Of a stretch of 64,000 bases of DNA, positions 1-64,000 are shown piece by piece. Numbering within the stretch: the stretch's first letter is position 1; each line of letters opens with the position of its first letter. Source of the stretch: an uncultured Myxococcales bacterium (lineage in GTDB: Bacteria > Myxococcota_A > UBA9042 > CAIXZC01); assembly GCA_964593355.1 (NCBI GenBank), contig CAZQHM010000014.1, forward strand, positions 1,269 to 65,268, in the 5' to 3' direction. The position numbers were made by a program, and so were the translations under genes. The notes below the pieces were generated by a model, which saw only the letters and a program-made list of their open reading frames with translations, was not told the origin of the DNA and searched no databases.

Positions 1-1595
1 TGGAGAATTTTGCGCACGATAGCGGCCTCGGAGGGATCTTGGAGAAGGTCGACCAGGGATGGGTCGAACTGTGTGGAGAGGGCCCCCTTGCGGATGAGGG
101 AGCGTGTACGGGCGTAGTTGTAAAGGCAGTACGGGCCTGTCTGTCCGTTGAAATCGATTGAGGCCGAGGGGTTGTACTCGAAGCTCTTCTTGGGGGTGAA
201 CTTGAAGACGAAGAACTTGAGGGCCGCCTGGGCGATGCGTTCGGCTCTCAGGGCCAGCTCTTGCGTGGAGAGGCCCTCGTGGTGAGTGCCGCCGCCCGAG
301 ACTCTGGCCGAGAGCTCCTGGCGTGCCATTTCGTGCAGTTCGTCCATGAGGTCGTCGGCGTCAACGACCTTGCCTTCTCTACTCTTCATTCGTCCTTCGG
401 GGAGGCGGACCATGCCGTAGGAGAGGTGGTTGCAACGGGAGCCAACGCCGGGCCTGAGGCGGTCCATAATCCCGAACAGCACTTGGAAGTGGTAGAGTTG
501 CTCATCTCCAACGACGTAGAGAATCTGGTCCGGCGTCCAGGTATCGTATCGCTGCAGAGCCGTCCCGAGGTCTTGGGTCATATAGACGCTGGTGCCGTCG
601 GGTCTCAGCAGCACCTTCTCACCTTCGAGGCCCAGGCGCTCAAGGGGGAAGACAACGGCGCCATCCTCCCTAGTGCGTAGGATGCCCTTGGCCAGCCCCT
701 CCTGGACCAGGGCCTTGCCGGCCTGGTAGGTCTGGCTTTCGTACTGCATCTGGTCAAAGGTGCAGCCCATTCGTTTGTAGGTTACGTCGAAGCCTTCGTA
801 GACCCAGGAGTTCATGGTTGCCCAGAGGCTTCTGGTGTCGGGGTCGCCGCTCTCCCAGAGCAGCAGCAGTTCTCGGGCCTCGGCGCCAAGTTTCGAGGGC
901 CCGTTGAAGAAGGACTCCTCCTCCATGGCCCCGTTAGCCTCGACCCATGCTTTGTACTCTGCCCTCAGCGCATTCTCAAACCTTACATAAAGGCTGCCTA
1001 CATAGTGATCACCCTTTATATTTAGCGATGTGGGAGTTTGCCCCTCGCCCCACTTCTTGTAGGCAATCATCGTCTTGCATATATGGATTCCGCGGTCATT
1101 AATCAAGTTGACCCGAATCATCTCGTGGCCGAAGTAGCTCAGAATATTGCTTATTCCCAGGCCAAGCAGATTGTTTCTGATGTGTCCAAGGTGCAGTGGC
1201 TTGTTGGTGTTGGGTGAGCTGTATTCGAGCAGGTAGCGGCGGGCCTGTGAGGCCGCACCGCGGGAGGCGAACTGGTCTCCCTCCTGGAGGACGCAGGCAA
1301 GCACTCTCCGGGAGAGTTCGAGCTCGTCCAGGAAGAGGTTAACGTAGCCACCCACGGGCAGCACCTTGCGGACAAGGGACTCTATGGGGATGTGCGATGC
1401 GACCTCGTTAGCAATCAGTTGGGGCGCTTTGCGAAGTGTCTTAGCGAAGGACATCACGGGGAATCCCAGGTGTCCCATCTCGGGGTTAGGGGGCTCGACC
1501 ATCTCTACGGGTTCGTTTATGCCCACTGCTGCCAGAGCTTCGGCGATGACGGTGCGCAGCTCGTTCCATATGTCATGAATTCGTTCCTGGGCCAT
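1..1595 (-). CDS. argS: Arginine--tRNA ligase (class I), truncated at left window edge
   Basis: Absent from the ORF track because it runs off the edge. Manual translation from ATG at 1595 (purine-rich RBS upstream): MAQERIHDIWNELRT...HIGH motif TNKPLHLGHIRNNLLG, NDRGIHICKTM, KVLLRPDGTSVYMTQDLG, GQTGPYCLYNYARTRS. Confidence 0.95.
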   Translation of the reverse strand, partial: MAQERIHDIWNELRTVIAEALAAVGINEPVEMVEPPNPEMGHLGFPVMSFAKTLRKAPQLIANEVASHIPIESLVRKVLPVGGYVNLFLDELELSRRVLACVLQEGDQFASRGAASQARRYLLEYSSPNTNKPLHLGHIRNNLLGLGISNILSYFGHEMIRVNLINDRGIHICKTMIAYKKWGEGQTPTSLNIKGDHYVGSLYVRFENALRAEYKAWVEANGAMEEESFFNGPSKLGAEARELLLLWESGDPDTRSLWATMNSWVYEGFDVTYKRMGCTFDQMQYESQTYQAGKALVQEGLAKGILRTREDGAVVFPLERLGLEGEKVLLRPDGTSVYMTQDLGTALQRYDTWTPDQILYVVGDEQLYHFQVLFGIMDRLRPGVGSRCNHLSYGMVRLPEGRMKSREGKVVDADDLMDELHEMARQELSARVSGGGTHHEGLSTQELALRAERIAQAALKFFVFKFTPKKSFEYNPSASIDFNGQTGPYCLYNYARTRSLIRKGALSTQFDPSLVDLLQDPSEAAIVRKIL

Positions 1596-1746
1596 TTCCT
1601 CTTCCTCCATCCCTGCCTCAGCAAGGCAGCGCAGCATAGCAGGCGGGCTCGTGGGAGACAAGGAACTTGACTTATGTGCAGGAAAGGTTAGAGCATAAAA
1701 GATTGTGCTGCAGGCTCAGGGGGCAGCACTTCAAGGGGAGGGTGCA

Positions 1747-4623
1747 ATGTCGGGCAGGTTTCGGGCCTCAGTCAGGAAGCGTGTGGTGGGCATGCGGGAC
1801 TGGCTCAGCTTCAGCAACTCAGTCCGTGAACTCGTTGACGCGCTGAATCGTGAGATCGAGTCTCCTGACAAGCTGCGACATAGATTGCAGTCCCACCCCT
1901 CCGGATTCATTCGGGCCATCACCTGGCGCCGTCTGACCATGGCCGAGGCCTACCTGAAGCTGGTCGCTTCCAAAGGTGCTGCCAACTATGAAGAGCGACT
2001 GGATGCTCTCACCGTGCTCATGCACCAGGCGTGGCACGCCAAGACCCTCTCCATGCCTATCAATACGGCCCGTTGCCAGATAGCACTTATGAAGGAGTGT
2101 GTGCAGTCGCAAGGAGAGCTTCGGCGTCAGTTGGAGCTCATGTCGGACTTCACCAGGGCATCCTATGGTCAAGAGACCGTTATCAGGCGCCTGCTGCGGG
2201 AGCTTGACCTGATAGAGGTGCCCGAGGAGGGCAAGCCGCTGAAGGATTTGGGCCTGGGTTTCGACGACCATGTTCACGACATGATGTCGCAGGGGACCAA
2301 GACTCCAAGCCAACTCTGCGTCGACGCGTTTATCAAGGGCATGAGCCGATTGACGGTGGCCTACTACGACTTGGAAGACCCTCGAATGTACACCGAGGCG
2401 CTGGAGGCGGGCAGGATCCTCGGCATTCAGGTAGAAATCGGGCTGGAGTTCTCTGTGGGGGAACGAGGCAAGCGGCTGCATTTCATGTATGTTCCCCCTC
2501 AGGACGGTTCTGCCAGCTCCATAAGCTCTTTGGTGGAGCGCAACGCCGACCTCTTCAAACCCTTTGTCGACGGACTGGCACACAATGCTCGTGGGCGCCA
2601 CCAGGCCATATGCGCCCTGCTTGATGTCTTCAATTCGTCGCACCTTCCTGAACTCAACTCACGGTTCAGAAACGCCCAGTTCTTGCGCATCAAGCCTCTG
2701 ACTTGGGCCGATGTGGAAGAGACCATCCATGGTGGACAGGCCTCGCATATTCACCTGGGGCAGCTTCTTGCGGAGCGGTTGAAGCCTATCTTCCATAAGC
2801 GGGTGCTCTATCTCAAAAACCAGTACGAGCACTCCAGAAACCGACTCCTGCGTGGCGAGGTGTCGAGTTGGGAAGTTGAGAGCATCCACAGCGAGTATCT
2901 CAAGGCCCGAGACGACTACGAGCACTGCCGCCCTGAGACCATGACCGAGCGTTACGTCACCCCATCCAGGCGACTTGCGGATTACGACTCGGCCTTTCCC
3001 AGTCTCGATGTCGTAGAGCCCCTTATGACCCAGGTTGGGGGCCGCCTGGTCTTCATTCATCCCCTCTCCCAGGGCCCCAAGAGGGCCGTGAACAAGCTGC
3101 TGCGAGCCCATCACCTCATCACCGACATCGAAACCTTCAATATGTCGGACTCGCTCTTCCGAGACCCTGCGGACCTCAGGCGCCTTAATCACCTGGTTGA
3201 GCTCATGAACAGGGGCGATGAGAAGGAGGTGCGACGCCTTCTGGCTGACTGGGGCCTGCCCGACATCGACGTTGCCCAGGTGGGCCGTGCAGTCTCCCAC
3301 TACCGAGTCAGCAATCTGCGCCCAAGGTGCGGCAGTGACTACATAGGCAGCATCGCATCATTGCCTGGCATGGGGTTCATAGACTCCAGGGCCATTCCAA
3401 AGAGGGCATTGAAGCAACTGGAATCCCACGGCCACGCCTCCATACCGGTTCCAGTGGCGAAACTGCTGCTGCAAGGCGGAGACCCCGACGCCGAGGTGGA
3501 AGCCGAGGGGCAGGTGGTCGCCCTCTCAATCCCCAAGGTGCCCAAGCCGAACCCTGTGGGCGATGAAGTAGGAGGCACCAGCATCGGGCCCATGAGGTTC
3601 TGGCGCTTCCTCAACCCAAGCCTAAAGGGCCTGCTCAAGACCATGATTGCCTACACACCGGCCTTCTTCGTAGTGGGCCCGTGGTACGCCGCATTATGGA
3701 TTGGTATCACCGGCTTCAGGAACCTCCTGGCAGACCTCATCTCGGCATCGGGCTTCATGCTCAAAGCCTGGCGTTGGGACAACGTAGACAAAGAGAACCT
3801 TGCCAACTCCATGTTCTGGACCGGGTTCTCGGTGCCCATTCTGGGCGGGGCAAAGGCCGGATTTGACTACTTGTGGCCACATATCTCCGGTGATGCAACG
3901 GGTTTTGTCTATACGCTCGTTCAATTTTGGGTTATTGCATTTGCAAATGGTCTATATATTACATCGCATAATAGGATAAGGGGATTCGACCGGAGAGTGA
4001 TAAGAGCGAACTTTTTCAGGACCGTACTTTCTTGGCCCCTGGCCACGGCAGGTTCATACTTGCTCAACCTCCTTATGATACCACCCATCGTGCAGTCAAA
4101 GATATGGTCCGACACCGTTGCCGGGATCATCGAAGGCACAGGGAAGTTCATGAGCCGAATGCGTCTGAGGCAGAGGGACTTCCTTGAGCTCTTCACCAAT
4201 CTTCTGTCGGCCGACCGCGACGGAAGCGTGGTGGCGACATCGGACATCATGTATGTCTGGGCCCGACGGGACAGGGGAAGAAGCGCATTGGCCAACCTGC
4301 TAAAAGGCCGGATTCCACCCTCCGTGAACGTTCCTGCCAGCAGCGAATACACGGCTCATGAAGTGGTTGTCGATTCACACCAACTCTTGCTTCGCACTCT
4401 TGGTGCCGAGGGAAGCATGGAGATGCTGACATCCAAGGTGCTCAGGAACTACAGTGGCAGAGAGGCTGTGATTCTGACGCAGTTCATCGGCGACATGCAC
4501 GAACCCTTCGAGGCCTGGCTGGAGCGTCACCCACCATCGGAGCGGCTTGTGAAAACCGTTGAGCAGCAGAGAAGAGAGCGACAGCAAGTCTCGGAAGAAG
4601 GGGCGACCGCTGCAGCTAGTTAG
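1747..4623 (+). CDS. Large hypothetical protein: N-terminal helical region, degenerate PHP-like domain, C-terminal multi-pass membrane region
   Basis: Long ORF (track 1705..4623; ATG at 1747 preferred). PHP-like motifs DHVHD, GLEF, FIHP, IETFN, CGSDY; hydrophobic segments in the C-terminal third. Confidence 0.7.
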   Translation: MSGRFRASVRKRVVGMRDWLSFSNSVRELVDALNREIESPDKLRHRLQSHPSGFIRAITWRRLTMAEAYLKLVASKGAANYEERLDALTVLMHQAWHAKTLSMPINTARCQIALMKECVQSQGELRRQLELMSDFTRASYGQETVIRRLLRELDLIEVPEEGKPLKDLGLGFDDHVHDMMSQGTKTPSQLCVDAFIKGMSRLTVAYYDLEDPRMYTEALEAGRILGIQVEIGLEFSVGERGKRLHFMYVPPQDGSASSISSLVERNADLFKPFVDGLAHNARGRHQAICALLDVFNSSHLPELNSRFRNAQFLRIKPLTWADVEETIHGGQASHIHLGQLLAERLKPIFHKRVLYLKNQYEHSRNRLLRGEVSSWEVESIHSEYLKARDDYEHCRPETMTERYVTPSRRLADYDSAFPSLDVVEPLMTQVGGRLVFIHPLSQGPKRAVNKLLRAHHLITDIETFNMSDSLFRDPADLRRLNHLVELMNRGDEKEVRRLLADWGLPDIDVAQVGRAVSHYRVSNLRPRCGSDYIGSIASLPGMGFIDSRAIPKRALKQLESHGHASIPVPVAKLLLQGGDPDAEVEAEGQVVALSIPKVPKPNPVGDEVGGTSIGPMRFWRFLNPSLKGLLKTMIAYTPAFFVVGPWYAALWIGITGFRNLLADLISASGFMLKAWRWDNVDKENLANSMFWTGFSVPILGGAKAGFDYLWPHISGDATGFVYTLVQFWVIAFANGLYITSHNRIRGFDRRVIRANFFRTVLSWPLATAGSYLLNLLMIPPIVQSKIWSDTVAGIIEGTGKFMSRMRLRQRDFLELFTNLLSADRDGSVVATSDIMYVWARRDRGRSALANLLKGRIPPSVNVPASSEYTAHEVVVDSHQLLLRTLGAEGSMEMLTSKVLRNYSGREAVILTQFIGDMHEPFEAWLERHPPSERLVKTVEQQRRERQQVSEEGATAAAS

Positions 4624-4634
4624 AAGGCCCAACC

Positions 4635-4668
4635 CCGGCCCGTTCGGAAGGCCGGCCCCCTCGTTTTT
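4635..4668. terminator. Possible intrinsic terminator between convergent genes
   Basis: CCGGCC-N9-GGCCGG stem (4635-4655) followed shortly by a T-run, between the stops of the PHP-like gene and the HAD gene. Confidence 0.35.
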
Positions 4669-4684
4669 CCGGCCAACAGCCTAC

Positions 4685-5365
4685 CTATTCATGGTCCAGC
4701 AGCGCCCTGACCGTCTCGGGGCTGACGCCCTCCAGCGTAGTCCAGACCGCCACGGCCATTGAAAAATCGTGGGCCGCCGTGAACTTGTGCGGCACGGCGA
4801 CGCAGCGGATTCCGGCGCTCACAGCCGCCTGGACTCCGGGCCCGGCGTCTTCAAAGGCCACACACCTTCCCACGGGGATCCCAAGCCTTTGTGCCGCAAG
4901 AAGATAGAGGTCCGGGGCTGGCTTCGTGCGCTGCACATCATCGGCCGTGACAACGTGCTCCATATATTCGAAGAGCCCCACCGAGCGCAGCGATGCACGA
5001 ACGTCATCACCCACAGAAGAGGAGGCCACGGCCATGGGCACCCCCTCTGCGGCAAGCCTCTTCACAAGCTGCACCGCACCCGGGCGGGGTTGCAGTCTGC
5101 TCCATATAAGCTCACTATATGCCCTATTCTTTGCTGCCATTAACTCATCTAAAGATTGTAGAATACCGTACTGATCTTTAATGTCCCGGAAATTCTGGAT
5201 GGTAGCGATTCCAACCAGCCCCTCGAAGACCTCATCGGAGAGCCTGATGCCCAGCGGCTCCAGAGCGATGTTGAACGACTCGGCCTGCAAGGGCTCGCTG
5301 TCCACCAGCAGCCCGTCAAGGTCGAAGATGACACCGAATTGATTCGCGGCCATTTTCATGTCCAT
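4685..5365 (-). CDS. HAD-superfamily phosphatase (beta-phosphoglucomutase/CbbY-like)
   Basis: Motif I FDLDGLLVDSE, motif II ASSS, KPAPD, motif IV FEDAGPG. Confidence 0.9.
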   Translation of the reverse strand: MDMKMAANQFGVIFDLDGLLVDSEPLQAESFNIALEPLGIRLSDEVFEGLVGIATIQNFRDIKDQYGILQSLDELMAAKNRAYSELIWSRLQPRPGAVQLVKRLAAEGVPMAVASSSVGDDVRASLRSVGLFEYMEHVVTADDVQRTKPAPDLYLLAAQRLGIPVGRCVAFEDAGPGVQAAVSAGIRCVAVPHKFTAAHDFSMAVAVWTTLEGVSPETVRALLDHE

Positions 5366-5398
5366 CCTGCTATTGGGAACGGTAGTGCGGTGGGGCGA

Positions 5399-6796
5399 CT
5401 ATCTGTGAATCGAGTGGAAGAACTCTTCAACCTCGGGAATGCCCCCCTGGTAGATGAGGTAGCCATCGATGGGCTCTCGCTCCGTAAGCTCACCGCTCAC
5501 GGGGGTCAACATGATGCGCTGGACCTCTTCCCGGTCGTGGCTGTGGCCAAGGGCCCAGCAGAGCTTCATGTAGGCGGTCTCCGGGAGCATGTTGCCAGCC
5601 GGCACAACGCCAAGGTCCATGATCTCACGCCCGGTCTCGTAGACGTACATCTGAACATAGCCCCAGAGCGTCTGCACCGTCATGTACATGTGCACGCCAG
5701 CATCCGTGGCCCGCTGCAGAGCCTGATAGAGCGGTCGATTCACGTGGCCCAGGCCTGTCCCTGCGATTATTATGCCCTTGTATCCCTTATCTACCAGGGC
5801 GTCAAATATGTCAGGATTCATGCCAGGGTAATAGTACTGAATTGTAACACGATCGTCGAACACTGGATCAATTATGACATCCTTGTCCTCTCGCCTGTGT
5901 TTGTAATCCTCTCTGAAGGTGGTGACCCCCTTTGGAGTAACCATGCCCAGCGGGATGTCGCCCACGGTGCGGAAGGTGGATCGGTACGAAGAGTGCATCT
6001 TGCGCACCCGGGTACCACGGTGGATGAGGCAGTACTCGTCCGACGTGGGACCAAACATTGAGACCACCACCTCGGCTATGTCGCTGGTAGCCGCAATGGT
6101 GGCAGCATTAATCAGGTTCAAAGCAGCGTCGGAGCTGGGCCGGTCAGATGAGCGCTGACTGCCAACCATCACGATGGGAATGGGCGAATTCTGGACCATG
6201 AACGAGAGCACCGCTGCGGTGTGGCTCATAGTATCGGTGCCATGGCCCACCACGATGCCACGCTTGCCGTCGGCAACGGCTTGGCCGATTGCAAGCGCCA
6301 GTCCGATGTACTGCTCCTTTGCCATATTTTCAGAAAAGACACCGTAGAGCTTCTTGGTTTCAAGATTACAAACGTCTGCCAGCTCTGGCACGGAGCCGTA
6401 GAGTTCGCCCGGAGAGAATGCCGGAATCACGGCCCCGGTCCGGTAGTCCAGTCGGCTTGCGATGGTTCCGCCCGTGCCCAGCAGTATAACGTTGGGCTTG
6501 TCGGGAGAGTAGGGGAACTCCTTCTCGGGGATCTTGTAGTTGGCTTCCCTGTAGCCGCACGCAGTGATGTTCTCGATGGTGGAGTAGTGCAGGCCGACGT
6601 TGTAGCCGGAGTCCATTTTCAGCACCAGGTGGAAGGCATCGGCGGTCTCGGACCTGGGCAGGATGATGCCCCTGAAAGAGCCCTCGGTGGTCTTCACATC
6701 CACATCGAACCAGACGCCCACGTCGAAGCGCAGCATGACCTCCAGGGTTGGTCCCCGGTAACCCTTACATTTTGCATTTGTGCCAGCCGTGATCAT
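5399..6796 (-). CDS. gatD: Glu-tRNA(Gln) amidotransferase subunit D (archaeal-type)
   Basis: GatD-type N-terminal domain (GYRG...GIILPRSE...HLVLKMDSGYNVG) plus asparaginase-fold catalytic motifs GTGGTIAS, HGTDT, RKMHSS. Start ATG at 6796 overlaps the gatE stop (TAATG). Confidence 0.92.
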   Translation of the reverse strand: MITAGTNAKCKGYRGPTLEVMLRFDVGVWFDVDVKTTEGSFRGIILPRSETADAFHLVLKMDSGYNVGLHYSTIENITACGYREANYKIPEKEFPYSPDKPNVILLGTGGTIASRLDYRTGAVIPAFSPGELYGSVPELADVCNLETKKLYGVFSENMAKEQYIGLALAIGQAVADGKRGIVVGHGTDTMSHTAAVLSFMVQNSPIPIVMVGSQRSSDRPSSDAALNLINAATIAATSDIAEVVVSMFGPTSDEYCLIHRGTRVRKMHSSYRSTFRTVGDIPLGMVTPKGVTTFREDYKHRREDKDVIIDPVFDDRVTIQYYYPGMNPDIFDALVDKGYKGIIIAGTGLGHVNRPLYQALQRATDAGVHMYMTVQTLWGYVQMYVYETGREIMDLGVVPAGNMLPETAYMKLCWALGHSHDREEVQRIMLTPVSGELTEREPIDGYLIYQGGIPEVEEFFHSIHR

Positions 6797-8742
6797 TACT
6801 TCCCTCCATCCTGCATGAACGCCCTGACTATCTCGCCAACGGCAGCGCCTCTGACCCTGCCTCGGTAGGGGGGAGCGACCCTGCCCATGAGAATGGTGTA
6901 CTCTTTGCGGAGGTCTCCGCCTCGACGCCATTCTGGTTCGGGGATGGCCCGAAGCTGGTCGGTGACAACCTGAGCAAGAGGCGGCTGGGCAGGCACCACG
7001 GGGAACAACTCGTCCACCAGGGCAGTGAGGTCTGCGTCGGGCTTCTTGGCCAACGCAGCAATGAGCACCGGGAAGGCCGAAGAGGTGATCCGTGCCTCAG
7101 CCAGAAGCTGGAACAGGCCCAGCATTGTGCCATCGGAGACCCTCTCCACGCCCACGCGCTTCCTCCGGAGGTGGCGCACGGTCTGCCCCATGATTCTGGC
7201 CACCACGCAGCCATCCAGTCCAGGGATGTCCAGAGCCTGGTCAAACACCTTCCGCCTCGGGTCCAGCAGCATGGAGTGGGCAAGATCCAGCGGTACGTTT
7301 CTGGAGCGGTACTTCTCCACGGACTCCCACGGGGGCGTGGGCAACTGGGCCCTTATTCGCTCTACCCGCTCGGGGGCCAGAGCAATGGGTGGCAGGTCGG
7401 TGTCGGGATACATCCTGTTGGGGCCGGGGAGAATGCGCTCGAAGACCGTCGAGCCATCCTTCAGCGCCTTTCTTGTCTCCGAGGGTACACCAAGCAGCGC
7501 CTCTCTGGCCCTGTCGGCAATCTCGTCGGCCGCCAGGCGTACATCCCGCGGCTGTCCCCAGACCAGCACCACGGTGTCCTCTTCAGTGGCCCCTACCTCA
7601 CGATTCACACGCTCCCAGAGGCGGAACGCCAGAGTCACGTTGGGGCAGTCGCTCCAGATTATGTTCGGCATTGCATCGATACAGGCTACCACCTTAACAC
7701 GCCCGGAGAACTCCCGAGCAAAGGTTGCCTCGGGCGCCGTCTCCACGTTGAGCACGTTGCGGAACCCGGGAAGGCGCACGGCCATCACGGGCAAGCCCAA
7801 CTCAACGGCACTACGCACTGGACCAAAGTGGGTTTGCTTCACCACGGAGCTGACTTCGTGGATGGTAGGTTTGAAGGTCTCAGGCGTCACTCCCCTTGAC
7901 AGGAGGCCGTCTCTGATGTCCAGCAGCGCCCTTTGACGCAGCGCTTCATAGTGCGTCAAAGCAACGAAAGTGGGAATCCTGGGGACGCCCTTAATCTCCA
8001 CCCGGGTGCCTCCGGTTACGCTCACGTTCACGTCCTGTCTCGCCGCACCGATGCCCGTGCGCACCTTGCCGGTACACCGGGTCAGCGCCCGAATCACCTG
8101 CCCCACCGCCGCTGCTTCTTCGGGGGTGCGAATCTCCGCCTCGGTTACCGTCTCGATGAGCGGAATGGAGAGCCGGTCGGTGATGTAGGTCCTGTTGTGG
8201 CCCACGTCGGAGACCTCTCTACACGAGTCCTCTTCAAGGCCAAGCTGCCTTATGCCAATCTTTCGCCCCCGGAATGGTATCCATCCGTTGACGCCAAGAA
8301 TCGTGGTGCGCTGAAACCCCGTGGGCATCGAGCCATCCAGGTACTGCTTCCTGGCAATATGAACCTCCTGAACCATGTTGAGGTTCAGCAGCATCGAGAC
8401 CTCAAGGGCTATGTCCAGCGCCTCTGGGTTGAGCCGGAACGGAGGCGTGTCGTCCATCTCATATGTGCAGACCGTATCCCGGTTAATCCGGCACGTGATC
8501 TCCTTCTTCGTCTTGAACTCCATGAGCGCCGTAGGATCGTACTCGCCCAATTCAGAGAGGGTAGGCCGCATGTGCCGCAGGATCTCGGCGTCGTAGGCAT
8601 CGGAGTAGGTGGTGTTGGGGCAGTGGCAGAATAGCTTCTTCTTTGTCCGAAGCTGCTGGTGCACCTCTAGCCCGCACTTGAACCCGAGACTGGCGTAGTC
8701 GCGGGGCGTCATTTGCTCTGGGGTTTTCACAAGTTCCTCCAT
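6796..8742 (-). CDS. gatE: Glu-tRNA(Gln) amidotransferase subunit E (archaeal-type)
   Basis: CGLEVHQQL, RPTLSELGE, RKQYLDGSMPTGFQRT, LEEDSCRE, DRLSIPLIE, GIGAARQDVNVS, RVEIKGV, plus a GAD-like (AspRS-type) insertion that GatB lacks. Start trimmed to MEELVKTPEQ at 8742. Confidence 0.93.
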   Translation of the reverse strand: MEELVKTPEQMTPRDYASLGFKCGLEVHQQLRTKKKLFCHCPNTTYSDAYDAEILRHMRPTLSELGEYDPTALMEFKTKKEITCRINRDTVCTYEMDDTPPFRLNPEALDIALEVSMLLNLNMVQEVHIARKQYLDGSMPTGFQRTTILGVNGWIPFRGRKIGIRQLGLEEDSCREVSDVGHNRTYITDRLSIPLIETVTEAEIRTPEEAAAVGQVIRALTRCTGKVRTGIGAARQDVNVSVTGGTRVEIKGVPRIPTFVALTHYEALRQRALLDIRDGLLSRGVTPETFKPTIHEVSSVVKQTHFGPVRSAVELGLPVMAVRLPGFRNVLNVETAPEATFAREFSGRVKVVACIDAMPNIIWSDCPNVTLAFRLWERVNREVGATEEDTVVLVWGQPRDVRLAADEIADRAREALLGVPSETRKALKDGSTVFERILPGPNRMYPDTDLPPIALAPERVERIRAQLPTPPWESVEKYRSRNVPLDLAHSMLLDPRRKVFDQALDIPGLDGCVVARIMGQTVRHLRRKRVGVERVSDGTMLGLFQLLAEARITSSAFPVLIAALAKKPDADLTALVDELFPVVPAQPPLAQVVTDQLRAIPEPEWRRGGDLRKEYTILMGRVAPPYRGRVRGAAVGEIVRAFMQDGGK

Positions 8743-9089
8743 GCGGATGTAAGGTGGACCCAACCCGGTCCTCAACCCGCAATTCCGGGAGAACCTAGCA
8801 CATGAAGGGGGCCTCCCGTCAAGGAGAGTTAATGGGATTTCGCGCACCGTGGCTCATGCCCCCCTCCGTGACCGCTTCTTATGCTGCCTCTTCAACAATT
8901 AGTAATGGTAAAGTTGTAATGAGAATGGGGCGGCCCTTTGGGCCATCGCCGGCGCCCAACCGAGGCCGATTTAGGCCCTTCCACAGCTGTTAGTCGATTG
9001 CATCGAGGTTACTCAGCGGTTAGAATCCGTCGTCCGCAAAGGGGACCGGTGCCGCACGGGTACGGCATGTAGTTCACCGGAGCAACGCA

Positions 9090-11228
9090 ATGAGAACAAT
9101 GGTCAGGACGGGTGCGCCTTGGAAGATGCGGCCTCTCAACGCCGCTGCTACCATCCCGGAAACCAGCGACACCGGTCAGCTCAACGGTCAGTGGCATGCT
9201 CCCCACAAGTTTGCTGCCTGGCTCGCACGCAGGCTCAGAGACAGAGGACTGGGAATCGATGTCTCCGTTGGCTTCAGGCCCGATGGGGTCCTGGTGCTGC
9301 TCTACAACTTCCGGGGTACCCGGATTCCCCTCTTCCTCACCGTGGGTCGCTTCCACGAGGGCCTGGCCAGTACTTCGTCGGGAAGCCTCATCCTTCCTGC
9401 TTCCGTTGACCCCAAGGTAGCCAAAGTCCTTGTGTCACACACACAGACCATCTTCCACGACCTCTTTGGTGACAAGCCCGCTCAGTGGCTCAGCAAGCTC
9501 CCCATGGACGAACTTGAACTGCTCTGGGGCCCGGAATTCTTGAGCGAGTTCTGTGAGGATCTGCTGGCGCCAGGAGTAACCCACTGGGGAGCCACCATGC
9601 TCCTCGAGGATAGCTTCGACGCAGACACAGTGCACCTCTACTTCGGGGGAGAGTGGAACTTCAGACTCTCCCTGGGCCTCACCCCACCAGCCGACCCTGC
9701 CCTGCTCATGGGCCGCTACGGCATCCTCTACCTCTGCGCCCAAGAGCCCCAGTGGACCAGAAACCCCCTGGCGAACTATGTGGGATATGTCTTCTCGCTT
9801 CGAGTTCCAGGAGATGCCTTCTTCTTTCGAAAAGATCCCTACGAAAAAGATAAACGCCAGTTTAGAGGCTTCACACCATTTGAAGACGATTTCATGATGG
9901 GATATTTTCTGGCCATGGAATTCGAGATAGCAACTATTACATATTCTATGGGAAACGTTGCGATAGTTACCAATGGTGAGCGTGAATGCGCCACATGCTT
10001 CCGAACCATGCTGGGACCCACGGAAGAGTACACCGCCGACCTCTGGCACAGCCCCGCTCGCCGAGGCGGCCTGCGGCAGTACCAGTTCGTGGACTACTCC
10101 AGCGCCGATGTGGCCTCGGGTGACTCCACCCAGGGCGTCACGAGACTGCTTCGTGATGTCATTGCCCAGAAGCCCGACGTGGTCTTCCTGGTTAACCCCT
10201 GCTCCGGGGTCATCATGGGAGATAGCTGCGAGGCCATTCTCCGAGAGTCCTTCGGTCCCGACGGCCCACCGGTGCTGACTCTGGCCATGGACATTCCCCT
10301 GGAGGAGAACGTCGAAGGCCGGGCCTCACTTTGGGAGAAGATCTTCATCTCCAGCAAGGCCCGAAACAGCTCCCCACTGCCCGGCGTCGTCACCCTTGTG
10401 GGGTACGGCACCCAGCACACCCCGGCGGTGCAAGAACTGCCGGAATTACTAACCATTGCAGGCTGTTCGGAGCACCAGTTCCTGGTGCCCTACTTCGACG
10501 CCGACCGAATCAAGTCCTGCGCAGCGGCAGAACTCACCCTGGCATACCCAAGCAAGCTCATCCACGATTCGGCCTATCTCGCCCTTCGTCACTGCATCGG
10601 AGAGGTGGCCCACTTGGCTCCCCCCTGGGGAATCTCAGCCACAGACCGCTGGCTGAGCGCCATCCGCTCAAAGCTCACGACGCCCGATGCTATACCTCCC
10701 CTGGACTTGGATGAACTCCACCGACGCTTCATACCCAAGGAGTGGGATGCCCTCAGAGGTCGTGCAACGAAACACAGGGTGGGCATCCCCATGTCCATGT
10801 CCTTCATGATCAGCCCCGACTCGCACCTGCGCCACGGTGTGAACCTTGTCGAACTCCTCACCGAGATGGGCTTCGGTGTCGACCTCATTCTGCTGCCACC
10901 CAAGGGACGAGCACCCACCCCGGTGCCAACCGCCACCAAGGAACGCTGGGCCGTGGATGAGTCTGGCGCCGACACCGTTCGAGTCATCTTTGGCCAAGAG
11001 GGGCAGTCCGTGGGTGACCTTCTGCTCAGTTCCCCGGCCCGCCTGGTCTACTCGGAAGTTAAGGGCGACGAGCGGCTGCTGGCCGCCGGCAAGCAGAGCT
11101 TCTCCAACGAAGACCTGGCCATGGGATACGCCGGTGCCCTTCGCAACCTCAAACGACTGCTTGGCCTCTGCGAAACACCCTTCAACGGACTCTGGGACAG
11201 AGTCTTCCTGGGGGAGGGACGTCCATGA
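9090..11228 (+). CDS. Nitrogenase component 1-like oxidoreductase subunit with N-terminal extension
   Basis: C-terminal ~430 aa shows component-1 fold motifs (TNGERECATC, VNPCSGVIMGD, PPWGISATDRWLSAI, AMGYAGALRNL). Start codon uncertain. Confidence 0.65.
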   Translation: MRTMVRTGAPWKMRPLNAAATIPETSDTGQLNGQWHAPHKFAAWLARRLRDRGLGIDVSVGFRPDGVLVLLYNFRGTRIPLFLTVGRFHEGLASTSSGSLILPASVDPKVAKVLVSHTQTIFHDLFGDKPAQWLSKLPMDELELLWGPEFLSEFCEDLLAPGVTHWGATMLLEDSFDADTVHLYFGGEWNFRLSLGLTPPADPALLMGRYGILYLCAQEPQWTRNPLANYVGYVFSLRVPGDAFFFRKDPYEKDKRQFRGFTPFEDDFMMGYFLAMEFEIATITYSMGNVAIVTNGERECATCFRTMLGPTEEYTADLWHSPARRGGLRQYQFVDYSSADVASGDSTQGVTRLLRDVIAQKPDVVFLVNPCSGVIMGDSCEAILRESFGPDGPPVLTLAMDIPLEENVEGRASLWEKIFISSKARNSSPLPGVVTLVGYGTQHTPAVQELPELLTIAGCSEHQFLVPYFDADRIKSCAAAELTLAYPSKLIHDSAYLALRHCIGEVAHLAPPWGISATDRWLSAIRSKLTTPDAIPPLDLDELHRRFIPKEWDALRGRATKHRVGIPMSMSFMISPDSHLRHGVNLVELLTEMGFGVDLILLPPKGRAPTPVPTATKERWAVDESGADTVRVIFGQEGQSVGDLLLSSPARLVYSEVKGDERLLAAGKQSFSNEDLAMGYAGALRNLKRLLGLCETPFNGLWDRVFLGEGRP

Positions 11229-12529
11229 GCCACTCCATGCCCACCACCTCCACCTATCTCGACGGCGTCATCCTCGTGGTGAACGTGGTGCCAGACCTCG
11301 CCATCGTCATCGACAGCCCCGGATGCGGCCTCGAAAGAACCGACAAGATTGGCCTGCGCCATGATGTCTACTCCACAGTGACTCTGCCCGGCATGAACGC
11401 ACGACTCATCAACTCCATGGTGCGCTTCCCCGACATTACCCTGGGCACCGAGCCCAAAGTTGTCGCCGCAGCAAAAGAGATAAATACTAATAATAACCCT
11501 TCGGCAATAATGGTGACCGCTAACAGCACTATCGAACTGACCGGCGAGTACCACGAAATGACCTGCCGTCGCCTCTCCGCCGAGTTTGGGAAACCCGTCT
11601 TCTCGTTTCCCTCACGCTCCATCTCCGGTGACTTCCTTGACGGCATCAGCGATGCGCTCAAGGCCGTGGCCGGCCACGTGCCCCTGTCGCCAGCCCCCAT
11701 CCCCGGAAACGTGGCCATAGTCGGTGCCCCTTTCGAGCGCAACGAGATGGATTGCCACGCCAACCTCAACGAACTCAAACGCATGCTCGCAGGCCTGGGA
11801 CTCACCACCTGCGCCACTCTGCCATCGGGCGTCCCCTTCAACGACTACCGTCTCCTCTCCTCCGCAGAACTGGTCATCGGCCTCCCCTACGGACACGAAG
11901 CGGCCGCAGAACTGGCCCAGCGGCTTGCCGTGCCCATGCTGCCTCTGGAACTGCCCGTCGGGATGTCAGGCAGCGCTCACTGGTTGAGGAAGGTGGCTGA
12001 GGCAACGGGCCGGCACGAGGAGGCAGAGAGGTTCATCCAGGCCGAGCTGCAGGATCTGCTGCGCCGGGTGCAGCGCGTGGTTCGAACCATGTTCTTCGGA
12101 AAACGCCTCCTCCTGGCCCTGGACCCCTACCTTGCCAGAGCCCTCGTCCCAGCCCTGGCGGAACTTGGCTTTGAAGTGGTCGACCTCATGTTGCGAACCC
12201 GCGCAGCGTGGCGAGTAACAGAAACCAGCTCCATGTTTGAATCCGCCGGCCTCCGCTTCCCCATCTCCTTCGATACCCGTCTGCCCGAGCTCAACCAGAC
12301 CTGGAGCTCGGCCATTGCGTCGGGAGTGGACCTCATCATCGCCACAACCCTGGAGCGGGCAGCATTGGAGGATGGCAGTGTGGCCTACCTGGAGATGGGT
12401 TTTCCATCATACCTGCGCCATGCCCTATTCGACGCACCTTGGCTGGGATTCAGAGGGATGTTGTGGTTGTGTGACAGAATGTATAATACGATGTCTGAAA
12501 ACAAGTATATTGTGAATGCGAAAACCTAG
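11225..12529 (+). CDS. Nitrogenase component 1-like oxidoreductase subunit (NifE/N/K, BchB, CfbD superfamily)
   Basis: DSPGC, ITLGTE, VAIVG...ERNEMD...NELKRMLAGLGL, PVGMSGSAHWLRKVA, MGFPSY, PWLGFRG. ATGA overlap with the upstream gene. Confidence 0.8.
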   Translation: MSHSMPTTSTYLDGVILVVNVVPDLAIVIDSPGCGLERTDKIGLRHDVYSTVTLPGMNARLINSMVRFPDITLGTEPKVVAAAKEINTNNNPSAIMVTANSTIELTGEYHEMTCRRLSAEFGKPVFSFPSRSISGDFLDGISDALKAVAGHVPLSPAPIPGNVAIVGAPFERNEMDCHANLNELKRMLAGLGLTTCATLPSGVPFNDYRLLSSAELVIGLPYGHEAAAELAQRLAVPMLPLELPVGMSGSAHWLRKVAEATGRHEEAERFIQAELQDLLRRVQRVVRTMFFGKRLLLALDPYLARALVPALAELGFEVVDLMLRTRAAWRVTETSSMFESAGLRFPISFDTRLPELNQTWSSAIASGVDLIIATTLERAALEDGSVAYLEMGFPSYLRHALFDAPWLGFRGMLWLCDRMYNTMSENKYIVNAKT

Positions 12530-12561
12530 TACGGTGGACCAATTTCGCCGCGGCTGGGGTT

Positions 12562-14046
12562 TTAGAGATCCATCCTCAAATTTACCCCGCCTTGCAGAAG
12601 AGGGTAGGGAAGGGAGCTGTCGGGGACGAAGGGGATCTCCTCCATGCCGAACCGGAACTCGCCACCCTTGGTTCCCCAGTTCCCCGAGAGGTATGCTTCC
12701 AGCTTGACCCAGGTCAAAATGTCCGTGCGCATGTCGAACCGAGTGAGCCCCGAGCCATCACTCAAATTGCCGATGTTACTCAGGGTAAACGAAGTGTTAT
12801 TCCAGTTGCCAGGCATTGGTAATAATATGTATAGTGCAGCATAGTGACGTCCAAGATAGAAGGGGGAGGCCGAGCCCGTGGCGATGGCCTCCAGGTAGCC
12901 GCTCTTATGTTCAAGGCCATTGCGATTATAAAAATACTCTGCCCCAAACACGATGTACTCGGACGCATCATATTTCAGAGTGTATGACGCTCCGAGAGTG
13001 GCTTGTACCAGCGCATCCCAGCCGTTAGTCTTGAAGAGTTCTCTCCTCAGTGAGCCTTCGTCTTGCAAGAAGGTCAGTGCTGCCTCGGCGGTGAGGTCCA
13101 GGTCCCATACCCCCGCCGAGAGGTCCAGGCCAAGCTGATACTCCCTGTGGCGGTCGGCGCTTGTGCCGGCCAGAAGCTGGGGCAGGGTCAGGGGGTCGCT
13201 TCGCTCGGTTAGCACCCCGCTGAGTCCCACTTCCGCCGTGCCCAAAGGCTTCTCCAGCCGCAGCGCTGCCCCAAGCTCGTCCCAGCGGCCATCGCCCTGA
13301 AGCATCAGCAGCCCGATAGCGTTGAGTCCCAGGGGCTCAATGGGCAGGTGGGCCTTGACCATGGGCACTCCCGTTCGCTCGTCGAAGAAGGCCAGTGGGT
13401 CTTTCTTTGATGCGTTGATACCGTCCACGGGGTTCCAGAGCCTGCTGGTGCCCCAGCGAACGGGCTGTTTACCCACGGTGAGGAACATCCAGCGGCCGAC
13501 ATCGAAGTGGACGAAGAGTTGGTCCAGCAGCGCCCGGGTCTCTTCGGCCTCAGGGGTAACACCGGGCACCATGGTGGAGGAGAGTGGCGTGTAGACCAGC
13601 CGGCCACGGGCATAGGCCCTGGTTCGGTCGTTGGGGCGTGCATCAAGGAAGAGGTCCAGCAGGTTGGGCGAGGCCACCACGGGCCCTCGCTCCTCTTGTG
13701 CCTGACTGGCCGATAGGCGGAGGTAGACCATTCCGCCTATCTGCAGCTTCTCTGTGGTCAACTCCGAGAGCAGCCTGCCCGTCAGGTCTGCGCTCTCTTG
13801 CCCCGACCCCTCACCAAGCAGCAGGTCATCAAGAGACTTATCACCTTCGGGCTGAGAGGGCTGAGCGGGCTGCGTGGGTGGAGAATCATCCGTGGTGTCA
13901 TCACCGAAGAACTCCTCGTCCCGTGGGTCATCAAGAAGCCCCGCTTCACTGCCCCGAGCGCCATCCACACCGACCAGATTAGTCAGCAGCAGGAGCCCAA
14001 GGAGCCACCCTATCTGCGGCCTTGGCACTTCATTGGGTTGGGTCAT
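12562..14046 (-). CDS. Putative outer-membrane beta-barrel protein
   Basis: Signal peptide-like N-terminus, acidic linker, alternating amphipathic strands, GKQPVRWG motif. Start at 14046 overlaps the upstream stop (ATGA). Confidence 0.7.
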   Translation of the reverse strand: MTQPNEVPRPQIGWLLGLLLLTNLVGVDGARGSEAGLLDDPRDEEFFGDDTTDDSPPTQPAQPSQPEGDKSLDDLLLGEGSGQESADLTGRLLSELTTEKLQIGGMVYLRLSASQAQEERGPVVASPNLLDLFLDARPNDRTRAYARGRLVYTPLSSTMVPGVTPEAEETRALLDQLFVHFDVGRWMFLTVGKQPVRWGTSRLWNPVDGINASKKDPLAFFDERTGVPMVKAHLPIEPLGLNAIGLLMLQGDGRWDELGAALRLEKPLGTAEVGLSGVLTERSDPLTLPQLLAGTSADRHREYQLGLDLSAGVWDLDLTAEAALTFLQDEGSLRRELFKTNGWDALVQATLGASYTLKYDASEYIVFGAEYFYNRNGLEHKSGYLEAIATGSASPFYLGRHYAALYILLPMPGNWNNTSFTLSNIGNLSDGSGLTRFDMRTDILTWVKLEAYLSGNWGTKGGEFRFGMEEIPFVPDSSLPYPLLQGGVNLRMDL

Positions 14047-14828
14047 CGACTCTGCCCCTCCAGCCATGCCTTGGTGAATATGTTGGCCGGAAGCGGCCGC
14101 AGGTCCACGGACTGAATGACAATGGTCGTGGTGTTGCCCTTCTCCACCTCGTCGAAGATGCGGACCTCTGAAGGGTACCATACGTCGGCCTTCTTGGATT
14201 CGGAGTAGACCTTCTTCCACTTGGGAGTGTAGGTCGTTCGCATGAGTTTCCCCGAGAGGGCGAACTCCTGCCTCTTTAGAATGTTTGCCGTATCGCCATC
14301 CACCCAGAGCTCCTGCACCGGATAGGCCACGTCCACTTCGGCTTTGGCAGTGAGCTTGATTCGGTGCGCCTTGAACTTGCCAAGCTTCTCTTGGCCCACG
14401 TACTCGGCGGTGAACTCCTCGGCCAGCCTCGACTCGTCGAAGTCGGCACGCCTGGAGTCGGTGCCCGCTATTCGCTCCCGCTCCGTACGCCGCTCCCAGC
14501 GCCCCACCGACGGGTCGTAGAGCCAGAGGTTTCTGTCGATGCGCAAATAGCCCTTTCCACGCTCTGCCTTGGGGTTGAGGAAGAGCAGCATGAACTTGTC
14601 GTCTTTGTCCCGGCGATATACTACCGCCTCAAGAACCACGTCGTCACGCCCCTTCTCTTTGTTCTGCACCAGCACAAGGTTCTTGAAGTCCCCCGAGTTT
14701 CGCTGGCGCTCGTCAATGGTCTCCAACAATTTCTTCACCCCGGCATCGTCCAGGGCTTGCGCTCTAACAACACCCGGTATCATCAACAGCGCTACAAAGG
14801 CAGCTATGAACAACTGGTTTCTCAACAT
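14043..14828 (-). CDS. Outer-membrane lipoprotein-sorting (LolA-like) protein
   Basis: Signal peptide; KGYLRIDRNLWLYDP, IAGTDSRRADF, DLRPLPANIFTKAWL typical of the LolA-like family. Confidence 0.85.
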   Translation of the reverse strand: MLRNQLFIAAFVALLMIPGVVRAQALDDAGVKKLLETIDERQRNSGDFKNLVLVQNKEKGRDDVVLEAVVYRRDKDDKFMLLFLNPKAERGKGYLRIDRNLWLYDPSVGRWERRTERERIAGTDSRRADFDESRLAEEFTAEYVGQEKLGKFKAHRIKLTAKAEVDVAYPVQELWVDGDTANILKRQEFALSGKLMRTTYTPKWKKVYSESKKADVWYPSEVRIFDEVEKGNTTTIVIQSVDLRPLPANIFTKAWLEGQSR

Positions 14829-14900
14829 GTAACCTCCTGTCAGGCCGCCTGACTATCCCGCCACTTGGATGTTGCTCATGCCAAGTGGGCAAAGTCCGAC

Positions 14901-16202
14901 TCAACCCACCTGGTGTATCGCAGTCACGGGCTTGAGCCTCGTCGCCCGCCACGCCGGGAACAACGACGCCAGCATGGCAAACCCCGGAACGATTAACATA
15001 GCATTCAGCACCACCCTGGGGTCCATGACCAACCTGAGCGTGTCCGTCATCAGGAAGAGCTGGAAACCAGGCGAGACCGGAATCTCCAGAGCGTTTATCA
15101 GGGCCGCCAGAGCTGTGCCTAGCCCCACCCCCAGGAGTGTGGCCGATACCGACAACACACCAACCTCAATCACAAAGGCTATCAGAACCCGCCCCTTGCC
15201 CATGCCGATGGAGCGCAAGGTGCCGATCTCTTTGGTCCTGTCTCTAATGGCTATCCAGAGCGTGTTCATAACGCCCACCAGGATTATCACCAGCAACACC
15301 ATCACAAGCATGCCCGAGACCGTGGAGAAGGTCTTCAGCACCCACTGCATGGCCAGCAGCTCATCCACCCAAGTGGTCAAGTCCAATCGCTGACCGGTCC
15401 AGTCTTCCCCCGCCGCCAACTGAAACTTGCCCCAGAAAGGCCCCGGGTGATGCTCCATCAACTCATGCCCGTAGTCAGGCAGCATGGTCCTCAGACGCGA
15501 CTCAACCTCTGCGGACTTTTCCGGATCATCCAGGTACACGTATATAACACCTGTTGTGTCTTCAGTATAGAGGTTCAGTTCACGCATGGTGTCCGCCGAA
15601 GCAAGGCACGACATGGTGGACAAGATCCCCAGATCTTTAAGGATTACCCGCACCGTGACATCCACAGAGTTGAACTGCCCCCGCACCGTAGGGGCCGAAA
15701 GCGTCACAGCGTCGCCCACGGATACCCCCAGGCGCTTGGCTTGCGCAGCGTAGAGCGCCATGCTGCGAGGCTGCGCCAGGTCCATCAGGTTCCCCTCAGC
15801 CTCCCGCAGAACCTCCCGCAGACCGGGCTCAGACTCGATGGCTACCCCAACCACCGCCGCCTGAATGGAGTCACGCTCGGAGACTATCTTGGCCATTCCA
15901 CGGAGGCGGTCAGAGAACCTCACCGCCTCAGGCACAAGCTCCTCTATCTGCCCAAGAACCTTCTCACGCTCAAGCAGCAGAGGGGCAACACGACCGCTGG
16001 AAACTTTGTAGAAGCCCGTGACGTTCACGTGCCCGGATAGCAGCGCCGTCCCCGCACGCATCATCGTCGACTCTATCCCAGCACCAACCGCTCCAAGCAG
16101 AACCAGCAGAATCGTCACAAGCGCCATGGCCCCGCCCAGCAGCAACGAACGCCGACGGTGCTGGATAAGATTCCTGACCGCTATCAGCATCAGTCTTCCC
16201 AT
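14901..16202 (-). CDS. ABC transporter permease, FtsX/LolE/MacB family
   Basis: N-terminal TM, periplasmic domain, RTKEIGTLRSIG motif, C-terminal TMs ending PAWRATRLKPVTAI. Start trimmed to 16202. Confidence 0.9.
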   Translation of the reverse strand: MGRLMLIAVRNLIQHRRRSLLLGGAMALVTILLVLLGAVGAGIESTMMRAGTALLSGHVNVTGFYKVSSGRVAPLLLEREKVLGQIEELVPEAVRFSDRLRGMAKIVSERDSIQAAVVGVAIESEPGLREVLREAEGNLMDLAQPRSMALYAAQAKRLGVSVGDAVTLSAPTVRGQFNSVDVTVRVILKDLGILSTMSCLASADTMRELNLYTEDTTGVIYVYLDDPEKSAEVESRLRTMLPDYGHELMEHHPGPFWGKFQLAAGEDWTGQRLDLTTWVDELLAMQWVLKTFSTVSGMLVMVLLVIILVGVMNTLWIAIRDRTKEIGTLRSIGMGKGRVLIAFVIEVGVLSVSATLLGVGLGTALAALINALEIPVSPGFQLFLMTDTLRLVMDPRVVLNAMLIVPGFAMLASLFPAWRATRLKPVTAIHQVG

Positions 16203-16203
16203 C

Positions 16204-18312
16204 TCAGTCCTCCCTCTCCATGGCACGAACCGGCGCAATCTGGCTTGCCAGACGGGCAGGATAGAGTGTAGATGCCACAGTGGCAGTTACCACAACCCCC
16301 AAAGCAATAAGCATCTGCTCCGGAAGCAGAGTTGGATAGAGTCTGGGGCCGCCGAACAAGAAGTACAACTCGCTGTTGAAGGCCGGAATCCCCGAAGAGC
16401 CGGCCCAGAGCATCAACCCCGCACCTAGCATCATCCCCAGCAGCCCAAACCCGAGGCCCAAAGTGGAAGACTCAACCAGAAACATCTTCAAAACGTAGCC
16501 ACGGCTGGCACCCATCGCCCTCAAAGTGCCAATCTCCCTGGTCCGCTCCATGGTGGCCATTACCATAGTGTTGTTTATTATCACAAGGGCAACTAAGAAT
16601 ATTATCAGTACCGACGCCACCAGCACCGCCCACAACACCCCAAGGAACTGACCCACAAGGCCGCTGGCATCGCGCCAGCCAACCGCCTGAACGCCCAGCC
16701 CCTCACTCTCAGAGAGCGAGCGCAGCTCAGCAAGAGTCTCCTCCAGCTTCGAGGCGTCCCTCAGAACCACAGCCGCATGAACCACAATGCCCCTGTCAAG
16801 CTCCTCCCGAGAGTACTCAGTCTCCAACAACTCCTGGGTGTATCGCTGGCCCCCACTGCTCATATCCACGTGGGCGAATTCGTCGAAGCCGGCCCCCTCG
16901 GCAGAAGCCCCCTCCTCAGGTTCCCCCTCCTCAGGTTCCCCCTCCTGCGGGTCACCCCCAAACAGCGCATCCTCGGCCTCGTCCCTCGTTACCTCCACTA
17001 TCCCCGCCTTCTCCACCAGCGCTGCCAACTCCTCCCTCTGTTCGGGCCCGGTACCACCATAAAGATCCCGGAACGTCATCATGTCCAGCAGGTTGAAGGC
17101 ACCCGCCAACACCGATTTCTCCAGCCCCATAAGTTCGTACGTGCCATACACGGGGACAGCAACCGAAGTCATATATCCGCTCTTGGTGACAGCACGAATT
17201 GTCAGGGTGTCTCCGATCTTGACCTTGTGAAGTACTATCTGAGGGGCAATTACATCATAAAATATCTTGTACCGTTCCGAGAAGTTCGAGTCGTCAACCT
17301 TCAAAAAGGACTGCAGCAAATCCGAAAGCTCACCGTCGGGTTGCCCCAGGTGTTGCGCCAAGACCTCTGCCACCAGCTTCGATGCATCGCCGTCAAGCTG
17401 GAAGAGAATCTCCCGATACTGGCGCACGTTCTGCTTCACGAAGTTGCCAAGCATCATGTCGCTCTCAAGCGAAATACCAGCGTCGAGACCCTCCTTAATG
17501 AAGTCCAGACGGCGGGCGATGGGGTGCTTGACCTGTCTCTCGTATACCTGCTTCGCAAATAGGAACCCACGTTTCCCCGGGGGAACCATTGTCCCGTCAA
17601 CGATACGAAACCGGCTGAAATTCTTAGAAAATGCGTCCAGGTCGGTGCCAAGGTAGCGCAAGAAGATCATGGACTCGTCCAGTGCCAAAGGCGCTATCTT
17701 GTTCTCCAGGAACTCCATGGAGCGCTCCATGGCCTCTTCAAAGCCATCCCAGAAGGTCGTCTGCGATGCCTGCGCAAGAAGCTCTCTGCGGGAGGCCAGC
17801 TCCTGCTGCTGCGTAGAGTCCGACTTGAAAGCCTCCAGGGCATCGGTTTCGGTCTCCATGGTCTCGACCACGTGTCGAATCTGCTCCTTCAGCAGGCCAA
17901 TTCGCCGCTGCTCTCCAGCGGCCTGGGCCTGCCTCAGCTCGGCCAGCTTCGCATCCAGGAAGTTCCCTGCGAAGACCACGGCGAAGTCATTAGCCATGGG
18001 GATAACAGCGTGGACATTGGGATGCGATTCTAGTGCTTTTCGGACCTTGGGGAACTCCTCGATGGTCCGCAGGTCGGGGCTGCCCGTGGGGGGCCCGAAG
18101 AGGTCCAGCTTGTCTCCCGCCTCATCAGAGTAAACCTGAATGTGGCCCGTTACGCTGCCAACCACGCTGCTTGCCATGCTCTGCTCCAACGACGAGAGCA
18201 GGCTGAGGCCCACAACCACAAGGGCAGTGCCCAGCACCGTCAGCACACCGATAATGAGCGTTCGCATCCTGGTGGCCAGGATGTTGCGCAGCGCTATCCT
18301 GAAGAGAATCAT
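16204..18312 (-). CDS. ABC transporter permease, FtsX family, with enlarged periplasmic domain
   Basis: RTREIGTLRAMG, PARLASQIAPVRAM; large helical periplasmic insertion. Confidence 0.88.
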   Translation of the reverse strand: MILFRIALRNILATRMRTLIIGVLTVLGTALVVVGLSLLSSLEQSMASSVVGSVTGHIQVYSDEAGDKLDLFGPPTGSPDLRTIEEFPKVRKALESHPNVHAVIPMANDFAVVFAGNFLDAKLAELRQAQAAGEQRRIGLLKEQIRHVVETMETETDALEAFKSDSTQQQELASRRELLAQASQTTFWDGFEEAMERSMEFLENKIAPLALDESMIFLRYLGTDLDAFSKNFSRFRIVDGTMVPPGKRGFLFAKQVYERQVKHPIARRLDFIKEGLDAGISLESDMMLGNFVKQNVRQYREILFQLDGDASKLVAEVLAQHLGQPDGELSDLLQSFLKVDDSNFSERYKIFYDVIAPQIVLHKVKIGDTLTIRAVTKSGYMTSVAVPVYGTYELMGLEKSVLAGAFNLLDMMTFRDLYGGTGPEQREELAALVEKAGIVEVTRDEAEDALFGGDPQEGEPEEGEPEEGASAEGAGFDEFAHVDMSSGGQRYTQELLETEYSREELDRGIVVHAAVVLRDASKLEETLAELRSLSESEGLGVQAVGWRDASGLVGQFLGVLWAVLVASVLIIFLVALVIINNTMVMATMERTREIGTLRAMGASRGYVLKMFLVESSTLGLGFGLLGMMLGAGLMLWAGSSGIPAFNSELYFLFGGPRLYPTLLPEQMLIALGVVVTATVASTLYPARLASQIAPVRAMERED
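16908..16950. repeat. In-frame 15-bp tandem repeat (about 3 copies) encoding EGEPE-like units
   Basis: ccccctcctcaggtt x2 plus a degenerate third copy; protein reads PQEGEPEEGEPEEG. Confidence 0.75.
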
Positions 18313-19028
18313 TGTTTTGCCTCCACCACCAAACCATCCTCCAGACGGAAGATCTGGCTGGCGTGGGCCATCACCTTGGGGTCGTGGGTAGAGAAGATAA
18401 AGGTTGTGTGCTCCGTGCGATTAATCTCTTTCATCAGGTCGATAATCTGCTCACCTGTCTTAGAATCGAGATTGGCCGTAGGCTCATCGGCGAGGACGAT
18501 GCGTGGGTTGGTAACCAGGGCCCTGGCAATGGCGACCCTCTGCCTTTGCCCCCCGGACAACTCCCCGGGCCTGTGCTTCAAATGGTCGGCCAGCCCAACC
18601 TTCTCCAACATGCGCAGCACCCTCTCCCGCCGCTCCTTCCGGTCAATCTTCCCTTGCAGCAGCAGTGGGAACTCCACGTTGTCGAAGGCGTTGAGCACGC
18701 CAATAAGATTGAACGACTGGAAGATGAAGCCCAGCTTGTGCAGTCGCAGCCGGGTAAGCGCCCGCTCGGACAGCGCCGAGGTGTTCTCCCCGTCCACCAA
18801 CACGGCACCCGATGTTGGAGTATCAACACAACCAACAAGGTTCAGCAGCGTGGTCTTACCGCTTCCCGACGGTCCGGCGATGGCAGCGAACTGGCCAGTA
18901 CCGATGCCGAAGGAAACACCCCGCACGGCCTGAACAATTGTATTGCCTAGGATGTAGTGCTTTTGAACATCTTTAAGCTCGACTATGCTCTCGTTTCGGG
19001 CCTGCAGGCCCTCGGGCGTCAGGGACAT
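18309..19028 (-). CDS. ABC transporter ATP-binding protein (LolD/MacB-like)
   Basis: Walker A GPSGSGKT, signature LSGGQRQR, LADEPTANLD, H-loop FSTHD. Start trimmed to 19028. Confidence 0.95.
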   Translation of the reverse strand: MSLTPEGLQARNESIVELKDVQKHYILGNTIVQAVRGVSFGIGTGQFAAIAGPSGSGKTTLLNLVGCVDTPTSGAVLVDGENTSALSERALTRLRLHKLGFIFQSFNLIGVLNAFDNVEFPLLLQGKIDRKERRERVLRMLEKVGLADHLKHRPGELSGGQRQRVAIARALVTNPRIVLADEPTANLDSKTGEQIIDLMKEINRTEHTTFIFSTHDPKVMAHASQIFRLEDGLVVEAKQ

Positions 19029-19222
19029 GGTCAACCTCTTCAGCGATAAACTGCAACCTTGTGGCGACAGAGTTATTAAGCGTCTATATATAATCGGACA
19101 ATCCCGCCCAGCGCGGCGGTGGCCCATGGGGCCCCCTCCAATCAAGCACAGAAGATAAAGCCTGATGCAACTGGTTTCAAGCAGCGATGAGGCCCGCAGG
19201 TCGCCTATGGCCGGCGCCCCCT

Positions 19223-19843
19223 TCAAAGCAACTGGGAGAGTGACAGCTCTCGTTGCAGTTGGGAGACCACGGCGCTGGCTGTGAGGGCTGGGTTCCACGC
19301 AGCGAGATTCTGCACGAAGGCAAGGTGCGAGCGGCCTGCCCTGTAGTCAGGCTCTTTGGCCGGATGGCGCAGCAGCCGGTCGATAACAGAGAGGTCTGCA
19401 TTCACGAGTATCACCGCCGAATAGTAGAGCACGCCCCTGCGCCACAACATCCCCGACCCCGAGATCTTTCGGTCCTCTACGGTGAGGTCGCTGAATCCCG
19501 ATACCCCCACTGCCACACCCGCCACAGAACTCAAGGGCGTCGAGAGCCAGCGGCCGATGTTTGCCAGATGATGCTCCAGACGCCCCCTGGTGGGCACGGG
19601 AAGAGAAATCGAGACCACCACCTGCCCGGGCCCCAGCACCACTGTGCCACCCCCACTTGGCCGCCGCACCACCGGCACCTCCTCGGCCAGACATCGCTCC
19701 AACTCGACATCGACCTCAGGACGCCCATGACGCCCCACCACCACCATGAGGCGCTCGGGCACACTCAACTTTAGCCGTGGCGCCCCATCCTCAACGCTTC
19801 GGGCAATCATCTCGTCGTCCTGGGTCCAAAACGGTAGAATCAT
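19223..19843 (-). CDS. Lipoate-protein ligase A family, catalytic domain only
   Basis: RRPSGGGTVVLGPG and KISGSG motifs; 206 aa, no C-terminal accessory domain. Confidence 0.8.
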   Translation of the reverse strand: MILPFWTQDDEMIARSVEDGAPRLKLSVPERLMVVVGRHGRPEVDVELERCLAEEVPVVRRPSGGGTVVLGPGQVVVSISLPVPTRGRLEHHLANIGRWLSTPLSSVAGVAVGVSGFSDLTVEDRKISGSGMLWRRGVLYYSAVILVNADLSVIDRLLRHPAKEPDYRAGRSHLAFVQNLAAWNPALTASAVVSQLQRELSLSQLL

Positions 19844-19922
19844 GGCACCCCGCTAACAAGCCAACAGGTGGCACCCCAGTCTAATCCCCAAACGGCTCAG
19901 CGCAAATCCGGCGACGGACATA

Positions 19923-19964
19923 GGGGCCTCGTCAGGCCGAATTGGGGCCTCGTCAGGCCGAATT
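19923..19964. repeat. Perfect 21-bp tandem duplication, each unit with an internal palindrome
   Basis: ggggcctcgtcaggccgaatt at 19923-19943 and 19944-19964; each unit contains GGCCT-cgtc-AGGCC. Confidence 0.9.
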
Positions 19965-20072
19965 GTCCCATGAGAAGCTCTCCTGTCATGGGTGCCTGCA
20001 GCCTCAGACCGCCAAAATCTGCTGGGAAATCTCTGTCAGATCAGGACCGAAGGGGGGGGGGAATGCCGTTGC

Positions 20073-22319
20073 TCAGGGCATGGGGAGAGTCGCAGGCTGT
20101 CGAAGCCTGTACGTAGCGTCGAGGTGGTCTACCAGTTCGAACACAATGTCCTCGTAGCGCATCACAGCCGCTGCCTCTACATCGCCCCACTTGTTGGACT
20201 TCTGGTTGGCGAAGAAGTGGCCACCGTTGCACTCCTGGTGGAGTTCGCCCTTAGGAATCTCCAACAGTTGACACTCTTCGTGGGTGCCCTTGCAGTCGGG
20301 ATCAGAGCAGGACCAGCCGTTGTAGCCCTCTTGCTCGAAGCAGGCGCAGTAGCGCTTGCCCGTCTCTTTGTGAATTCGGCAGCACTGCCCTTCGGGAATG
20401 ACCAACATGAACTTACCCATCTTGCCAATCTTCATCATCATGTTGAAGACCAGGCCCACGGCGATGGAGTCGTTGGCCATCATGCCGTGGCCAAGCAGGT
20501 AGATGTAAAGCGGATAGGTCTTGTCGGTATCTGTGTTGTAGCAGGGGGGAATGCTGTAGGCATAGCCGTAGCGGTTCTGGAGAGCCTCGGAATAGAAGGT
20601 TGAGTAGGCGGTGCTGCCTGCATCGGTGCCCACGGAGCACTTGGTCCAGTCCACGCCGGGCCACCTGGTAACAGGGGTCACCATCATGGTCCAGGCCCTG
20701 TTGAAGATCTCGTTTCCAGACCCCACGTGCTTGCCGTCGCCCTTCTTGATTTCGGCTTCGGTGGCGTTGGGGTTGCCGTAGGCCACAAGGAGGTTCTTGC
20801 CAACGGATTTGGCGTCGAGTTTGCACTTGTCGCCGGCGCTGTCCAAGGTGGAGTCCTTGCCCATGGGGCAGAGCGAGTCATCGAACCTGACGAAATCGTT
20901 GTAGATTTTGGTGTTTGGTTCACGGGCCTTGAGTTGCTGGGCCAGACCATAGGTTGAGGTGAGGGCGTGGAGCGCGTCGCGGATGCCGCCATCGAAGGTG
21001 ATGTCCACGGCATCCAGCTCTTCCTGGGTAGCGTTCTTGATCCAGGTTGAGACCGAGCGGTCGATGGCTTCCTGTGCGTGGGGGTTGATGGTGAACTCGC
21101 CATCGCCCTCGCCGAAGTCGGCTGTGCCGTCAACGCCATCCAGGCCGAAGTCATTGTAGATCTCACCCTCATCCCAGAGGTTATTGCCTTGGGTTCCGAA
21201 GGGGTTGTTGATGAGGTCGTAGTTGTCGCCGTTGGGGTCGCCCGCGGCGCCGTTGGCGGTGCAGCCGCCGTTACCGTCTTCCAGGGCATCAGGGCAACCG
21301 TCGACGCCGAAGTCTTCGAAGCGCTCCATGATGTTCATGACGAGGGGTTCGTGCATATCCCTGCGGCCGTTGCCGTTGTAGTCCACGGCAAGGGCGAGGT
21401 TGACCGGGCGACGGTGCTCATAGGCAGGATCGTAGGCGCCAAGGAGCGTCCAGTAGTCGGGGTTCTCTTTGCCACCCTGCACGGGCTCTTCGCCATCGCA
21501 GAAGGTGACAAGGTCGTACTCGCCATCGGGATTGTATTCAGCGTTGTAGTTGTGGGGCTTACCCACTTTGTAGGGGTTTGTGCAACGCTCGGTGGTATCG
21601 CCGGGAGCGGCCCACTCAACGGGCACGCCCGCAGGAAGATAGGGGTGATCGGGGTTGTAGTTGGCAATATTGCCCATGGCGGTGCAGATGCCCTCGATGG
21701 CCTCCAGGTAGAAGTCTCGGTCCCACGTGCCGCCAGAGTCATCGGCATGCCAGTTGTTGAAGTCCACGGCGAACTCCCACGGGTCTCTGGGTGCAACGGG
21801 GCCGCACTTCAGAGCCTGGGAGTCGGGGTCGTTGACCTCTTCGATGTTTGCCAGGATGGTCTCCATGCTGCAGAAGCCGCCAAAGAAGGCGCGGCGGAAG
21901 AAGTCGGCCAGGTAGTAGTAGTTAATGTAGCCACCGTTGGCGGCCACATGGTCGAAGACTCCCTGGTGGTTAACATGAAGGGTGAGGGCTCCGGCACCCA
22001 TGGACATGCCGCCGATTCCTTTGAAGGTGTAGTTGCGGTAGACCGGCTCAACTACCTCCTCGATGTCCGTGGTGTCCTCCTGGTCCTGGTCCTCGATGTC
22101 AGTCACCTCTTCGACGGCGTCGGAAAGGTCCTCCACCGAATCGGGCTCGACCACCATCTCACCGGGAAGCTCCGGCTCCTTGTTGTCGGGCATCTGAAGG
22201 TCCGCTTCCGCATCAACCACATCCGCTTGCCCCGTCTGGTCCTCAGGAGTGCTTGAATCACTCGAGCAACCCCAGAATCCCACCGAGACCAACACGAACA
22301 ACACCCCTAACCTTCTCAT
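20073..22319 (-). CDS. Lipoprotein with alpha/beta-hydrolase nucleophile motif and Asp/Gly-rich putative Ca-binding repeats
   Basis: Lipobox FWGC, acidic linker, GGMSMGAG elbow, DYNGNGRRD and DGVDG motifs, Cys-rich C-terminus. Confidence 0.7.
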   Translation of the reverse strand: MRRLGVLFVLVSVGFWGCSSDSSTPEDQTGQADVVDAEADLQMPDNKEPELPGEMVVEPDSVEDLSDAVEEVTDIEDQDQEDTTDIEEVVEPVYRNYTFKGIGGMSMGAGALTLHVNHQGVFDHVAANGGYINYYYLADFFRRAFFGGFCSMETILANIEEVNDPDSQALKCGPVAPRDPWEFAVDFNNWHADDSGGTWDRDFYLEAIEGICTAMGNIANYNPDHPYLPAGVPVEWAAPGDTTERCTNPYKVGKPHNYNAEYNPDGEYDLVTFCDGEEPVQGGKENPDYWTLLGAYDPAYEHRRPVNLALAVDYNGNGRRDMHEPLVMNIMERFEDFGVDGCPDALEDGNGGCTANGAAGDPNGDNYDLINNPFGTQGNNLWDEGEIYNDFGLDGVDGTADFGEGDGEFTINPHAQEAIDRSVSTWIKNATQEELDAVDITFDGGIRDALHALTSTYGLAQQLKAREPNTKIYNDFVRFDDSLCPMGKDSTLDSAGDKCKLDAKSVGKNLLVAYGNPNATEAEIKKGDGKHVGSGNEIFNRAWTMMVTPVTRWPGVDWTKCSVGTDAGSTAYSTFYSEALQNRYGYAYSIPPCYNTDTDKTYPLYIYLLGHGMMANDSIAVGLVFNMMMKIGKMGKFMLVIPEGQCCRIHKETGKRYCACFEQEGYNGWSCSDPDCKGTHEECQLLEIPKGELHQECNGGHFFANQKSNKWGDVEAAAVMRYEDIVFELVDHLDATYRLRQPATLPMP

Positions 22320-22702
22320 GCAATCCTCCCAAAACCGTCGCGAAATCCCCATACGGCCACGGCGCCAGCACTATTCCGGCACGCCGCCAACCCGATGCAC
22401 AGCATCCGCTGGAGTAGACTAATCTTGTCAACTACTGTCAAGGGCAAAGTCGGCACAATACCGTGGTCTCCATCCAGGAAATGTCGTGGCCCGGTCCTTC
22501 CTGTCTTGACCCTCAAGCGCAGGTCAAGTGGTTCGCTGCTCAATTGCCCCTAAACCACTGCTCACTATTCTCGCCCCTACCCCTCGACTCGGCACGAGCC
22601 TCGCTCGGGGTAAACGGCTGGGGGGCGGATCGAGATATCTGAGCAGCCGTGTAGCATCATCCACCTCTTCAGCCGGTATCGCCGGGTTGAAGCCTTCTTC
22701 AG

Positions 22703-23908
22703 CTAAAGCGTCTTTGGGTAGTTGGGTGTGATAGAATGTCCATTGTCATCATTGACAACTTGCGTCACTTTGCCTGATGGCCAGTGTAGAGTAGCAGCGT
22801 TCCATAGATCACCATGTCGTAATTCTACATTAGCTACCTCCAATACCAAAGCCCCATAGATATAAAATCGTAAAGTGGCGAAAGCTGGGCCATATCCGTG
22901 ATCATCCCAATAGTGTACGCCGATATGATATGACGCGTTAGTTTCTGGCTTAGAAAAGTTGAGATTTTCGGGACCTCCACCATCAACGTCGTCACGGTCC
23001 AGTCTTGGATCGTCATTGACTTCTAACTGAAAGCTGCCCCAGTTGGGCTGCGGGTTGAACCAGTAACAGTCATTCAAGGAGTCAAACCAGGGGTCAGGAA
23101 GGCCGTCGTTGTCATAGTCTGGCTGGATTGATAATTGATTACCAAAATGTAAATCAAGGTCGCTGCCTGTGTTTGGTCCCGTGTCGGTTTCATCGTTGTC
23201 ACCCGGAGTGTTCCAGAGCAGTTCTATGTGAATTACCTCACTACATGTCACTATTAGCTCATACTTGGCAGTAGCACACGATTTGTTGCCATTTTGATCC
23301 CACACATCCAGTGAGAACTCGTAGAGCCCAGCGACATTTGCTTCGAAACTCGGGTCCGGGAAGAGGTATGACGGCACGAACACCGAACCCGCCAACGGCG
23401 GTTGCTGAACACTCCACTGCCACTTCACCACCTTACTCGACGAAGAGAAACTCTCAGACCCGATGAGGTGAAGGATGGTCTGAGGGATGACCTCTTGGCC
23501 CTCCGGACACTTGATGACCGCTGTGGGGCAGGTGCTCGCAATGTCGTCAACAGTCTCATAGAAGGGCAGGTCAGGCGAGTGGTTGTCAACACCGGTGCCG
23601 TCAACGAGGTTCAGGTCCGCTTCCACAACGTCCGATCCGGTGGAGTCTACAGAACCGGTTTCGGGCTGAGCGAGTTCAACCCCGGGCAAGTCGGAACCGG
23701 CTAACTCCCCCATGGAGAAGTCCCCCAGGGACGAGTCCAAGCAGCAAGAGTCCATGCCACCCGTCTCACCCGCTGCGTCCCCGGTTGGGCCCACAGCCGA
23801 GTCCCCACCTTCAGCCCCGGCATCAACAATGCTCGGTCCGGGGCTCGTGGGACACCCGAACAAGCTCACTACAAGGCCGCTACAAATCGCCCACACCAGG
23901 TAACGCAT
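22703..23908 (-). CDS. Lipoprotein with PKD/Ig-like domain and YfaP/DUF2135-like C-terminal domain
   Basis: Lipobox LFGC; WQWSVQQPP...GLYEFSLDVWD (PKD-like); IELLWN...DLDLH...RLDRDDVDGGGPENL (YfaP-like). Confidence 0.7.
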   Translation of the reverse strand: MRYLVWAICSGLVVSLFGCPTSPGPSIVDAGAEGGDSAVGPTGDAAGETGGMDSCCLDSSLGDFSMGELAGSDLPGVELAQPETGSVDSTGSDVVEADLNLVDGTGVDNHSPDLPFYETVDDIASTCPTAVIKCPEGQEVIPQTILHLIGSESFSSSSKVVKWQWSVQQPPLAGSVFVPSYLFPDPSFEANVAGLYEFSLDVWDQNGNKSCATAKYELIVTCSEVIHIELLWNTPGDNDETDTGPNTGSDLDLHFGNQLSIQPDYDNDGLPDPWFDSLNDCYWFNPQPNWGSFQLEVNDDPRLDRDDVDGGGPENLNFSKPETNASYHIGVHYWDDHGYGPAFATLRFYIYGALVLEVANVELRHGDLWNAATLHWPSGKVTQVVNDDNGHSITPNYPKTL

Positions 23909-23981
23909 GATAACCCCCGTGCAAGAGCTGGCATTTTACGCAGAGGGATAGATTGATGCAAGTGTGGTTTAGAACCGCTTG

Positions 23982-24015
23982 GCGGCTGTGTACCCTGCCT
24001 TCGACGGCCCCGAGG
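23982..24015. repeat. Dispersed intergenic repeat, copy 1
   Basis: gcggctgtgtaccctgccttcgacggccccgagg; 30/34 nt identical to 39841-39874 by manual alignment. Confidence 0.75.
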
Positions 24016-24287
24016 CGCAGCCCTTCTGGAACTCTGTTCGGAACCGGGATTGGGCTGGAACGTCGGTGAGAATGAGGGGCGGGGAGTGAGGGCGCTGCTT
24101 CCGGGGCTACAATAGCATTGCCGAATCAGTCTGGGAGCGAAACAGCCTCCCCACGGGCTCGTGAGCGGGCCGGAATGAGACATTCTTGACCGCCGTCGGG
24201 TTCTGATACAGACTCCCCGGTCCCTCGAAGGGCCGGGGGCGTCCCGGTCTGGTGCCGCTACCGCATCCCGGGTGATAAGGAGACTCC

Positions 24288-25490
24288 ATGAACTTCGAAT
24301 CCGTGGTCCAGAAGGCCGAATTCTATCGGCAGGATGTTGCGCAGTTCCTCAGAGACATCGTCGCCATACCCTCGGAGAGCGCTCAAGAGAGGCTGGTTGT
24401 GGAGCGCATCGCACAAGAGATGCGTAAGGTTGGCTTCGATGAAGTCAAAATCGACCCCATGGGTAACGTCATGGGCAGAATAGGCTCCGGAGAGCGAGTA
24501 ATCGCCATGGATGCCCATATCGACTGCGTGGGCGTCGGCGACCCCGCCGCCTGGTCCTGGGACCCGTTCAAAGGCAAAGTCGAGGATGAGGTAATCTTCG
24601 GCAGAGGCGCCACAGACCAGAAGGCGGGCATGGCCTCCATGGTATACGGTGCCAAAATAATCAAAGACCTGGACCTCTCGGGCGATTACACCCTGTGGGT
24701 CGTGGGCTCGGTGCAGGAAGAGGACTGCGACGGCCTCTGCTGGCAATACATACTCAACGAAAAGGTCCTTGCTCCTGAGGTGGTGGTCATCACCGAACCA
24801 ACGAACCTCGGGCTTTACCGAGGCCATCGCGGCCGCATGGAAATAGGAGTCACCACCAGAGGCGTCTCGTGCCACGGCAGCGCACCGGAGCGTGGCGTGA
24901 ACGCTGTGTACATGATGTCCAAAATCGCCCTGGAGATAGAAAAACTCAACGAGCGACTCGCAGACGACCCGTTCCTGGGCAAGGGGACTATCACCGTCTC
25001 GTACATCGAGTGCTCAACGCCCTCCCTCTGCGCCGTACCGGACCGGGCCTACATCCACCTTGACCGCCGCCTTACCAGGGGCGAAACCGAGGAGAGTGCC
25101 GTGGCCGAAGTGAAGGATGCCGTGGCCAGAGCCGGTGTGGAAGCAGAAGTGAAGGTGCTGGAGTACGAAGTGCCTTCCTATACTGGTTTAGTATACAAAA
25201 CAAAGAAATACTACCCCACCTGGGCCCTGGAGCCCGACCACCCGCTCTGCGAAGCCGCCGTGGGCACCTTCAGAAGCCTCTTCAGCGAGGAGCCCAGGGT
25301 TGACAAGTGGACATTCAGTACCAACGGCATTGCCACCATGGGGATGAAGGGCATTCCGACTATCGGTTTTGGCCCGGCCCATGAGATCTACGCCCACTCC
25401 ACCCTGGACCAGTGCCCCATCGACCACCTGGTGAAGGCAGCAGCTTTTTACGCCGCCTTCCCCACGGTGTATTGCGGCCGAAGAGGGTAG
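24288..25490 (+). CDS. ygeY: YgeY-family M20 metallo-amidohydrolase
   Basis: DAHIDCVG, GRGATDQKAG, QEEDCDGLCW, HRGRMEI, SCHGSAPERG, KWTFSTNG, GPAHE..AH; adjacent to ygeW. Confidence 0.88.
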   Translation: MNFESVVQKAEFYRQDVAQFLRDIVAIPSESAQERLVVERIAQEMRKVGFDEVKIDPMGNVMGRIGSGERVIAMDAHIDCVGVGDPAAWSWDPFKGKVEDEVIFGRGATDQKAGMASMVYGAKIIKDLDLSGDYTLWVVGSVQEEDCDGLCWQYILNEKVLAPEVVVITEPTNLGLYRGHRGRMEIGVTTRGVSCHGSAPERGVNAVYMMSKIALEIEKLNERLADDPFLGKGTITVSYIECSTPSLCAVPDRAYIHLDRRLTRGETEESAVAEVKDAVARAGVEAEVKVLEYEVPSYTGLVYKTKKYYPTWALEPDHPLCEAAVGTFRSLFSEEPRVDKWTFSTNGIATMGMKGIPTIGFGPAHEIYAHSTLDQCPIDHLVKAAAFYAAFPTVYCGRRG

Positions 25491-25556
25491 GGGCTGACGG
25501 TTGTTACCGGTTCCCCACGCCCGGGCGGCGAGGGGTAACGACAATAGGAGTCTCAC

Positions 25557-26744
25557 ATGGAAAAAATTCGATCGCTTATAACGCAACTGGAAGACCGCAA
25601 GTGCAACATGGCCGGTACGGATTTCTTGCTCACCTGGGAGAAGCGCGTGGAGGAGATCCTTGCTACCCTGGATACGGCAGACATTCTCAGAGAGATGTAC
25701 AAGGCCAACATTTCCACCAAGGTCTTCGATTCTGGTCTCGCGGTCTCTCTCTTCAGGGACAAGTCCACACGAACCAGGTACTCCTTCGAGTCTGCAGCAA
25801 ACCTTCTGGGGCTCTCTCTGCACGACCTCGACGAGGGCAAGAGCCAGATTTCGCATGGCGAGACCGTGCGTGAGACGGCGAACATGATCTCCTTCCTTAC
25901 GGAGGTCATCGGCATCCGAGACGATATGTATCTTGGGGCCGGCAACGCCTATATGCGGGAGGTGGCCGCTTCGGTTCAGGACGGATTTGAGGCTGGAGTA
26001 CTTCCGCAGCGTCCCACACTCGTGAACCTGCAGTGCGACATCGACCACCCAACTCAGGCCATGGCCGACCTGGCGCACCTTGTGCACCACTACGGTTCGG
26101 TGGAGCAGCTTCGTGGCAAGAAGATTGCTATGACCTGGGCCTACTCTCCCTCCTACGGAAAGCCCCTCAGCGTGCCCCAGGGCATCATCGGTCTTATGAC
26201 CAGATTCGGCATGGATGTGGTGCTTGCTCACCCCGAGGGTTACAACCTGATACCCGACGTTGTTGAGACAGCGGGCAGGCAGGCCGGGGAGTCGGGGGGC
26301 CGCTTCACGGTGGCCCACTCCATGGAGGATGCCTTCGTTGACGCCGACATCGTCTACCCGAAGAGTTGGGCCCCCTACGAAGTGATGGGCAAGCGCACCG
26401 AGTTGCTCAGGGCGAAGGATCATAAGGGTCTGGAGGAGCTCGAGAAGGTTGCATTGGGCAACAACGCCCGCTTCAAGCACTGGGAGTGTACCGAAGACCT
26501 GATGAAGCGCACCAGGGAAGGCAAGGCCCTCTACATGCACTGCCTGCCCGCCGATATCTCGGGGGTCTCGTGCAAGGAGGGGGAAGTAGCGGCCTCGGTC
26601 TTCGACCGCTACCGCAACGCCACCTACGTTGAGGCCGGCTTCAAACCATACATCATTGCTGCCATGATTCTGCTCTCAAGGTTCCCCGAGCCCGCAGCGC
26701 TCTTCGACAACCTGCTGGCCCGAAGGCGGTCTCGGCGCGGTTAA
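25557..26744 (+). CDS. ygeW: YgeW-family knotted carbamoyltransferase
   Basis: FRDKSTRTR, GETVRETANMISF, NLQCDIDHPTQ, SYGKPLSVPQG, YMHCLPADI. Confidence 0.93.
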   Translation: MEKIRSLITQLEDRKCNMAGTDFLLTWEKRVEEILATLDTADILREMYKANISTKVFDSGLAVSLFRDKSTRTRYSFESAANLLGLSLHDLDEGKSQISHGETVRETANMISFLTEVIGIRDDMYLGAGNAYMREVAASVQDGFEAGVLPQRPTLVNLQCDIDHPTQAMADLAHLVHHYGSVEQLRGKKIAMTWAYSPSYGKPLSVPQGIIGLMTRFGMDVVLAHPEGYNLIPDVVETAGRQAGESGGRFTVAHSMEDAFVDADIVYPKSWAPYEVMGKRTELLRAKDHKGLEELEKVALGNNARFKHWECTEDLMKRTREGKALYMHCLPADISGVSCKEGEVAASVFDRYRNATYVEAGFKPYIIAAMILLSRFPEPAALFDNLLARRRSRRG

Positions 26745-27295
26745 GCAGGCCGCTGCCATCGTTCCTCGACAACCAAAGCCCTCTCAGGCCCCTGGCAGCT
26801 TGCGCGCGGTGGTCGATCATGAGAGTGGCCACCGGGGCCCGAGCCCCTGGTGTACGCCCGAATGATCCAGCCACCTGGTAGAACACTTGAGAGCGGCAAT
26901 CCTTACAAAACACAACCTTGTGCTGGTGGATCCATGGAGCGTTGATCTCAACAGTGGTCGGCTGCTACAAAATCGATGGAGTTTTTCCGGGCGAATGGTG
27001 GGGGGATTTCCCTGAAAAATCAGGCACTTACATAACTAACAAGCCCCTAACGCGAACATTTTTCGGGCTTGGCTGCAAAGGCTCCGCGCGCAGCCATAAA
27101 TCAACTTGAACAATGGCCAAAAATCGTGTGATTTCAGGGGCTTAGCATGGTCATGCGAATCAGGTACCTTCTGGACATCCCACCGCACCCTCAAAAAAGG
27201 AGAGAAAAGAGTGGTCGGGGCCTGAGATGCCCATGAAACCGGGCTGAGCGCCTACCCGGAAACCGGGATCTGTGAATTCGCTCTGGGCCCCCTCA

Positions 27296-27325
27296 TTGAC
27301 ACCCTGGCCGCAGACCTAATATCCT
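27296..27325 (+). promoter_or_regulatory. Candidate sigma70-type promoter for nrdD
   Basis: TTGACA at 27296-27301; TAATAT at 15-nt or TATCCT at 18-nt spacing; about 230 nt upstream of the nrdD start. Confidence 0.4.
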
Positions 27326-27557
27326 CCGCAAAGAACGTACGGAGCTTGGGTTCGAGCCTCACTCTTTCAGGCCCGGATTTGTCTGCGGTCCCCCTCCAAG
27401 GGGGTGATCTGCAGTCGAACGATGCTGCTCCTGAATCCGTGCTTCTGGTGCCCCTGCGGGCGCTTCATTGGTTACTGACCCTGGTGGGTTGACATAGGCA
27501 AGAAGGCAAGGAACACGGCCGTCGGATGCGCCGGCGGTCGCTGCAGCGGAGGTCGCA

Positions 27558-29654
27558 GTGATCGAGAGGATCAAGAAACGTGATGGACGTATCGACCGAT
27601 TCCACTCACAGAAGATCACCACTGCAATCTTCAAGGCAGCTACCGCTTGTGGAGGCAGCGATTTCGGCAAGGCCGAGCAGCTATCGGAGCAGGTAATCTC
27701 CATCATCAACGGGAGATTCCCTGAACCCGATGCCGTCCCCGAGGTAGAACAGGTCCAGGACATCATCGAGAAGGTCCTCATCGAGAATGGCCATGCCCAG
27801 ACAGCCAAGGCCTACATCCTCTACAGGGAGAAACGCAAGAGCGCCCGGGAGAGCAGCGCACTCATCCACGCAACCATCGAGATGTTCAACGATTACCTCA
27901 AGGACCGCGACTGGCAAGCACGGGAAAACGCCAACACTCAGAAGAGCATTAACGGCCTCAATAACTACGTCCGTGAAGCCTTCACCAAAGGCTACTGGCT
28001 CAATGAGGTGCTGCCTAATCAAGTGGCAAAGGCCTACGCCGAGGGCGAAATCCATATCCACGACCTTGGTTTCCTTGGCCCCTACTGCGCCGGCTGGGAC
28101 CTGGCCCAACTGCTCATGGACGGCTTCGGTGGAGTCCCCGGAAAGGTAGAGAGCCGACCCGCTCGCCACTTGCGCTCCTTCCTGGGCCAAGTCGTCAATT
28201 CAACCTTCACCACCCAAGGTGAGTGCGCCGGCGCTCAGGCATGGTCATCCATTGACACCTACTGCGCCCCCTTCATCCGCTATGACGGCCTTACCTACAA
28301 AGAGGTCCGCCAACTGGTGCAGGAGTTCATCTTCAACATCAACGTCCCCACCAGAGTCGGCTTCCAGTGCCCATTCTCTAATCTTACCTTTGACCTTACG
28401 GTCCCCAAGACACTTGCCGATAGCAATGTTATTATCGGCGGCACATACATGCCTGAAACCTATAAGGAGTTCCAGGCGGAAATGGATGTGTTTAATAGGG
28501 CGTTCTGTGAAGTAATGATGGAAGGCGATGCCAAAGGTCGGGTCTTCACCTTTCCAATCCCGACCATAAACGTTACCAAAGAGTTCGACTGGGATAGCCC
28601 CTCGGTCAACGCCTTCATGGCCATCACTGCCAAGTACGGCATCCCCTACTTCGCCAACTACATCAACTCCGACCTCTCCCCCGAGGACGCAGTCTCCATG
28701 TGCTGCCGTCTCATGCTCGATACCACCGAGCTCCGGAAGCGTGGCGGAGGTCTCTTCGGAAGTAATCCGCTCACGGGCTCCATAGGCGTTGTAACAATTA
28801 ACCTGCCCCGCCTGGGCTACCTGTCGAAATCCGTAAGGGAGTTCAAGAATCGCCTGTGGCACCTCTGTCATGTGGCCAAGAGTGCCCTTGAAACCAAGCG
28901 GAAGGTCATCGAGCAGCAGACCGAAAATGGCCTCTATCCCTTCTCGGCACACTACCTGCGCCTGGTGAAAGAGCGTCACAAAGAGTATTGGGCCAACCAC
29001 TTCAACACCATCGGCATCGTGGGAATGAACGAGGCAGCGCTTAACCTTATCGGCAAAGACCTCACCACCACCGAGGGCGTCGAGTTTGGCATCGACCTCA
29101 TGGAATACCTGAGAGAGGTCATCAGGGACATCCAGGAGGAGACCGGCCACTACTATAACCTTGAGGCAACCCCCGCCGAGGGGGCCAGCCACAGGTTGGC
29201 AAGATTGGACAAGGACCGCTACCCGGATATCATCACGGCAGGAGATGAGGTCCCCTACTACACCAACTCCTCGCAGCCCCCCGTGGGGTTCAGCGACGAT
29301 ATCTTCGAGGTGTTGGACCTGCAGGACGGCCTCCAGAAGCTCTACACAGGGGGAACGGTCATGCACCTTTACCTTGGTGAGCCCATCGAGCACCCCGAAG
29401 ATGCCAAACGCCTCATCCGCACCGTCCTGACCCGCTACAAGCTGCCTTACATCTCACTGACTCCAACCTTCAGCGTCTGCCCAACTCACCACTACATCGC
29501 CGGGGAGCACTTCTCCTGCCCGCACTGCTCATCCAAGACCGAGGTGTGGTCAAGGGTCACAGGCTACCTTCGCCCTGTCAGCAACTTCCATAAGGGCAAG
29601 CAGCAAGAGTACACCGACCGCAGGAAGTTCAAGTTCCCGGAGTTGGCCCAATGA
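27558..29654 (+). CDS. nrdD: Anaerobic (class III) ribonucleoside-triphosphate reductase with N-terminal ATP cone
   Basis: ATP cone IKKRDGR...AKAYILYR, IHIHDL, SMCCRL finger loop, YNLEATPAEG, Zn site CPTH...CPHC, glycyl-radical RVTGYL. GTG start after GGAGG. Confidence 0.96.
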   Translation: MIERIKKRDGRIDRFHSQKITTAIFKAATACGGSDFGKAEQLSEQVISIINGRFPEPDAVPEVEQVQDIIEKVLIENGHAQTAKAYILYREKRKSARESSALIHATIEMFNDYLKDRDWQARENANTQKSINGLNNYVREAFTKGYWLNEVLPNQVAKAYAEGEIHIHDLGFLGPYCAGWDLAQLLMDGFGGVPGKVESRPARHLRSFLGQVVNSTFTTQGECAGAQAWSSIDTYCAPFIRYDGLTYKEVRQLVQEFIFNINVPTRVGFQCPFSNLTFDLTVPKTLADSNVIIGGTYMPETYKEFQAEMDVFNRAFCEVMMEGDAKGRVFTFPIPTINVTKEFDWDSPSVNAFMAITAKYGIPYFANYINSDLSPEDAVSMCCRLMLDTTELRKRGGGLFGSNPLTGSIGVVTINLPRLGYLSKSVREFKNRLWHLCHVAKSALETKRKVIEQQTENGLYPFSAHYLRLVKERHKEYWANHFNTIGIVGMNEAALNLIGKDLTTTEGVEFGIDLMEYLREVIRDIQEETGHYYNLEATPAEGASHRLARLDKDRYPDIITAGDEVPYYTNSSQPPVGFSDDIFEVLDLQDGLQKLYTGGTVMHLYLGEPIEHPEDAKRLIRTVLTRYKLPYISLTPTFSVCPTHHYIAGEHFSCPHCSSKTEVWSRVTGYLRPVSNFHKGKQQEYTDRRKFKFPELAQ

Positions 29655-30355
29655 AGATAGCCGGCCTCCAACCCTGCACCCTCCAGGATTTCCCCGGCCA
29701 CATCGCCGCCGTGGTCTTCACGCCGGGCTGCAACATGAACTGCCACTACTGCCACAACCCGGCACTGCTCAAGGCCGACGCTGGCCAGGGCCCCCACGAT
29801 GCCGACTCTATCCTTCGATGGCTCCACCGCCGTCAAGGCAAACTCACCGGCCTGGTCATCTCCGGCGGCGAACCCACTCTCCAGCAGGGACTGGAGGAGT
29901 TTATCGTTCACGTGCGCGACACGGGCATGGCAGTCAAACTGGATACCAACGGCACCCGTCCCAAGGTGCTGGCCTCCCTCATCGACAAAGGACTTCTTGA
30001 CTACGTCGCCATGGACCTCAAGGCCCCCCAGGACCGCTACAAAGACGTCTGTGGTGTTGAGGTCAATGGAGAGGACGTTGAAGAGAGCGCCAGGCTGCTG
30101 CTTGAAGATCGTGTGCCGTATGAGTTCCGGACAACCTTCTCGCCGCTGCTGAGCCCCGAAGATGTGCTGCGCATGGCCAGCTCCATTCAAGGCGCCAACC
30201 GGTGGGTCCTGCAGCAGTATCGGCCCGGCAACGGCTCCAGCGCAGTGGTGAACCGCTCAATCCCCGAGGCCCCCCACACCGGTCTCGTCATCCGTCAGAC
30301 CCAACAGCTTGCTGCTTCCCACTACCATATCGGAGTGCAGGTTCGGGGCCTCTGA
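29651..30355 (+). CDS. nrdG: Anaerobic RNR activating enzyme (radical SAM)
   Basis: GCNMNCHYCHNP CxxxCxxC motif, SGGEPT, KLDTNG, YEFRTT; ATGA overlap with nrdD. Confidence 0.93.
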   Translation: MKIAGLQPCTLQDFPGHIAAVVFTPGCNMNCHYCHNPALLKADAGQGPHDADSILRWLHRRQGKLTGLVISGGEPTLQQGLEEFIVHVRDTGMAVKLDTNGTRPKVLASLIDKGLLDYVAMDLKAPQDRYKDVCGVEVNGEDVEESARLLLEDRVPYEFRTTFSPLLSPEDVLRMASSIQGANRWVLQQYRPGNGSSAVVNRSIPEAPHTGLVIRQTQQLAASHYHIGVQVRGL

Positions 30356-30435
30356 TTCTCTGTCGGTTTTTTAGAACCCCTCCAGAACAGGTGCGTAGAG
30401 CGCCGCCCGCTTCTGTACCCAAATGGAGGAAAACC

Positions 30436-33228
30436 ATGAGTACCCTATCCATCAGGATCGCCTTGTTTGCTGCCTTGGCAGTCGCTTGTCAACCATCGGA
30501 AGTGCCGGCCAAGGCGGGGATTGATGCCTCGTCCGCCGCTGGTGCGGCCCAAAACCAGGGGGCGATTCCGGCCCCGCCACCTGCCACAGACCAGCACGCC
30601 GCCACCGCCGACACCAACAACCTCGCAGCCAGTCAGAAACTGGCCTCCCCAAACACACAAGAGAACACCACCCTGGCCGCCAATGAGGCGTCGTCCAGCG
30701 GCACAACGGCAGAGGCCGGCAGCGAACGCTCGGAACGCAGCGGCGCCGAGCCATCAAGCAGAGCAGCAAAAGACGATGTGATCTTTGAGAGGGTCAAAGG
30801 CTTCGGCTGCCCCGAAGTGCCCAACCCCGACATCATCACAGAGGGCCAAATGCGGCTGGAGGACTCCGATGGACGCATCCTCGCCCTCCCCCTGGCCCAC
30901 ACGGCCGTTGAAGCCGACGTCAGCGGCTTCCTTGCCCAAGTCTGGGTGACCCAGTACTTCACAAACCCCTTCAACCACCCCATCGAAGCCGTCTACACCT
31001 TCCCACTGCCAAGAATGGCAGCGGTGGACGATATGGAGATGCTTATCGGGGAGAGGGTCATAAAGGGACAGATCAAGAAGAAGGAAGAGGCCCGACAGAT
31101 TTACGACGATGCAAAAAGGGCCGGAAAGACCGCAAGCCTTCTTGACCAGCAGCGCCCCAACATCTTCACACAGTCCGTGGCCAACATCATGCCCGGCGAC
31201 CGCATCAAGGTCAGAATCCGTTACGTGGAAGACCTCAAGTACGAAGATGGCCGCTTCGAATACTCCTTCCCCATGGTCGTGGGCCCCAGATTCATCCCCG
31301 GAAACTCCGCCGGACGCACAGGCACCGGCTGGTCCAACGATACCGACCGAGTCCCCGATGCCTCCAAAATCACCCCACCAGTGCTCAAGCCCGGCCAGCG
31401 CAGCGGCCACGACATCGAAGTCACCCTGACCATCGACGCCGGCAACAAGATTGCCAGCCTCGACAGCCCCTCTCACGAGTTGAAGCGCAGCGTTGACTCC
31501 TCGGGCAAAACTGTAATCACTCTGGCACCTTTCGACACCATTCCTAATAAGGATCTTATCGTCCGCTACCGAACCGAGGGCGAGAGCATCAAGTTGGCTA
31601 CCCTCATGCACAAGGTCGACTCTGACGGCCACTTCATGCTGATGTTTGAGCCCCCCTCTGCCCCCAAGGCCGAGGAGATGTATCCCCGTGAACTGGTCTT
31701 CGTCTTCGACTGCTCTGGCTCCATGTACGGCTCCCCCCTCGCTGCCTCGAAGAACGCTGTGAAGAAGGCCATGAAGGCCATGAGGCCCACGGACTCTTTC
31801 CAACTAATTCAGTTCAGTGATGCGGCCCGAGGCTTTGCCGCCCGCCCGGTTCCTAACACCCCCGAGAACCTCAAGAGGGGGCTCCAGTGGGTCGACGAAC
31901 TCCGAGAAGGCGGCGGTACCCAGATGATCGAAGGTATCAAGGCCTCCCTGGATTACCCCGTTGACGCAGGCAAGATCCGCATCGTCGCCTTCCTCACCGA
32001 CGGCTTCATCGGAAACGACGACGAGATCCTGGCCGCTATCGACCGAAAAATCGGTAACTCAAGACTCTTCTCCTTCGGAATCGGCTCCTCTGTGAACCGC
32101 TACCTGCTGGACAAGATGGCCGAGGTGGGGAGAGGCAACGTCACTTACATCCGCCAGGACGAGAGCCCCGATCAGATGGTGGACCGATTCTTCAAGCAGA
32201 TAGACTCCCCGGTGCTGGTTGACATCAACCTGGAGACCACCGGCAACGTCAAGACCAAGGAACTCTTCCCCACCAGAATTCCCGACCTTTTCGCCGGTCA
32301 GCCGCTGCTGGTCCACGGTAAGTACGAAGGAAGTGGTGCTGCCACATTCGTTGTCACTGGTAAGCAAGGTGATAAGGATTTCAGGAGAGAGATCAATGTC
32401 ACCTTCCCGAGCTCACAGCCCGAGAACAGCGTTCTGGCCACCCTCTGGGCAAGGACCCGCATCGAGTATCTCATGACCAAGCTTCTTAGACATCACGATA
32501 ATGACATTGTTGCTGAAGTAACTGAATTGGCTATTAAGTACAGACTTATGAGCCAGTACACCTCCTTCGTGGCCGTTGAAGAGAGTGTCCGCAACAAGGA
32601 CGGGCGCATCGAGACCGTGACGCAGCCCGTGGAGATGCCCGAAGGCGTGGCCTACGAGGGAGTGTTCGGCGGTGCAAACCAGCCGGCGGCCCGCGTTCGC
32701 ACCGGCGGCAGGCCTGGAATGGGGTATGGCGGCGGCGGCCGTGGGATGATGAAGGCCAAGAGAGAGGAGCTGGCGGACTATGCGGCCTCACCGGCAGAGG
32801 TTGTGGTCACCGAGGCCGAGCCCACCTCGTCATCGGACCGTGACGACGAGAAGGAAGAGAGCAAGGTAGTCAAGAAGGGCCAGGGGCCGGTCAAGCTGAC
32901 AGTGCAACTGGACGGCACCCTGGTGCTGAGCGGGTCGGTAGAAGAGTCCTCAGTGGACAAGCTGGCCAAGGGGCACCTCTCTGCCTGGAGGTCACTGCTG
33001 CAGCGCCTTCTGGCCGGTGAGGCGCACGGGAGCTACCTTGTGAACATCACCTTCCTGGTGGATGAGAAGGGCAAGGTCACCCTTGCCGAAGTCTCCCTGG
33101 ACAGGGTTGCCCCGTCGGTCAGGGAAGCTGTCAAGAGGGAACTCTCCACCCTGGCCTACAAGGCGATGCCCGCTTCCAGGGCCGGGAAGTTCAAGGTCCG
33201 CCTGGCCGTAACGGTCTCGGCTCAGTAG
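30436..33228 (+). CDS. VIT and vWA domain lipoprotein (inter-alpha-trypsin inhibitor heavy chain-like)
   Basis: GGAGG RBS and ATG at 30436; lipobox AVAC; VIT motifs (IEAVYTFPLP, NIFTQSVANI); MIDAS DCSGSM, GGT, LTDG. Confidence 0.88.
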   Translation: MSTLSIRIALFAALAVACQPSEVPAKAGIDASSAAGAAQNQGAIPAPPPATDQHAATADTNNLAASQKLASPNTQENTTLAANEASSSGTTAEAGSERSERSGAEPSSRAAKDDVIFERVKGFGCPEVPNPDIITEGQMRLEDSDGRILALPLAHTAVEADVSGFLAQVWVTQYFTNPFNHPIEAVYTFPLPRMAAVDDMEMLIGERVIKGQIKKKEEARQIYDDAKRAGKTASLLDQQRPNIFTQSVANIMPGDRIKVRIRYVEDLKYEDGRFEYSFPMVVGPRFIPGNSAGRTGTGWSNDTDRVPDASKITPPVLKPGQRSGHDIEVTLTIDAGNKIASLDSPSHELKRSVDSSGKTVITLAPFDTIPNKDLIVRYRTEGESIKLATLMHKVDSDGHFMLMFEPPSAPKAEEMYPRELVFVFDCSGSMYGSPLAASKNAVKKAMKAMRPTDSFQLIQFSDAARGFAARPVPNTPENLKRGLQWVDELREGGGTQMIEGIKASLDYPVDAGKIRIVAFLTDGFIGNDDEILAAIDRKIGNSRLFSFGIGSSVNRYLLDKMAEVGRGNVTYIRQDESPDQMVDRFFKQIDSPVLVDINLETTGNVKTKELFPTRIPDLFAGQPLLVHGKYEGSGAATFVVTGKQGDKDFRREINVTFPSSQPENSVLATLWARTRIEYLMTKLLRHHDNDIVAEVTELAIKYRLMSQYTSFVAVEESVRNKDGRIETVTQPVEMPEGVAYEGVFGGANQPAARVRTGGRPGMGYGGGGRGMMKAKREELADYAASPAEVVVTEAEPTSSSDRDDEKEESKVVKKGQGPVKLTVQLDGTLVLSGSVEESSVDKLAKGHLSAWRSLLQRLLAGEAHGSYLVNITFLVDEKGKVTLAEVSLDRVAPSVREAVKRELSTLAYKAMPASRAGKFKVRLAVTVSAQ

Positions 33229-33293
33229 GTCGCCCCCCCTGTTGCCCCGCCCCGTGGCCACCCACCTGGCCTTCCCGCAACCCAAATCCGCTG

Positions 33294-33869
33294 TCAGTCG
33301 CTGGGTAGCCCCTCAGGCAAGTCGAAGCTCACTTGAGAACCACTGGACACCTTGTGTTTGGCACAATACCCCCCTGGAACCTCAAGCACATATAGGGACG
33401 GCACGCCTACCGATCGACTGGTTTCGTCTCTGGGCGTTGCGTTATGAATAATTCCTACCACCTTCTTGCTTGCGGATATGAAAATCATATCAAGTGGAAT
33501 CAGGGTGTTTTGCATCCAGAAGGGGTGCTCCGCCTCTTCCTGGAAGATGAAGAGCATACCTTTGCCCTCGGGCAGGATGGTTCGGTACTTGAGGCCGCGG
33601 CTGCGGTCTTCCTGCTTCACTACCACCTCGGCTTGAACCAGCAGAGGGGCACCTGCGTCGTCGGTGAGGGTCACCTGGGTGACGGGGTGTCTTGGCCGGT
33701 ACTTTGATGGGTCGCTCTCCTCGGCAGAGCCCGAGCCCGTGCGGCACGCAACCAGCAGGGCCAATGCTGCCAGGGAAATAACTCTCCGGAGGGCACGAAC
33801 AGGGGCCCGTGGGCAGGCTACGGCCGCAGAAATTGTCTGAGCGTTAGAAGCAGGAGATGGATTCGTCAT
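33294..33869 (-). CDS. DUF192 family protein
   Basis: RSRGLKYR..LPEGKGMLFIF, FWMQNTLIPLDMIFI, YVLEVPGG. The track ORF's upstream part overlaps another gene; start estimated at 33869. Confidence 0.8.
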   Translation of the reverse strand: MTNPSPASNAQTISAAVACPRAPVRALRRVISLAALALLVACRTGSGSAEESDPSKYRPRHPVTQVTLTDDAGAPLLVQAEVVVKQEDRSRGLKYRTILPEGKGMLFIFQEEAEHPFWMQNTLIPLDMIFISASKKVVGIIHNATPRDETSRSVGVPSLYVLEVPGGYCAKHKVSSGSQVSFDLPEGLPSD

Positions 33870-35784
33870 CAGAGAGAACCTCCAAGAAATCGTGGTCGTC
33901 AGGGGGGAGCACTCGCAGCAGGTATTCCATGCTGGGGGGGCCGAAAAACTCGGGGCCGTGGCCGTCAAGCTCGGCCCGTTCGAGGAAGGGGCGGGCCTTT
34001 CCTGCATCCATGAGCCATCCAGGGTTATCGCCGGAGTTGTGGTACTCTGCGGGCCGCTCGGGGACGTAGGCCAGCCCCAGGCTGTGCCCGATTTCGTGGG
34101 CCAGGGTTCCGCCAAGCAGGTTGCTGAGAACGCGAATCGCTTCCCACAGCTCATCCCCCTCAACCAACTCAGCCACTTGCTCTTCTGTAGCCGGGAGGCC
34201 GCCGAGGGGGGGGGCAAAGGGGCCGAAGATATCGTCGAACCTATCGGAGGCCAGGGCTTCGGTGCCATTGGCGAGGGTTGGACTGAATCCCATGAACGAG
34301 TTGATGAAGATGCCACCGTAGGCATAGTAGCCCCGCTCCCTGGTCTCGGCGTTCTTGCCACCGATTACGTCGTCGAAGCGCAGATTGCCGTCGTCCTTGC
34401 CAACGGTGTTGTCAAGGCCCAGCAGCCCCTTGCCGTTTGGATCTTCGCCGGCCATCTCGATGACCGAGTACTCGGCGAAGGCCGTGGGACGCTGGGTTAC
34501 GAAGCGTAGGTTGACCCCATCGTAGAAGCCCTGGGCCTTCTCTACCAGGCGCTGCTTGACCAAATGCCTGGCTTCCCAGAGACCGAACTGCTGGAACCCC
34601 ATGTCGAAGCTCTCCAAGAACTTCAGGTAGACCACCTGCAATGGGCGGGCAACGGTCAGCTCAACAGGAAAGGGCACTCCTCGCTGCTCCTGGTCGCCGA
34701 AGTAGACCACAGGGGTGGCCACGCCTCGAAACTGCCCCGGCTCCCTCCCCAGTTCTCCGCCCTCGGCCCCGCCTCCTGCCCTCAGGACCATTCGCATGAG
34801 GGAGGGGCATCGTGACTCTTCAGGGAAGAGCAAGAGGGAGTTCCTTCCGGCCATGTTTCTTCGGCCTCCGGCGAGGTCTGTGAACTCTCCTTCAAGCTCC
34901 AGCAGGGTGACAGCTCCGCTCTTGCTGCCTGGGGGCAGAAAGCCCCCTCCACGAACGTAGAGGTATTGGCCGCGGCGCACCACTTCGGGGAAGAGCTCTT
35001 GGATGAACGGGGGCGTGAGTTGCAATGACGTTGTGAGAGGCTCCGATGTGGTCTCCGGCAGGTTCTCAAGGTGTGGCCTGTTCACCAACTGTACGGTGCC
35101 CGAAAAACGGCCTGAGAGCACGGAGAAGAGCTCGGCGGGCACCTCGGCGGAAGCCAGGGTGCGGTCCACGGCGGTAAGTTCGAGTTCGTACGAAACCTCT
35201 AGTGGGGCCGCAGCAGGGTTATCGGGCTGGAAGCTGCCAGCAAAGAGGAGAGTGAGGGCCCCTTCTGAGGGGAGCAGGAGGCTGTGGCCGTGAACAAGGA
35301 TCTGTTCTCCCAGGGAGAAACTGGTCGGCGAGATCTGATGGAGGATGGGGTTCAGGGTCAACTGGGCGGTCAGGGTGAAACTGAGCCGGGTTTTGGTGCG
35401 ATGGCCGCTCTGGGTTAGCAGGGCCTCGGCCACGGCTACGCAGGATGCTCCGTTGGGGGCTTTCTGGATGGCCTCAATGAAGCGCAGGGGGAGGGCAAGC
35501 TCTGCCGTGCGCTGGTCTAGGACAACGGCTTCTCCGGAGTGGCTTGCCGAGCCTCCGGGCCACGTGGCGCTCAGTCGTATTCTTAGCGAGCCCACATCCT
35601 TGGTGGGGAATCCGTCGCCGTAGAAGATCAGGTTGGTGCCGGGGACAACGGTGCTGGGCGTCACCATCTCCAGGAGCAGATTCTGGGACCCATCCCCGTC
35701 AGCGGAAGAGCCGCAGCCGTGCGAGGCAACCACCAGTGCTGCCAAAGCGACCATGCCCAAACTCTTGCCCGGTGCCAACCCCAT
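33844..35784 (-). CDS. Lipoprotein with Ig/IPT-like repeats and C-terminal zinc-metallopeptidase-like domain
   Basis: Lipobox SHGC; repeated P....G..L...G.GF segments; AHEIGHSLGL (HEXXH), downstream YHN and WLMD. Confidence 0.7.
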   Translation of the reverse strand: MGLAPGKSLGMVALAALVVASHGCGSSADGDGSQNLLLEMVTPSTVVPGTNLIFYGDGFPTKDVGSLRIRLSATWPGGSASHSGEAVVLDQRTAELALPLRFIEAIQKAPNGASCVAVAEALLTQSGHRTKTRLSFTLTAQLTLNPILHQISPTSFSLGEQILVHGHSLLLPSEGALTLLFAGSFQPDNPAAAPLEVSYELELTAVDRTLASAEVPAELFSVLSGRFSGTVQLVNRPHLENLPETTSEPLTTSLQLTPPFIQELFPEVVRRGQYLYVRGGGFLPPGSKSGAVTLLELEGEFTDLAGGRRNMAGRNSLLLFPEESRCPSLMRMVLRAGGGAEGGELGREPGQFRGVATPVVYFGDQEQRGVPFPVELTVARPLQVVYLKFLESFDMGFQQFGLWEARHLVKQRLVEKAQGFYDGVNLRFVTQRPTAFAEYSVIEMAGEDPNGKGLLGLDNTVGKDDGNLRFDDVIGGKNAETRERGYYAYGGIFINSFMGFSPTLANGTEALASDRFDDIFGPFAPPLGGLPATEEQVAELVEGDELWEAIRVLSNLLGGTLAHEIGHSLGLAYVPERPAEYHNSGDNPGWLMDAGKARPFLERAELDGHGPEFFGPPSMEYLLRVLPPDDHDFLEVLSDDESISCF

Positions 35785-35869
35785 GGTTTTGAACTCCAGA
35801 AGAGGACGAGAGGCGATTCTACAGACCAGCTGGAGGGTTGGGAAGTGCGGTTAAGATTTCGGGGCGTTG

Positions 35870-37195
35870 TCAGATCAATATTGCTGGGTCGCTTTGGGCG
35901 GCGAAGCTCAGGTTCTTCTCTCGTGTAGATTGGGAGCGAATCTGTTGGATGGCCTGTTCCAGGGCCTCGAAGGGGAAGGGGGCCCGGCTTTTCAGGTAGG
36001 CAGCGATTGCCACGGTCACGAGGAACTCTTTAGGAACTCTGCCCGGGAAGCGTTGGAGATCCAGGGTCAGCGTCGGAGCGGCGGACTGGAGCGGCGGCAG
36101 GTCGGCCAGTAGGATAATGAGTTGGTCGGGCTCCATGGTCGCTGCCAGCTTCCGAGCCTTCTTGTGCCCCTCCTCGGAGAGAACTATGAGGACGTCAGGC
36201 GACGAGAGTCCCATGTAGCCGATGGGGTCTGGGGAGACTTTGAGGTAGGAGACCGAGTGGCCTGTCTGGACGGTCACAGGGTAGTCGTCGCTCTGGACGG
36301 CATAGAGTCCCGAGAGGATTGCGGCTCGTCCAAGGGTAGTGGCGAAGGACTTGATTTTCATGCCAGCGGAGCCGGCGACAACGATATCGAAGGGTGCCTT
36401 GATATTTGAGGAGAAGGTGTGTTCCAGGCCCTCCTCGGGTTTGGCCTCCATGTGTTGGACCTTGTCCCGATACTCGGCCAGGGCCCGGGTGTATTCGGTG
36501 CGGTTCTCCACGATGCGAGTCATTCTGGGCACTTCGGAATCAAGCAGCTCTTCGATCTGCTTCTTGCCGAACTTGTTCCAGGGCGAGAAGTATGCGGTGC
36601 AGAGTTCCAGCACCTCAACGAAGGCCAAGCCGTCGAAGGCGATGGCTTGGGCGAGGGTCTCCACCAAGTCTTCATCAAAGAAGCCGCGTCGTGCCACGAA
36701 GGGGGCGCCATTGAGGGCCAGGGTTTCGCAGAGCATGAGTGGGTGTTCGAAGTGGCCGCCGGGGGTAGTGGAGGTGACGGTGCCTTCGGGGGTAGCAATG
36801 GAGTGCTCGCCGCCGGTCATGCCAAAGTTGAAGTTGTTCATGAGCAGGACGGTCACGCCGATGTTACGTTTCGCAAGGTTCAGGAGGTGATGCCCGCCGA
36901 TACCTGCGCCGCCGTCACCCATGACCACGATGACGTGGAGGGATGGGTCAGAGAGCTTGATACCTTCTGCATAGGTCATGCTTCGCCCGTGAAGGCCGTG
37001 AAATGCGTGGGTATTGAACCACTGGTCCGAGAGGCCGCTGCAGCCAATGTCCGTTACAATAACTGTCTTGGCCGGGTCCAGCGCCAGCTTCACCATTGCT
37101 GCGTCCAGGTCATGGAGCAGCTTGCTGTGCGAGCAGCCTGGGCAGAAGGGTAGGGGGAGGCGCTTCTGGTCCATGTAGGTTGTGGGGCTGTTCAT
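35870..37195 (-). CDS. 2-oxoacid:ferredoxin oxidoreductase beta (TPP-binding) subunit fused to a gamma-type domain
   Basis: FCPGCSH, DIGCS, LHGRS, GDGG...NNFNFGMTGG; C-terminal IVVAGSAGMKIKS...PDVLIVLS gamma-like domain. Confidence 0.9.
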   Translation of the reverse strand: MNSPTTYMDQKRLPLPFCPGCSHSKLLHDLDAAMVKLALDPAKTVIVTDIGCSGLSDQWFNTHAFHGLHGRSMTYAEGIKLSDPSLHVIVVMGDGGAGIGGHHLLNLAKRNIGVTVLLMNNFNFGMTGGEHSIATPEGTVTSTTPGGHFEHPLMLCETLALNGAPFVARRGFFDEDLVETLAQAIAFDGLAFVEVLELCTAYFSPWNKFGKKQIEELLDSEVPRMTRIVENRTEYTRALAEYRDKVQHMEAKPEEGLEHTFSSNIKAPFDIVVAGSAGMKIKSFATTLGRAAILSGLYAVQSDDYPVTVQTGHSVSYLKVSPDPIGYMGLSSPDVLIVLSEEGHKKARKLAATMEPDQLIILLADLPPLQSAAPTLTLDLQRFPGRVPKEFLVTVAIAAYLKSRAPFPFEALEQAIQQIRSQSTREKNLSFAAQSDPAILI

Positions 37196-38316
37196 AGCAG
37201 TTTCCCTCCTGCGATGACCTCGGGGACGGAGATGAGGCCGCCGTCGATTTTGGGCACCGGAATCAACTCAACGTCGTGTGGAAGCAGCGCCTTGATGGAG
37301 ATGGCGTACTGTCCCATGTTCATCTCGGGGAGTACCACTTTCCTAACGCCTTTGAGCGCCTTAGCCAGGGCCTCTTCGGGTTCCGGGTAGAGCGATTCGA
37401 CTACCATGAGCGAGCACTTGCCGCCCCGGCGTCTCACTTCGGCCACGGTTTCTCTGCAGACCGGGCCGTTTACTCCGTGGGCCATGAGCAGGGTATCGGC
37501 CCCCTCCTCCATATCGGTTTGCACGGTCTCGATCATTGAGCGGTTGGCGAGGATTTTGGCTTCGAGGTGTCGCAGCTTGGCCTCAATCTCTTCGGGGACC
37601 TTGGTGAGGTAGCCGTTGGGGTCGTGCATGGAGCCGGTGAACCTGGTGAGCAGGGGGCCACCAACGGGGGCGAAGGGTGGGACGGATCCTGGGCCCTGGA
37701 TTGGGTATGGGACGAAGGGGGCCTCACCCTGGTAGAGCGTGCGTGAGAGGACCTCGGGCATCACAAGCTTCTCTTTGTCCAGGGTGTGGGTTGAGAGCAC
37801 CATGTCCTTCTGGGTGAGCAGAATCACGGGCACTCTGAGCAACTCGGCGATGTTGAAGGCCTTGACGGTCAGGGTAATCAGCGACTCTATGCTGGAGGGG
37901 CAGAGGACCACCATGGGGATACCGCCCGGGGCAATCCAGCGGGAGAACTGGATATCGCCCTGGGCGCCAGTGGTAGCGCCGCCGGTGGAGGGTCCCAGGC
38001 GCTGCACGTCAACTATGACCATGGGGACCTCGCCCAGGATGGCCATACCGATAGTCTCGGAGTAGAGGCTCATGCCGGGGCCGCTGGTGGCGGTGAATGC
38101 CTTCTTACCGGTCATAGCGGCGCCGAGGCACATTCCGATGGAGGCGATCTCGTCCTCGCCCTGAACGGCCACACCGCCCCTCTTTGGAAGTTCCTGCATC
38201 ATCTTGATGAGGATGCCCGTAGCCGGGGTAATTGGATAGCCGGCGAAGAAGTCGGTGCCGGCGTAGAGCGCCCCACGACAAATCGCCTCGGCGCCGTCGA
38301 TGAACTCATAGCGCAT
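37192..38316 (-). CDS. 2-oxoacid:ferredoxin oxidoreductase alpha subunit
   Basis: DGAEAI, FFAGYPITPAT, QGEDEIAS, TSGPGMSL, DVQRLGPSTG; ATGA overlap with the beta subunit. Confidence 0.93.
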   Translation of the reverse strand: MRYEFIDGAEAICRGALYAGTDFFAGYPITPATGILIKMMQELPKRGGVAVQGEDEIASIGMCLGAAMTGKKAFTATSGPGMSLYSETIGMAILGEVPMVIVDVQRLGPSTGGATTGAQGDIQFSRWIAPGGIPMVVLCPSSIESLITLTVKAFNIAELLRVPVILLTQKDMVLSTHTLDKEKLVMPEVLSRTLYQGEAPFVPYPIQGPGSVPPFAPVGGPLLTRFTGSMHDPNGYLTKVPEEIEAKLRHLEAKILANRSMIETVQTDMEEGADTLLMAHGVNGPVCRETVAEVRRRGGKCSLMVVESLYPEPEEALAKALKGVRKVVLPEMNMGQYAISIKALLPHDVELIPVPKIDGGLISVPEVIAGGKLL

Positions 38317-38353
38317 GGGTTGACTCCGTTTGGATGTGTTGTCTGGTGGTGTC

Positions 38354-39523
38354 CTACCTGAAGGCAGGGATGCCCGTAATCTCGTTACCGAGGATCAGGG
38401 TGTGGATGTCGTGAGTGCCCTCGTAGGTGAAGACCGACTCGAGGTTGTTCATGTGGCGGATTGCTCCGTACTCGGTGGTGATGCCGTTGGCACCCAGAAC
38501 CGAGCGGGCCAGGCGGGCGATTTCCAGGGCATGGTGGACGTTGTTGCGTTTCACCATGGAGACGTGGAAGTGTTTGCCCTTGCCTTCATCCATGAGGCGT
38601 CCGACCTGGAGGGTCATGAACTGCATCTTGGTGATTTCCGTGAGCATATAGACCAGCTTCTGCTGGGTGATCTGGAAGCCGCCGATGGGCTTGCCGAACT
38701 GCTTACGTTCGAGGCTGTACTGAAGGGCCTCGTCGTAGCAGGCCATAGCAGCACCGATGGCGCCCCAGGCGATGCCGTATCTGGCGCTGGTGAGGCACAA
38801 GAGGGGCATCTTCATGCTGTTGGTGCCGGGTAGCACGTTCTCCAGGGGGATAACGCAGTCATCGAAGACCAGCTCCGAGGTTACCGAGGCCCTCAGCGAC
38901 ATCTTTCTGTGCTGTTCGGGGGCTGTGAATCCGGGGGTTCCCTTCTCTACCAGGAAGCCGCGCACGGTGCCCTCTTCATCCTTGGCCCATACCACGGCAA
39001 CATCGGCGATGGTGCCGTTTGTGATCCACATCTTGGCGCCGTTGAGCACCCAGGTGTTTCCATCACGCTTGGCTCTGGTTGCCATGTTGCCCGGGTCGCT
39101 TCCATGGTCGGGCTCGGTGAGTCCGAAGCAGCCAATGGCCTCGCCCGTGGCCAGTTTAGGCAGCCACTTACGCTTCTGCTCTTCGCTGCCCCAGCTATAA
39201 ATGGGATACATCACGAGGGATGACTGGACGGAGCAGAAGCTGCGAACGCCGCTGTCTCCACGCTCAAGTTCCTGCATGGCGATGCCGTACTGGGTGTAGC
39301 TTGCGTTGGCGCATCCGTATTCTTCCGGCAGCGTCATACCGAAAAGACCAAGCTCGGCCATGCCGCCGACGAGTTCCTTGGGGAAGACGTGCTGGTCGAA
39401 GGCGGGTCCGATAACCGGCATAACCTTCTCGTCAACCCAGCGACGGCAAGTGTCCTGAAGAATGATCTCCTCTTCGGAGAGAAGTCTCTTGAACTGCAAG
39501 AAATCCACGCCCTTAAATGCCAT
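38354..39523 (-). CDS. gcdH: Glutaryl-CoA dehydrogenase
   Basis: ELERGDSGVRSFCSVQSSLVMYPI, GCFGLTEPDHGSDP, SLRASVTSE, ARYGIAWG, RHMNNLESVFTYEGTHDIHTLILG: the glutaryl-CoA dehydrogenase clade of acyl-CoA dehydrogenases. Confidence 0.88.
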   Translation of the reverse strand: MAFKGVDFLQFKRLLSEEEIILQDTCRRWVDEKVMPVIGPAFDQHVFPKELVGGMAELGLFGMTLPEEYGCANASYTQYGIAMQELERGDSGVRSFCSVQSSLVMYPIYSWGSEEQKRKWLPKLATGEAIGCFGLTEPDHGSDPGNMATRAKRDGNTWVLNGAKMWITNGTIADVAVVWAKDEEGTVRGFLVEKGTPGFTAPEQHRKMSLRASVTSELVFDDCVIPLENVLPGTNSMKMPLLCLTSARYGIAWGAIGAAMACYDEALQYSLERKQFGKPIGGFQITQQKLVYMLTEITKMQFMTLQVGRLMDEGKGKHFHVSMVKRNNVHHALEIARLARSVLGANGITTEYGAIRHMNNLESVFTYEGTHDIHTLILGNEITGIPAFR

Positions 39524-39840
39524 CTCAAACCCCTCTATTCAACGGGCTCATGCCCATACCTCGCCGGAATATGCCCCTGCCGAAACCTTGTCAACGGAAT
39601 TCGGACGGCGGGCCATGATAGTAGGTTAGTAGCCATGCAGAAGCAGCGGCAGCGGATGGGTCCGCTGCCCGGGGGGCGTTCTCAGGCCCCAACTCTGACA
39701 TGCCGCACCTCCGACGTTTCGACCGGGTCGCAGAAATGATGGCTCCCAGCCTGCGGATCTTCTCCATAACGCACAATCCGAGGAGCAGGGGCGTTGCGTC
39801 GGCGGAGCTACACAGCTGCTCAGATATCTCGATCCCCCCA

Positions 39841-39874
39841 GCAGCCGTGTACCCCGCCTTCGACGGCCCAGAGG
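39841..39874. repeat. Dispersed intergenic repeat, copy 2
   Basis: gcagccgtgtaccccgccttcgacggcccagagg; matches 23982-24015 at 30/34 nt. Confidence 0.75.
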
Positions 39875-40090
39875 GGGCCGCTCAGGCCCTTCGATGGGAG
39901 CCGGCCGAAGGACGAGTCGAGGGGGGGACGAGAATGGCGAGCAGTGGTCTAGCAGGCACCGCTAGGGCCACGTATCGGCGCATCATTCCTCTTGACCTAA
40001 TCAGCGATCAAGCATAGCTTTCACCTAGTCTACCATAGCCCTTAGGTATGGTGGTTTGCGCTAACACCTCAAACGGGACAAGGGTGCCCC

Positions 40091-41335
40091 ATGACTACAG
40101 TTGCTCTGCCGTATTGCCCTAGGAACGTAATAACCTGTTCTGTGCTATGTGCGCCCGCTTCATTCCCGCCGCTCATGCAATATCCAGTGAAGCGAGGTTC
40201 CTTGTCTGGCCTTAATCTGGCTGCTCTATTGCTAATGCTGCTTCTTCCCGTGATAGTGCATGGCAAGGAGGTTTCGGCCGATCCCTGCACATACAAAAAA
40301 CCAATGCGGTCAGCATTGTCCAATGTTCGGGATTGGGTGGGAGTTTCACTAGCCTATGAATATAGTGTCTTTGACGTTGAATCGGAGCTTCAAGGAGATG
40401 TTCCTGTTTTGCAGGACTTTCCGGTACTGCAGTACTCACATTCTCATGATTTTTTCTCCTTGTCTTTGTCGATACCATTTCTTACCGTACGCCGAGGCTG
40501 GAATCTCACAGAGCACAGCCTAGGGGGCAGCCGGGCAAGCTTCTCTCTTTGGGAGGTTGATTTGTATGCGTTAGATCGTATTCCAGCGCTTTCTATGTAC
40601 AATCCTCAGCGTGATGCGGAACGCGATTGTTCGTATAATAAAGCCATCGAAAAATGGGAGGCAGAGGGAGGAAGAGGAAGGAGGCCAGCTAAGACTGGCG
40701 GTGCGCCGGCTTGGATCTTCCCATTTATGTCATCGAGCTTTAGAAGTATGGAAATGTCCACTGACAATCATTATAAATCATTGACAGAGTTATATTTTTT
40801 ACTGTTTATTGGATATCAACAGCAATCAGACAGGGTTTCTGCTGGCAACGATACGTACAGTATGGAATCTACCAAAATAGGCTTTTTCTTTTCGCAAGGA
40901 TTTTTGAATATGTCAAGTTTGATGCGCTATATTTACCACCGATACGGTAGCGATGTCTTTTCGGAGCAAAAGGGTAGTGGAGAAGGGGAGGCTCAGTACA
41001 TAAATTTACTATTGCATCATATTGTCGCATTTGACAATGGAATGGTGCTGCTAAGTATTATCCCAGGGTTTGATCTTTACTATGCGTCAAACGAGATTAG
41101 AAATGGCAGCTCTAGGCAGGATGGTTCAGGAGGGGCGGCCGCGTTCGTTCCGGGCCTTGTGCTAAATGCTGTATGGGTTACTGATTGGGTTAACGCAGTG
41201 TTTACTTCCGTGGTGTATTATAGGCTTGGGAAAGAATGGCTTTCTGGGGTGCCTGATGGTATGCAAGAAGAGGTCGAGTTTACCAACTCAATCAGCGGAC
41301 TGGCTGGCAGTGCCAGTCTTTCGATTCAGTTTTAG
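40091..41335 (+). CDS. Hypothetical low-GC protein, possibly outer-membrane
   Basis: Open 414-aa frame, hydrophobic segment near the N-terminus, terminal Phe (LSIQF); visibly AT-richer than flanks. True start may be downstream of 40091. Confidence 0.55.
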   Translation: MTTVALPYCPRNVITCSVLCAPASFPPLMQYPVKRGSLSGLNLAALLLMLLLPVIVHGKEVSADPCTYKKPMRSALSNVRDWVGVSLAYEYSVFDVESELQGDVPVLQDFPVLQYSHSHDFFSLSLSIPFLTVRRGWNLTEHSLGGSRASFSLWEVDLYALDRIPALSMYNPQRDAERDCSYNKAIEKWEAEGGRGRRPAKTGGAPAWIFPFMSSSFRSMEMSTDNHYKSLTELYFLLFIGYQQQSDRVSAGNDTYSMESTKIGFFFSQGFLNMSSLMRYIYHRYGSDVFSEQKGSGEGEAQYINLLLHHIVAFDNGMVLLSIIPGFDLYYASNEIRNGSSRQDGSGGAAAFVPGLVLNAVWVTDWVNAVFTSVVYYRLGKEWLSGVPDGMQEEVEFTNSISGLAGSASLSIQF

Positions 41336-41420
41336 AGGAGGCTGGCACCTACATCGGAACTACGGTCCTTTGCCAGGGCTCTGGCCGTGGCCGTGGCCGT
41401 GGCCGCATTGTAGTGACGGG

Positions 41421-43247
41421 CTACTCGGTGCATTCGGGGGGGAGGCAGAGCGAGGCGCCGGGTTGGGTCGAGGAGACTGGGAAGGGGTCCCAGGTTGGGA
41501 GGACCTGGTTGGTGACGATGTTGCCCAAGGTACCATTCTCGCCTGCCCCATCGGCTGTGAATGTCAGTTTCTGCTGCAGGTTGCCGGCCTGCTCAAGCCA
41601 CTCTGAGCCATTCTGCAGGACAACTCCGGCAGTATCATTGCCGGCGACGACGTTGCCGTCTCCCACGGCGATGCTGCCTTGCTGGCAGCCGTCAACAAGA
41701 AGGCCGGACCTGTTGTTGTTTACGATCTTATTGTTGGTAAGAAGCGTTGTTCCTGCGCCATCTAAATCTCTGAGGTATATGCCGTCAGCCATATCGACGA
41801 AGGCGTTTGAGTCGAAGACATAGTACGGCGCTTCGGAGAGACCAGAAATGTTGTTCCCGTCCAGAAGTTCTACCGTTGAGGCAACCACAGAGACTCCGAC
41901 GCCTTTGAGGTCGAGGATCTCGTTCTGGGCCACCTCTGCAACCAGGGAGGCTGATTGGACGAAGAGCCCGCCCAGTTCCGTGGTGGAAACCAGGTTGCCC
42001 ACCAGAGAGCCCGTCTCCACGGCGTTGAGCAGAACGCCAACTCGTCCGCAGCCGCTAAGATGGTTGTTGGTGAGGCGCACTTGGGCCTCGCCGCTTTCTG
42101 TGATGAAGATGCAATCTCCCGTGGCCACTCCCGACTGAGGCACGTTGCTAACGGTGGTATTCTCGACGGTGAGCCCGGACCCCCACGAGGCGATACCAAA
42201 GGCGTTGTTGTCCAGCACGAGAGTGGACTTCACGCTGCTTGGTGCGCCAGAGGAAGCAGAGGCCGATACTGCCAGGCCACCGCAGAAGTTGCCCTTGATG
42301 ATGGAGTGCTCAATGTCGAAGGCCGAGTCGAAGAGCAGAACTCCCCAGCCATCAGAATCGGTTATGACAAGGCCGGCCGTCTGCTCCGACGGCTCCTCGT
42401 TGAGTGCCATTTCCGTTCGGGCACGCACCGTGATGGTGACGCCGCCATCGCCGGCGATGGCAGCGGCAGGCTTCTGTTCACATTGGTCGGGTGAGGTGGA
42501 GTCTCCCACGCTGGAGATTGCTACGCCTCGCAGTTGTACGGTGCCGCCCTTGGCTACTAACCCAAAAGCCGTGGCCTCTTTGATCAGCACGTCTCCAATC
42601 TCAGTGGAGGCCACGCCCGTCAGTGCAATGGCAGTATGGCCCCCGGAGAACTCCATGTCGGAGAGAGCCAGCGAAGCGGTGTCGCTGACACTAAGGCCGA
42701 CGCCTCCCTTGCCGGCTTCCACGGTCATGGCCAGAATCTGGACTGTTTGGGCGTCGCTGACAGCAAGGGCCGCCACGCCGGGTTCGCCCTGGAGACGTAT
42801 TCGGTCTCGCCCCGGGCCCAGGAGGCTCAAATCGCCTTGCACCGCAACGGACTCTTCGTAGGTGCCGGCCGCCAGTGCGTACTTCCCCGGTCCCGATGCT
42901 GCCACTGCCTCAGCGAGGCTGGGGTAGGGCCGGGCCAAGGAGCCGTCTGCGGTTCCCTCGTAGGCACAGCAGGGGTTCACGAAGAGAACGTCTTGGTTAG
43001 CCACACCGTCGGCGTATCTGGCAAGGCCGCACAACTCCTCACCACCGCAGAGATACTCGGGAAGGTTGGAGCTATCCTCGGCCACATCACCAGGGGTCCC
43101 GCTCTGATTGCCCTCGCCGCCTGAGCAACCGTGGAGCAGGAGCAGAGCAGACATGAGGATGAACAGGGGGCGACGGAGGGGGCGGTTTCTGGGCTCTAAT
43201 TCCTGCTTGAACATCATTCTAGACGAACACATGTCCTTCCTCCACAT
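41421..43247 (-). CDS. Right-handed parallel beta-helix lipoprotein (DUF1565-like N-terminal motif)
   Basis: Lipobox LHGC; GSLARPYPSLAEAV...LAAGTYEE; repeated beta-helix coils. Start uncertain. Confidence 0.75.
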   Translation of the reverse strand: MWRKDMCSSRMMFKQELEPRNRPLRRPLFILMSALLLLHGCSGGEGNQSGTPGDVAEDSSNLPEYLCGGEELCGLARYADGVANQDVLFVNPCCAYEGTADGSLARPYPSLAEAVAASGPGKYALAAGTYEESVAVQGDLSLLGPGRDRIRLQGEPGVAALAVSDAQTVQILAMTVEAGKGGVGLSVSDTASLALSDMEFSGGHTAIALTGVASTEIGDVLIKEATAFGLVAKGGTVQLRGVAISSVGDSTSPDQCEQKPAAAIAGDGGVTITVRARTEMALNEEPSEQTAGLVITDSDGWGVLLFDSAFDIEHSIIKGNFCGGLAVSASASSGAPSSVKSTLVLDNNAFGIASWGSGLTVENTTVSNVPQSGVATGDCIFITESGEAQVRLTNNHLSGCGRVGVLLNAVETGSLVGNLVSTTELGGLFVQSASLVAEVAQNEILDLKGVGVSVVASTVELLDGNNISGLSEAPYYVFDSNAFVDMADGIYLRDLDGAGTTLLTNNKIVNNNRSGLLVDGCQQGSIAVGDGNVVAGNDTAGVVLQNGSEWLEQAGNLQQKLTFTADGAGENGTLGNIVTNQVLPTWDPFPVSSTQPGASLCLPPECTE

Positions 43248-43396
43248 ACTGTTTGTAGTGCGAGTGTGCGCTGCTCGATAAACAGGTCAAAACGCTAATA
43301 AGAGCCACCGACCCTTGGCACCATCTGGGGCCGAGCCGGTCATTGACACGCGAATCGCTTGACACACCTTGAGGTAGAGCACGGAACGCGGCGCGA

Positions 43397-43421
43397 GTCA
43401 AGAGGCAAACTTCTCTTGACA
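43397..43421. promoter_or_regulatory. Inverted repeat GTCAAGAG-N8-CTCTTGAC overlapping a TTGACA hexamer in a divergent promoter region
   Basis: Perfect 8-bp arms at 43397-43404 and 43413-43420, between two divergent beta-helix genes. Confidence 0.45.
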
Positions 43422-43452
43422 CAAGCAAATCTGACGGAGCAGGCTGATCTGG

Positions 43453-46400
43453 ATGAGCAAATCTGCTATTCCATGCCCGGACCTGGCAAACGGGTGGCCC
43501 TGCCGCCAGATGGAACGGGCCATACGCACCGCCGTTTGCGGTTGTGGAGGTGCATCCTTGAGCAGAAAGGCAGTTCGGCTGAGTGGGGAGATGCTTTTGG
43601 TGGTACTCCTTGGAGCCTGCACGGGGCAGTCGGGCATGGTTGTTCAGGGTGGCATGGACGCCTCTGAGGATATGGGCCTGGATGCTACTGATGCTGTGGA
43701 TCTGCGCCCCTTGGAGGAGGTGGCCGAGCTGGTCGAGGGATGTCCCGAAGGGACTGTGTTGTGGCCCGAACGGATGATCTGCGCACCCATGATTGAACAG
43801 TGCGGGCCGTTGGAGATGCCACGAATTGGCGGAGGTTGCATCGAGGTCGGGCCACGGAGTTGCGACCCTGCGCAAGGCCCTGACGCAGGTTGCGGCGCTT
43901 CGGCCCCTGCGCCTTGTCCTGAGGGTTTTAGACCCAGCAACGGAGACTGGGCCTGCGTGCCCTACTTCGAGCCCGATGGCATCTGCGCGGAAGACGAGAT
44001 ACCACTGTTCGGGGGAGGGTGCGCACCCGTGGGAGCATCCTGGTTCGACCCAGCCGAACAGTTCGGAGGAGTAGAAGTTCCCATTATGGACTATTGCCCC
44101 GAAGGCCAGATTCCGGTGCCCGGCGGTGGATGTCTGCCCGCTGGAAACAGGGCATGCAGCGCTATTTGGGATGCGGGAAGCGAGGGAGAGTGCGAACCAA
44201 CCGAGTACCTTCCGTGCCCAGAGGGGTGGGCTGACGAGGAAGAGACGGGCCAGTGCCGGGCCGTGGTTGCCGACTGCGGGCCGGGCGAGATTCCGCTTAT
44301 TGGAGGAGCCTGTGAGAAAGTGCTGGCCGATCCCGGCGAAGTCGGGGCCGGGCCCTTCCCCGAGCTGCCAATATCGGCACCCCAAGTTCTGTATGTGTTG
44401 GCAGCATCGCTTTGTGTCGAGGCGTGCGGAACCATGGATGCCCCGTTTCCCACGATTCAGCAGGCCCTGGACGTTGCCATCGAAGGTGCCGTGATTCTGG
44501 TGGGGCCAGGCAGCTATGCCGAGGGGCTATTGGTTACCCGTTCGGTGACCGTTGTCGGCCTGGGCGCGGCGGTGGTTCGAATCGCCGGCACTGTCTCTAC
44601 CACTCTTCCGGGCCAACCGGGTATCACCTCTGCCGGTCTTGCAGTGGTGGGGGCACAGGAGGTGGTTCTGAAAGGGCTGGCATTAGAGTCGCCTGCCGTG
44701 GGGGCCGTGGTCTACCAGTCGTCTGAAGTAGTACTTGAGGCTATAGAAATTGTGGGTTCCGTGGGCCTGGGTCTTGTTGTTTACCATGATTCCACCGTAG
44801 ACGCTGACCGAGTGTGGATTCACGGCATCGTGGGTGACGACTCTCCGGCGCAGCAGGCAGTGGGCGTTGTGGTAGATGACAAGGCGACACTTACCGCCGA
44901 GATGTTTCTGGTCTCGGAGGTCATGGGCGGCGGGGGCCGAGTGAAGGGCGCTGGCTCTTTGTCGCTCTCCCAAAGCTGCATAAAGGAAGTCGCTCTGACC
45001 GGCACCGGGACAGGTGGATTCGGCCTGAGCGTGCAGGATGGCTCCAAGGCTGTGTTGACCAATCTGGTGATCGAAGACTGCGTAGCAAGTGCGATACTGG
45101 ATAGTGCATCCGACTTGTTAGCCGATAATATCACTATACGAACTATAAAACTTCCTGATTCGGGAGAGTCAGGAGCGGGCATATATATTGCAAAGGGTTC
45201 TGAAGCCAATATTTCAAAACTAGATATGAGCGGCGCTGCGCGTCTTGGTATTTATGCTCTTGGCGAAGATACTAGTGTAGCTATTGAGAGAAGTGTTGTG
45301 TGTGATACTGCGCCAACCATCTCGGGTCAGTGGGGAGTTAGTGTTGTAGTAATTGATGGCGCCCATGTAGTGATTGAGTCAAGTTATGTATATAACAACA
45401 TGTACGCTGGTGTAATGTCGGGCGGAGAAGGCTCGTTGGTGGAGTTAACTGGGTCAGTGGTATCTGGGACGAAGTCTTCTGTGACGGGAGAGATTGGTGC
45501 GGGGCTTTTCTGCCAAGACCAGGGGCGTGGCAAGGCAGTGCACAGCCTGTTTCAAGGCAACGCCCTGTATGGGCTGGAGGCCAGCGGGCCTGGGACAACG
45601 GTATCTGCTGTCGGCTGTAGACTGACTGGAGAAGTGGGGGCTTCCGTAAGCCAAGGTGCCGAGCTGAGCTTGGAGGCTTCGGTAGTGGAGGAGAACTCTG
45701 GCCAGGGAATCATTGCCTATGGCGAGGGCCTCCAGGAGGGTTCGTCGAGGCTTACTGTCAAGGACTCGGTCATAAGGCAAAACTGCCTGGAGGAGGAGGA
45801 CGTTAAGTACAAGGATGCTCCGTTCGAGGTTGTCGTGATGGGGCTCGCTGAGGCCACTTTGCACGGTACTCTGGTGCAGCCCACGGTGTCGGGTCTGGCC
45901 GTTACTCTGGAGGGGGCAACCCTGGATGTCAGCGCATCCGTGGTAAGCGGGGTGAGCGACTTGGCGGTGGGGGCGGGCAGGGGTCTGAGGGTTGAACAAG
46001 GGGCGAAATGCGTTATCGAGGGAAGTCTGGTTGAAGGCATGGCCGACAGTGGGGTGGAGGTTGCGCATCACTTGAGTCACCTGGCCATGGACGACTCTGT
46101 GGTTCGGCGTTGTAATAGAGGCGGTACTGAAGGGTATGGTGGAATCTTGGTATCGGTTGGGGGAGTCGCTGAGCTGTTGGGATGTTCGCTGATGGAAAAT
46201 CGCCATGCCGGATTATATGTAATTTCCATTGGAACTGATGTTGGTATTGATGGTGGCAGTATATCGAATAACGTTCCAGGCTTGGACGGTAAAGTTGGTT
46301 TGGGCCTTAGAGTGTCCAATGGGGCCGCTGCCGAGGTGACTGGGACGCTGTTGGCCAACAACCATGGCATGAGCGTTGCGGTGGCTTCAGAGGATAGTTC

Positions 46401-47469
46401 GTTGCTGCTGGAAGATTCGGTTGTGACCAATACAAATCCAGTGATGGCCGACGGGGATGGCCTTGTGGGGTACGGCTTGTTCGTTGGTGCCGAGGCTTCA
46501 GCTCTGCTGCGTCGCTCTTTGGTTAGTTTGAGCGTACAAACCGGATGTCTGGTTGACGGCAGTGGCGCCGTGTTGGAGGCTGAGTCTGCTTTAGTAAGAA
46601 ACACGCTCAATAATGCTGAAGAAGGGGCTCCGTTGTTGCCGACCTCTGCTGGGCTGTGGGCCACGGCAGGCGCCAACGTGGAGTTGTCCAACTCAAGCCT
46701 GGCTGACAACTGGCCCTTCCAGATGGTAGTGCTTGGGCCGGAGAGCTCGGTGGTTGCAGAGCGGACGTCAGTGTTACAGAGCCAGGCCCGCGAATTGTAC
46801 GAGGGTGAGGTTCCGTTGGAGAGGAGTGTGTTGGTGGCGGATGGCGCCCATCTCTCTATGAGCCGCTGTCTACTGATGCATTCGGCGGGGTGGGGCCTCT
46901 CTGCGCACGAGGAGGGAACGTCGGTAGATATGGACAAGTGTGCGACCACTCGGTACTCCCAGCAGGAGGTCAACGCATTTGGCATGGGGGCAGCGGTGGT
47001 CCAGGGCGCATCGCTGCTGTTGACCGACTCTCTCTTCGTTGGAAACGCCAGCTATGCAGTGGGGGCATTTGACGGTGCCAGCGCCGACATACAGGGCTGT
47101 ACCCTGGCCTCCACTTCGCCCGGTGGCGAGTGGGTAGAGAAGGAGCCCGGGAAGGTCCGCCTGCAGGCGTTTGGTGATGGACTGACTGTGGTGAGGGCGA
47201 CTGCGTCGGTTCAAGATACTCTTTTCACAGATAACAGTCGCTGCGGAGTCTATTACTATCAGAGTTCTGGTGCCATTGAGGGCAGCTTGGTCACCAGAAG
47301 CGGGGCATATGGGCTTGCGATATATTTGCCATCCCCAGAAGTTCTCTTTGAACAGTTATCCAATTTCATATTCGGTAATGCCACTGCACTTACAGGTCCC
47401 ACTGCCGCTGAAGTCAGCAAGAACGCTGACGGAATGGAGGTGCAGTCGTCTCCGCCGAAGAGGTTCTGA
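43453..47469 (+). CDS. Large parallel beta-helix lipoprotein with Cys-rich N-terminal repeats
   Basis: Lipobox LGAC (start likely near 43558-43591); Cys-rich repeats; GTMDAPFPTIQQAL...GPGSYAE; long beta-helix repeats. Confidence 0.8.
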   Translation: MSKSAIPCPDLANGWPCRQMERAIRTAVCGCGGASLSRKAVRLSGEMLLVVLLGACTGQSGMVVQGGMDASEDMGLDATDAVDLRPLEEVAELVEGCPEGTVLWPERMICAPMIEQCGPLEMPRIGGGCIEVGPRSCDPAQGPDAGCGASAPAPCPEGFRPSNGDWACVPYFEPDGICAEDEIPLFGGGCAPVGASWFDPAEQFGGVEVPIMDYCPEGQIPVPGGGCLPAGNRACSAIWDAGSEGECEPTEYLPCPEGWADEEETGQCRAVVADCGPGEIPLIGGACEKVLADPGEVGAGPFPELPISAPQVLYVLAASLCVEACGTMDAPFPTIQQALDVAIEGAVILVGPGSYAEGLLVTRSVTVVGLGAAVVRIAGTVSTTLPGQPGITSAGLAVVGAQEVVLKGLALESPAVGAVVYQSSEVVLEAIEIVGSVGLGLVVYHDSTVDADRVWIHGIVGDDSPAQQAVGVVVDDKATLTAEMFLVSEVMGGGGRVKGAGSLSLSQSCIKEVALTGTGTGGFGLSVQDGSKAVLTNLVIEDCVASAILDSASDLLADNITIRTIKLPDSGESGAGIYIAKGSEANISKLDMSGAARLGIYALGEDTSVAIERSVVCDTAPTISGQWGVSVVVIDGAHVVIESSYVYNNMYAGVMSGGEGSLVELTGSVVSGTKSSVTGEIGAGLFCQDQGRGKAVHSLFQGNALYGLEASGPGTTVSAVGCRLTGEVGASVSQGAELSLEASVVEENSGQGIIAYGEGLQEGSSRLTVKDSVIRQNCLEEEDVKYKDAPFEVVVMGLAEATLHGTLVQPTVSGLAVTLEGATLDVSASVVSGVSDLAVGAGRGLRVEQGAKCVIEGSLVEGMADSGVEVAHHLSHLAMDDSVVRRCNRGGTEGYGGILVSVGGVAELLGCSLMENRHAGLYVISIGTDVGIDGGSISNNVPGLDGKVGLGLRVSNGAAAEVTGTLLANNHGMSVAVASEDSSLLLEDSVVTNTNPVMADGDGLVGYGLFVGAEASALLRRSLVSLSVQTGCLVDGSGAVLEAESALVRNTLNNAEEGAPLLPTSAGLWATAGANVELSNSSLADNWPFQMVVLGPESSVVAERTSVLQSQARELYEGEVPLERSVLVADGAHLSMSRCLLMHSAGWGLSAHEEGTSVDMDKCATTRYSQQEVNAFGMGAAVVQGASLLLTDSLFVGNASYAVGAFDGASADIQGCTLASTSPGGEWVEKEPGKVRLQAFGDGLTVVRATASVQDTLFTDNSRCGVYYYQSSGAIEGSLVTRSGAYGLAIYLPSPEVLFEQLSNFIFGNATALTGPTAAEVSKNADGMEVQSSPPKRF

Positions 47470-47477
47470 ACGGCGCT

Positions 47478-50081
47478 CTACTTGATACTGCCAGGCAAGC
47501 TTACCCAGGCACCGAACACTCCCCATCCCGAGCCGTCCTGGCCCATGCTTTCCCAGGCGCAGAAGAAGTCGCCGTCTGGAAGGGCGGTAACGGAACGCAC
47601 TCGTTGATCCAGTTCCGAGTAGTCGTTGACCAGGAACTCGTCTCCCAGCGGTCCACCATCGCCCGAGATGAACCGGCCCACTACGCTTTGACCACTGCCG
47701 TCCTGGGCCCCTGCCAGCCAGACAACCAGGCTGGTTCCGTTGGCAGAGGAGGCCACCTTCGGCACCCATTGGTCTCCTTCGGTGGTGGTGTTGATGGGAA
47801 ACTCCTCGCTCTGGGAGGCCCCGAATCGGTCCAAAGTTCGTGCGTAGATGCCGTGTCTGGAGCCGTCCTGATTCTCACTGGTCCAGGCGACGAGGAATCC
47901 TCCGCCGGGTAGTGGGGCAGCGGCGGGGTAGCGCTGTCTGCCGGCCATGGTATGGTTGACTAGAAATTGGGGGCGAAGCTCGGTGCCTGTGGGGCTTACG
48001 ATTCTGGCTTGGATGCCGAAACTGTCCGACTCAGCCGTGGATTCGCTCTCCCAGGCTACAAGCACAGATTCAGAGCCTGCGGCAAGGGTCGGGAATCTTT
48101 GTCGGCCTTGCCCCTGAGAGTTCAGCACCACGGGGGCTCCTGCACGTTGGCCGTCGGCACCGAACCACTGGCCAAGGATGCCGAAGCCGTCACCGTCGGG
48201 CCCAGCGCTCTGCCAGGCCACGAGCACGCGGTCATCGGGAAGCACAGTAATGGCCGGTAACTCCTGGTCACCATCCTGGCGGTCGGTGTTGACCAGGAAC
48301 TCTCCCCGAATCTTCTCGCCCTTTGGGCTCAGCCACTGGCCGTAGACCCCCCACCCGCTGCCATCGAGTCCCTCTGCGCTCCAGAGGACCAGGGCCCGAC
48401 CATCGGTGAGCGTGGCAACGACCGGCACCCGTTTGGTGCCCCGATCTGCAGAACAGATGCGGAATTCGGCGCCCGTGGGCGAAGTTGCCTGGAAGTAGCG
48501 GCCCACGATTCGGGACTCTCCTGTTGAGGGGTCGGCGGTGCTCCACACGGCCAGCAGCGTGCCATCCTTCAATGCGGATACCGATGGGTGCTCCTGATTG
48601 CCCAGGAGGGCGGATGCCAGCGGCACGTCCTTCCACACTTTGGGTGCGCTGTTGCCTGCTGGGGCCGTGGGGCCGACTTGACCTGACATGGGCGCCGAGG
48701 TCTCAGCTGCTTCGTCACCGGGCTTAGCGTCGGCAGGGCCATTGTCGCCTGAACCCAGGGATGAGAGGGTCAGCCAGGTAGCCAAGGGCAGGAGGAGCAG
48801 GGCCGCAGCAACGGCGGCCCACCGCCACTTTCCGGTGCTGCCGCGGCTGTAGGGAGGAGGCTCGGTGGGCAGGTCTGACAACGATGCATCATGGTGATGT
48901 GGGCTTTTCTCCATGGGTTCGGTGGGGACGAAGCCACCTTGAGCCGTGGCCCTTCTATCGGGTTCGGGGCTCATGGTTTCGGCCAGTGCGTCGGAGTGGG
49001 GAGACCAGAGCTGGGTGCGGCGATTCTCAGCTGATTCGGCATCGAGGGTATCGTCGCAGGGCTCTGCTGTCTGGGCCATATCGTCGTCCAGCCGTTCGAA
49101 CATAGCGTTCATGGCGGGTAAGAACTCTTCCACGGAGCGGAATCGGCTGGCGCATGCGGGCGCAATGGCTTTGCGCAGGAATCTCTCCAGGCTGCGGGGA
49201 ATGCGTGATGTACCAAATACATCTTTGGGGGTGTGGTCGCTGTTGAGCTTGGCGTCCACAAGTTCGCTTAGGCTCCGGACGTTGAAGGGGCGCTGGCCCA
49301 GCAGCATCTCGCCAATCATCAGGCCAAGGGCGTACAAGTCGGTCCAGGGGCCAATCTCCCGACCTCGGTGTTGCTCTGGAGCCATGTACGTGGGGGTGCC
49401 CAGCCGCATGGTGGAGTCATCGTTGTGCGACAGCAGCTTCACGAGGCCGAAGTCGAGCACTCTGACAAGCAGCGGGTTGCCTTCCACGGGCTGCAGCATG
49501 ACGTTCGCCGGCTTCACATCCCTGTGGACGATGCCCTCCTTGTGAGCCGCTGATAAGGCGTGAAGCAACTGAGTGGCAACTATTCTGACCTCGTTGGGGG
49601 AAAAGCCCTGACGACTCTTCCGCCGTGCCTCAATCTCGTGGCGCAGTTCTCGGCCCCCAGCTACGTACTCCATGACCAGGTAGTGTGTCTCTTCGCCGCC
49701 ACCGAACTTCAGGAGGCGAACGATGTTGGGGTGGGATAGGCGGGAGAGGGTCAGGGCTTCAAGGGCGAAGCGCTGCACGAACTGCTCCTTGTCTGCTTCG
49801 GAGAGGTCTGCGGTTCGCAGCATCTTGAGGGCAGTGGGCATTGCCAGGGGCATCTGCAAGGCGAGGTAGACCGACCCGAATCCGCCTTGTCCAAGGCGCC
49901 GGACAATGAGGTAGTCATCGACGAGACGACCGCTCTGGCCGTCGTCGTCCCCGGGTAAGGTACGGCAGCGGTGAGCGTGCTCAGGTGGGATGCGGTGCTT
50001 GCCAAGCTTCAGGCAGAGGTCTGTCTCGCAGGGGCTTCCCAGCGGGCCATGACTGAGGCAGAGTGGACACAAAGCGGACAA
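47478..50081 (-). CDS. Membrane-anchored Hanks-type Ser/Thr protein kinase with extracellular seven-repeat (beta-propeller-like) domain
   Basis: GQGGFGSV, ALKML, HRDVKPANV, LDFG, GTPTYMAPE, DLYALG; TM WAAVAAALLLLPLATWL; seven P.V.....G..LV.W repeats; N-terminal CxxC...C...C. Confidence 0.92.
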   Translation of the reverse strand: MSALCPLCLSHGPLGSPCETDLCLKLGKHRIPPEHAHRCRTLPGDDDGQSGRLVDDYLIVRRLGQGGFGSVYLALQMPLAMPTALKMLRTADLSEADKEQFVQRFALEALTLSRLSHPNIVRLLKFGGGEETHYLVMEYVAGGRELRHEIEARRKSRQGFSPNEVRIVATQLLHALSAAHKEGIVHRDVKPANVMLQPVEGNPLLVRVLDFGLVKLLSHNDDSTMRLGTPTYMAPEQHRGREIGPWTDLYALGLMIGEMLLGQRPFNVRSLSELVDAKLNSDHTPKDVFGTSRIPRSLERFLRKAIAPACASRFRSVEEFLPAMNAMFERLDDDMAQTAEPCDDTLDAESAENRRTQLWSPHSDALAETMSPEPDRRATAQGGFVPTEPMEKSPHHHDASLSDLPTEPPPYSRGSTGKWRWAAVAAALLLLPLATWLTLSSLGSGDNGPADAKPGDEAAETSAPMSGQVGPTAPAGNSAPKVWKDVPLASALLGNQEHPSVSALKDGTLLAVWSTADPSTGESRIVGRYFQATSPTGAEFRICSADRGTKRVPVVATLTDGRALVLWSAEGLDGSGWGVYGQWLSPKGEKIRGEFLVNTDRQDGDQELPAITVLPDDRVLVAWQSAGPDGDGFGILGQWFGADGQRAGAPVVLNSQGQGRQRFPTLAAGSESVLVAWESESTAESDSFGIQARIVSPTGTELRPQFLVNHTMAGRQRYPAAAPLPGGGFLVAWTSENQDGSRHGIYARTLDRFGASQSEEFPINTTTEGDQWVPKVASSANGTSLVVWLAGAQDGSGQSVVGRFISGDGGPLGDEFLVNDYSELDQRVRSVTALPDGDFFCAWESMGQDGSGWGVFGAWVSLPGSIK

Positions 50082-50285
50082 GCCGACAACCTCCCCTGAT
50101 AACTGCTCACCACACTCGTCCCACCCCCTCGACCAGGCTTGCGCCTCGCTCTCGGGGGTGCCGGGGTGGATTGGCAGGCCACGGGAACGGGTATATCGCA
50201 GAAGCGCTTAGCAATCAACGTTGACGACGTCTGGATGGCCACGAGCCCCGGACGTAGCAATAAATATATGCGTTTCTTAATCTCG

Positions 50286-53200
50286 CTAGTGGGTAATAGA
50301 GCTTGAATTGGAAGGGGCTGGAGGAACGCCAAGGTCATCGACAGAGTATGATATATCTTGACAGAAAGTATCTAATAGATCACCGCAATTCTGAACAACC
50401 ATGTTACCCAAGGCTGGAACATCGGCCACGGAGTTTCGGGCAGCGATGCCGAAGGCTGCGTTTCTGAAAATGGCCGAATCATGCACGGAGAGGGTGGAGC
50501 CGTCAGCGAAGACTCCGGCACGGTCGTTACTTTCCACAATGGAGCCTGCCACTTTCAGCTCGCACCCCTGCACGGCATAGAGTCCATCACCGAAGATGCC
50601 CATCTTGGGCCCACCTGTTTCCGGGTCGAACCAGACTCCGGATGAGATGGTCTCCCTGGCGGTTGAGCCCCAGAATTCAACTTGCGTACCCAAGTCGTAG
50701 CAGCCGATGCCGCCGGAGTGGTTATTGGTCACCAGCGTATGGTCGACGGTGGCGAGGGCCTTCTCTTGAACCACAAGACCGATACCGAAGGCTCCCTTGC
50801 CCAGTCCCGCTTCATGCTGCTTTGTTTGCCTGATGATACTGTTGTTCAGTTGCAGGTATCCTGACTGGCCGCTGAGGTTTATCCCCACCTCGAAGTTATC
50901 GAAGAAGAGGGTAGCGTCAATTGTGGCCGCGGCACCGAAATGTACAGTCATCCCCCGACCAAGGGCATGGTCGCCCACCACTTCGTGCCAAGTCTCCGTG
51001 GTGCGGCCCACGACACAGCGTTGGAGCGAAACGCTGGTTCCTTCGTGGTGAGCCAGCACTCCGTTTCCGGCGTTATCCAGCACCCAACTGTCTGAGATAG
51101 AGACTGTGCCCTGTCCCTCAACCCCCACCCCGAGGGCGGACCCGGTCTTGGGATTAGGGGCGGTCTGTTCCACAATGGTCCAGGCGACATCGACGCTGGT
51201 TCCTGCTCCATTAACCATCAAGCCTGCCTCAACGCTGCCCGTAATGACCAGATGGTCCAGCGCTGCTTCTGAGCCGCCCCACACGGATACTCCCCGACCA
51301 TATCCACCTTTTGAGTCTGCTCTAGTGTCTTCCACCAGCGAATTGGTGAGGGTCAGCGATGCGCCAGCATTGACCTGTACGCCCTCGGCGAAGGATCCCC
51401 GCACGAGCAACCCCGAAGCGGTAGTCTTCGCCCCTTGAGATATCTCCACTCCTTGGCCAGAACCTCCGCCACTACCAGGCAGAGTCTCCTCCACAAGCAG
51501 GTTCTCCAGAGTGGCCTCGGAACCAACTCCATTGACAAGAAGTGACAGGGCCTCATTGCCAGCAAGGCTGCTGTCAACAACGAGGCCTTGTGCTCCCTGC
51601 TGGATAGCTACTCCAGCCGCTTGGAGGCCCGAGGCCATCAGGGTGCACGAGACCGTGGAATTCCGAAGAACGACGGACGAACCATCCCCACTGGCCAGAA
51701 CCGAGGCCCTGCGAAGTCGCTCCAACAGCGAGTTTTCAATTATCAATTCCCCTCCATTCTCCACTCTGACCCCAGTGGAGAAGTCGAAGTCGAAGGGCGT
51801 TCCCTGCCGGATGGTGCAGGAGGAGAGGGTCAGCGAAGAGCCATTGTCCATGACGGCGGCGCTTACACCATGACAGCCCTCGAACAGTGACTCCGTGACC
51901 TCGAGGTGGGCGGCTGCCGAAGCGCCGAGACAGTGAGCGTAGGATAAGTCAGCATCTTCATCAGTATTAATTTCCCGGACAGTACTACTCAAGACTACTC
52001 CAGAGTTGTCAAACAAATCTATGCCTGATATATCGCAATGCTCAATCAGGCTGTCGTATAGGCGTAAATCTGCCTTGCTTGCTTGTATTCCACTCCCAGT
52101 TCCATCTATGCCTATGCTATTAATGCTGCGAATAGTAATATTTGTTAATTCTATCGAGCTGCCTTTGTCGATCCCAGCAACGCCAACACTAAGATGCTCG
52201 AATACTGATGACGTTGCTTTGGATATCGCTCCGGCCCCAACGAAGAGTCCAACTATCACGGTTCCGGCTTCTTGAGCCCCGGAACCGATCACCAACAATC
52301 CTTCTACTACCATGTGCGTAGCACTTGCAGTTCCGAGAGTGCCTCCAGCCGACAGCACTCCGTCTCCCTCTCTTTGCTTAACGGTGCAGGCTGAACATAA
52401 CACCTGCGCCGAATCGCCCTGGTAGATTGCTACCGGGATCTCCTTGGTTCCAACGGTATCGATCACCGCAGAGTGGCTGACGCTGAGCTTTGTCTGGGGG
52501 TTCACGGCCAGCAGGCCGGCGTCATGGCTTCCAGATACCAGCGTATGAGTTACAACGCACGATGCACCCGAGCGGCAGTTTACGCCACGGCCCAGCCCAT
52601 CTTTGTTGGGCTTGCCGTCGAGCATAGCTGTGTGGTGCACGGAGAGGTGGGTTCCCACTCCGTCGGCTCTGGCGTGTGCCGTGTGGTTTCCAAGGAACAC
52701 GCAGTCCGAGATTTCGGCCGAGGCCCCGCCGCTGACGTCCAGTCCCACGCCGTCGTTTGCGGTGCTGGACATCTGAGTGGGCCCTACCAGGCTGGAGGAT
52801 AGGCTCAACGAACTTCCTTCATCCTGCACCATGAGCCCACTACCCATCCGGTCCTCGATTAGCAGGAAGCTTGCTGCCAGGGTAGACTCCCCGCTCACTA
52901 CAACACCCGGGGCCAATTGCTCTTCCGGCAACTGGGATGGATGCACCGACGTGATCCACAGGTGGTTGGCCGTTGCTTCGGCGCCCGTGAGCCTCAGCGC
53001 CGTTCCGGCCTCTCCATACAGGGCAAGGTCGAACAGCTCGACCCCCTGGGAGTCCTGAATCACGACTCCTTCGCCTCCATGGGCGAAGCCGAAACCGGAT
53101 ATGGAGACGTCCGCTGTTCCGAGGACCAGCACCAGCGGCAACTGGTCGGCTTCATCGGGAGGAGGCAGCGGGGCAACGATGATGCTTCGTTGGGGGCAGA

Positions 53201-54113
53201 GACCCACCAGGGTTACGGGCTTGGAAATAGTTAGATGTTCTACATAGGTTCCCTCGCCTACCAAGACGGCGGCGCCTTCAACGGCGCTTTCCAGGGCCTC
53301 TTCAATGGAGGAGAACGGCCTGTCAGCTGATCCACAGTTATTATCACATGATGACTCCTTGGATACATGTATTATGTCACTGAATGTGCCTGGTTCTTCC
53401 AACAATGGCCAGGGGCCGGCGCCACACTGATCATCAGGGGTGGTGGCCGGCTCGCACTGGCCGCCGGGAAGTGAGATTTCTCCAAGGAGGCACTGTGCGA
53501 GCACTGGTTCGCAGAATGTCTCGTCCTGGCTTGGCTTCCATCCCTGGGGGCAAGGCTGCAGTTCGTCCGGGCTGCAGTCGGCTTCGGCTCCCCAGACCGA
53601 CGGGCACGCCCGTTGTCCCACGGGGTAACAGCCACCGCCCTGCCGGGCCAGGTGGTATTGGGGACACTTGTCGAAATATGGGGGGCTATCGGGCGTGTCG
53701 ATGGCTCCAACTCTGTGGCAGTCGCCGCCGAGAATCGGGACCTCATCCGGCTGGCAGGTGGCGAAGAGGGGTTCACAGTAGGAGCCATCTTCGGAGGGTG
53801 TGGTACCGCCAGGACACTCCGAGGGTAGGGGAGATGGGACGCCATCAACCTCGACGTATCTGGGACCGACCACTCGGCACCCCTGGTCCACGGTGAGCAG
53901 GCCCCAGTGAGCGTTGCAATCCCCTTGAGGCAGGGAGCCCTGAACATCGCTCTGGTCCTCGCCCTGATCGTCCGCAAGATCCGGCTCAACGGGTTGGGTC
54001 GAATCTTCATCACTGAACATGTCAGCGTCGCCTGTTGCCTTTGTGGTTTCCTCGGCGCAGGAGAGGAGGATCGTTGAAGCCAACAGAACCGTTGTTATTG
54101 TTTTGATTGACAT
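50286..54113 (-). CDS. Large parallel beta-helix lipoprotein with Cys-rich N-terminal repeats (paralog of 43453..47469)
   Basis: Lipobox LLSC; same Cys-rich repeats; GSADRPFSSIEEAL...GEGTYVE; beta-helix repeats. Confidence 0.82.
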   Translation of the reverse strand: MSIKTITTVLLASTILLSCAEETTKATGDADMFSDEDSTQPVEPDLADDQGEDQSDVQGSLPQGDCNAHWGLLTVDQGCRVVGPRYVEVDGVPSPLPSECPGGTTPSEDGSYCEPLFATCQPDEVPILGGDCHRVGAIDTPDSPPYFDKCPQYHLARQGGGCYPVGQRACPSVWGAEADCSPDELQPCPQGWKPSQDETFCEPVLAQCLLGEISLPGGQCEPATTPDDQCGAGPWPLLEEPGTFSDIIHVSKESSCDNNCGSADRPFSSIEEALESAVEGAAVLVGEGTYVEHLTISKPVTLVGLCPQRSIIVAPLPPPDEADQLPLVLVLGTADVSISGFGFAHGGEGVVIQDSQGVELFDLALYGEAGTALRLTGAEATANHLWITSVHPSQLPEEQLAPGVVVSGESTLAASFLLIEDRMGSGLMVQDEGSSLSLSSSLVGPTQMSSTANDGVGLDVSGGASAEISDCVFLGNHTAHARADGVGTHLSVHHTAMLDGKPNKDGLGRGVNCRSGASCVVTHTLVSGSHDAGLLAVNPQTKLSVSHSAVIDTVGTKEIPVAIYQGDSAQVLCSACTVKQREGDGVLSAGGTLGTASATHMVVEGLLVIGSGAQEAGTVIVGLFVGAGAISKATSSVFEHLSVGVAGIDKGSSIELTNITIRSINSIGIDGTGSGIQASKADLRLYDSLIEHCDISGIDLFDNSGVVLSSTVREINTDEDADLSYAHCLGASAAAHLEVTESLFEGCHGVSAAVMDNGSSLTLSSCTIRQGTPFDFDFSTGVRVENGGELIIENSLLERLRRASVLASGDGSSVVLRNSTVSCTLMASGLQAAGVAIQQGAQGLVVDSSLAGNEALSLLVNGVGSEATLENLLVEETLPGSGGGSGQGVEISQGAKTTASGLLVRGSFAEGVQVNAGASLTLTNSLVEDTRADSKGGYGRGVSVWGGSEAALDHLVITGSVEAGLMVNGAGTSVDVAWTIVEQTAPNPKTGSALGVGVEGQGTVSISDSWVLDNAGNGVLAHHEGTSVSLQRCVVGRTTETWHEVVGDHALGRGMTVHFGAAATIDATLFFDNFEVGINLSGQSGYLQLNNSIIRQTKQHEAGLGKGAFGIGLVVQEKALATVDHTLVTNNHSGGIGCYDLGTQVEFWGSTARETISSGVWFDPETGGPKMGIFGDGLYAVQGCELKVAGSIVESNDRAGVFADGSTLSVHDSAIFRNAAFGIAARNSVADVPALGNMVVQNCGDLLDTFCQDISYSVDDLGVPPAPSNSSSITH

Positions 54114-54241
54114 GAAAACACCCCCATCGGTTCATTGATAACAGTTCTATCCCGTGGATAGAGCTTTTTTATAGCATTACATTCGCTGGTACCGACCACT
54201 CTGACAGGCCGAAGGGTGGATGTCAACCCTGGGAAAAGGCC

Positions 54242-56548
54242 CTACCGAATCGTGGGGAGGCTCTTCTGGAGTTCTGAGAGGTCGGGCTTCTGGGCGGCGG
54301 TCTCCTGGGCGTCAACCCAGCGGGTTTCGAGGTCACCCAGAGCGATGCCGGACTCTTGGCGGAGGAAGAAGGGGATCTTGTGTTCAGGGGCATCCACGGT
54401 GATGGTGGTCGGGCCTACGTGAAGTTCGGCGCTCCAGGCGTCAACCCAGTTCCCCTCGGGGATAAGCACTTCCCGCTGATACTGGCCCGTTTGCCAGACC
54501 GGAGCTACCAGGATGTCGGGGCCGAAGAGGTACTGGTCCCACGCCTCCATGTAGGCAGCATCGCCGGGTTTCAGGAAGAACATGGGGCGGATAATGGGGG
54601 TGCCGTCGGTGTGTGCTTTAAGGGCCTGGGCATAGATATAGTCAAGCAGATCCATGTGGATATTTGCGTATAGTATATACTCGGCGATCAGCTGCTCGTT
54701 ATACTGAGGCTCGAAGTGGTAACCATCCCAGTTGACCTTTGCGTCGACGCCATCTTCAGGCCAGGACCAGAAGGCCACGTTGTCGGTGGGGCCCACCTCC
54801 ATGATGGGTGAGAAGGCCGAGAAGCCCAGCCACCGGCTGCAGACCTCTTGAGGCGCCGTCCCGCCATAGCCGCAGGTATCGCTGCCCCAGATTGGGTAGT
54901 TCATGGTTGCGCAGCGTTGCTGGGCGATGATGGCTGAGCGCAGGCCGTGTTGTGTGGGGGCTGTGTCGCCTCCCCAGGGGGTAGCGTAGTGCGAGGTGGT
55001 TCTCCAGCCTGCCCTGGGCATCACCACTCCGTCGGGAACGCCGGCCCTCTCGAATGCTTCCCGGACGGTCTTGGCGTAGAGGGCGACGTAGGCGTTGTGC
55101 ATCTCCCGGTAGTCTCGGCCATCGTGGACAGTACCCGTGAAGAGCTTTCCGTCGGGGTTCTTCTCTTCGCCCCGGTCCAGCTTGAATCCGGCTACCCCAT
55201 CCTTGATGAGGGGAATCATGGCGTCTTGCCACCAGGTTCTGGCCTCGGGGTTGGTCAGGTCCAGCATCTTGGCTTCCGGGGGCCCCGCCAGGGGGTTGGG
55301 GTTCTGGTAGACGTAGCCCTTCTCTACGGCTTCCGTGGCCATTTCGCCCACTGCCCAGGGGCATATCCAGAGCATGAACTTGATTCCTTTGTCTGAGAGC
55401 CAATTGATCATGGCCTGGGGGTTGGGCAGCCGATTTTCGTCGTACTTGAAGTCATCGTAGCCAAAAGATCCGGGGCCCCATGGGCGGTCCACCCAGTAGA
55501 CGGTGGTAGGAATTCCGAAGGCTTCCATCATGAGGATGTCTTCGGCCACCATGCTGTTGAAGGGGCCATCGTAGGGCGTTCCGTCATAGAAGTAGGGCAG
55601 GTCGTAGTGGTCGTCCCGCCAGCGGTAGTGTCCCAGAGCCCATTTGGGCGGCATGGTTGTGGTGCCGGTTGCCAGGCTGAAACGCTCGACCACTTCCATG
55701 GGCGTCTGGCCGGGAAAGACTTGGAAGACCAACTCAGGGCCTTCGTAGTTGAGGGCTACTACATCGGGGTCGCTCTTGCCGAAGTCGTACTTCCCTGGCC
55801 AGTGGCTGTCCACATATATGCCGTAGCCGGCGGTGGAGACGAAGAAGGGCGAGTAGAGGGCGATGGTGGGCAGCACTTCCAGTTGGAAGGCCTGGCCTCG
55901 GAGGTTGAGGGCCTCGGTGGTGTTGGGGCTCCAGGAGGCATCTTGCGCACCTTGAACGACCCGTTCCATGATGCCGGAGAAACCTTCCTCGGGCGTTACG
56001 ACGAGGTTTGCCAGCAGCCTCTCTTTGGGCAGCATGTCATCAATGCGCATGGCCACTTCCATGGCACCGTGGGGACGGGGGCGCAGGGTGACGGAGGCAG
56101 ACCTTCCGTCGGCCAGCTCGAATTGGAAGGTTGTGGTCTGGCCATCCTGGGTGGTTGCCACGGGCGTTTCGAGCATGGACCTCTCACCCTGGGGATGAAG
56201 CAGCCCCAGGGCGCCTTTGCCGGCACCACCCAAAGAGAGCAACGTTCGCCCCTTGTGGGTGAAAACCAGGCGGAAGGGGTTCTGAAGAGTTTCGACCTCG
56301 ATTTCAACCTCGACGGGCTGCTCAGCATCGTGGTCCAGGGCATCGCCGTCAGCATCCTGGTCCAGGCCATCCCCTTGGGCATCATGCGGAAGGTCTGAGG
56401 CGGGCAGTTCTGTCGCCAGAGTGTCGCCGGAGCCCAGGTCGGCTTGCAGGTCTTGGTCGGGCGCTGGCTGCTGGTCAGACGAGGTGCCGCACGACGAGGC
56501 CAGCGCCAGCACCATGGGCAGAATAATAGAGACAAGAATATATCTCAT
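54242..56548 (-). CDS. Glycoside hydrolase family 31 lipoprotein (YicI-like alpha-glycosidase)
   Basis: Lipobox ASSC; MPPKWALG, VDRPW, nucleophile region GFKLDRGE, acid/base WGGD, WGSDTCGY, QYLFGPDILVAPV. Start trimmed to 56548. Confidence 0.9.
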   Translation of the reverse strand: MRYILVSIILPMVLALASSCGTSSDQQPAPDQDLQADLGSGDTLATELPASDLPHDAQGDGLDQDADGDALDHDAEQPVEVEIEVETLQNPFRLVFTHKGRTLLSLGGAGKGALGLLHPQGERSMLETPVATTQDGQTTTFQFELADGRSASVTLRPRPHGAMEVAMRIDDMLPKERLLANLVVTPEEGFSGIMERVVQGAQDASWSPNTTEALNLRGQAFQLEVLPTIALYSPFFVSTAGYGIYVDSHWPGKYDFGKSDPDVVALNYEGPELVFQVFPGQTPMEVVERFSLATGTTTMPPKWALGHYRWRDDHYDLPYFYDGTPYDGPFNSMVAEDILMMEAFGIPTTVYWVDRPWGPGSFGYDDFKYDENRLPNPQAMINWLSDKGIKFMLWICPWAVGEMATEAVEKGYVYQNPNPLAGPPEAKMLDLTNPEARTWWQDAMIPLIKDGVAGFKLDRGEEKNPDGKLFTGTVHDGRDYREMHNAYVALYAKTVREAFERAGVPDGVVMPRAGWRTTSHYATPWGGDTAPTQHGLRSAIIAQQRCATMNYPIWGSDTCGYGGTAPQEVCSRWLGFSAFSPIMEVGPTDNVAFWSWPEDGVDAKVNWDGYHFEPQYNEQLIAEYILYANIHMDLLDYIYAQALKAHTDGTPIIRPMFFLKPGDAAYMEAWDQYLFGPDILVAPVWQTGQYQREVLIPEGNWVDAWSAELHVGPTTITVDAPEHKIPFFLRQESGIALGDLETRWVDAQETAAQKPDLSELQKSLPTIR

Positions 56549-56580
56549 GATGCTCTCCAGATTGTGAAGCAGAAAGCTTA

Positions 56581-58011
56581 CTACAGTCTCATGAAGACGG
56601 CAAGGTACATGAAGTAGAGCGGGTCGGTTGTGGTGCGGTTGGGGAGGATGTTGACGAATGCAGCGCCGGCCTCGCCTGGCAGCAGTACACCACCGGTGAG
56701 CACGGTTTGGAAGAGGCCGTCGAGGGCGGTCACATCCACCACCAGTTCGTTCTCCCAGCCCACGAAGCTGCTGTCCATGCTGTTCTTGGAGTTGAGGGTC
56801 ATGAGGCCAGCGGAGACGACGCCGACCTTCATCCATTTGAGGGTTTGCATGTAGAGGCCGATGTCTCCAGCGGCCATGCCCGGGGTCATTTCGTAGAAGA
56901 GGCCGTCGAAGATGCCGAGCTTCTCGTCGATGTTGTCACCGATGTCTCTGATGGTGTTTTCGTTGAGCAGGGAGGATTGACCGTTGCGTTTACCGGACCA
57001 GAGGAAGCCGCTGGCGTCGTTTCCTTCGTGTTCGTCGTCGGGGGAGAGGGCAACGAGATTGGCTTTGAGTTGGAAGCGACCGAAGTTCACGGCGGCAGCA
57101 GCGGAGGCAGCGTAGGCGGTGTGTCCGGTATCATCGCCGTTAGCGGCGAAGTTCTCCCGGTTGCCGAACTGAGCGAGGAGCGAGGCCGAGGCCATCCACT
57201 TGGGGTAGTTGGCCGAGAAGGTAGCAGCGAGGGTGCCTACGTTACGGACTCTGTTGATGACCGAGCCGTCTCTGATGAAGAAGAATCCAGCATCGAGGTT
57301 CATGTTGTCATTGAGTTGAAGGCGACCATCCACGGCCGCCAGCATGACATCATCGCCAAAGCTGCCCAGGTGCGTGGCCCCGAAGTCCCATCCTTCGAAG
57401 GTCTGGTCCGGGAGTTGGCCGATGCTGAGTTTGACGTGGCTCTTCTTCTCGCAGCCGTATCCGAATCGTGCGGCGCCCACCCAGTGGTCAATGAAGAGGC
57501 GGGAGGAGTCGGTGACCCGCTGGAAGCCTGCTTTGACGAAGAAGTCGCCAAGGCGGGTATGGCCCCAGATCTCTCGTTGTTTCATGGAGAGGCTGCGGTT
57601 GGACTTGCCGAGGCCGGCGTCGGGGGTGTTGTAGGACCAGAGGTCGGTGCCGATTTCGGTCTCGTAGTAGAACTTGAAGTAGTCACTTTTGGTGATGGTG
57701 ACTCGTGGCATGAGGAATGTTGCCAGGAATCCTTCGGACTGGTCGTACTCATTGTAGTAGGGGGAAGAGCGGTCGAAGTCGGCGTCGTTGCGATAGGTGA
57801 AGAGGTTGAGCAGTTCGAGGTTGAGGTTGACCTTCACGTCGTCGGCGAGGGTGCCTTTAAGGGTTGGTGGCACCAGTGGGACCTTCAACTCTTCGGTTTG
57901 CTCCACGTCGGCAGAGGGGGTCTCGTCTGCTGCGGGAGCTTCGTGGGCGTAGCCATTGAAGGCTACGGTGGCGAGCAGAGCGGACAGGGCGATAGTGGTA
58001 ATCTTTTTCAT
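56581..58011 (-). CDS. Putative outer-membrane beta-barrel (alginate-export/porin-like)
   Basis: Sec signal peptide MKKITTIALSALLATVAFNGYA; amphipathic strands; C-terminal YLAVFMRL. Confidence 0.7.
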   Translation of the reverse strand: MKKITTIALSALLATVAFNGYAHEAPAADETPSADVEQTEELKVPLVPPTLKGTLADDVKVNLNLELLNLFTYRNDADFDRSSPYYNEYDQSEGFLATFLMPRVTITKSDYFKFYYETEIGTDLWSYNTPDAGLGKSNRSLSMKQREIWGHTRLGDFFVKAGFQRVTDSSRLFIDHWVGAARFGYGCEKKSHVKLSIGQLPDQTFEGWDFGATHLGSFGDDVMLAAVDGRLQLNDNMNLDAGFFFIRDGSVINRVRNVGTLAATFSANYPKWMASASLLAQFGNRENFAANGDDTGHTAYAASAAAAVNFGRFQLKANLVALSPDDEHEGNDASGFLWSGKRNGQSSLLNENTIRDIGDNIDEKLGIFDGLFYEMTPGMAAGDIGLYMQTLKWMKVGVVSAGLMTLNSKNSMDSSFVGWENELVVDVTALDGLFQTVLTGGVLLPGEAGAAFVNILPNRTTTDPLYFMYLAVFMRL

Positions 58012-58022
58012 CGTTGTCCTCC

Positions 58023-60674
58023 CTATTTCCTGTCGCCCTGGACCTTGCGGCCCTGGAAGTCGAAGAAGTAGCTCCAGCCTACGGTTTCGCGACCCTCTTG
58101 CGGTGGTCTGATTGTGACCTCGTGTTTCCAGCCGGGCTGGTCTTTGGTGGGGAAGTAGTAGAGGGTGTTCTTCTCGTGGTCGAACTTGGCCCAGCCGTCT
58201 GAGAGCCAGACATAGAAGCCGTCGGGGTACTGGATCTTGGGCACGTAGATTTCCGTGGGCTTGTCGCTCTCTTTGGAGCCGAAGGCCAGGTAGAATTCTC
58301 TCCAGGCATCGAGTTCTCCCTTATCGGGATCATAGTAGTGGTAGTCGGAGTTGAAGCGGAGTTCGATGGGCTTGCCGCTGAGAATCCAGGGTTTGGGACG
58401 TGCCCAGGCTCGCTCGCCACGGGTTCGCTGCTGGCCCTTGTCATCGGCTCCCCAGATTGAGAAGTCTTCGAAGTTCCAGAGGTCGCCTTTGCGCCACTCG
58501 TTGTGGGCGCTGAAGCACCAGAGCAGGTTGGGGGCAAAGAATTTCTCGAAGGTCTCGTAGTAGTTGTCCAGAATCTCCGCAGAAATGCGATAGTCGTTCT
58601 CCACGGACCAATCCCAGTCATTGTAATTGTAATAGGTGCCGAATTCGCCGAAGACCACGGGCACGGGGCCGAAGGTTCCATTGACCGAGTCGTACTTGGC
58701 CTGGATGTCGGGAGTAAAGTCCCGGAGGATCCACTCCTCCACTTCGAAGTAGCGGGGTGGCTCGTTGAAGCCGAAGTAGGGGTAGATGTCGGGATACCAG
58801 TGGGGGGTATAGACCATGTTCTTGATGCCTTCGGGCTTCCAGAGGTTGGTGGTGCCCAGGCCGAGGCTGTCCAGGGCTCCGCCGCCCTCTTCGAGCCAGA
58901 TGATGGCGTTGGGATCTTCGTCTTGGATTGCGGTGCCCACCAGGTCATAGAGTTGCACGAGGATCCAGGTGAAGTTGAGGTTGAGGTCGAGGACGCCACC
59001 CAGGTTCATGTCGTTCATGCGGTAGGTCTCTTTGGTCTGCTCGATGAAGTCGGCGTAGAAGGCGTCGTTGTAGCAGACCTCCGTGAGGCACTTATCGATA
59101 TCGGCCCGGTCTGCGGTGTAATCCAGGGCCCCCACGGCGAACTTGGGGCACAGCTTGGTCAGGCAGGCGTCCTCAAGCTTCAGCGACCCCACGGCGCACA
59201 TGGAGAGCAGGTCGCTGTCACTTGGGAAGATTGCGGTGCCGTCGGGCTTCTTCTGATTGGGCTTGCATATCTCAGCGTTAGCCGTCTTGAACGCGTTGTA
59301 TTTCTTGCCGTTACCTTTTATGTAATCCTTCACGAAGTAATCTCTGGGCGGCACCAGGGGGATGAGGTTGAGGCTGAAGATGAGGCGATACACGGCAGCG
59401 CCCAGTTCTTCGCCGACGAGGCCGGTGAGGAGGTTCTCGACGGCCCCGAGGTTGAAGTCCGAGCCGTAGTAGATGGCAGCGGCAGCGATGGCGAGGAAGC
59501 CTCCTGGGGGCTCGTTGATGAGGTCGTAGCCCACGACGTTGGGGTACTTCTTGACTCTCTTGACCACCTCGAGCCAGGAGTTTTTGTATGCATCCTGGAG
59601 ATACTGCTTAATATTCAAAGTCTCGCCATCAACATCGAAGGTATAGCTTGGAAAGACGACATCGCCGGCGAAAAAGGCAGCATAGCAGCGTTCCACATCA
59701 TAAGATACGAGCACGTTATTCCACCAGTTGGTAAGCGGGAGAACGTCGCAGGACTGGTGGGGTTCGAAGGGTGTGAGTGCCGGGTCGGCCCCCTCCATTT
59801 TATCAATCATTTCGAGTACGTATTCCTCGAGGCTCTGTTCCTCCACCACGTCTTCGGGTTTCGGGGCCTTGGGGTCGTCGGTGTTGAGACCGGCGATGAG
59901 GGGTGAGTCGAGGATGGTGGTGACGAAGCCGAGGATCTGGAAGAACCAGAAGCCTCCGTCGAGTTTCTTGCTGAGGCGTCCCAGGAGTTTGTTCATACCC
60001 CAATGGATGGAGTCGATGTCTTTCTCTGGGAGGCAGGCCTCCACGGCCCATCTGGGGGCTCCGTCGCCGCCCACTCTGGAGTCGAAGCTGAGGTCGGCTT
60101 TGCGGGGGAAGAGGCTTGAGAGCATATACTCGATGCTGCCTGGCTGACCGACGTCAGGCACCCGGTTGAAGTTTGAATATAAAAATCGGCTAAATAAGTT
60201 CTCATGGAAATTAATTAGCATATAAATGCCATGATCGTTAGCCTTGGATACCAGCTGTTCCACGTAGTTGAGATATTCCGTATCATAAATACCGCGACCT
60301 TCATGTTCAATGGCTTCCCAAAGGATGACAAGGCGGATGGTATTGAAGCCCCACTCATACTTGAGGCGTTTGAACCAGTAGTCGGCCTCTTCGATGGGGA
60401 AGGGGCGTCCGACGAAGGTGATAGGTTCGCCCCTGGGGTCATCATCGGGAGCGGGGGTCATGGGCAGCTTGTTGGTTCCGCCGACGTTGATGCCGCTGAG
60501 ATAGACGTAGCGGTTGAACTCGTCCCGGAAGTAGGTTCTGTCCACTCGTAGTCTTGACGTGCCCGTGGCAGAGTAGTCCTCGGCGGGGACCTCTTTCTGG
60601 CCTCCAGGAACGATAGTCTCGGTGCATGCGCCCAGAAGCGCCAGCCCAAGCAGGGCAAGTAGCAAGCGTCTCAT
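58023..60674 (-). CDS. Glycoside hydrolase family 5 lipoprotein, endoglycoceramidase/glucosylceramidase-like
   Basis: Lipobox LGAC; RLVILWEAIEHEGRGIYD.EYL, GGDGAPRW, acid/base YDLINEP, YTPHWY, nucleophile FGEFG; large insertions. Start trimmed to 60674. Confidence 0.85.
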   Translation of the reverse strand: MRRLLLALLGLALLGACTETIVPGGQKEVPAEDYSATGTSRLRVDRTYFRDEFNRYVYLSGINVGGTNKLPMTPAPDDDPRGEPITFVGRPFPIEEADYWFKRLKYEWGFNTIRLVILWEAIEHEGRGIYDTEYLNYVEQLVSKANDHGIYMLINFHENLFSRFLYSNFNRVPDVGQPGSIEYMLSSLFPRKADLSFDSRVGGDGAPRWAVEACLPEKDIDSIHWGMNKLLGRLSKKLDGGFWFFQILGFVTTILDSPLIAGLNTDDPKAPKPEDVVEEQSLEEYVLEMIDKMEGADPALTPFEPHQSCDVLPLTNWWNNVLVSYDVERCYAAFFAGDVVFPSYTFDVDGETLNIKQYLQDAYKNSWLEVVKRVKKYPNVVGYDLINEPPGGFLAIAAAAIYYGSDFNLGAVENLLTGLVGEELGAAVYRLIFSLNLIPLVPPRDYFVKDYIKGNGKKYNAFKTANAEICKPNQKKPDGTAIFPSDSDLLSMCAVGSLKLEDACLTKLCPKFAVGALDYTADRADIDKCLTEVCYNDAFYADFIEQTKETYRMNDMNLGGVLDLNLNFTWILVQLYDLVGTAIQDEDPNAIIWLEEGGGALDSLGLGTTNLWKPEGIKNMVYTPHWYPDIYPYFGFNEPPRYFEVEEWILRDFTPDIQAKYDSVNGTFGPVPVVFGEFGTYYNYNDWDWSVENDYRISAEILDNYYETFEKFFAPNLLWCFSAHNEWRKGDLWNFEDFSIWGADDKGQQRTRGERAWARPKPWILSGKPIELRFNSDYHYYDPDKGELDAWREFYLAFGSKESDKPTEIYVPKIQYPDGFYVWLSDGWAKFDHEKNTLYYFPTKDQPGWKHEVTIRPPQEGRETVGWSYFFDFQGRKVQGDRK

Positions 60675-60905
60675 CAGACCTCCCAAGGGATACGGGTGTT
60701 CTCCACAGCGGCCCAAACGCGGCAGCGGCTGTCAGATGAGCGCATCGTAGATGAAAGCAGGGGGGAGATCAATACAAAGCGTTGGCATGTTCCAGGGGCC
60801 AAATTCGGGGGAAATGCTGCCGGGTGTATGCGGGGGTGGAGGGTGATTTAGTCGCCTGGTCTCTGGAAATAGTCCCGGTTTCCTGGTCCCTGAGGGGGGA
60901 ACGCA

Positions 60906-62390
60906 TCACTCGAACTGGAAGTCCCGGTTTCTGAAGAGGTCCAGGGCCGCTGCCGTGACGTCGGGGTCGTAGAGGCGCCCCGAGTTGGTGCCAATCTCAT
61001 GGAGAGCGGCCTCCAGGCCCAAGGCCGGTCGGTAAGGACGGTGCGACGCCATGGCTTCGACGACATCGGCCACGGCGATGATGCGGGCGCCGATTTCAAT
61101 CTGCTCCCCCGGCAGACCGCCGGGGTATCCCGAGCCGTCGCAGCGTTCGTGGTGTTGCAGCACCATGGCCGCTACGGGCCAGGGGAATTGTATAGAGCGA
61201 ACAATCTCGCTTCCTTGTTCGGAGTGGGTTTTGATGAGGGTGAATTCTATAGGAGAGAGTCGTCCGGGTTTTGAGAGCAGTTCTGCAGGGACGGCGATTT
61301 TGCCGATGTCGTGGACCATACCAGCCCAGCGGAGGCCGTCGGTGAGGTCGGGGTCCAGGCCAAGGGCTCTACCGATTGCGACGGAGAGGGAAGCGACGCG
61401 TCGCTGGTGGCCGGCGGTGTAGGGGTCTCGCATCTCAACGGTCATGGCCATGGCTTGGACGGTACCCTCCATGACCGTCCTGACCTTGAGAAGGCTCTCA
61501 CTAAGGTCCCGTTGGGCCTGTCGCAGGTCAGAGATGTTGTGGACGACCACGAGCAGGGCCTTCCTGCCTTTGTGCCTGATGACCGAGGCGTTGACCCTGA
61601 CGTCGATGGCGCTTCCATCGCGGCGCAGGTGGGTCGTCTCGAAATCTGAGAGGAGTCCTGCCAGCATCAGCTCACGAATCTTCTGTTCGCCGCGTGGCAC
61701 GTCTCTGGTGAAGTCCTTGAAGCTGAGGCCAAGCATCTGGCTTTGGTTCAGGCCATAAGTAGTGCAGGCCCTCGAGTTGGCCTGGAGGATGAGTTCGCTG
61801 GCGGGGTCCAGGATGAAAACGGCGTCGTTGAAGTTCTCCAGCAGGGTATCGTAGTCCATGCGGGCTTCGGAGAGTTGGTGTGGGGCCGAGTGTTCGAACT
61901 GAACTTTGTGGACCAGCACCAGGACCATGGTCTCGGAGCGAAACGGGTTCATAAGGGGCAGGTAGCCGGCTTCATAATGGGCTCCGGAGCCAGTGTTTCT
62001 GCCACTGCCGACCATGGGCCATTGCCAGATGGGCTGGCCTGTGGTGAGCACCCTCCGGGCAGGTTGTTCGACGGTGGCGGCATATTTCGGCAGGACCTCG
62101 GCGACGGTGCGACCAATATGGTCGGCAACTGGGATACCGTTGAGGCCGGCCAGGGCCTCGTTGAGCCAGACGTACTGGAGGCCGGCGTCGAGGAGGCAGA
62201 CGCCCACGGGCAAATCTCCGAAGATGGCCTGAAGGATGCTCCTGAAGCCGCTCTCGCGCCCGGGCGAGGCGGACATGGCGTGCAGCAACTGGCCGTAGCG
62301 TCGTTCGATTTCGAGCAGCTCGTCCAGGCGCTCTCTGGGAAGCTCCGGGCTCTCCCACTGCTTGCCGGTGCTGCCTTTGTCGTTGCTCAT
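60906..62390 (-). CDS. PAS-PAS-HD-GYP cyclic dinucleotide phosphodiesterase
   Basis: Two PAS domains; RDPYTAGHQRRV, HDIGK, HHERCDGSGYP, IIAVADVVEAM..HRPYR. Confidence 0.92.
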   Translation of the reverse strand: MSNDKGSTGKQWESPELPRERLDELLEIERRYGQLLHAMSASPGRESGFRSILQAIFGDLPVGVCLLDAGLQYVWLNEALAGLNGIPVADHIGRTVAEVLPKYAATVEQPARRVLTTGQPIWQWPMVGSGRNTGSGAHYEAGYLPLMNPFRSETMVLVLVHKVQFEHSAPHQLSEARMDYDTLLENFNDAVFILDPASELILQANSRACTTYGLNQSQMLGLSFKDFTRDVPRGEQKIRELMLAGLLSDFETTHLRRDGSAIDVRVNASVIRHKGRKALLVVVHNISDLRQAQRDLSESLLKVRTVMEGTVQAMAMTVEMRDPYTAGHQRRVASLSVAIGRALGLDPDLTDGLRWAGMVHDIGKIAVPAELLSKPGRLSPIEFTLIKTHSEQGSEIVRSIQFPWPVAAMVLQHHERCDGSGYPGGLPGEQIEIGARIIAVADVVEAMASHRPYRPALGLEAALHEIGTNSGRLYDPDVTAAALDLFRNRDFQFE

Positions 62391-62638
62391 GGCCCCTCAA
62401 CGAGTAATGGGCTAAGCCCTGACCATTGCTTCCACCGGCGTGCAGTCGCTGCGATTGAGACGCCAGCACGGCCACTGGTCTGCGAGGCTCCAGGGATGCC
62501 CATGCAGACGCCCTGGGAGGCCCTCTCCAGCCCGGCGAGTGTAACCTCTGCGTGCCGAACCGCCAAACCATATTTGCTTGACAGTACACGGGCGGACTGC
62601 TTTAACGCCGCGCGGTTCATTGCCGGGGCCTATGGTAG

Positions 62639-64000
<1,362 letters not shown>

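Follow-up and report, generated by a model that had tools for sequence, protein, structure and literature searches.

Can a bacterium make Gln-tRNA(Gln) with GatDE, an amidotransferase that has been called archaea-only and an "archaeal signature protein" (PMC2330236, PMC8762117, PMC9499178)? Archaeal GatDE is specific for Gln, and archaea possess GatCAB only if they lack AsnRS (PMC2330236). Co-evolution of GatDE with A1-U72 tRNA(Gln) is invoked in the literature to explain why archaea never gained GlnRS. Bacterial tRNA(Gln) has a U1-A72 pair, not A1-U72, and U1-A72 is the pair presumed for the substrate of a bacterial GatDE. The question is raised by one gatE-gatD locus in the window, which is the whole 64,000-nucleotide stretch of DNA analysed here.

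Organization and host of the gatE-gatD locus

As read from the open reading frames and the sequence, the locus contains three genes, all of them on the minus strand:

4685..5365, minus strand: HAD-superfamily hydrolase of the beta-phosphoglucomutase-like subfamily (Pfam HAD_2, 108.7 bits)
5399..6796, minus strand: gatD, asparaginase-type glutaminase subunit; 465 aa
6794..6807, minus strand: translational-coupling junction; the gatE stop TAA (6798-6796) overlaps the gatD ATG (6796-6794)
6796..8742, minus strand: gatE, kinase/transamidase subunit of Glu-tRNA(Gln) amidotransferase; ATG start at 8742, 648 aa

The initial annotation had described a complete gatE-gatD operon in a bacterial chromosome, coupled through TAATG at 6794-6798. 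Direct reading of the sequence bears out the overlap of stop and start codons, and GGAGGG is located at 6807-6802, 5 nt upstream of the gatD ATG. Translational coupling of this kind favours equal amounts of both subunits; tight gatE-gatD junctions were also observed in relatives, such as L033, L035 and L054. An independent gene call on a Logan assembly places the gatE start at a TTG (position 8763, GAGGA 5 nt upstream), which gives a protein of 655 aa. In an exact-protein look-up, GatD was matched and GatE from the ATG start gave no match.

The HAD gene starts 33 bp after the gatD stop, the spacing given in the initial annotation, and it is probably co-transcribed with gatED in the window. However, no HAD homologue adjoins gatED in the 80 related loci, so the gene lies outside the conserved module and was rejected as a component of the system. 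Its assignment as a beta-phosphoglucomutase was also rejected: the protein scored 106.2 bits against TIGR01990 (cut-off 189.4) and 126 bits against TIGR02009 (cut-off 153), and only the generic HAD-IA model was passed.

The order gatE-then-gatD is kept in essentially every related locus with space for both genes, and neighbourhood clustering of the related loci gave no conserved neighbours beyond these two. The glutamine synthetase gene glnA is directly upstream of gatE in nine loci, and asnA is directly downstream of gatD in two (L083 and L085); linked to gatDE in these sublineages, glnA and asnA make the two known amide donors of GatD. Neither the window nor the related loci contain gatA, gatB, gatC or an asparaginase paralogue.

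The host of the window is bacterial, as its flanking genes indicate. They encode a LolA-like protein, FtsX/MacB with an ABC ATPase, a PAS-HD-GYP protein, a Ser/Thr kinase and argS, in line with the bacterial flanks first noticed. The host is probably Myxococcota-related; the signal of the flanking gene p552 agrees with the grouping of the window among Bradymonadales- or Myxococcales-labelled sequences. The GC content of the two genes matches that of the neighbours, and both GC3 (0.736 for gatD and 0.757 for gatE) and codon use are within the range of the neighbouring genes, as the suggestion of an assimilated operon would have it. Window positions 1-11845, both gatED junctions included, recur with 100% identity in a second assembly (Logan SRR8476232, L081); this result speaks against a misjoined archaeal contig. 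The unannotated neighbours in the window have no match in PHROGs or NCBIfam, no tRNA or Rfam family was found in the window, and a promoter/terminator scan of the window gave no more matches than chance.

Identity and catalytic residues of GatD and GatE

Both proteins are true orthologues of the GatDE subunits. GatE passed the equivalog model NF003107 with 515.8 bits (cut-off 456) and TIGR00134 with 442.7 bits (cut-off 319.55). Its cradle domain matches GatB at 1e-43, but the best GatB model scored 149.2 bits, far short of its cut-off (338), and GatB was rejected as its identity. GatE could be aligned over its full length to 2d6f_C and 1zq1_C; the latter alignment (E 9.5e-107) is continuous over residues 9-629, insertion and tail included. 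GatD passed NF003217 (498 bits, cut-off 310) and TIGR02153 (496 bits, cut-off 324), and it aligns with 1zq1_A at an E of 5.4e-121. Pfam GatD_N (PF18195, 44.9 bits), Asparaginase (PF00710, 179.8 bits) and Asparaginase_C (PF17763, 115.8 bits) are all matched. GatD also passed the subfamily model TIGR00519 (366 bits), an expected result within this superfamily; a stand-alone type I L-asparaginase was rejected in view of the GatD_N domain, the higher scores of the GatD equivalogs and the coupled gatE.

The catalytic residues are intact. GatE H28, E170 and E197 correspond to His15, Glu157 and Glu184 of the Methanothermobacter thermautotrophicus enzyme, which were shown to be essential (PMC2330236), and they are invariant in all 65 aligned sequences (63 bacterial and two solved archaeal). 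GatD carries GTGGT (T108/T111), HGTD (T187, D188) and RKMH (K266), invariant in 59 of 59 sequences (57 bacterial and the two solved archaeal); together with the GatD_N match, this agrees with the N-terminal domain and the intact Thr/Thr-Asp/Lys motifs of the initial annotation.

The "GAD-like insertion" proposed for GatE stood in part. GatB_N is matched over residues 22-460 with 276 model positions, and the match is interrupted by a stretch of ~165 aa, to which the archaeal GatE insertion domain could be aligned; but the stretch is too divergent for Pfam GAD, which was not matched in the window GatE even at E<=10. In the tail, Pfam YqeY reached 22.4 bits, under its cut-off of 27.

The solved archaeal GatDE enzymes, from M. 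thermautotrophicus (PDB 2D6F, with tRNA(Gln)) and Pyrococcus abyssi (PDB 1ZQ1), consist of the same two subunits, and their alignments with the window proteins are full-length. In GatD, the domain order is shared, with GatD_N followed by the asparaginase N and C domains; in GatE, the order of a cradle with an insertion, then a helical and a YqeY-like tail domain, appears to be shared, as judged from the alignment. The catalytic residues are identical and the same equivalog HMMs are passed. The differences are a sequence identity of no more than 33-36% in GatE and 43-47% in GatD, and a bacterial host.

Distribution of GatDE among bacteria

The operon is present in hundreds of uncultured bacterial species, and the window GatDE is no one-off. 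A scan with one genome per species yielded at least 581 relatives; the best 80 of these are all labelled bacterial, including Aminicenantes, Ignavibacteria/Bacteroidota, Latescibacterota and Bradymonadales. The restriction of GatDE to Archaea does not hold for this set, given the bacterial flanks of the window and the bacterial labels of those 80; this concerns the distribution of the enzyme, not its mechanism. Some relatives are located on Mb-scale bacterial contigs or chromosomes (CP070631.1, OY761611.1 and OY820579.1). NCBI names already call such proteins in bacterial MAGs GatD and GatE, names and taxon labels here coming from short-query protein searches that mainly returned fragments. 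We found no reports of bacterial GatDE in the literature, nor a paper with the run accession, and the bacterial branch is apparently large, old and undescribed.

The closest relatives, all with bacterial labels, are 48-80% identical to the window, and GatD identity across bacterial phyla is 61-72%. The gatDE genes are under purifying selection, with dN/dS against relatives of ~0.09-0.15. In a neighbour-joining tree, the bacterial GatD sequences come together in a single clade (bootstrap 97.5-98.5%) that lies among those of archaea; it adjoins, with a bootstrap of 81%, a group with an Asgard member.

The nearest archaeal operons in this tree are those of P0073 (Candidatus Sigynarchaeota) and of P0103/P0225 at locus L086. 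Like the window, L086 has gatE followed by gatD, with overlapping stop and start codons. Its context is archaeal, with fibrillarin, Nop5 and L37ae, and its GatD is fused to an archease domain, unlike that of the window. GatE of the nearest archaeal operons is 33.5% identical to the window GatE; unlike the window, the L086/P0073 group retains the GAD and YqeY Pfam domains as well as the tail motif GXXAXGX.

Bacterial GatDE probably came from an archaeon in one acquisition and has since been passed on mainly by vertical descent within phyla. A fuller scenario is tentative, and we hold it at somewhat less than even odds: one ancient transfer, with a possibly Asgard-related archaeon as donor, would have seeded the multi-phylum bacterial GatDE, GatE would have been re-tuned to bacterial tRNA(Gln) by loss of the GXXAXGX motif and change of the cradle loop, and the enzyme would have replaced GatCAB in Gln-tRNA(Gln) synthesis, at least in some hosts. 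The phyla in this scenario are the FCB group, Acidobacteriota/Aminicenantes, Myxococcota/Bradymonadales, Gemmatimonadota and Bipolaricaulota.

tRNA recognition and the role of bacterial GatDE

The tail motif GXXAXGX of GatE has been implicated in tRNA discrimination (PMC2811023). It reads GMGAMGL in P. abyssi, GMGAMGP in M. thermautotrophicus and GMGATGA in archaeal L086. At the aligned position, it is absent from the window and from all 63 GatE of the bacterial clade; one match to the pattern elsewhere in a bacterial tail is unrelated. Bacterial GatE also has clade-specific substitutions in the cradle loop, whose aligned counterpart in GatB is the first-base-pair element: the loop reads GKVRTGIGAARQDVNVSV in the window and KVKRGLGTIRQDLNVSI in the archaeal enzymes. 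Because GXXAXGX is absent and the YqeY match is under the cut-off, substrate recognition appears to have changed in some way. No tRNA(Gln) gene was found in the window or in 87 related loci. A tRNA upstream of gatE in L006 was considered as a U1-A72 lead and rejected; the ARAGORN register implies U1-A72, but in the register that has U8 and a T-stem directly next to the acceptor stem, the tRNA is an ordinary tRNA-Glu(CUC) with G1-C72.

We consider that the window probably encodes a functional GatDE of the heterodimer type, which the bacterium would use to convert Glu-tRNA(Gln) to Gln-tRNA(Gln); judged from sequence comparison, we give this reading a probability of about 0.7. By analogy with the archaeal enzyme, a non-discriminating GluRS would charge tRNA(Gln) with Glu. 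[quoted passage not shown] With its Thr nucleophile and Thr-Asp-Lys triad, GatD would hydrolyse Gln or Asn, and the ammonia would travel through an intersubunit tunnel to GatE, where the activated intermediate would be amidated. With an unchanged catalytic core, the divergence of the tRNA-recognition elements fits adaptation to bacterial tRNA(Gln).

In a bacterium without GlnRS, the expected Glu-AdT is GatCAB; the substrate of the window GatDE, and its standing next to GatCAB or GlnRS, are inferred. The two enzymes share the overall chemistry and pathway, and GatE is paralogous to GatB. Different from GatCAB, the glutaminase of GatDE is the asparaginase-type GatD, not the amidase GatA, and there is no GatC; compared to GatB, GatE has an additional domain, the ~165-aa insertion, and no Lys-rich tail motif. 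Synthesis of Asn-tRNA(Asn) is a further activity of GatCAB that archaeal GatDE does not share.

The strongest competitor, which we regard as improbable, is a repurposed enzyme: the chemistry would be kept, but the substrate would be another one (Asp-tRNA(Asn), another acyl-tRNA or a non-tRNA carboxylate), and GatCAB or GlnRS would serve translation. The lost GXXAXGX, the cradle-loop substitutions at the position of the GatB first-base-pair element, and the GAD and YqeY results for the window GatE could all be read in this way. More divergent bacterial relatives also look derived; in P0069, GatE and GatD are fused and the tail is missing, and GatE of L083 has RGD where others have RQD. However, adaptation to bacterial tRNA(Gln) is expected to give divergent tRNA-contacting elements anyway. 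The acceptor-end and catalytic motifs are invariant, and ~185-195 residues, corresponding to the helical and tail domains, are kept at full length after the RMYPDTD motif in 63 of 63 main-clade GatE. Very high conservation over a wide phylogenetic range fits a housekeeping role in translation. On balance, we favour a working tRNA-dependent amidotransferase whose tRNA-recognition elements are altered.

Less probable still is a division of labour in the archaeal manner, in which GatDE would act only on Gln-tRNA(Gln), and a co-resident GatCAB would make Asn-tRNA(Asn) or act as back-up, as in archaea without AsnRS. The Gln specificity of archaeal GatDE and the confinement of archaeal GatCAB to genomes without AsnRS (PMC2330236) provide the precedent, and GatCAB elsewhere in the genome is compatible with the content of the window, but gatA, gatB and gatC are missing from the window and the related loci; this arrangement is also a sub-case of Gln-tRNA(Gln) synthesis by GatDE, not its opposite. 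A misjoined or mis-binned archaeal fragment, or a very recent passenger transfer, is effectively refuted: nothing except the archaeal reputation of the family speaks for it, and neighbour-like composition, the identical second assembly, close relatives that are all bacterial-labelled (several on Mb-scale contigs), the low identity to the two solved archaeal enzymes and the agreement with p552 all speak against it.

The window itself adds one more member to the clade, and its value rests in that clade. A large and well-conserved bacterial GatDE clade contradicts the stated archaea-only distribution, and it offers a natural experiment, in which one enzyme family would work on bacterial tRNA(Gln) with tRNA-recognition elements that have visibly changed. 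The re-tuning of first-base-pair and D-loop recognition becomes testable, and so does the ability of GatDE to displace GatCAB. The same is true of the origin of the enzyme; its presence in the last common ancestor and its movement between domains are reportedly among the scenarios of Sheppard and Söll. If the reading of a single transfer followed by takeover is true, GatDE would be no archaeal signature, and the argument of a co-evolutionary lock between GatDE and archaeal tRNA(Gln) would need revising.

Gene layout and host of the gatE-gatD block

In the window, gatE and gatD, which encode the two subunits of the archaeal-type Glu-tRNA(Gln) amidotransferase GatDE, share the minus strand and one orientation with a HAD-family gene, as read from the ORFs and the sequence. 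The coordinates and the TAATG junction are the same as in the initial annotation.

8742..6796, minus: gatE, 648 aa from ATG
6796..5399, minus: gatD, 465 aa
6798-6796 and 6796-6794, minus: gatE TAA overlapping the gatD ATG
6807-6802: GGAGGG, 5 bases upstream of the gatD ATG
5365..4685, minus: HAD-family hydrolase (ORF reading)
1..1637, minus: argS (arginine--tRNA ligase), cut by the window start (TIGR00456, 370.8 bits)
1705-4623, plus: 972-aa ORF, no family match
9090-12529, plus, divergent from gatE: two overlapping genes (712 and 434 aa) of the nitrogenase component-1/DPOR-like oxidoreductase family
14043-19298, minus: one cluster of a LolA-like protein, two FtsX/MacB-type permeases and an ABC ATPase
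20073-22352, minus: 759-aa ORF, no family match
33844-35784, minus: 646-aa ORF, no family match
40091-41335, plus: low-GC single-gene island (gene GC 0.46, GC3 0.45, local minimum 0.38 versus ~0.59 elsewhere)
41421-54113: three right-handed beta-helix (NosD-like) proteins (608, 1338 and 1275 aa) around an 867-aa Ser/Thr protein kinase

An independent gene call starts gatE at TTG 8763, preceded by GAGGA and giving 655 aa; the alignments are compatible with both ATG 8742 and TTG 8763. The HAD gene does begin 33 bp after the gatD stop; however, none of the related loci holds a homologue of it, and it is not part of the system.

L081, a second assembly (Logan, run SRR8476232; 13,053 nt), matches window 1-11845 at 100% identity, and the two junctions of the gatE-gatD-HAD block lie inside the matched stretch; mis-joining of an archaeal contig, which the initial annotation had named as grounds for refutation, is therefore effectively excluded. 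L081 reaches 1.2 kb past the window start and contains the complete argS (624 aa), which places a second translation gene 3 kb from gatD. GC content is flat over the gatE-gatD region. With GC3 of 0.736 for gatD and 0.757 for gatE, and codon-usage distances to other genes inside the range of the neighbours, the neighbour-like codon style noted before was borne out.

The claim of a bacterial chromosome also holds, as the neighbouring genes are bacterial. The 14043-19298 cluster may be a lipoprotein-sorting or efflux system, and the window also encodes LipB, NrdD, NrdG, 2-oxoacid:ferredoxin oxidoreductase, acyl-CoA dehydrogenase, GH31 and GH5 glycosidases and a PAS-HD-GYP protein. The host signal comes from p552 (12562-14220, minus; 552 aa), which itself has no family match. 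Its family is widespread among Myxococcota-labelled genomes, one homologue carries Pfam Porin_O_P, and Myxococcota, Deltaproteobacteria, Anaeromyxobacter and Archangium are among the source names of the homologues. In L001, the closest related locus, the DPOR-like pair is missing and a p552 homologue directly adjoins gatE. Because of these source names and this adjacency, the host is probably Myxococcota-related.

For the DPOR-like pair itself, all NCBIfam equivalogs score far under their cut-offs, the ~280-aa N-terminal extension of the 712-aa protein has no match, and no NifH-like partner lies near the pair. The 414-aa product of the low-GC island has no Pfam, NCBIfam or PHROGs match; the island is probably a recent foreign insertion. 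The longest ORF of a VIT-VWA gene (30202-33228, plus) overlaps the 3' end of nrdG (29651-30355, plus) by ~150 bp, and its true start is probably further downstream.

Family membership, active sites and tRNA-reading elements

GatE scores 515.8 bits against NF003107 (cut-off 456) and 442.7 bits against TIGR00134 (cut-off 319.55), both NCBIfam equivalogs, and stays far under all GatB models, the top one giving 149 bits against a cut-off of 338; it thus does not fall inside GatB. GatD scores 498 bits against NF003217 (cut-off 310) and 496 bits against TIGR02153 (cut-off 324), also equivalogs, with the Pfam architecture GatD_N, Asparaginase and Asparaginase_C. Both subunits align over their full length with the structures from Pyrococcus abyssi (1zq1_C, E 9.5e-107 for GatE; 1zq1_A, E 5.4e-121 for GatD) and Methanothermobacter thermautotrophicus (2d6f_C, E 1.4e-87; 2d6f_A, E 6e-111).

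In M. thermautotrophicus GatE, mutating His15, Glu157 or Glu184 abolishes kinase and transamidase activity (PMC2330236). The window counterparts, H28, E170 and E197, are invariant across 65 aligned sequences. In GatD, the N-terminal domain and intact glutaminase motifs of the initial annotation were recovered: GatD_N is matched, and the Thr nucleophile and Thr-Asp-Lys triad (GTGGT, HGTD, RKMH) are invariant in 59 sequences. Curated thresholds, domain architecture and catalytic residues all place the two proteins in the GatD and GatE families.

A ~165-aa insertion splits the cradle domain of GatE and aligns with the corresponding domain of the archaeal subunit. The insertion had been called GAD-like; it exists and has its archaeal counterpart, but Pfam GAD gives no hit there, even at E<=10. 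The same model does recognise L082, a divergent relative from a bacterium (23.6 bits), and the archaeal L086 (33 bits). The YqeY-like tail is recognisable at 22.4 bits, below the Pfam cut-off of 27. [quoted passage not shown] With both active sites intact, full-length helical and tail domains, strong purifying selection (dN/dS ~0.09-0.15, with dS saturated) and a tight two-gene operon, the evidence points to bacterial GatDE being a working tRNA-dependent amidotransferase.

Two elements expected to read the tRNA differ from those of archaea. The cradle loop of GatE, KVKRGLGTIRQDLN in archaea and GKVRTGIGAARQDVN in bacteria, is of equal length with systematic substitutions, and most of its positions are >=90% conserved within the bacterial clade. 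In a mapping onto the GatB sequence, this loop presumably corresponds to the 3-10 turn adjoining the 1-72 pair. The second element is the tail motif GXXAXGX, implicated in tRNA discrimination (PMC2811023). It is present in GatE of P. abyssi, M. thermautotrophicus and L086, and absent at the aligned position from the window GatE and from 63 of 63 bacterial sequences; the downstream LMGxVM..RGR segment is retained in bacterial GatE. Compared with characterised archaeal GatDE, the window system differs in host domain, tail motif and cradle loop. The changes in these putative tRNA-reading elements fit what one would expect from adaptation to bacterial tRNA(Gln), and they are also compatible with a changed substrate. 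Bacterial GatDE may be the only route to Gln-tRNA(Gln), may work beside GatCAB as its Gln-specific partner, or may have been repurposed.

Distribution of GatDE among bacteria

Scanning GTDB r232 (one genome per species, 185,579 species) with the window GatE gave at least 600 pattern matches, at least 581 of them confirmed as relatives. The best 80 of these relatives are all in bacteria-labelled genomes, several on 1-4 Mb contigs or chromosomes; among the labels are Aminicenantes/Acidobacteriota, Ignavibacteria, Bacteroidota, Kapabacteria, Latescibacterota, Krumholzibacteriota, KSB1, Caldithrix/Calditrichia, Neomarinimicrobiota, Fermentibacteria, Aegiribacteria, Bradymonadales and 'Myxococcales'. 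Searching proteins with short queries brought in Gemmatimonadota, Bipolaricaulota, Zixibacteria and Thermoanaerobaculia as well. The peptide NRMYPDTD was probably the main driver of the scan, and GatE of P. abyssi and M. thermautotrophicus has E instead of D at that motif position; the majority of the at least 581 relatives are therefore likely of bacterial type. The window gatDE is not unique; it has many bacterial relatives.

Nearly all loci long enough to hold both genes have gatD behind gatE in the same orientation, and the related loci share no other conserved neighbour. Linked genes in some of them are as follows.

glnA (glutamine synthetase), directly upstream of gatE in nine loci (L017, L021, L032, L038, L040, L042, L049, L063, L080): ~8.4-10.0 kb where gatE starts at 10001; L017 1650-3149, L040 3581-4957, L042 169-1392
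asnA (aspartate-ammonia ligase), directly downstream of gatD: L083 9524-10657; L085 2699-3829
tRNA-Glu(CUC), ~165 bp ahead of gatE in a single bacterial MAG: L006 9759-9835

The glnA loci belong to a Latescibacteria/Krumholzibacteriota-type group; glnA matches Gln-synt_N and Gln-synt_C (E 3e-108) and is often preceded by an MFS transporter. Archaeal GatD uses Gln and Asn as amide donors (PMC2330236), so the linkage to glnA and asnA independently supports a working amidotransferase. L083 and L085 are divergent and probably bacterial loci. In L083, two other genes separate gatE from gatD, GatD has no detectable GatD_N, and GatE has RGD where RQD is conserved; loci of this type may form a functionally different sub-branch. 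For the L006 tRNA, the ARAGORN register suggested U1-A72; in the canonical one, with U8 and the T-stem directly next to the acceptor stem, the pair is G1-C72, and it is thus an ordinary tRNA-Glu.

Phylogeny, origin and meaning

The window GatE is 47-54% identical to bacterial homologues and 33-36% to the two solved archaeal enzymes; for GatD the values are 61-72% and 43-47%. The partial L001 GatE, which is outside that alignment, is 80% identical to the window GatE. In the GatE neighbour-joining (NJ) tree, bacterial sequences cluster broadly by phylum label, and the window groups with L001, L002, L003, L024 and L013 (labels Bradymonadales, 'Myxococcales' or proteobacterium), in the same direction as the p552 signal.

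An exhaustive GatD search of 1.84 billion cluster representatives yielded 457 at E<=1e-30. The NJ tree combined full-length representatives with 57 labelled bacterial sequences, one being the window, and used 200 bootstrap replicates. The labelled bacterial GatD form one clade with no unlabelled representative inside, supported at 98.5% in a bootstrap set holding 20 of the 57. Together with the divergent representatives P0068, P0069, P0070 and P0105 they form a clade (97.5%), which joins P0071, P0073, P0075 and P0103 (81%). The 233-kb contig of P0068 carries bacterial-type genes (NarL-type two-component system, heptosyltransferase, outer-membrane channel), and the contexts of P0105 and P0070 hold no archaeal markers. 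P0073 comes from Candidatus Sigynarchaeota, an Asgard phylum; a P0103 cluster member has an overlapping gatE-gatD pair between fibrillarin/Nop5 and L37ae. All other labelable representatives are archaeal, by source name (Thermococcus, Nitrososphaerota, Desulfurococcaceae, Thermoplasmata, Diapherotrites) or, for P0074, by genomic context, and the solved P. abyssi and M. thermautotrophicus GatD fall among archaeal sequences. The window clade thus sits amid archaeal GatD, not inside ordinary L-asparaginases.

The simplest reading of this tree, which is unrooted and built by NJ, a crude method, is one ancient transfer from an archaeon to a bacterium followed by long residence; massive loss after vertical descent from a shared ancestor is a possible alternative. 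The observation of the initial annotation is confirmed and its interpretation supported, with three corrections (uniqueness, HAD gene, GAD).

P0069 (Logan, 12.8-kb contig) encodes a 943-aa fusion in which a full GatD follows the N-terminal ~490 aa of GatE, comprising cradle and insertion but neither helical nor tail domains. In the sister P0068 (L082), GatE is a separate protein of 622 aa, and its tail failed to align; the D-loop-binding tail may be missing from this bacterial sub-branch. In archaeal L086, whose gatE-gatD operon lies next to fibrillarin and Nop5, GatD (8001-9821, 606 aa) has an archease domain fused to its C-terminal end. Archease serves the RtcB tRNA ligase as a cofactor.

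Reviews from 2008 to 2022 describe GatDE as found only in archaea (PMC2330236, PMC8762117, PMC9499178). A full-text literature search, with subscription-only papers outside its reach, found no report of bacterial GatDE. The bacterial clade thus appears undescribed, though its sequences are public and automatically annotated, some proteins of bacterial MAGs already bearing the NCBI name 'Glu-tRNA(Gln) amidotransferase GatDE subunit D'. GatDE itself is an ordinary enzyme; its distribution goes against an established textbook statement, and the changes in its tRNA-recognition elements pose a specific question open to experiment.

Follow-up and report, generated by a model that had tools for sequence, protein, structure and literature searches.

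A three-gene unit on the minus strand of the window (the whole 64,000-nucleotide stretch of DNA that was analysed) encodes a glutaryl-CoA dehydrogenase (GcdH) and a two-protein 2-oxoacid:ferredoxin oxidoreductase (OFOR). We consider it probable, from gene content here and in other lineages, that this operon encodes the enzymes for the two final committed reactions of the 2-aminoadipate route of lysine degradation, with the OFOR acting on 2-oxoadipate. That the OFOR makes glutaryl-CoA from 2-oxoadipate for GcdH had been suggested in an earlier note on this DNA, and genomic context leaves it the best-supported candidate reading. The OFOR (alpha plus beta-gamma, with TPP and one [4Fe-4S] cluster) would convert 2-oxoadipate and CoA to glutaryl-CoA by oxidative decarboxylation, handing two electrons to free ferredoxin. 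GcdH would then oxidize and decarboxylate glutaryl-CoA to crotonyl-CoA and pass electrons to ETF, from which they would probably reach the quinone pool via a membrane Fe-S oxidoreductase encoded beside etfBA. We infer 2-oxoadipate as the OFOR substrate, ferredoxin as its partner and a transaminase as the source of 2-oxoadipate. To our knowledge, textbooks take 2-oxoadipate to glutaryl-CoA only through a lipoate- and NAD-dependent dehydrogenase complex, and a full-text literature search found no published description of a ferredoxin-dependent enzyme for this conversion. If the proposed function is correct, lysine could be degraded via aminoadipate with no need of the complex while yielding reduced ferredoxin, and possibly tryptophan-derived 2-oxoadipate could be too.

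Organization of the gcdH-OFOR unit

The unit comprises the following features.

38354-39523, minus strand: gcdH, heading the unit; product P0003 (389 aa), a predicted decarboxylating glutaryl-CoA dehydrogenase
37192-38316, minus strand: OFOR alpha, domains I-II, without an N-terminal gamma domain (374 aa, P0002)
35870-37195, minus strand: beta-gamma fusion (441 aa, P0001)
36551-37195, minus strand: beta part of P0001 (domain VI, residues 1-215), TPP and proximal [4Fe-4S] binding
35873-36391, minus strand: gamma part of P0001 (domain III, residues 269-441), C-terminal on beta; stop codon at 35870-35872

The three genes were confirmed to form one tight unit, as the earlier note had described. 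The gcdH stop lies 37 nt from the alpha start, with a GGAG-type ribosome site, the alpha and beta-gamma reading frames overlap by 4 nt (ATGA), and a terminator and promoter scan found nothing above shuffled-sequence level between the genes. Metatranscriptome contigs from four activated-sludge runs match gcdH, the 5′ portion of alpha and the beta-gamma 3′ end; DNA carry-over is possible, none of these contigs bridges a gene junction, contigs cannot show transcripts, and the lack of coverage on the flanks carries no weight as evidence. The unit lacks a delta/ferredoxin gene, and the gamma domain sits on beta. Both features, singled out earlier as notable, are indeed seen in the reading frames and Pfam matches, but they make a weak argument, being family-wide traits in thousands of sequences.

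The gcdH product has three ACAD domains (Pfam). Its PDB matches to GCDH (Thermus putative GCDH 2eba, 1e-137; human GCDH 1sir, 2e-125) compare with 3e-70 for a short-chain ACAD and 1e-60 for the non-decarboxylating Desulfococcus enzyme 3mpi, and it scores 411-463 bits to ten GCDH entries versus at most 253 bits to any other ACAD. DSGVRS and TYEGTHDIH line up residue by residue with DSGYRS and TYEGTHDIH of human GCDH, and both the carboxylate-binding arginine (DSGxRS) and the YEGT Tyr-Glu catalytic pair are present; in human numbering we take Arg94 to bind the free carboxylate of the substrate, and Tyr369 and Glu370 to be the catalytic pair. Judged by its sequence, the protein is a true decarboxylating GCDH.

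The alpha/beta-gamma pair is a member of the OFOR superfamily, with the TPP motif, cluster cysteines, YPITP/Arg signature and domain III all found. Pfam assigns POR_N (169 bits) and PFOR_II (41 bits) to alpha, and TPP_enzyme_C (84 bits) and the gamma-type POR domain (43 bits, residues 283-429) to beta-gamma. Neither subunit has an NCBIfam equivalog, every score being under cut-off: the best match for alpha is PRK08659 (344 bits, cut-off 411), and the 2-oxoglutarate-type models score 243 bits (PRK09627, cut-off 579) and 302 bits (TIGR03710, cut-off 483) for alpha and 137 bits (PRK09628, cut-off 364) for beta. P0001 carries the TPP motif GDGGAGIGG plus NN(F)N, invariant across the family alignment. 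Cys18, Cys21, Cys52 and Cys199 of beta align with the OorB cluster cysteines Cys19/22/53/202 (PMC12307629) and are conserved in 114-116 of 116 family rows. In alpha, YPITP occupies residues 27-31, and its Thr and Arg106 align with Thr256a and Arg344a of StOFOR1 (PMC5020499). Across 76 family members Arg106, the carboxylate-binding arginine, and Thr111 never vary, and the YPITP Thr is kept in 73 of them. The AlphaFold2 model of the gamma domain, mostly at pLDDT >90, resembles free gamma subunits (Foldseek TMt 0.76-0.78 for 3on3, 0.75 for 9bt4_E and 0.70 for OorC, 8ys5_B); in this model the CoA-binding gamma domain is well folded.

Lysine-pathway genes in this genome and in other lineages

The window's genome, which is 97% complete, has adjacent genes for LKR (L102:3936-5345; match to the human AASS LKR domain 8dda, 7e-77) and SDH (L102:5294-6682; match to yeast Lys9 2axq, 1.5e-92), as well as a P6C dehydrogenase (G000:C93:12694-14103; NF050084 736 bits, cut-off 730). 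The E1 of 2-oxoglutarate/2-oxoadipate dehydrogenase (TIGR00239) has no match in this genome, while control genomes were matched. Since LKR, SDH and P6C dehydrogenase are present and E1 was not found, the OFOR is the best candidate for the step from 2-oxoadipate to glutaryl-CoA. No 2-aminoadipate transaminase over cut-off was found in the genome; the best NF049976 scorer (183 bits, cut-off 650) is a class-III aminotransferase encoded at G000:C93:6509-7645, with the P6C dehydrogenase gene some 5 kb away. L-lysine 6-aminotransferase also had no match above cut-off. The sole family-III CoA-transferase is a fused double protein weakly like succinate-glutarate CoA-transferase, and was set aside as uninformative.

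Seven OFOR-type genes are present in the genome, and the six other loci can cover pyruvate, 2-oxoglutarate, and branched-chain and aromatic oxoacids. The earlier note had taken a separate PFOR as an argument against pyruvate. A large single-chain PFOR does start near position 62753 of the window (POR_N match at G000:C14:64021-64713), its 1212-aa frame continuing past the window end, but with seven such genes in the genome the argument is weak.

Neighbourhoods in other lineages support a 2-oxoadipate role more strongly, through LKR, SDH and P6C dehydrogenase, than the gcdH linkage does. In a Fibrobacterota MAG (L041), genes for P6C dehydrogenase (L-piperidine-6-carboxylate dehydrogenase; NF050084 787 bits, cut-off 730), LKR, SDH, alpha and beta-gamma follow one another on one strand. 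In three genomes from two families of the window's phylum (G034, G040 and G075), beta-gamma is followed on its own strand, after 53-88 bp, by an SDH ortholog. By a rough Poisson estimate, three independent lineages with LKR, SDH, P6C dehydrogenase or gcdH beside the family, in addition to the clade of the window, would arise by chance with a probability of 0.0003 to 0.001. Among 401 sampled genomes of the phylum, SDH occurs in 9 of the 10 OFOR-carrying genomes, which come from five families, versus 23 of the 391 without the OFOR (Fisher p 4e-10, an overstatement because the genomes are related). Because these neighbourhoods in unrelated bacteria tie to lysine breakdown, the OFOR family is a good candidate for an oxygen-free 2-oxoadipate step; the nearest characterised OFORs use 2-oxoglutarate, the C5 homologue of 2-oxoadipate.

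In G040, alpha, beta-gamma and SDH are followed by biosynthetic argC, argD, argB and an ArgE/DapE-family gene, an arrangement that would suit an enzyme running in reverse, as a 2-oxoadipate synthase that uses glutaryl-CoA, CO2 and reduced ferredoxin to feed lysine synthesis via aminoadipate and saccharopine. We regard this as highly improbable: in the window the OFOR is paired with a decarboxylating GCDH, an enzyme that in practice works in one direction only, and the P6C dehydrogenase in L041 is catabolic. The reverse direction would nevertheless agree with the reversibility of OFORs (PMC13768988) and with the homology of SDH to the biosynthetic fungal Lys9.

Evidence from other carriers of the family counts against a catabolic 2-oxoadipate role. 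Among ten diverse carrier genomes, five lack both gcdH and an Acd-type glutaryl-CoA dehydrogenase, SDH is found in only three, and gcdH and SDH are both missing from two. A gap-filling argument is impossible here, as all ten have 3-10 OFOR-type genes and four also have E1o. We propose only tentatively that the whole alpha/beta-gamma family is a dedicated 2-oxoadipate:ferredoxin oxidoreductase, an activity without an EC entry. If so, the family would stand in for the lipoate-dependent 2-oxoadipate dehydrogenase complex in bacteria without that complex and close saccharopine/aminoadipate lysine catabolism there, yielding low-potential electrons. Many metagenome genes labelled "2-oxoglutarate/pyruvate ferredoxin oxidoreductase beta" would then need renaming, and I-II plus VI-III would be a new domain order in the OFOR superfamily, with a substrate loop peculiar to it.

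Family distribution and the gcdH linkage

The alpha/beta-gamma layout occurs in thousands of database sequences from more than 10 phyla, and is thus a large, uncharacterised family and no local oddity. Linkage to gcdH is rare within it. The conserved linkage that the earlier note had looked to is present in the window's closest relatives (beta-gamma identity at least 63%) but not in about 100 other loci, apart from one distant MAG (L073) in which gcdH is divergently adjacent to alpha/beta-gamma. The gcdH-linked close relatives form one clade with 100% support. About 100 of some 113 family loci inspected have no lysine-pathway neighbour, and clustering the neighbours of 86 loci gave no gene common to more than six. 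A stand-alone housekeeping enzyme was favoured after this clustering and was dropped once SDH and LKR served as queries. A metagenome scan yielded 17 family loci, all without gcdH, LKR and SDH and one with a distant ACAD, and among 351 Chloroflexota genomes sampled (four candidates scored per genome) six were carriers.

The confinement of the linkage to one small clade and L073 could mean that gcdH and a housekeeping OFOR merely became neighbours in a small lineage, with accidental co-transcription and no shared function. In G001 and G002, two genomes of the same family, gcdH indeed lies on another contig than the OFOR. The window's OFOR copy also groups apart from the copies of its own taxonomic family, and the cassette accordingly looks recently acquired or reshuffled. 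Yet relatives with 80%, 75% and 63% beta-gamma identity keep the order of the cassette between differing flanking genes, genes of the same pathway surround the family elsewhere, and the OFOR co-occurs with SDH in the phylum sample; we thus find a chance association improbable.

Substrate pocket and known OFORs

Following the third cluster cysteine, the beta part of P0001 has Leu55, and 106 of 116 family rows have Leu here. In the relatives that use 2-oxoglutarate the residue is basic: Arg in OorB, the Magnetococcus marinus OGOR (MmOGOR) and one paralog of this genome (C16), Lys in StOFOR and a second paralog (C80). The basic residue of 2-oxoglutarate:ferredoxin oxidoreductases is therefore not present in this protein; in StOFOR1 it is Lys49b, and the K49bI mutant is without 2-oxoglutarate activity (PMC5020499). 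Since the paper on the Helicobacter pylori Oor enzyme gives no substrate contacts (PMC12307629), the role of this residue is judged from its conservation and from the StOFOR1 mutants. Leu55 matches the residue of a VOR-type paralog in the window's genome, and the mapped pocket is neutral (Thr111, Ser229, Leu55, Met126 and Val307, from alignments at about 30% identity). The gcdH-linked clade and its unlinked relatives show no difference at any mapped pocket position.

Such a pocket would suit an OFOR of broad specificity or one for non-acidic 2-oxoacids (e.g., 2-oxobutyrate or branched-chain), co-expressed with amino-acid catabolic genes but not itself making glutaryl-CoA, while another OFOR of the genome handles 2-oxoadipate. 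Non-gcdH ACADs directly beside the family at three loci (L017, Bcd/SCAD-like; L006; L118) and the presence of the family in genomes without gcdH or SDH point the same way. However, the pocket mapping depends on those low-identity alignments, and this explanation leaves the recurrence of LKR, SDH, P6C dehydrogenase and gcdH in independent lineages unaccounted for. We judge it unlikely, while noting that OFOR substrates are difficult to predict from sequence (PMC13147460), and retain 2-oxoadipate as the probable substrate.

Among known enzymes, the window's OFOR is close to the two-subunit StOFOR1/2 of Sulfolobus tokodaii (5B46-5B48) and MmOGOR (6N2N), which likewise bind TPP and a single [4Fe-4S] cluster, lack an internal ferredoxin domain, pass electrons to free ferredoxin and have YPITP plus Arg in alpha and four Cys in beta (alpha E 1e-33 to 6e-51; beta 2e-29 to 6e-31; Foldseek TMt 0.63-0.70). 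They differ in domain III, which is N-terminal on alpha (III-I-II plus VI) rather than C-terminal on beta (I-II plus VI-III), in the Lys/Arg that replaces Leu after the third cysteine, and in the loop, GLTKGQxS instead of GMTGG(E/Q)HS with a family-specific His131. H. pylori OorDABC (8YS5; PMC12307629) is the closest match of beta (E 5e-35, with a Foldseek TMt of 0.80; alpha 1e-52) and has the same cluster cysteines, whereas it consists of four separate subunits, including the two-cluster OorD and a free OorC, uses 2-oxoglutarate and has Arg in place of Leu55. The best PDB match of alpha (5e-65) is the Pyrococcus furiosus 2-keto acid:ferredoxin oxidoreductase alpha (1YD7), also a free alpha without gamma, from an enzyme that is multi-subunit, archaeal and without a beta-gamma fusion. 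We know of no substrate assigned to it. In mammals, the proposed pathway position of the OFOR and GcdH is taken by the DHTKD1 E1a/DLST/DLD complex followed by GCDH, and LKR and SDH of the window's genome each match one of the two domains that make up human AASS. The DHTKD1 complex belongs to another superfamily and uses lipoate and NAD, whereas the OFOR would work without either and deliver its electrons to ferredoxin.

The gcdH-OFOR unit and its enzymes

The gene for a glutaryl-CoA dehydrogenase (gcdH) and two genes for a 2-oxoacid:ferredoxin oxidoreductase (OFOR) occupy window positions 35870-39523, and the three minus-strand open reading frames claimed there by the earlier note match exactly in their coordinates.

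Genes of the unit, with Pfam domains
38354-39523, minus strand: gcdH, 389 aa; three acyl-CoA dehydrogenase (ACAD) domains
37192-38316, minus strand: OFOR alpha, 374 aa; POR_N and PFOR_II
35870-37195, minus strand: OFOR beta-gamma fusion, 441 aa; TPP_enzyme_C, then POR (gamma domain)

A 37-nt spacer with a GGAG-type ribosome site separates gcdH from alpha, the alpha and beta-gamma genes overlap by four bases, and consensus scans found no terminator signal above shuffle background between the three genes. The three-gene observation is confirmed. The flanking open reading frames (33844-35784, minus strand, 646 aa; 40091-41335, plus strand, 414 aa) have no Pfam or NCBIfam family match and are not retained beside the gene units of relatives. 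GC content is 51% at window positions 40001-42000 and about 60% elsewhere. The window DNA is almost completely represented in an activated-sludge metagenome run and partly in runs of other studies; RNA-library contigs cover gcdH and, within alpha and beta-gamma, short stretches; no contig spans a gene junction. At 38137-38823, contigs from the RNA libraries of two activated-sludge runs show, at low depth, six G>A changes each relative to the window and no other difference; these may be strain variants or errors.

Sequence comparison identifies the dehydrogenase as a true GcdH. In a PDB search its product scores 411-463 bits against ten glutaryl-CoA dehydrogenases (Thermus 2eba, 1e-137; human 1sir, 2e-125), compared with at most 253 bits for any other ACAD and only 209 bits for the non-decarboxylating Desulfococcus enzyme 3mpi. 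Furthermore, alignment to human GCDH matches the arginine of DSGxRS and the Tyr-Glu pair of YEGT, which we take to be Arg94 and Tyr369/Glu370 of the human enzyme.

The OFOR is intact and is a member of a large unnamed family, its subunits all scoring under the NCBIfam cut-offs. The beta part retains the GDGG...NN motif, and in the alignment its cysteines 18, 21, 52 and 199 take the positions of the cluster-ligating cysteines of H. pylori OorB (PMC12307629); alpha retains YPITP and the carboxylate-binding arginine (PMC5020499). The AlphaFold2 model of beta-gamma has a mean pLDDT of 85, mostly >90 across residues 269-441; in Foldseek its N-terminal half hits OFOR beta subunits and its C-terminal half hits stand-alone gamma subunits. 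Nearly all of the best 120 database relatives are fusions of 405-472 aa with both domains, from Chloroflexota, Acidobacteriota, Actinomycetota, Gemmatimonadota, Planctomycetota and others. The available text of a 2026 review describes one-subunit, alpha-beta (III-I-II plus VI), alpha'-beta', four-subunit and five-subunit PFOR/OFOR forms and there makes no mention of a VI-III fusion (PMC13768988), and as far as we could find the literature holds no study of the alpha/beta-gamma layout. Given the widespread fusions and that review, the layout is real, common in sequence data and apparently unstudied. Of two oddities raised earlier, the gamma domain on beta is genuine and widespread, and the lack of a delta subunit is the usual state of single-cluster OFORs working with free ferredoxin (PMC5020499). 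In a tree of beta-gamma proteins the window's OFOR stands apart from the copies of its own taxonomic family (38-46% identity) and groups with metagenome and Acidobacteriota sequences; this placement, and the presence of the OFOR family in just 10 of 401 sampled genomes of the phylum, suggests horizontal spread of the cassette.

Lysine-pathway genes in the genome and beside the OFOR family

The window's own genome (97% complete) has seven OFOR-type (POR_N) loci and no match to E1o/E1a (TIGR00239).

Further features of this genome
62753-64000, plus strand, running off the window: single-chain PFOR; POR_N 282 bits, 1212-aa frame
L102:3936-6682 (contig C66:11935-14681, outside the window): adjacent LKR-like and SDH-like genes
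L092:79-6282 (contig C181): etfB-etfA, the only pair in the genome, between a divergent 680-aa CCG/4Fe-4S membrane-type oxidoreductase and a 616-aa long ACAD

Along its whole length the LKR gene matches the human AASS LKR domain (8dda, 7e-77), and the SDH gene matches saccharopine dehydrogenase/reductase, namely yeast Lys9 (2axq, 1.5e-92) and the AASS SDH domain (5l78, 2e-80); the pair corresponds to the bifunctional animal and plant AASS divided into two genes, and NCBIfam gives neither a name despite these strong PDB matches. An L-piperidine-6-carboxylate (aminoadipate-semialdehyde; P6C) dehydrogenase on contig C93 scores above the equivalog cut-off, with an unassigned class-III aminotransferase 5 kb away. 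Since LKR, SDH and P6C dehydrogenase are present, the genome can, as judged from its genes, take lysine to 2-aminoadipate, and probably on to 2-oxoadipate; with a predicted GcdH also encoded, 2-oxoadipate to glutaryl-CoA is the sole pathway step otherwise lacking a candidate. The etfBA arrangement is that of anaerobic ETF:quinone modules and would offer GcdH an electron outlet.

Using this SDH as the query for a neighbourhood search, we found an ortholog that follows beta-gamma after 53-88 bp, on the same strand, in three genomes from two families of the phylum (G034, G040 and G075), all without gcdH. In a Fibrobacterota MAG (L041), P6C dehydrogenase (NF050084, 787 bits; cut-off 730), LKR, SDH, alpha and beta-gamma form a one-strand series. 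With a distant MAG (L073) that carries a gcdH-type gene, these contexts place P6C dehydrogenase, LKR, SDH or gcdH beside the OFOR family in four lineages beyond the window's clade. Three of these neighbours act upstream of the proposed step (P6C dehydrogenase, LKR, SDH) and one downstream (gcdH). The chance of three or more such lineages is 0.0003 to 0.001 by a generous Poisson estimate, rough and not a formal test, assuming each gene once per genome and 60-100 independent lineages. Among the 401 genomes of the phylum sample, SDH occurs in 9 of 10 OFOR carriers versus 23 of 391 genomes without the OFOR, a nominal p of 4e-10 that overstates the case because the ten carriers come from just five families.

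In G040 (contig C1; L121:1476-11494), the strand that carries alpha, beta-gamma and SDH continues with a 499-aa open reading frame without a family match, then argC, an argD-like gene, argB and an ArgE/DapE-family gene, so that a catabolic-looking trio adjoins a biosynthetic cluster.

gcdH linkage, substrate pocket and the 2-oxoadipate reading

The expectation that gcdH linkage would be conserved held among close relatives and failed in the wider family. The gcdH-alpha-beta-gamma order is kept, with different flanks, in relatives with beta-gamma identities of 80%, 75% and 63% (the contig of the last begins with the final 34 residues of a GcdH), and these form one clade with 100% support; no ACAD adjoins the OFOR in three inspectable contexts of the sister clade. 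Alpha precedes beta-gamma in all 80 species-genome loci, yet L073 is the one locus among them with a gcdH-type gene alongside (divergent, 138-bp gap), and 0 of 16 metagenome loci have one. Within the window's taxonomic family, a gcdH ortholog is present in the same genus, where it is linked, and otherwise only in G001 and G002, where it lies on another contig; a further six genomes carry the OFOR but no gcdH, five of them with an ACAD at 447-467 bits against the cut-off of 470 for the non-decarboxylating glutaryl-CoA dehydrogenase model. Of ten diverse OFOR carriers, five encode gcdH away from the OFOR; the other five lack both glutaryl-CoA dehydrogenase types. Judged on this survey alone, the 2-oxoadipate reading would be rather unlikely.

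Mapping from the StOFOR1 structure and mutants (PMC5020499) gives a side-chain pocket to which alpha contributes Thr111 and Ser229, beta contributes Leu55 and Met126, and gamma contributes Val307. Leu55 replaces the Lys of StOFOR1/2, whose K49bI mutation in StOFOR1 abolishes 2-oxoglutarate activity (PMC5020499), and the Arg of OorB and MmOGOR; among the genome's paralogs the position is Arg (Kor-type), Lys (OAFO-type) or Leu (VOR-type). No mapped pocket position differs between the gcdH-linked clade and its unlinked relatives. The family has its own loop, GMTGG(E/Q)HS, with His131 in 114 of 116 rows, a position filled by Ala, Thr, Tyr, Cys or Met in other OFORs; it would be speculative to have His131 contact the more distant carboxylate of a C6 substrate. 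According to a recent survey, OFOR substrates are not reliably sortable from sequence (PMC13147460). We treat the mapped pocket as genuine but soft counter-evidence to 2-oxoadipate. Non-gcdH ACAD types also lie directly beside the OFOR family (L017, L006 and L118). That of L017 (L017:8342-9538, Anaerolineales UBA2181), directly downstream of beta-gamma, is Bcd/SCAD-like overall, with an Arg in the GCDH carboxylate-binding column (DSSCRE versus DSGVRS). These ACADs are compatible with a general "2-oxoacid to acyl-CoA to enoyl-CoA" module and leave room for some substrate breadth.

We prefer the 2-oxoadipate reading because of the pathway hole, the GcdH operon and the independent neighbourhoods, which outweigh a single residue, the numerous loci whose neighbours are uninformative, and the carriers without gcdH or SDH; the latter may have other sources of aminoadipate or other outlets for glutaryl-CoA. 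Among the other readings, we regard a broader or non-acidic substrate as unlikely, an accidental gene order as improbable, and the reverse (synthase) direction as highly improbable. The earlier interpretation of this OFOR is therefore supported, entirely by comparative genomics, and the enzyme is probably a 2-oxoadipate:ferredoxin oxidoreductase. Its domain order and probable new substrate are what is new in an otherwise known kind of enzyme; this form is widespread and directly testable.

A KorAB/OAFO-type paralog beta subunit of the window's genome (L088:5568-6434, contig C80) reads IGQAAK at the site of the third cluster cysteine of other OFORs (IGCSGK/R); either the ligand is placed elsewhere or the cluster is bound differently.
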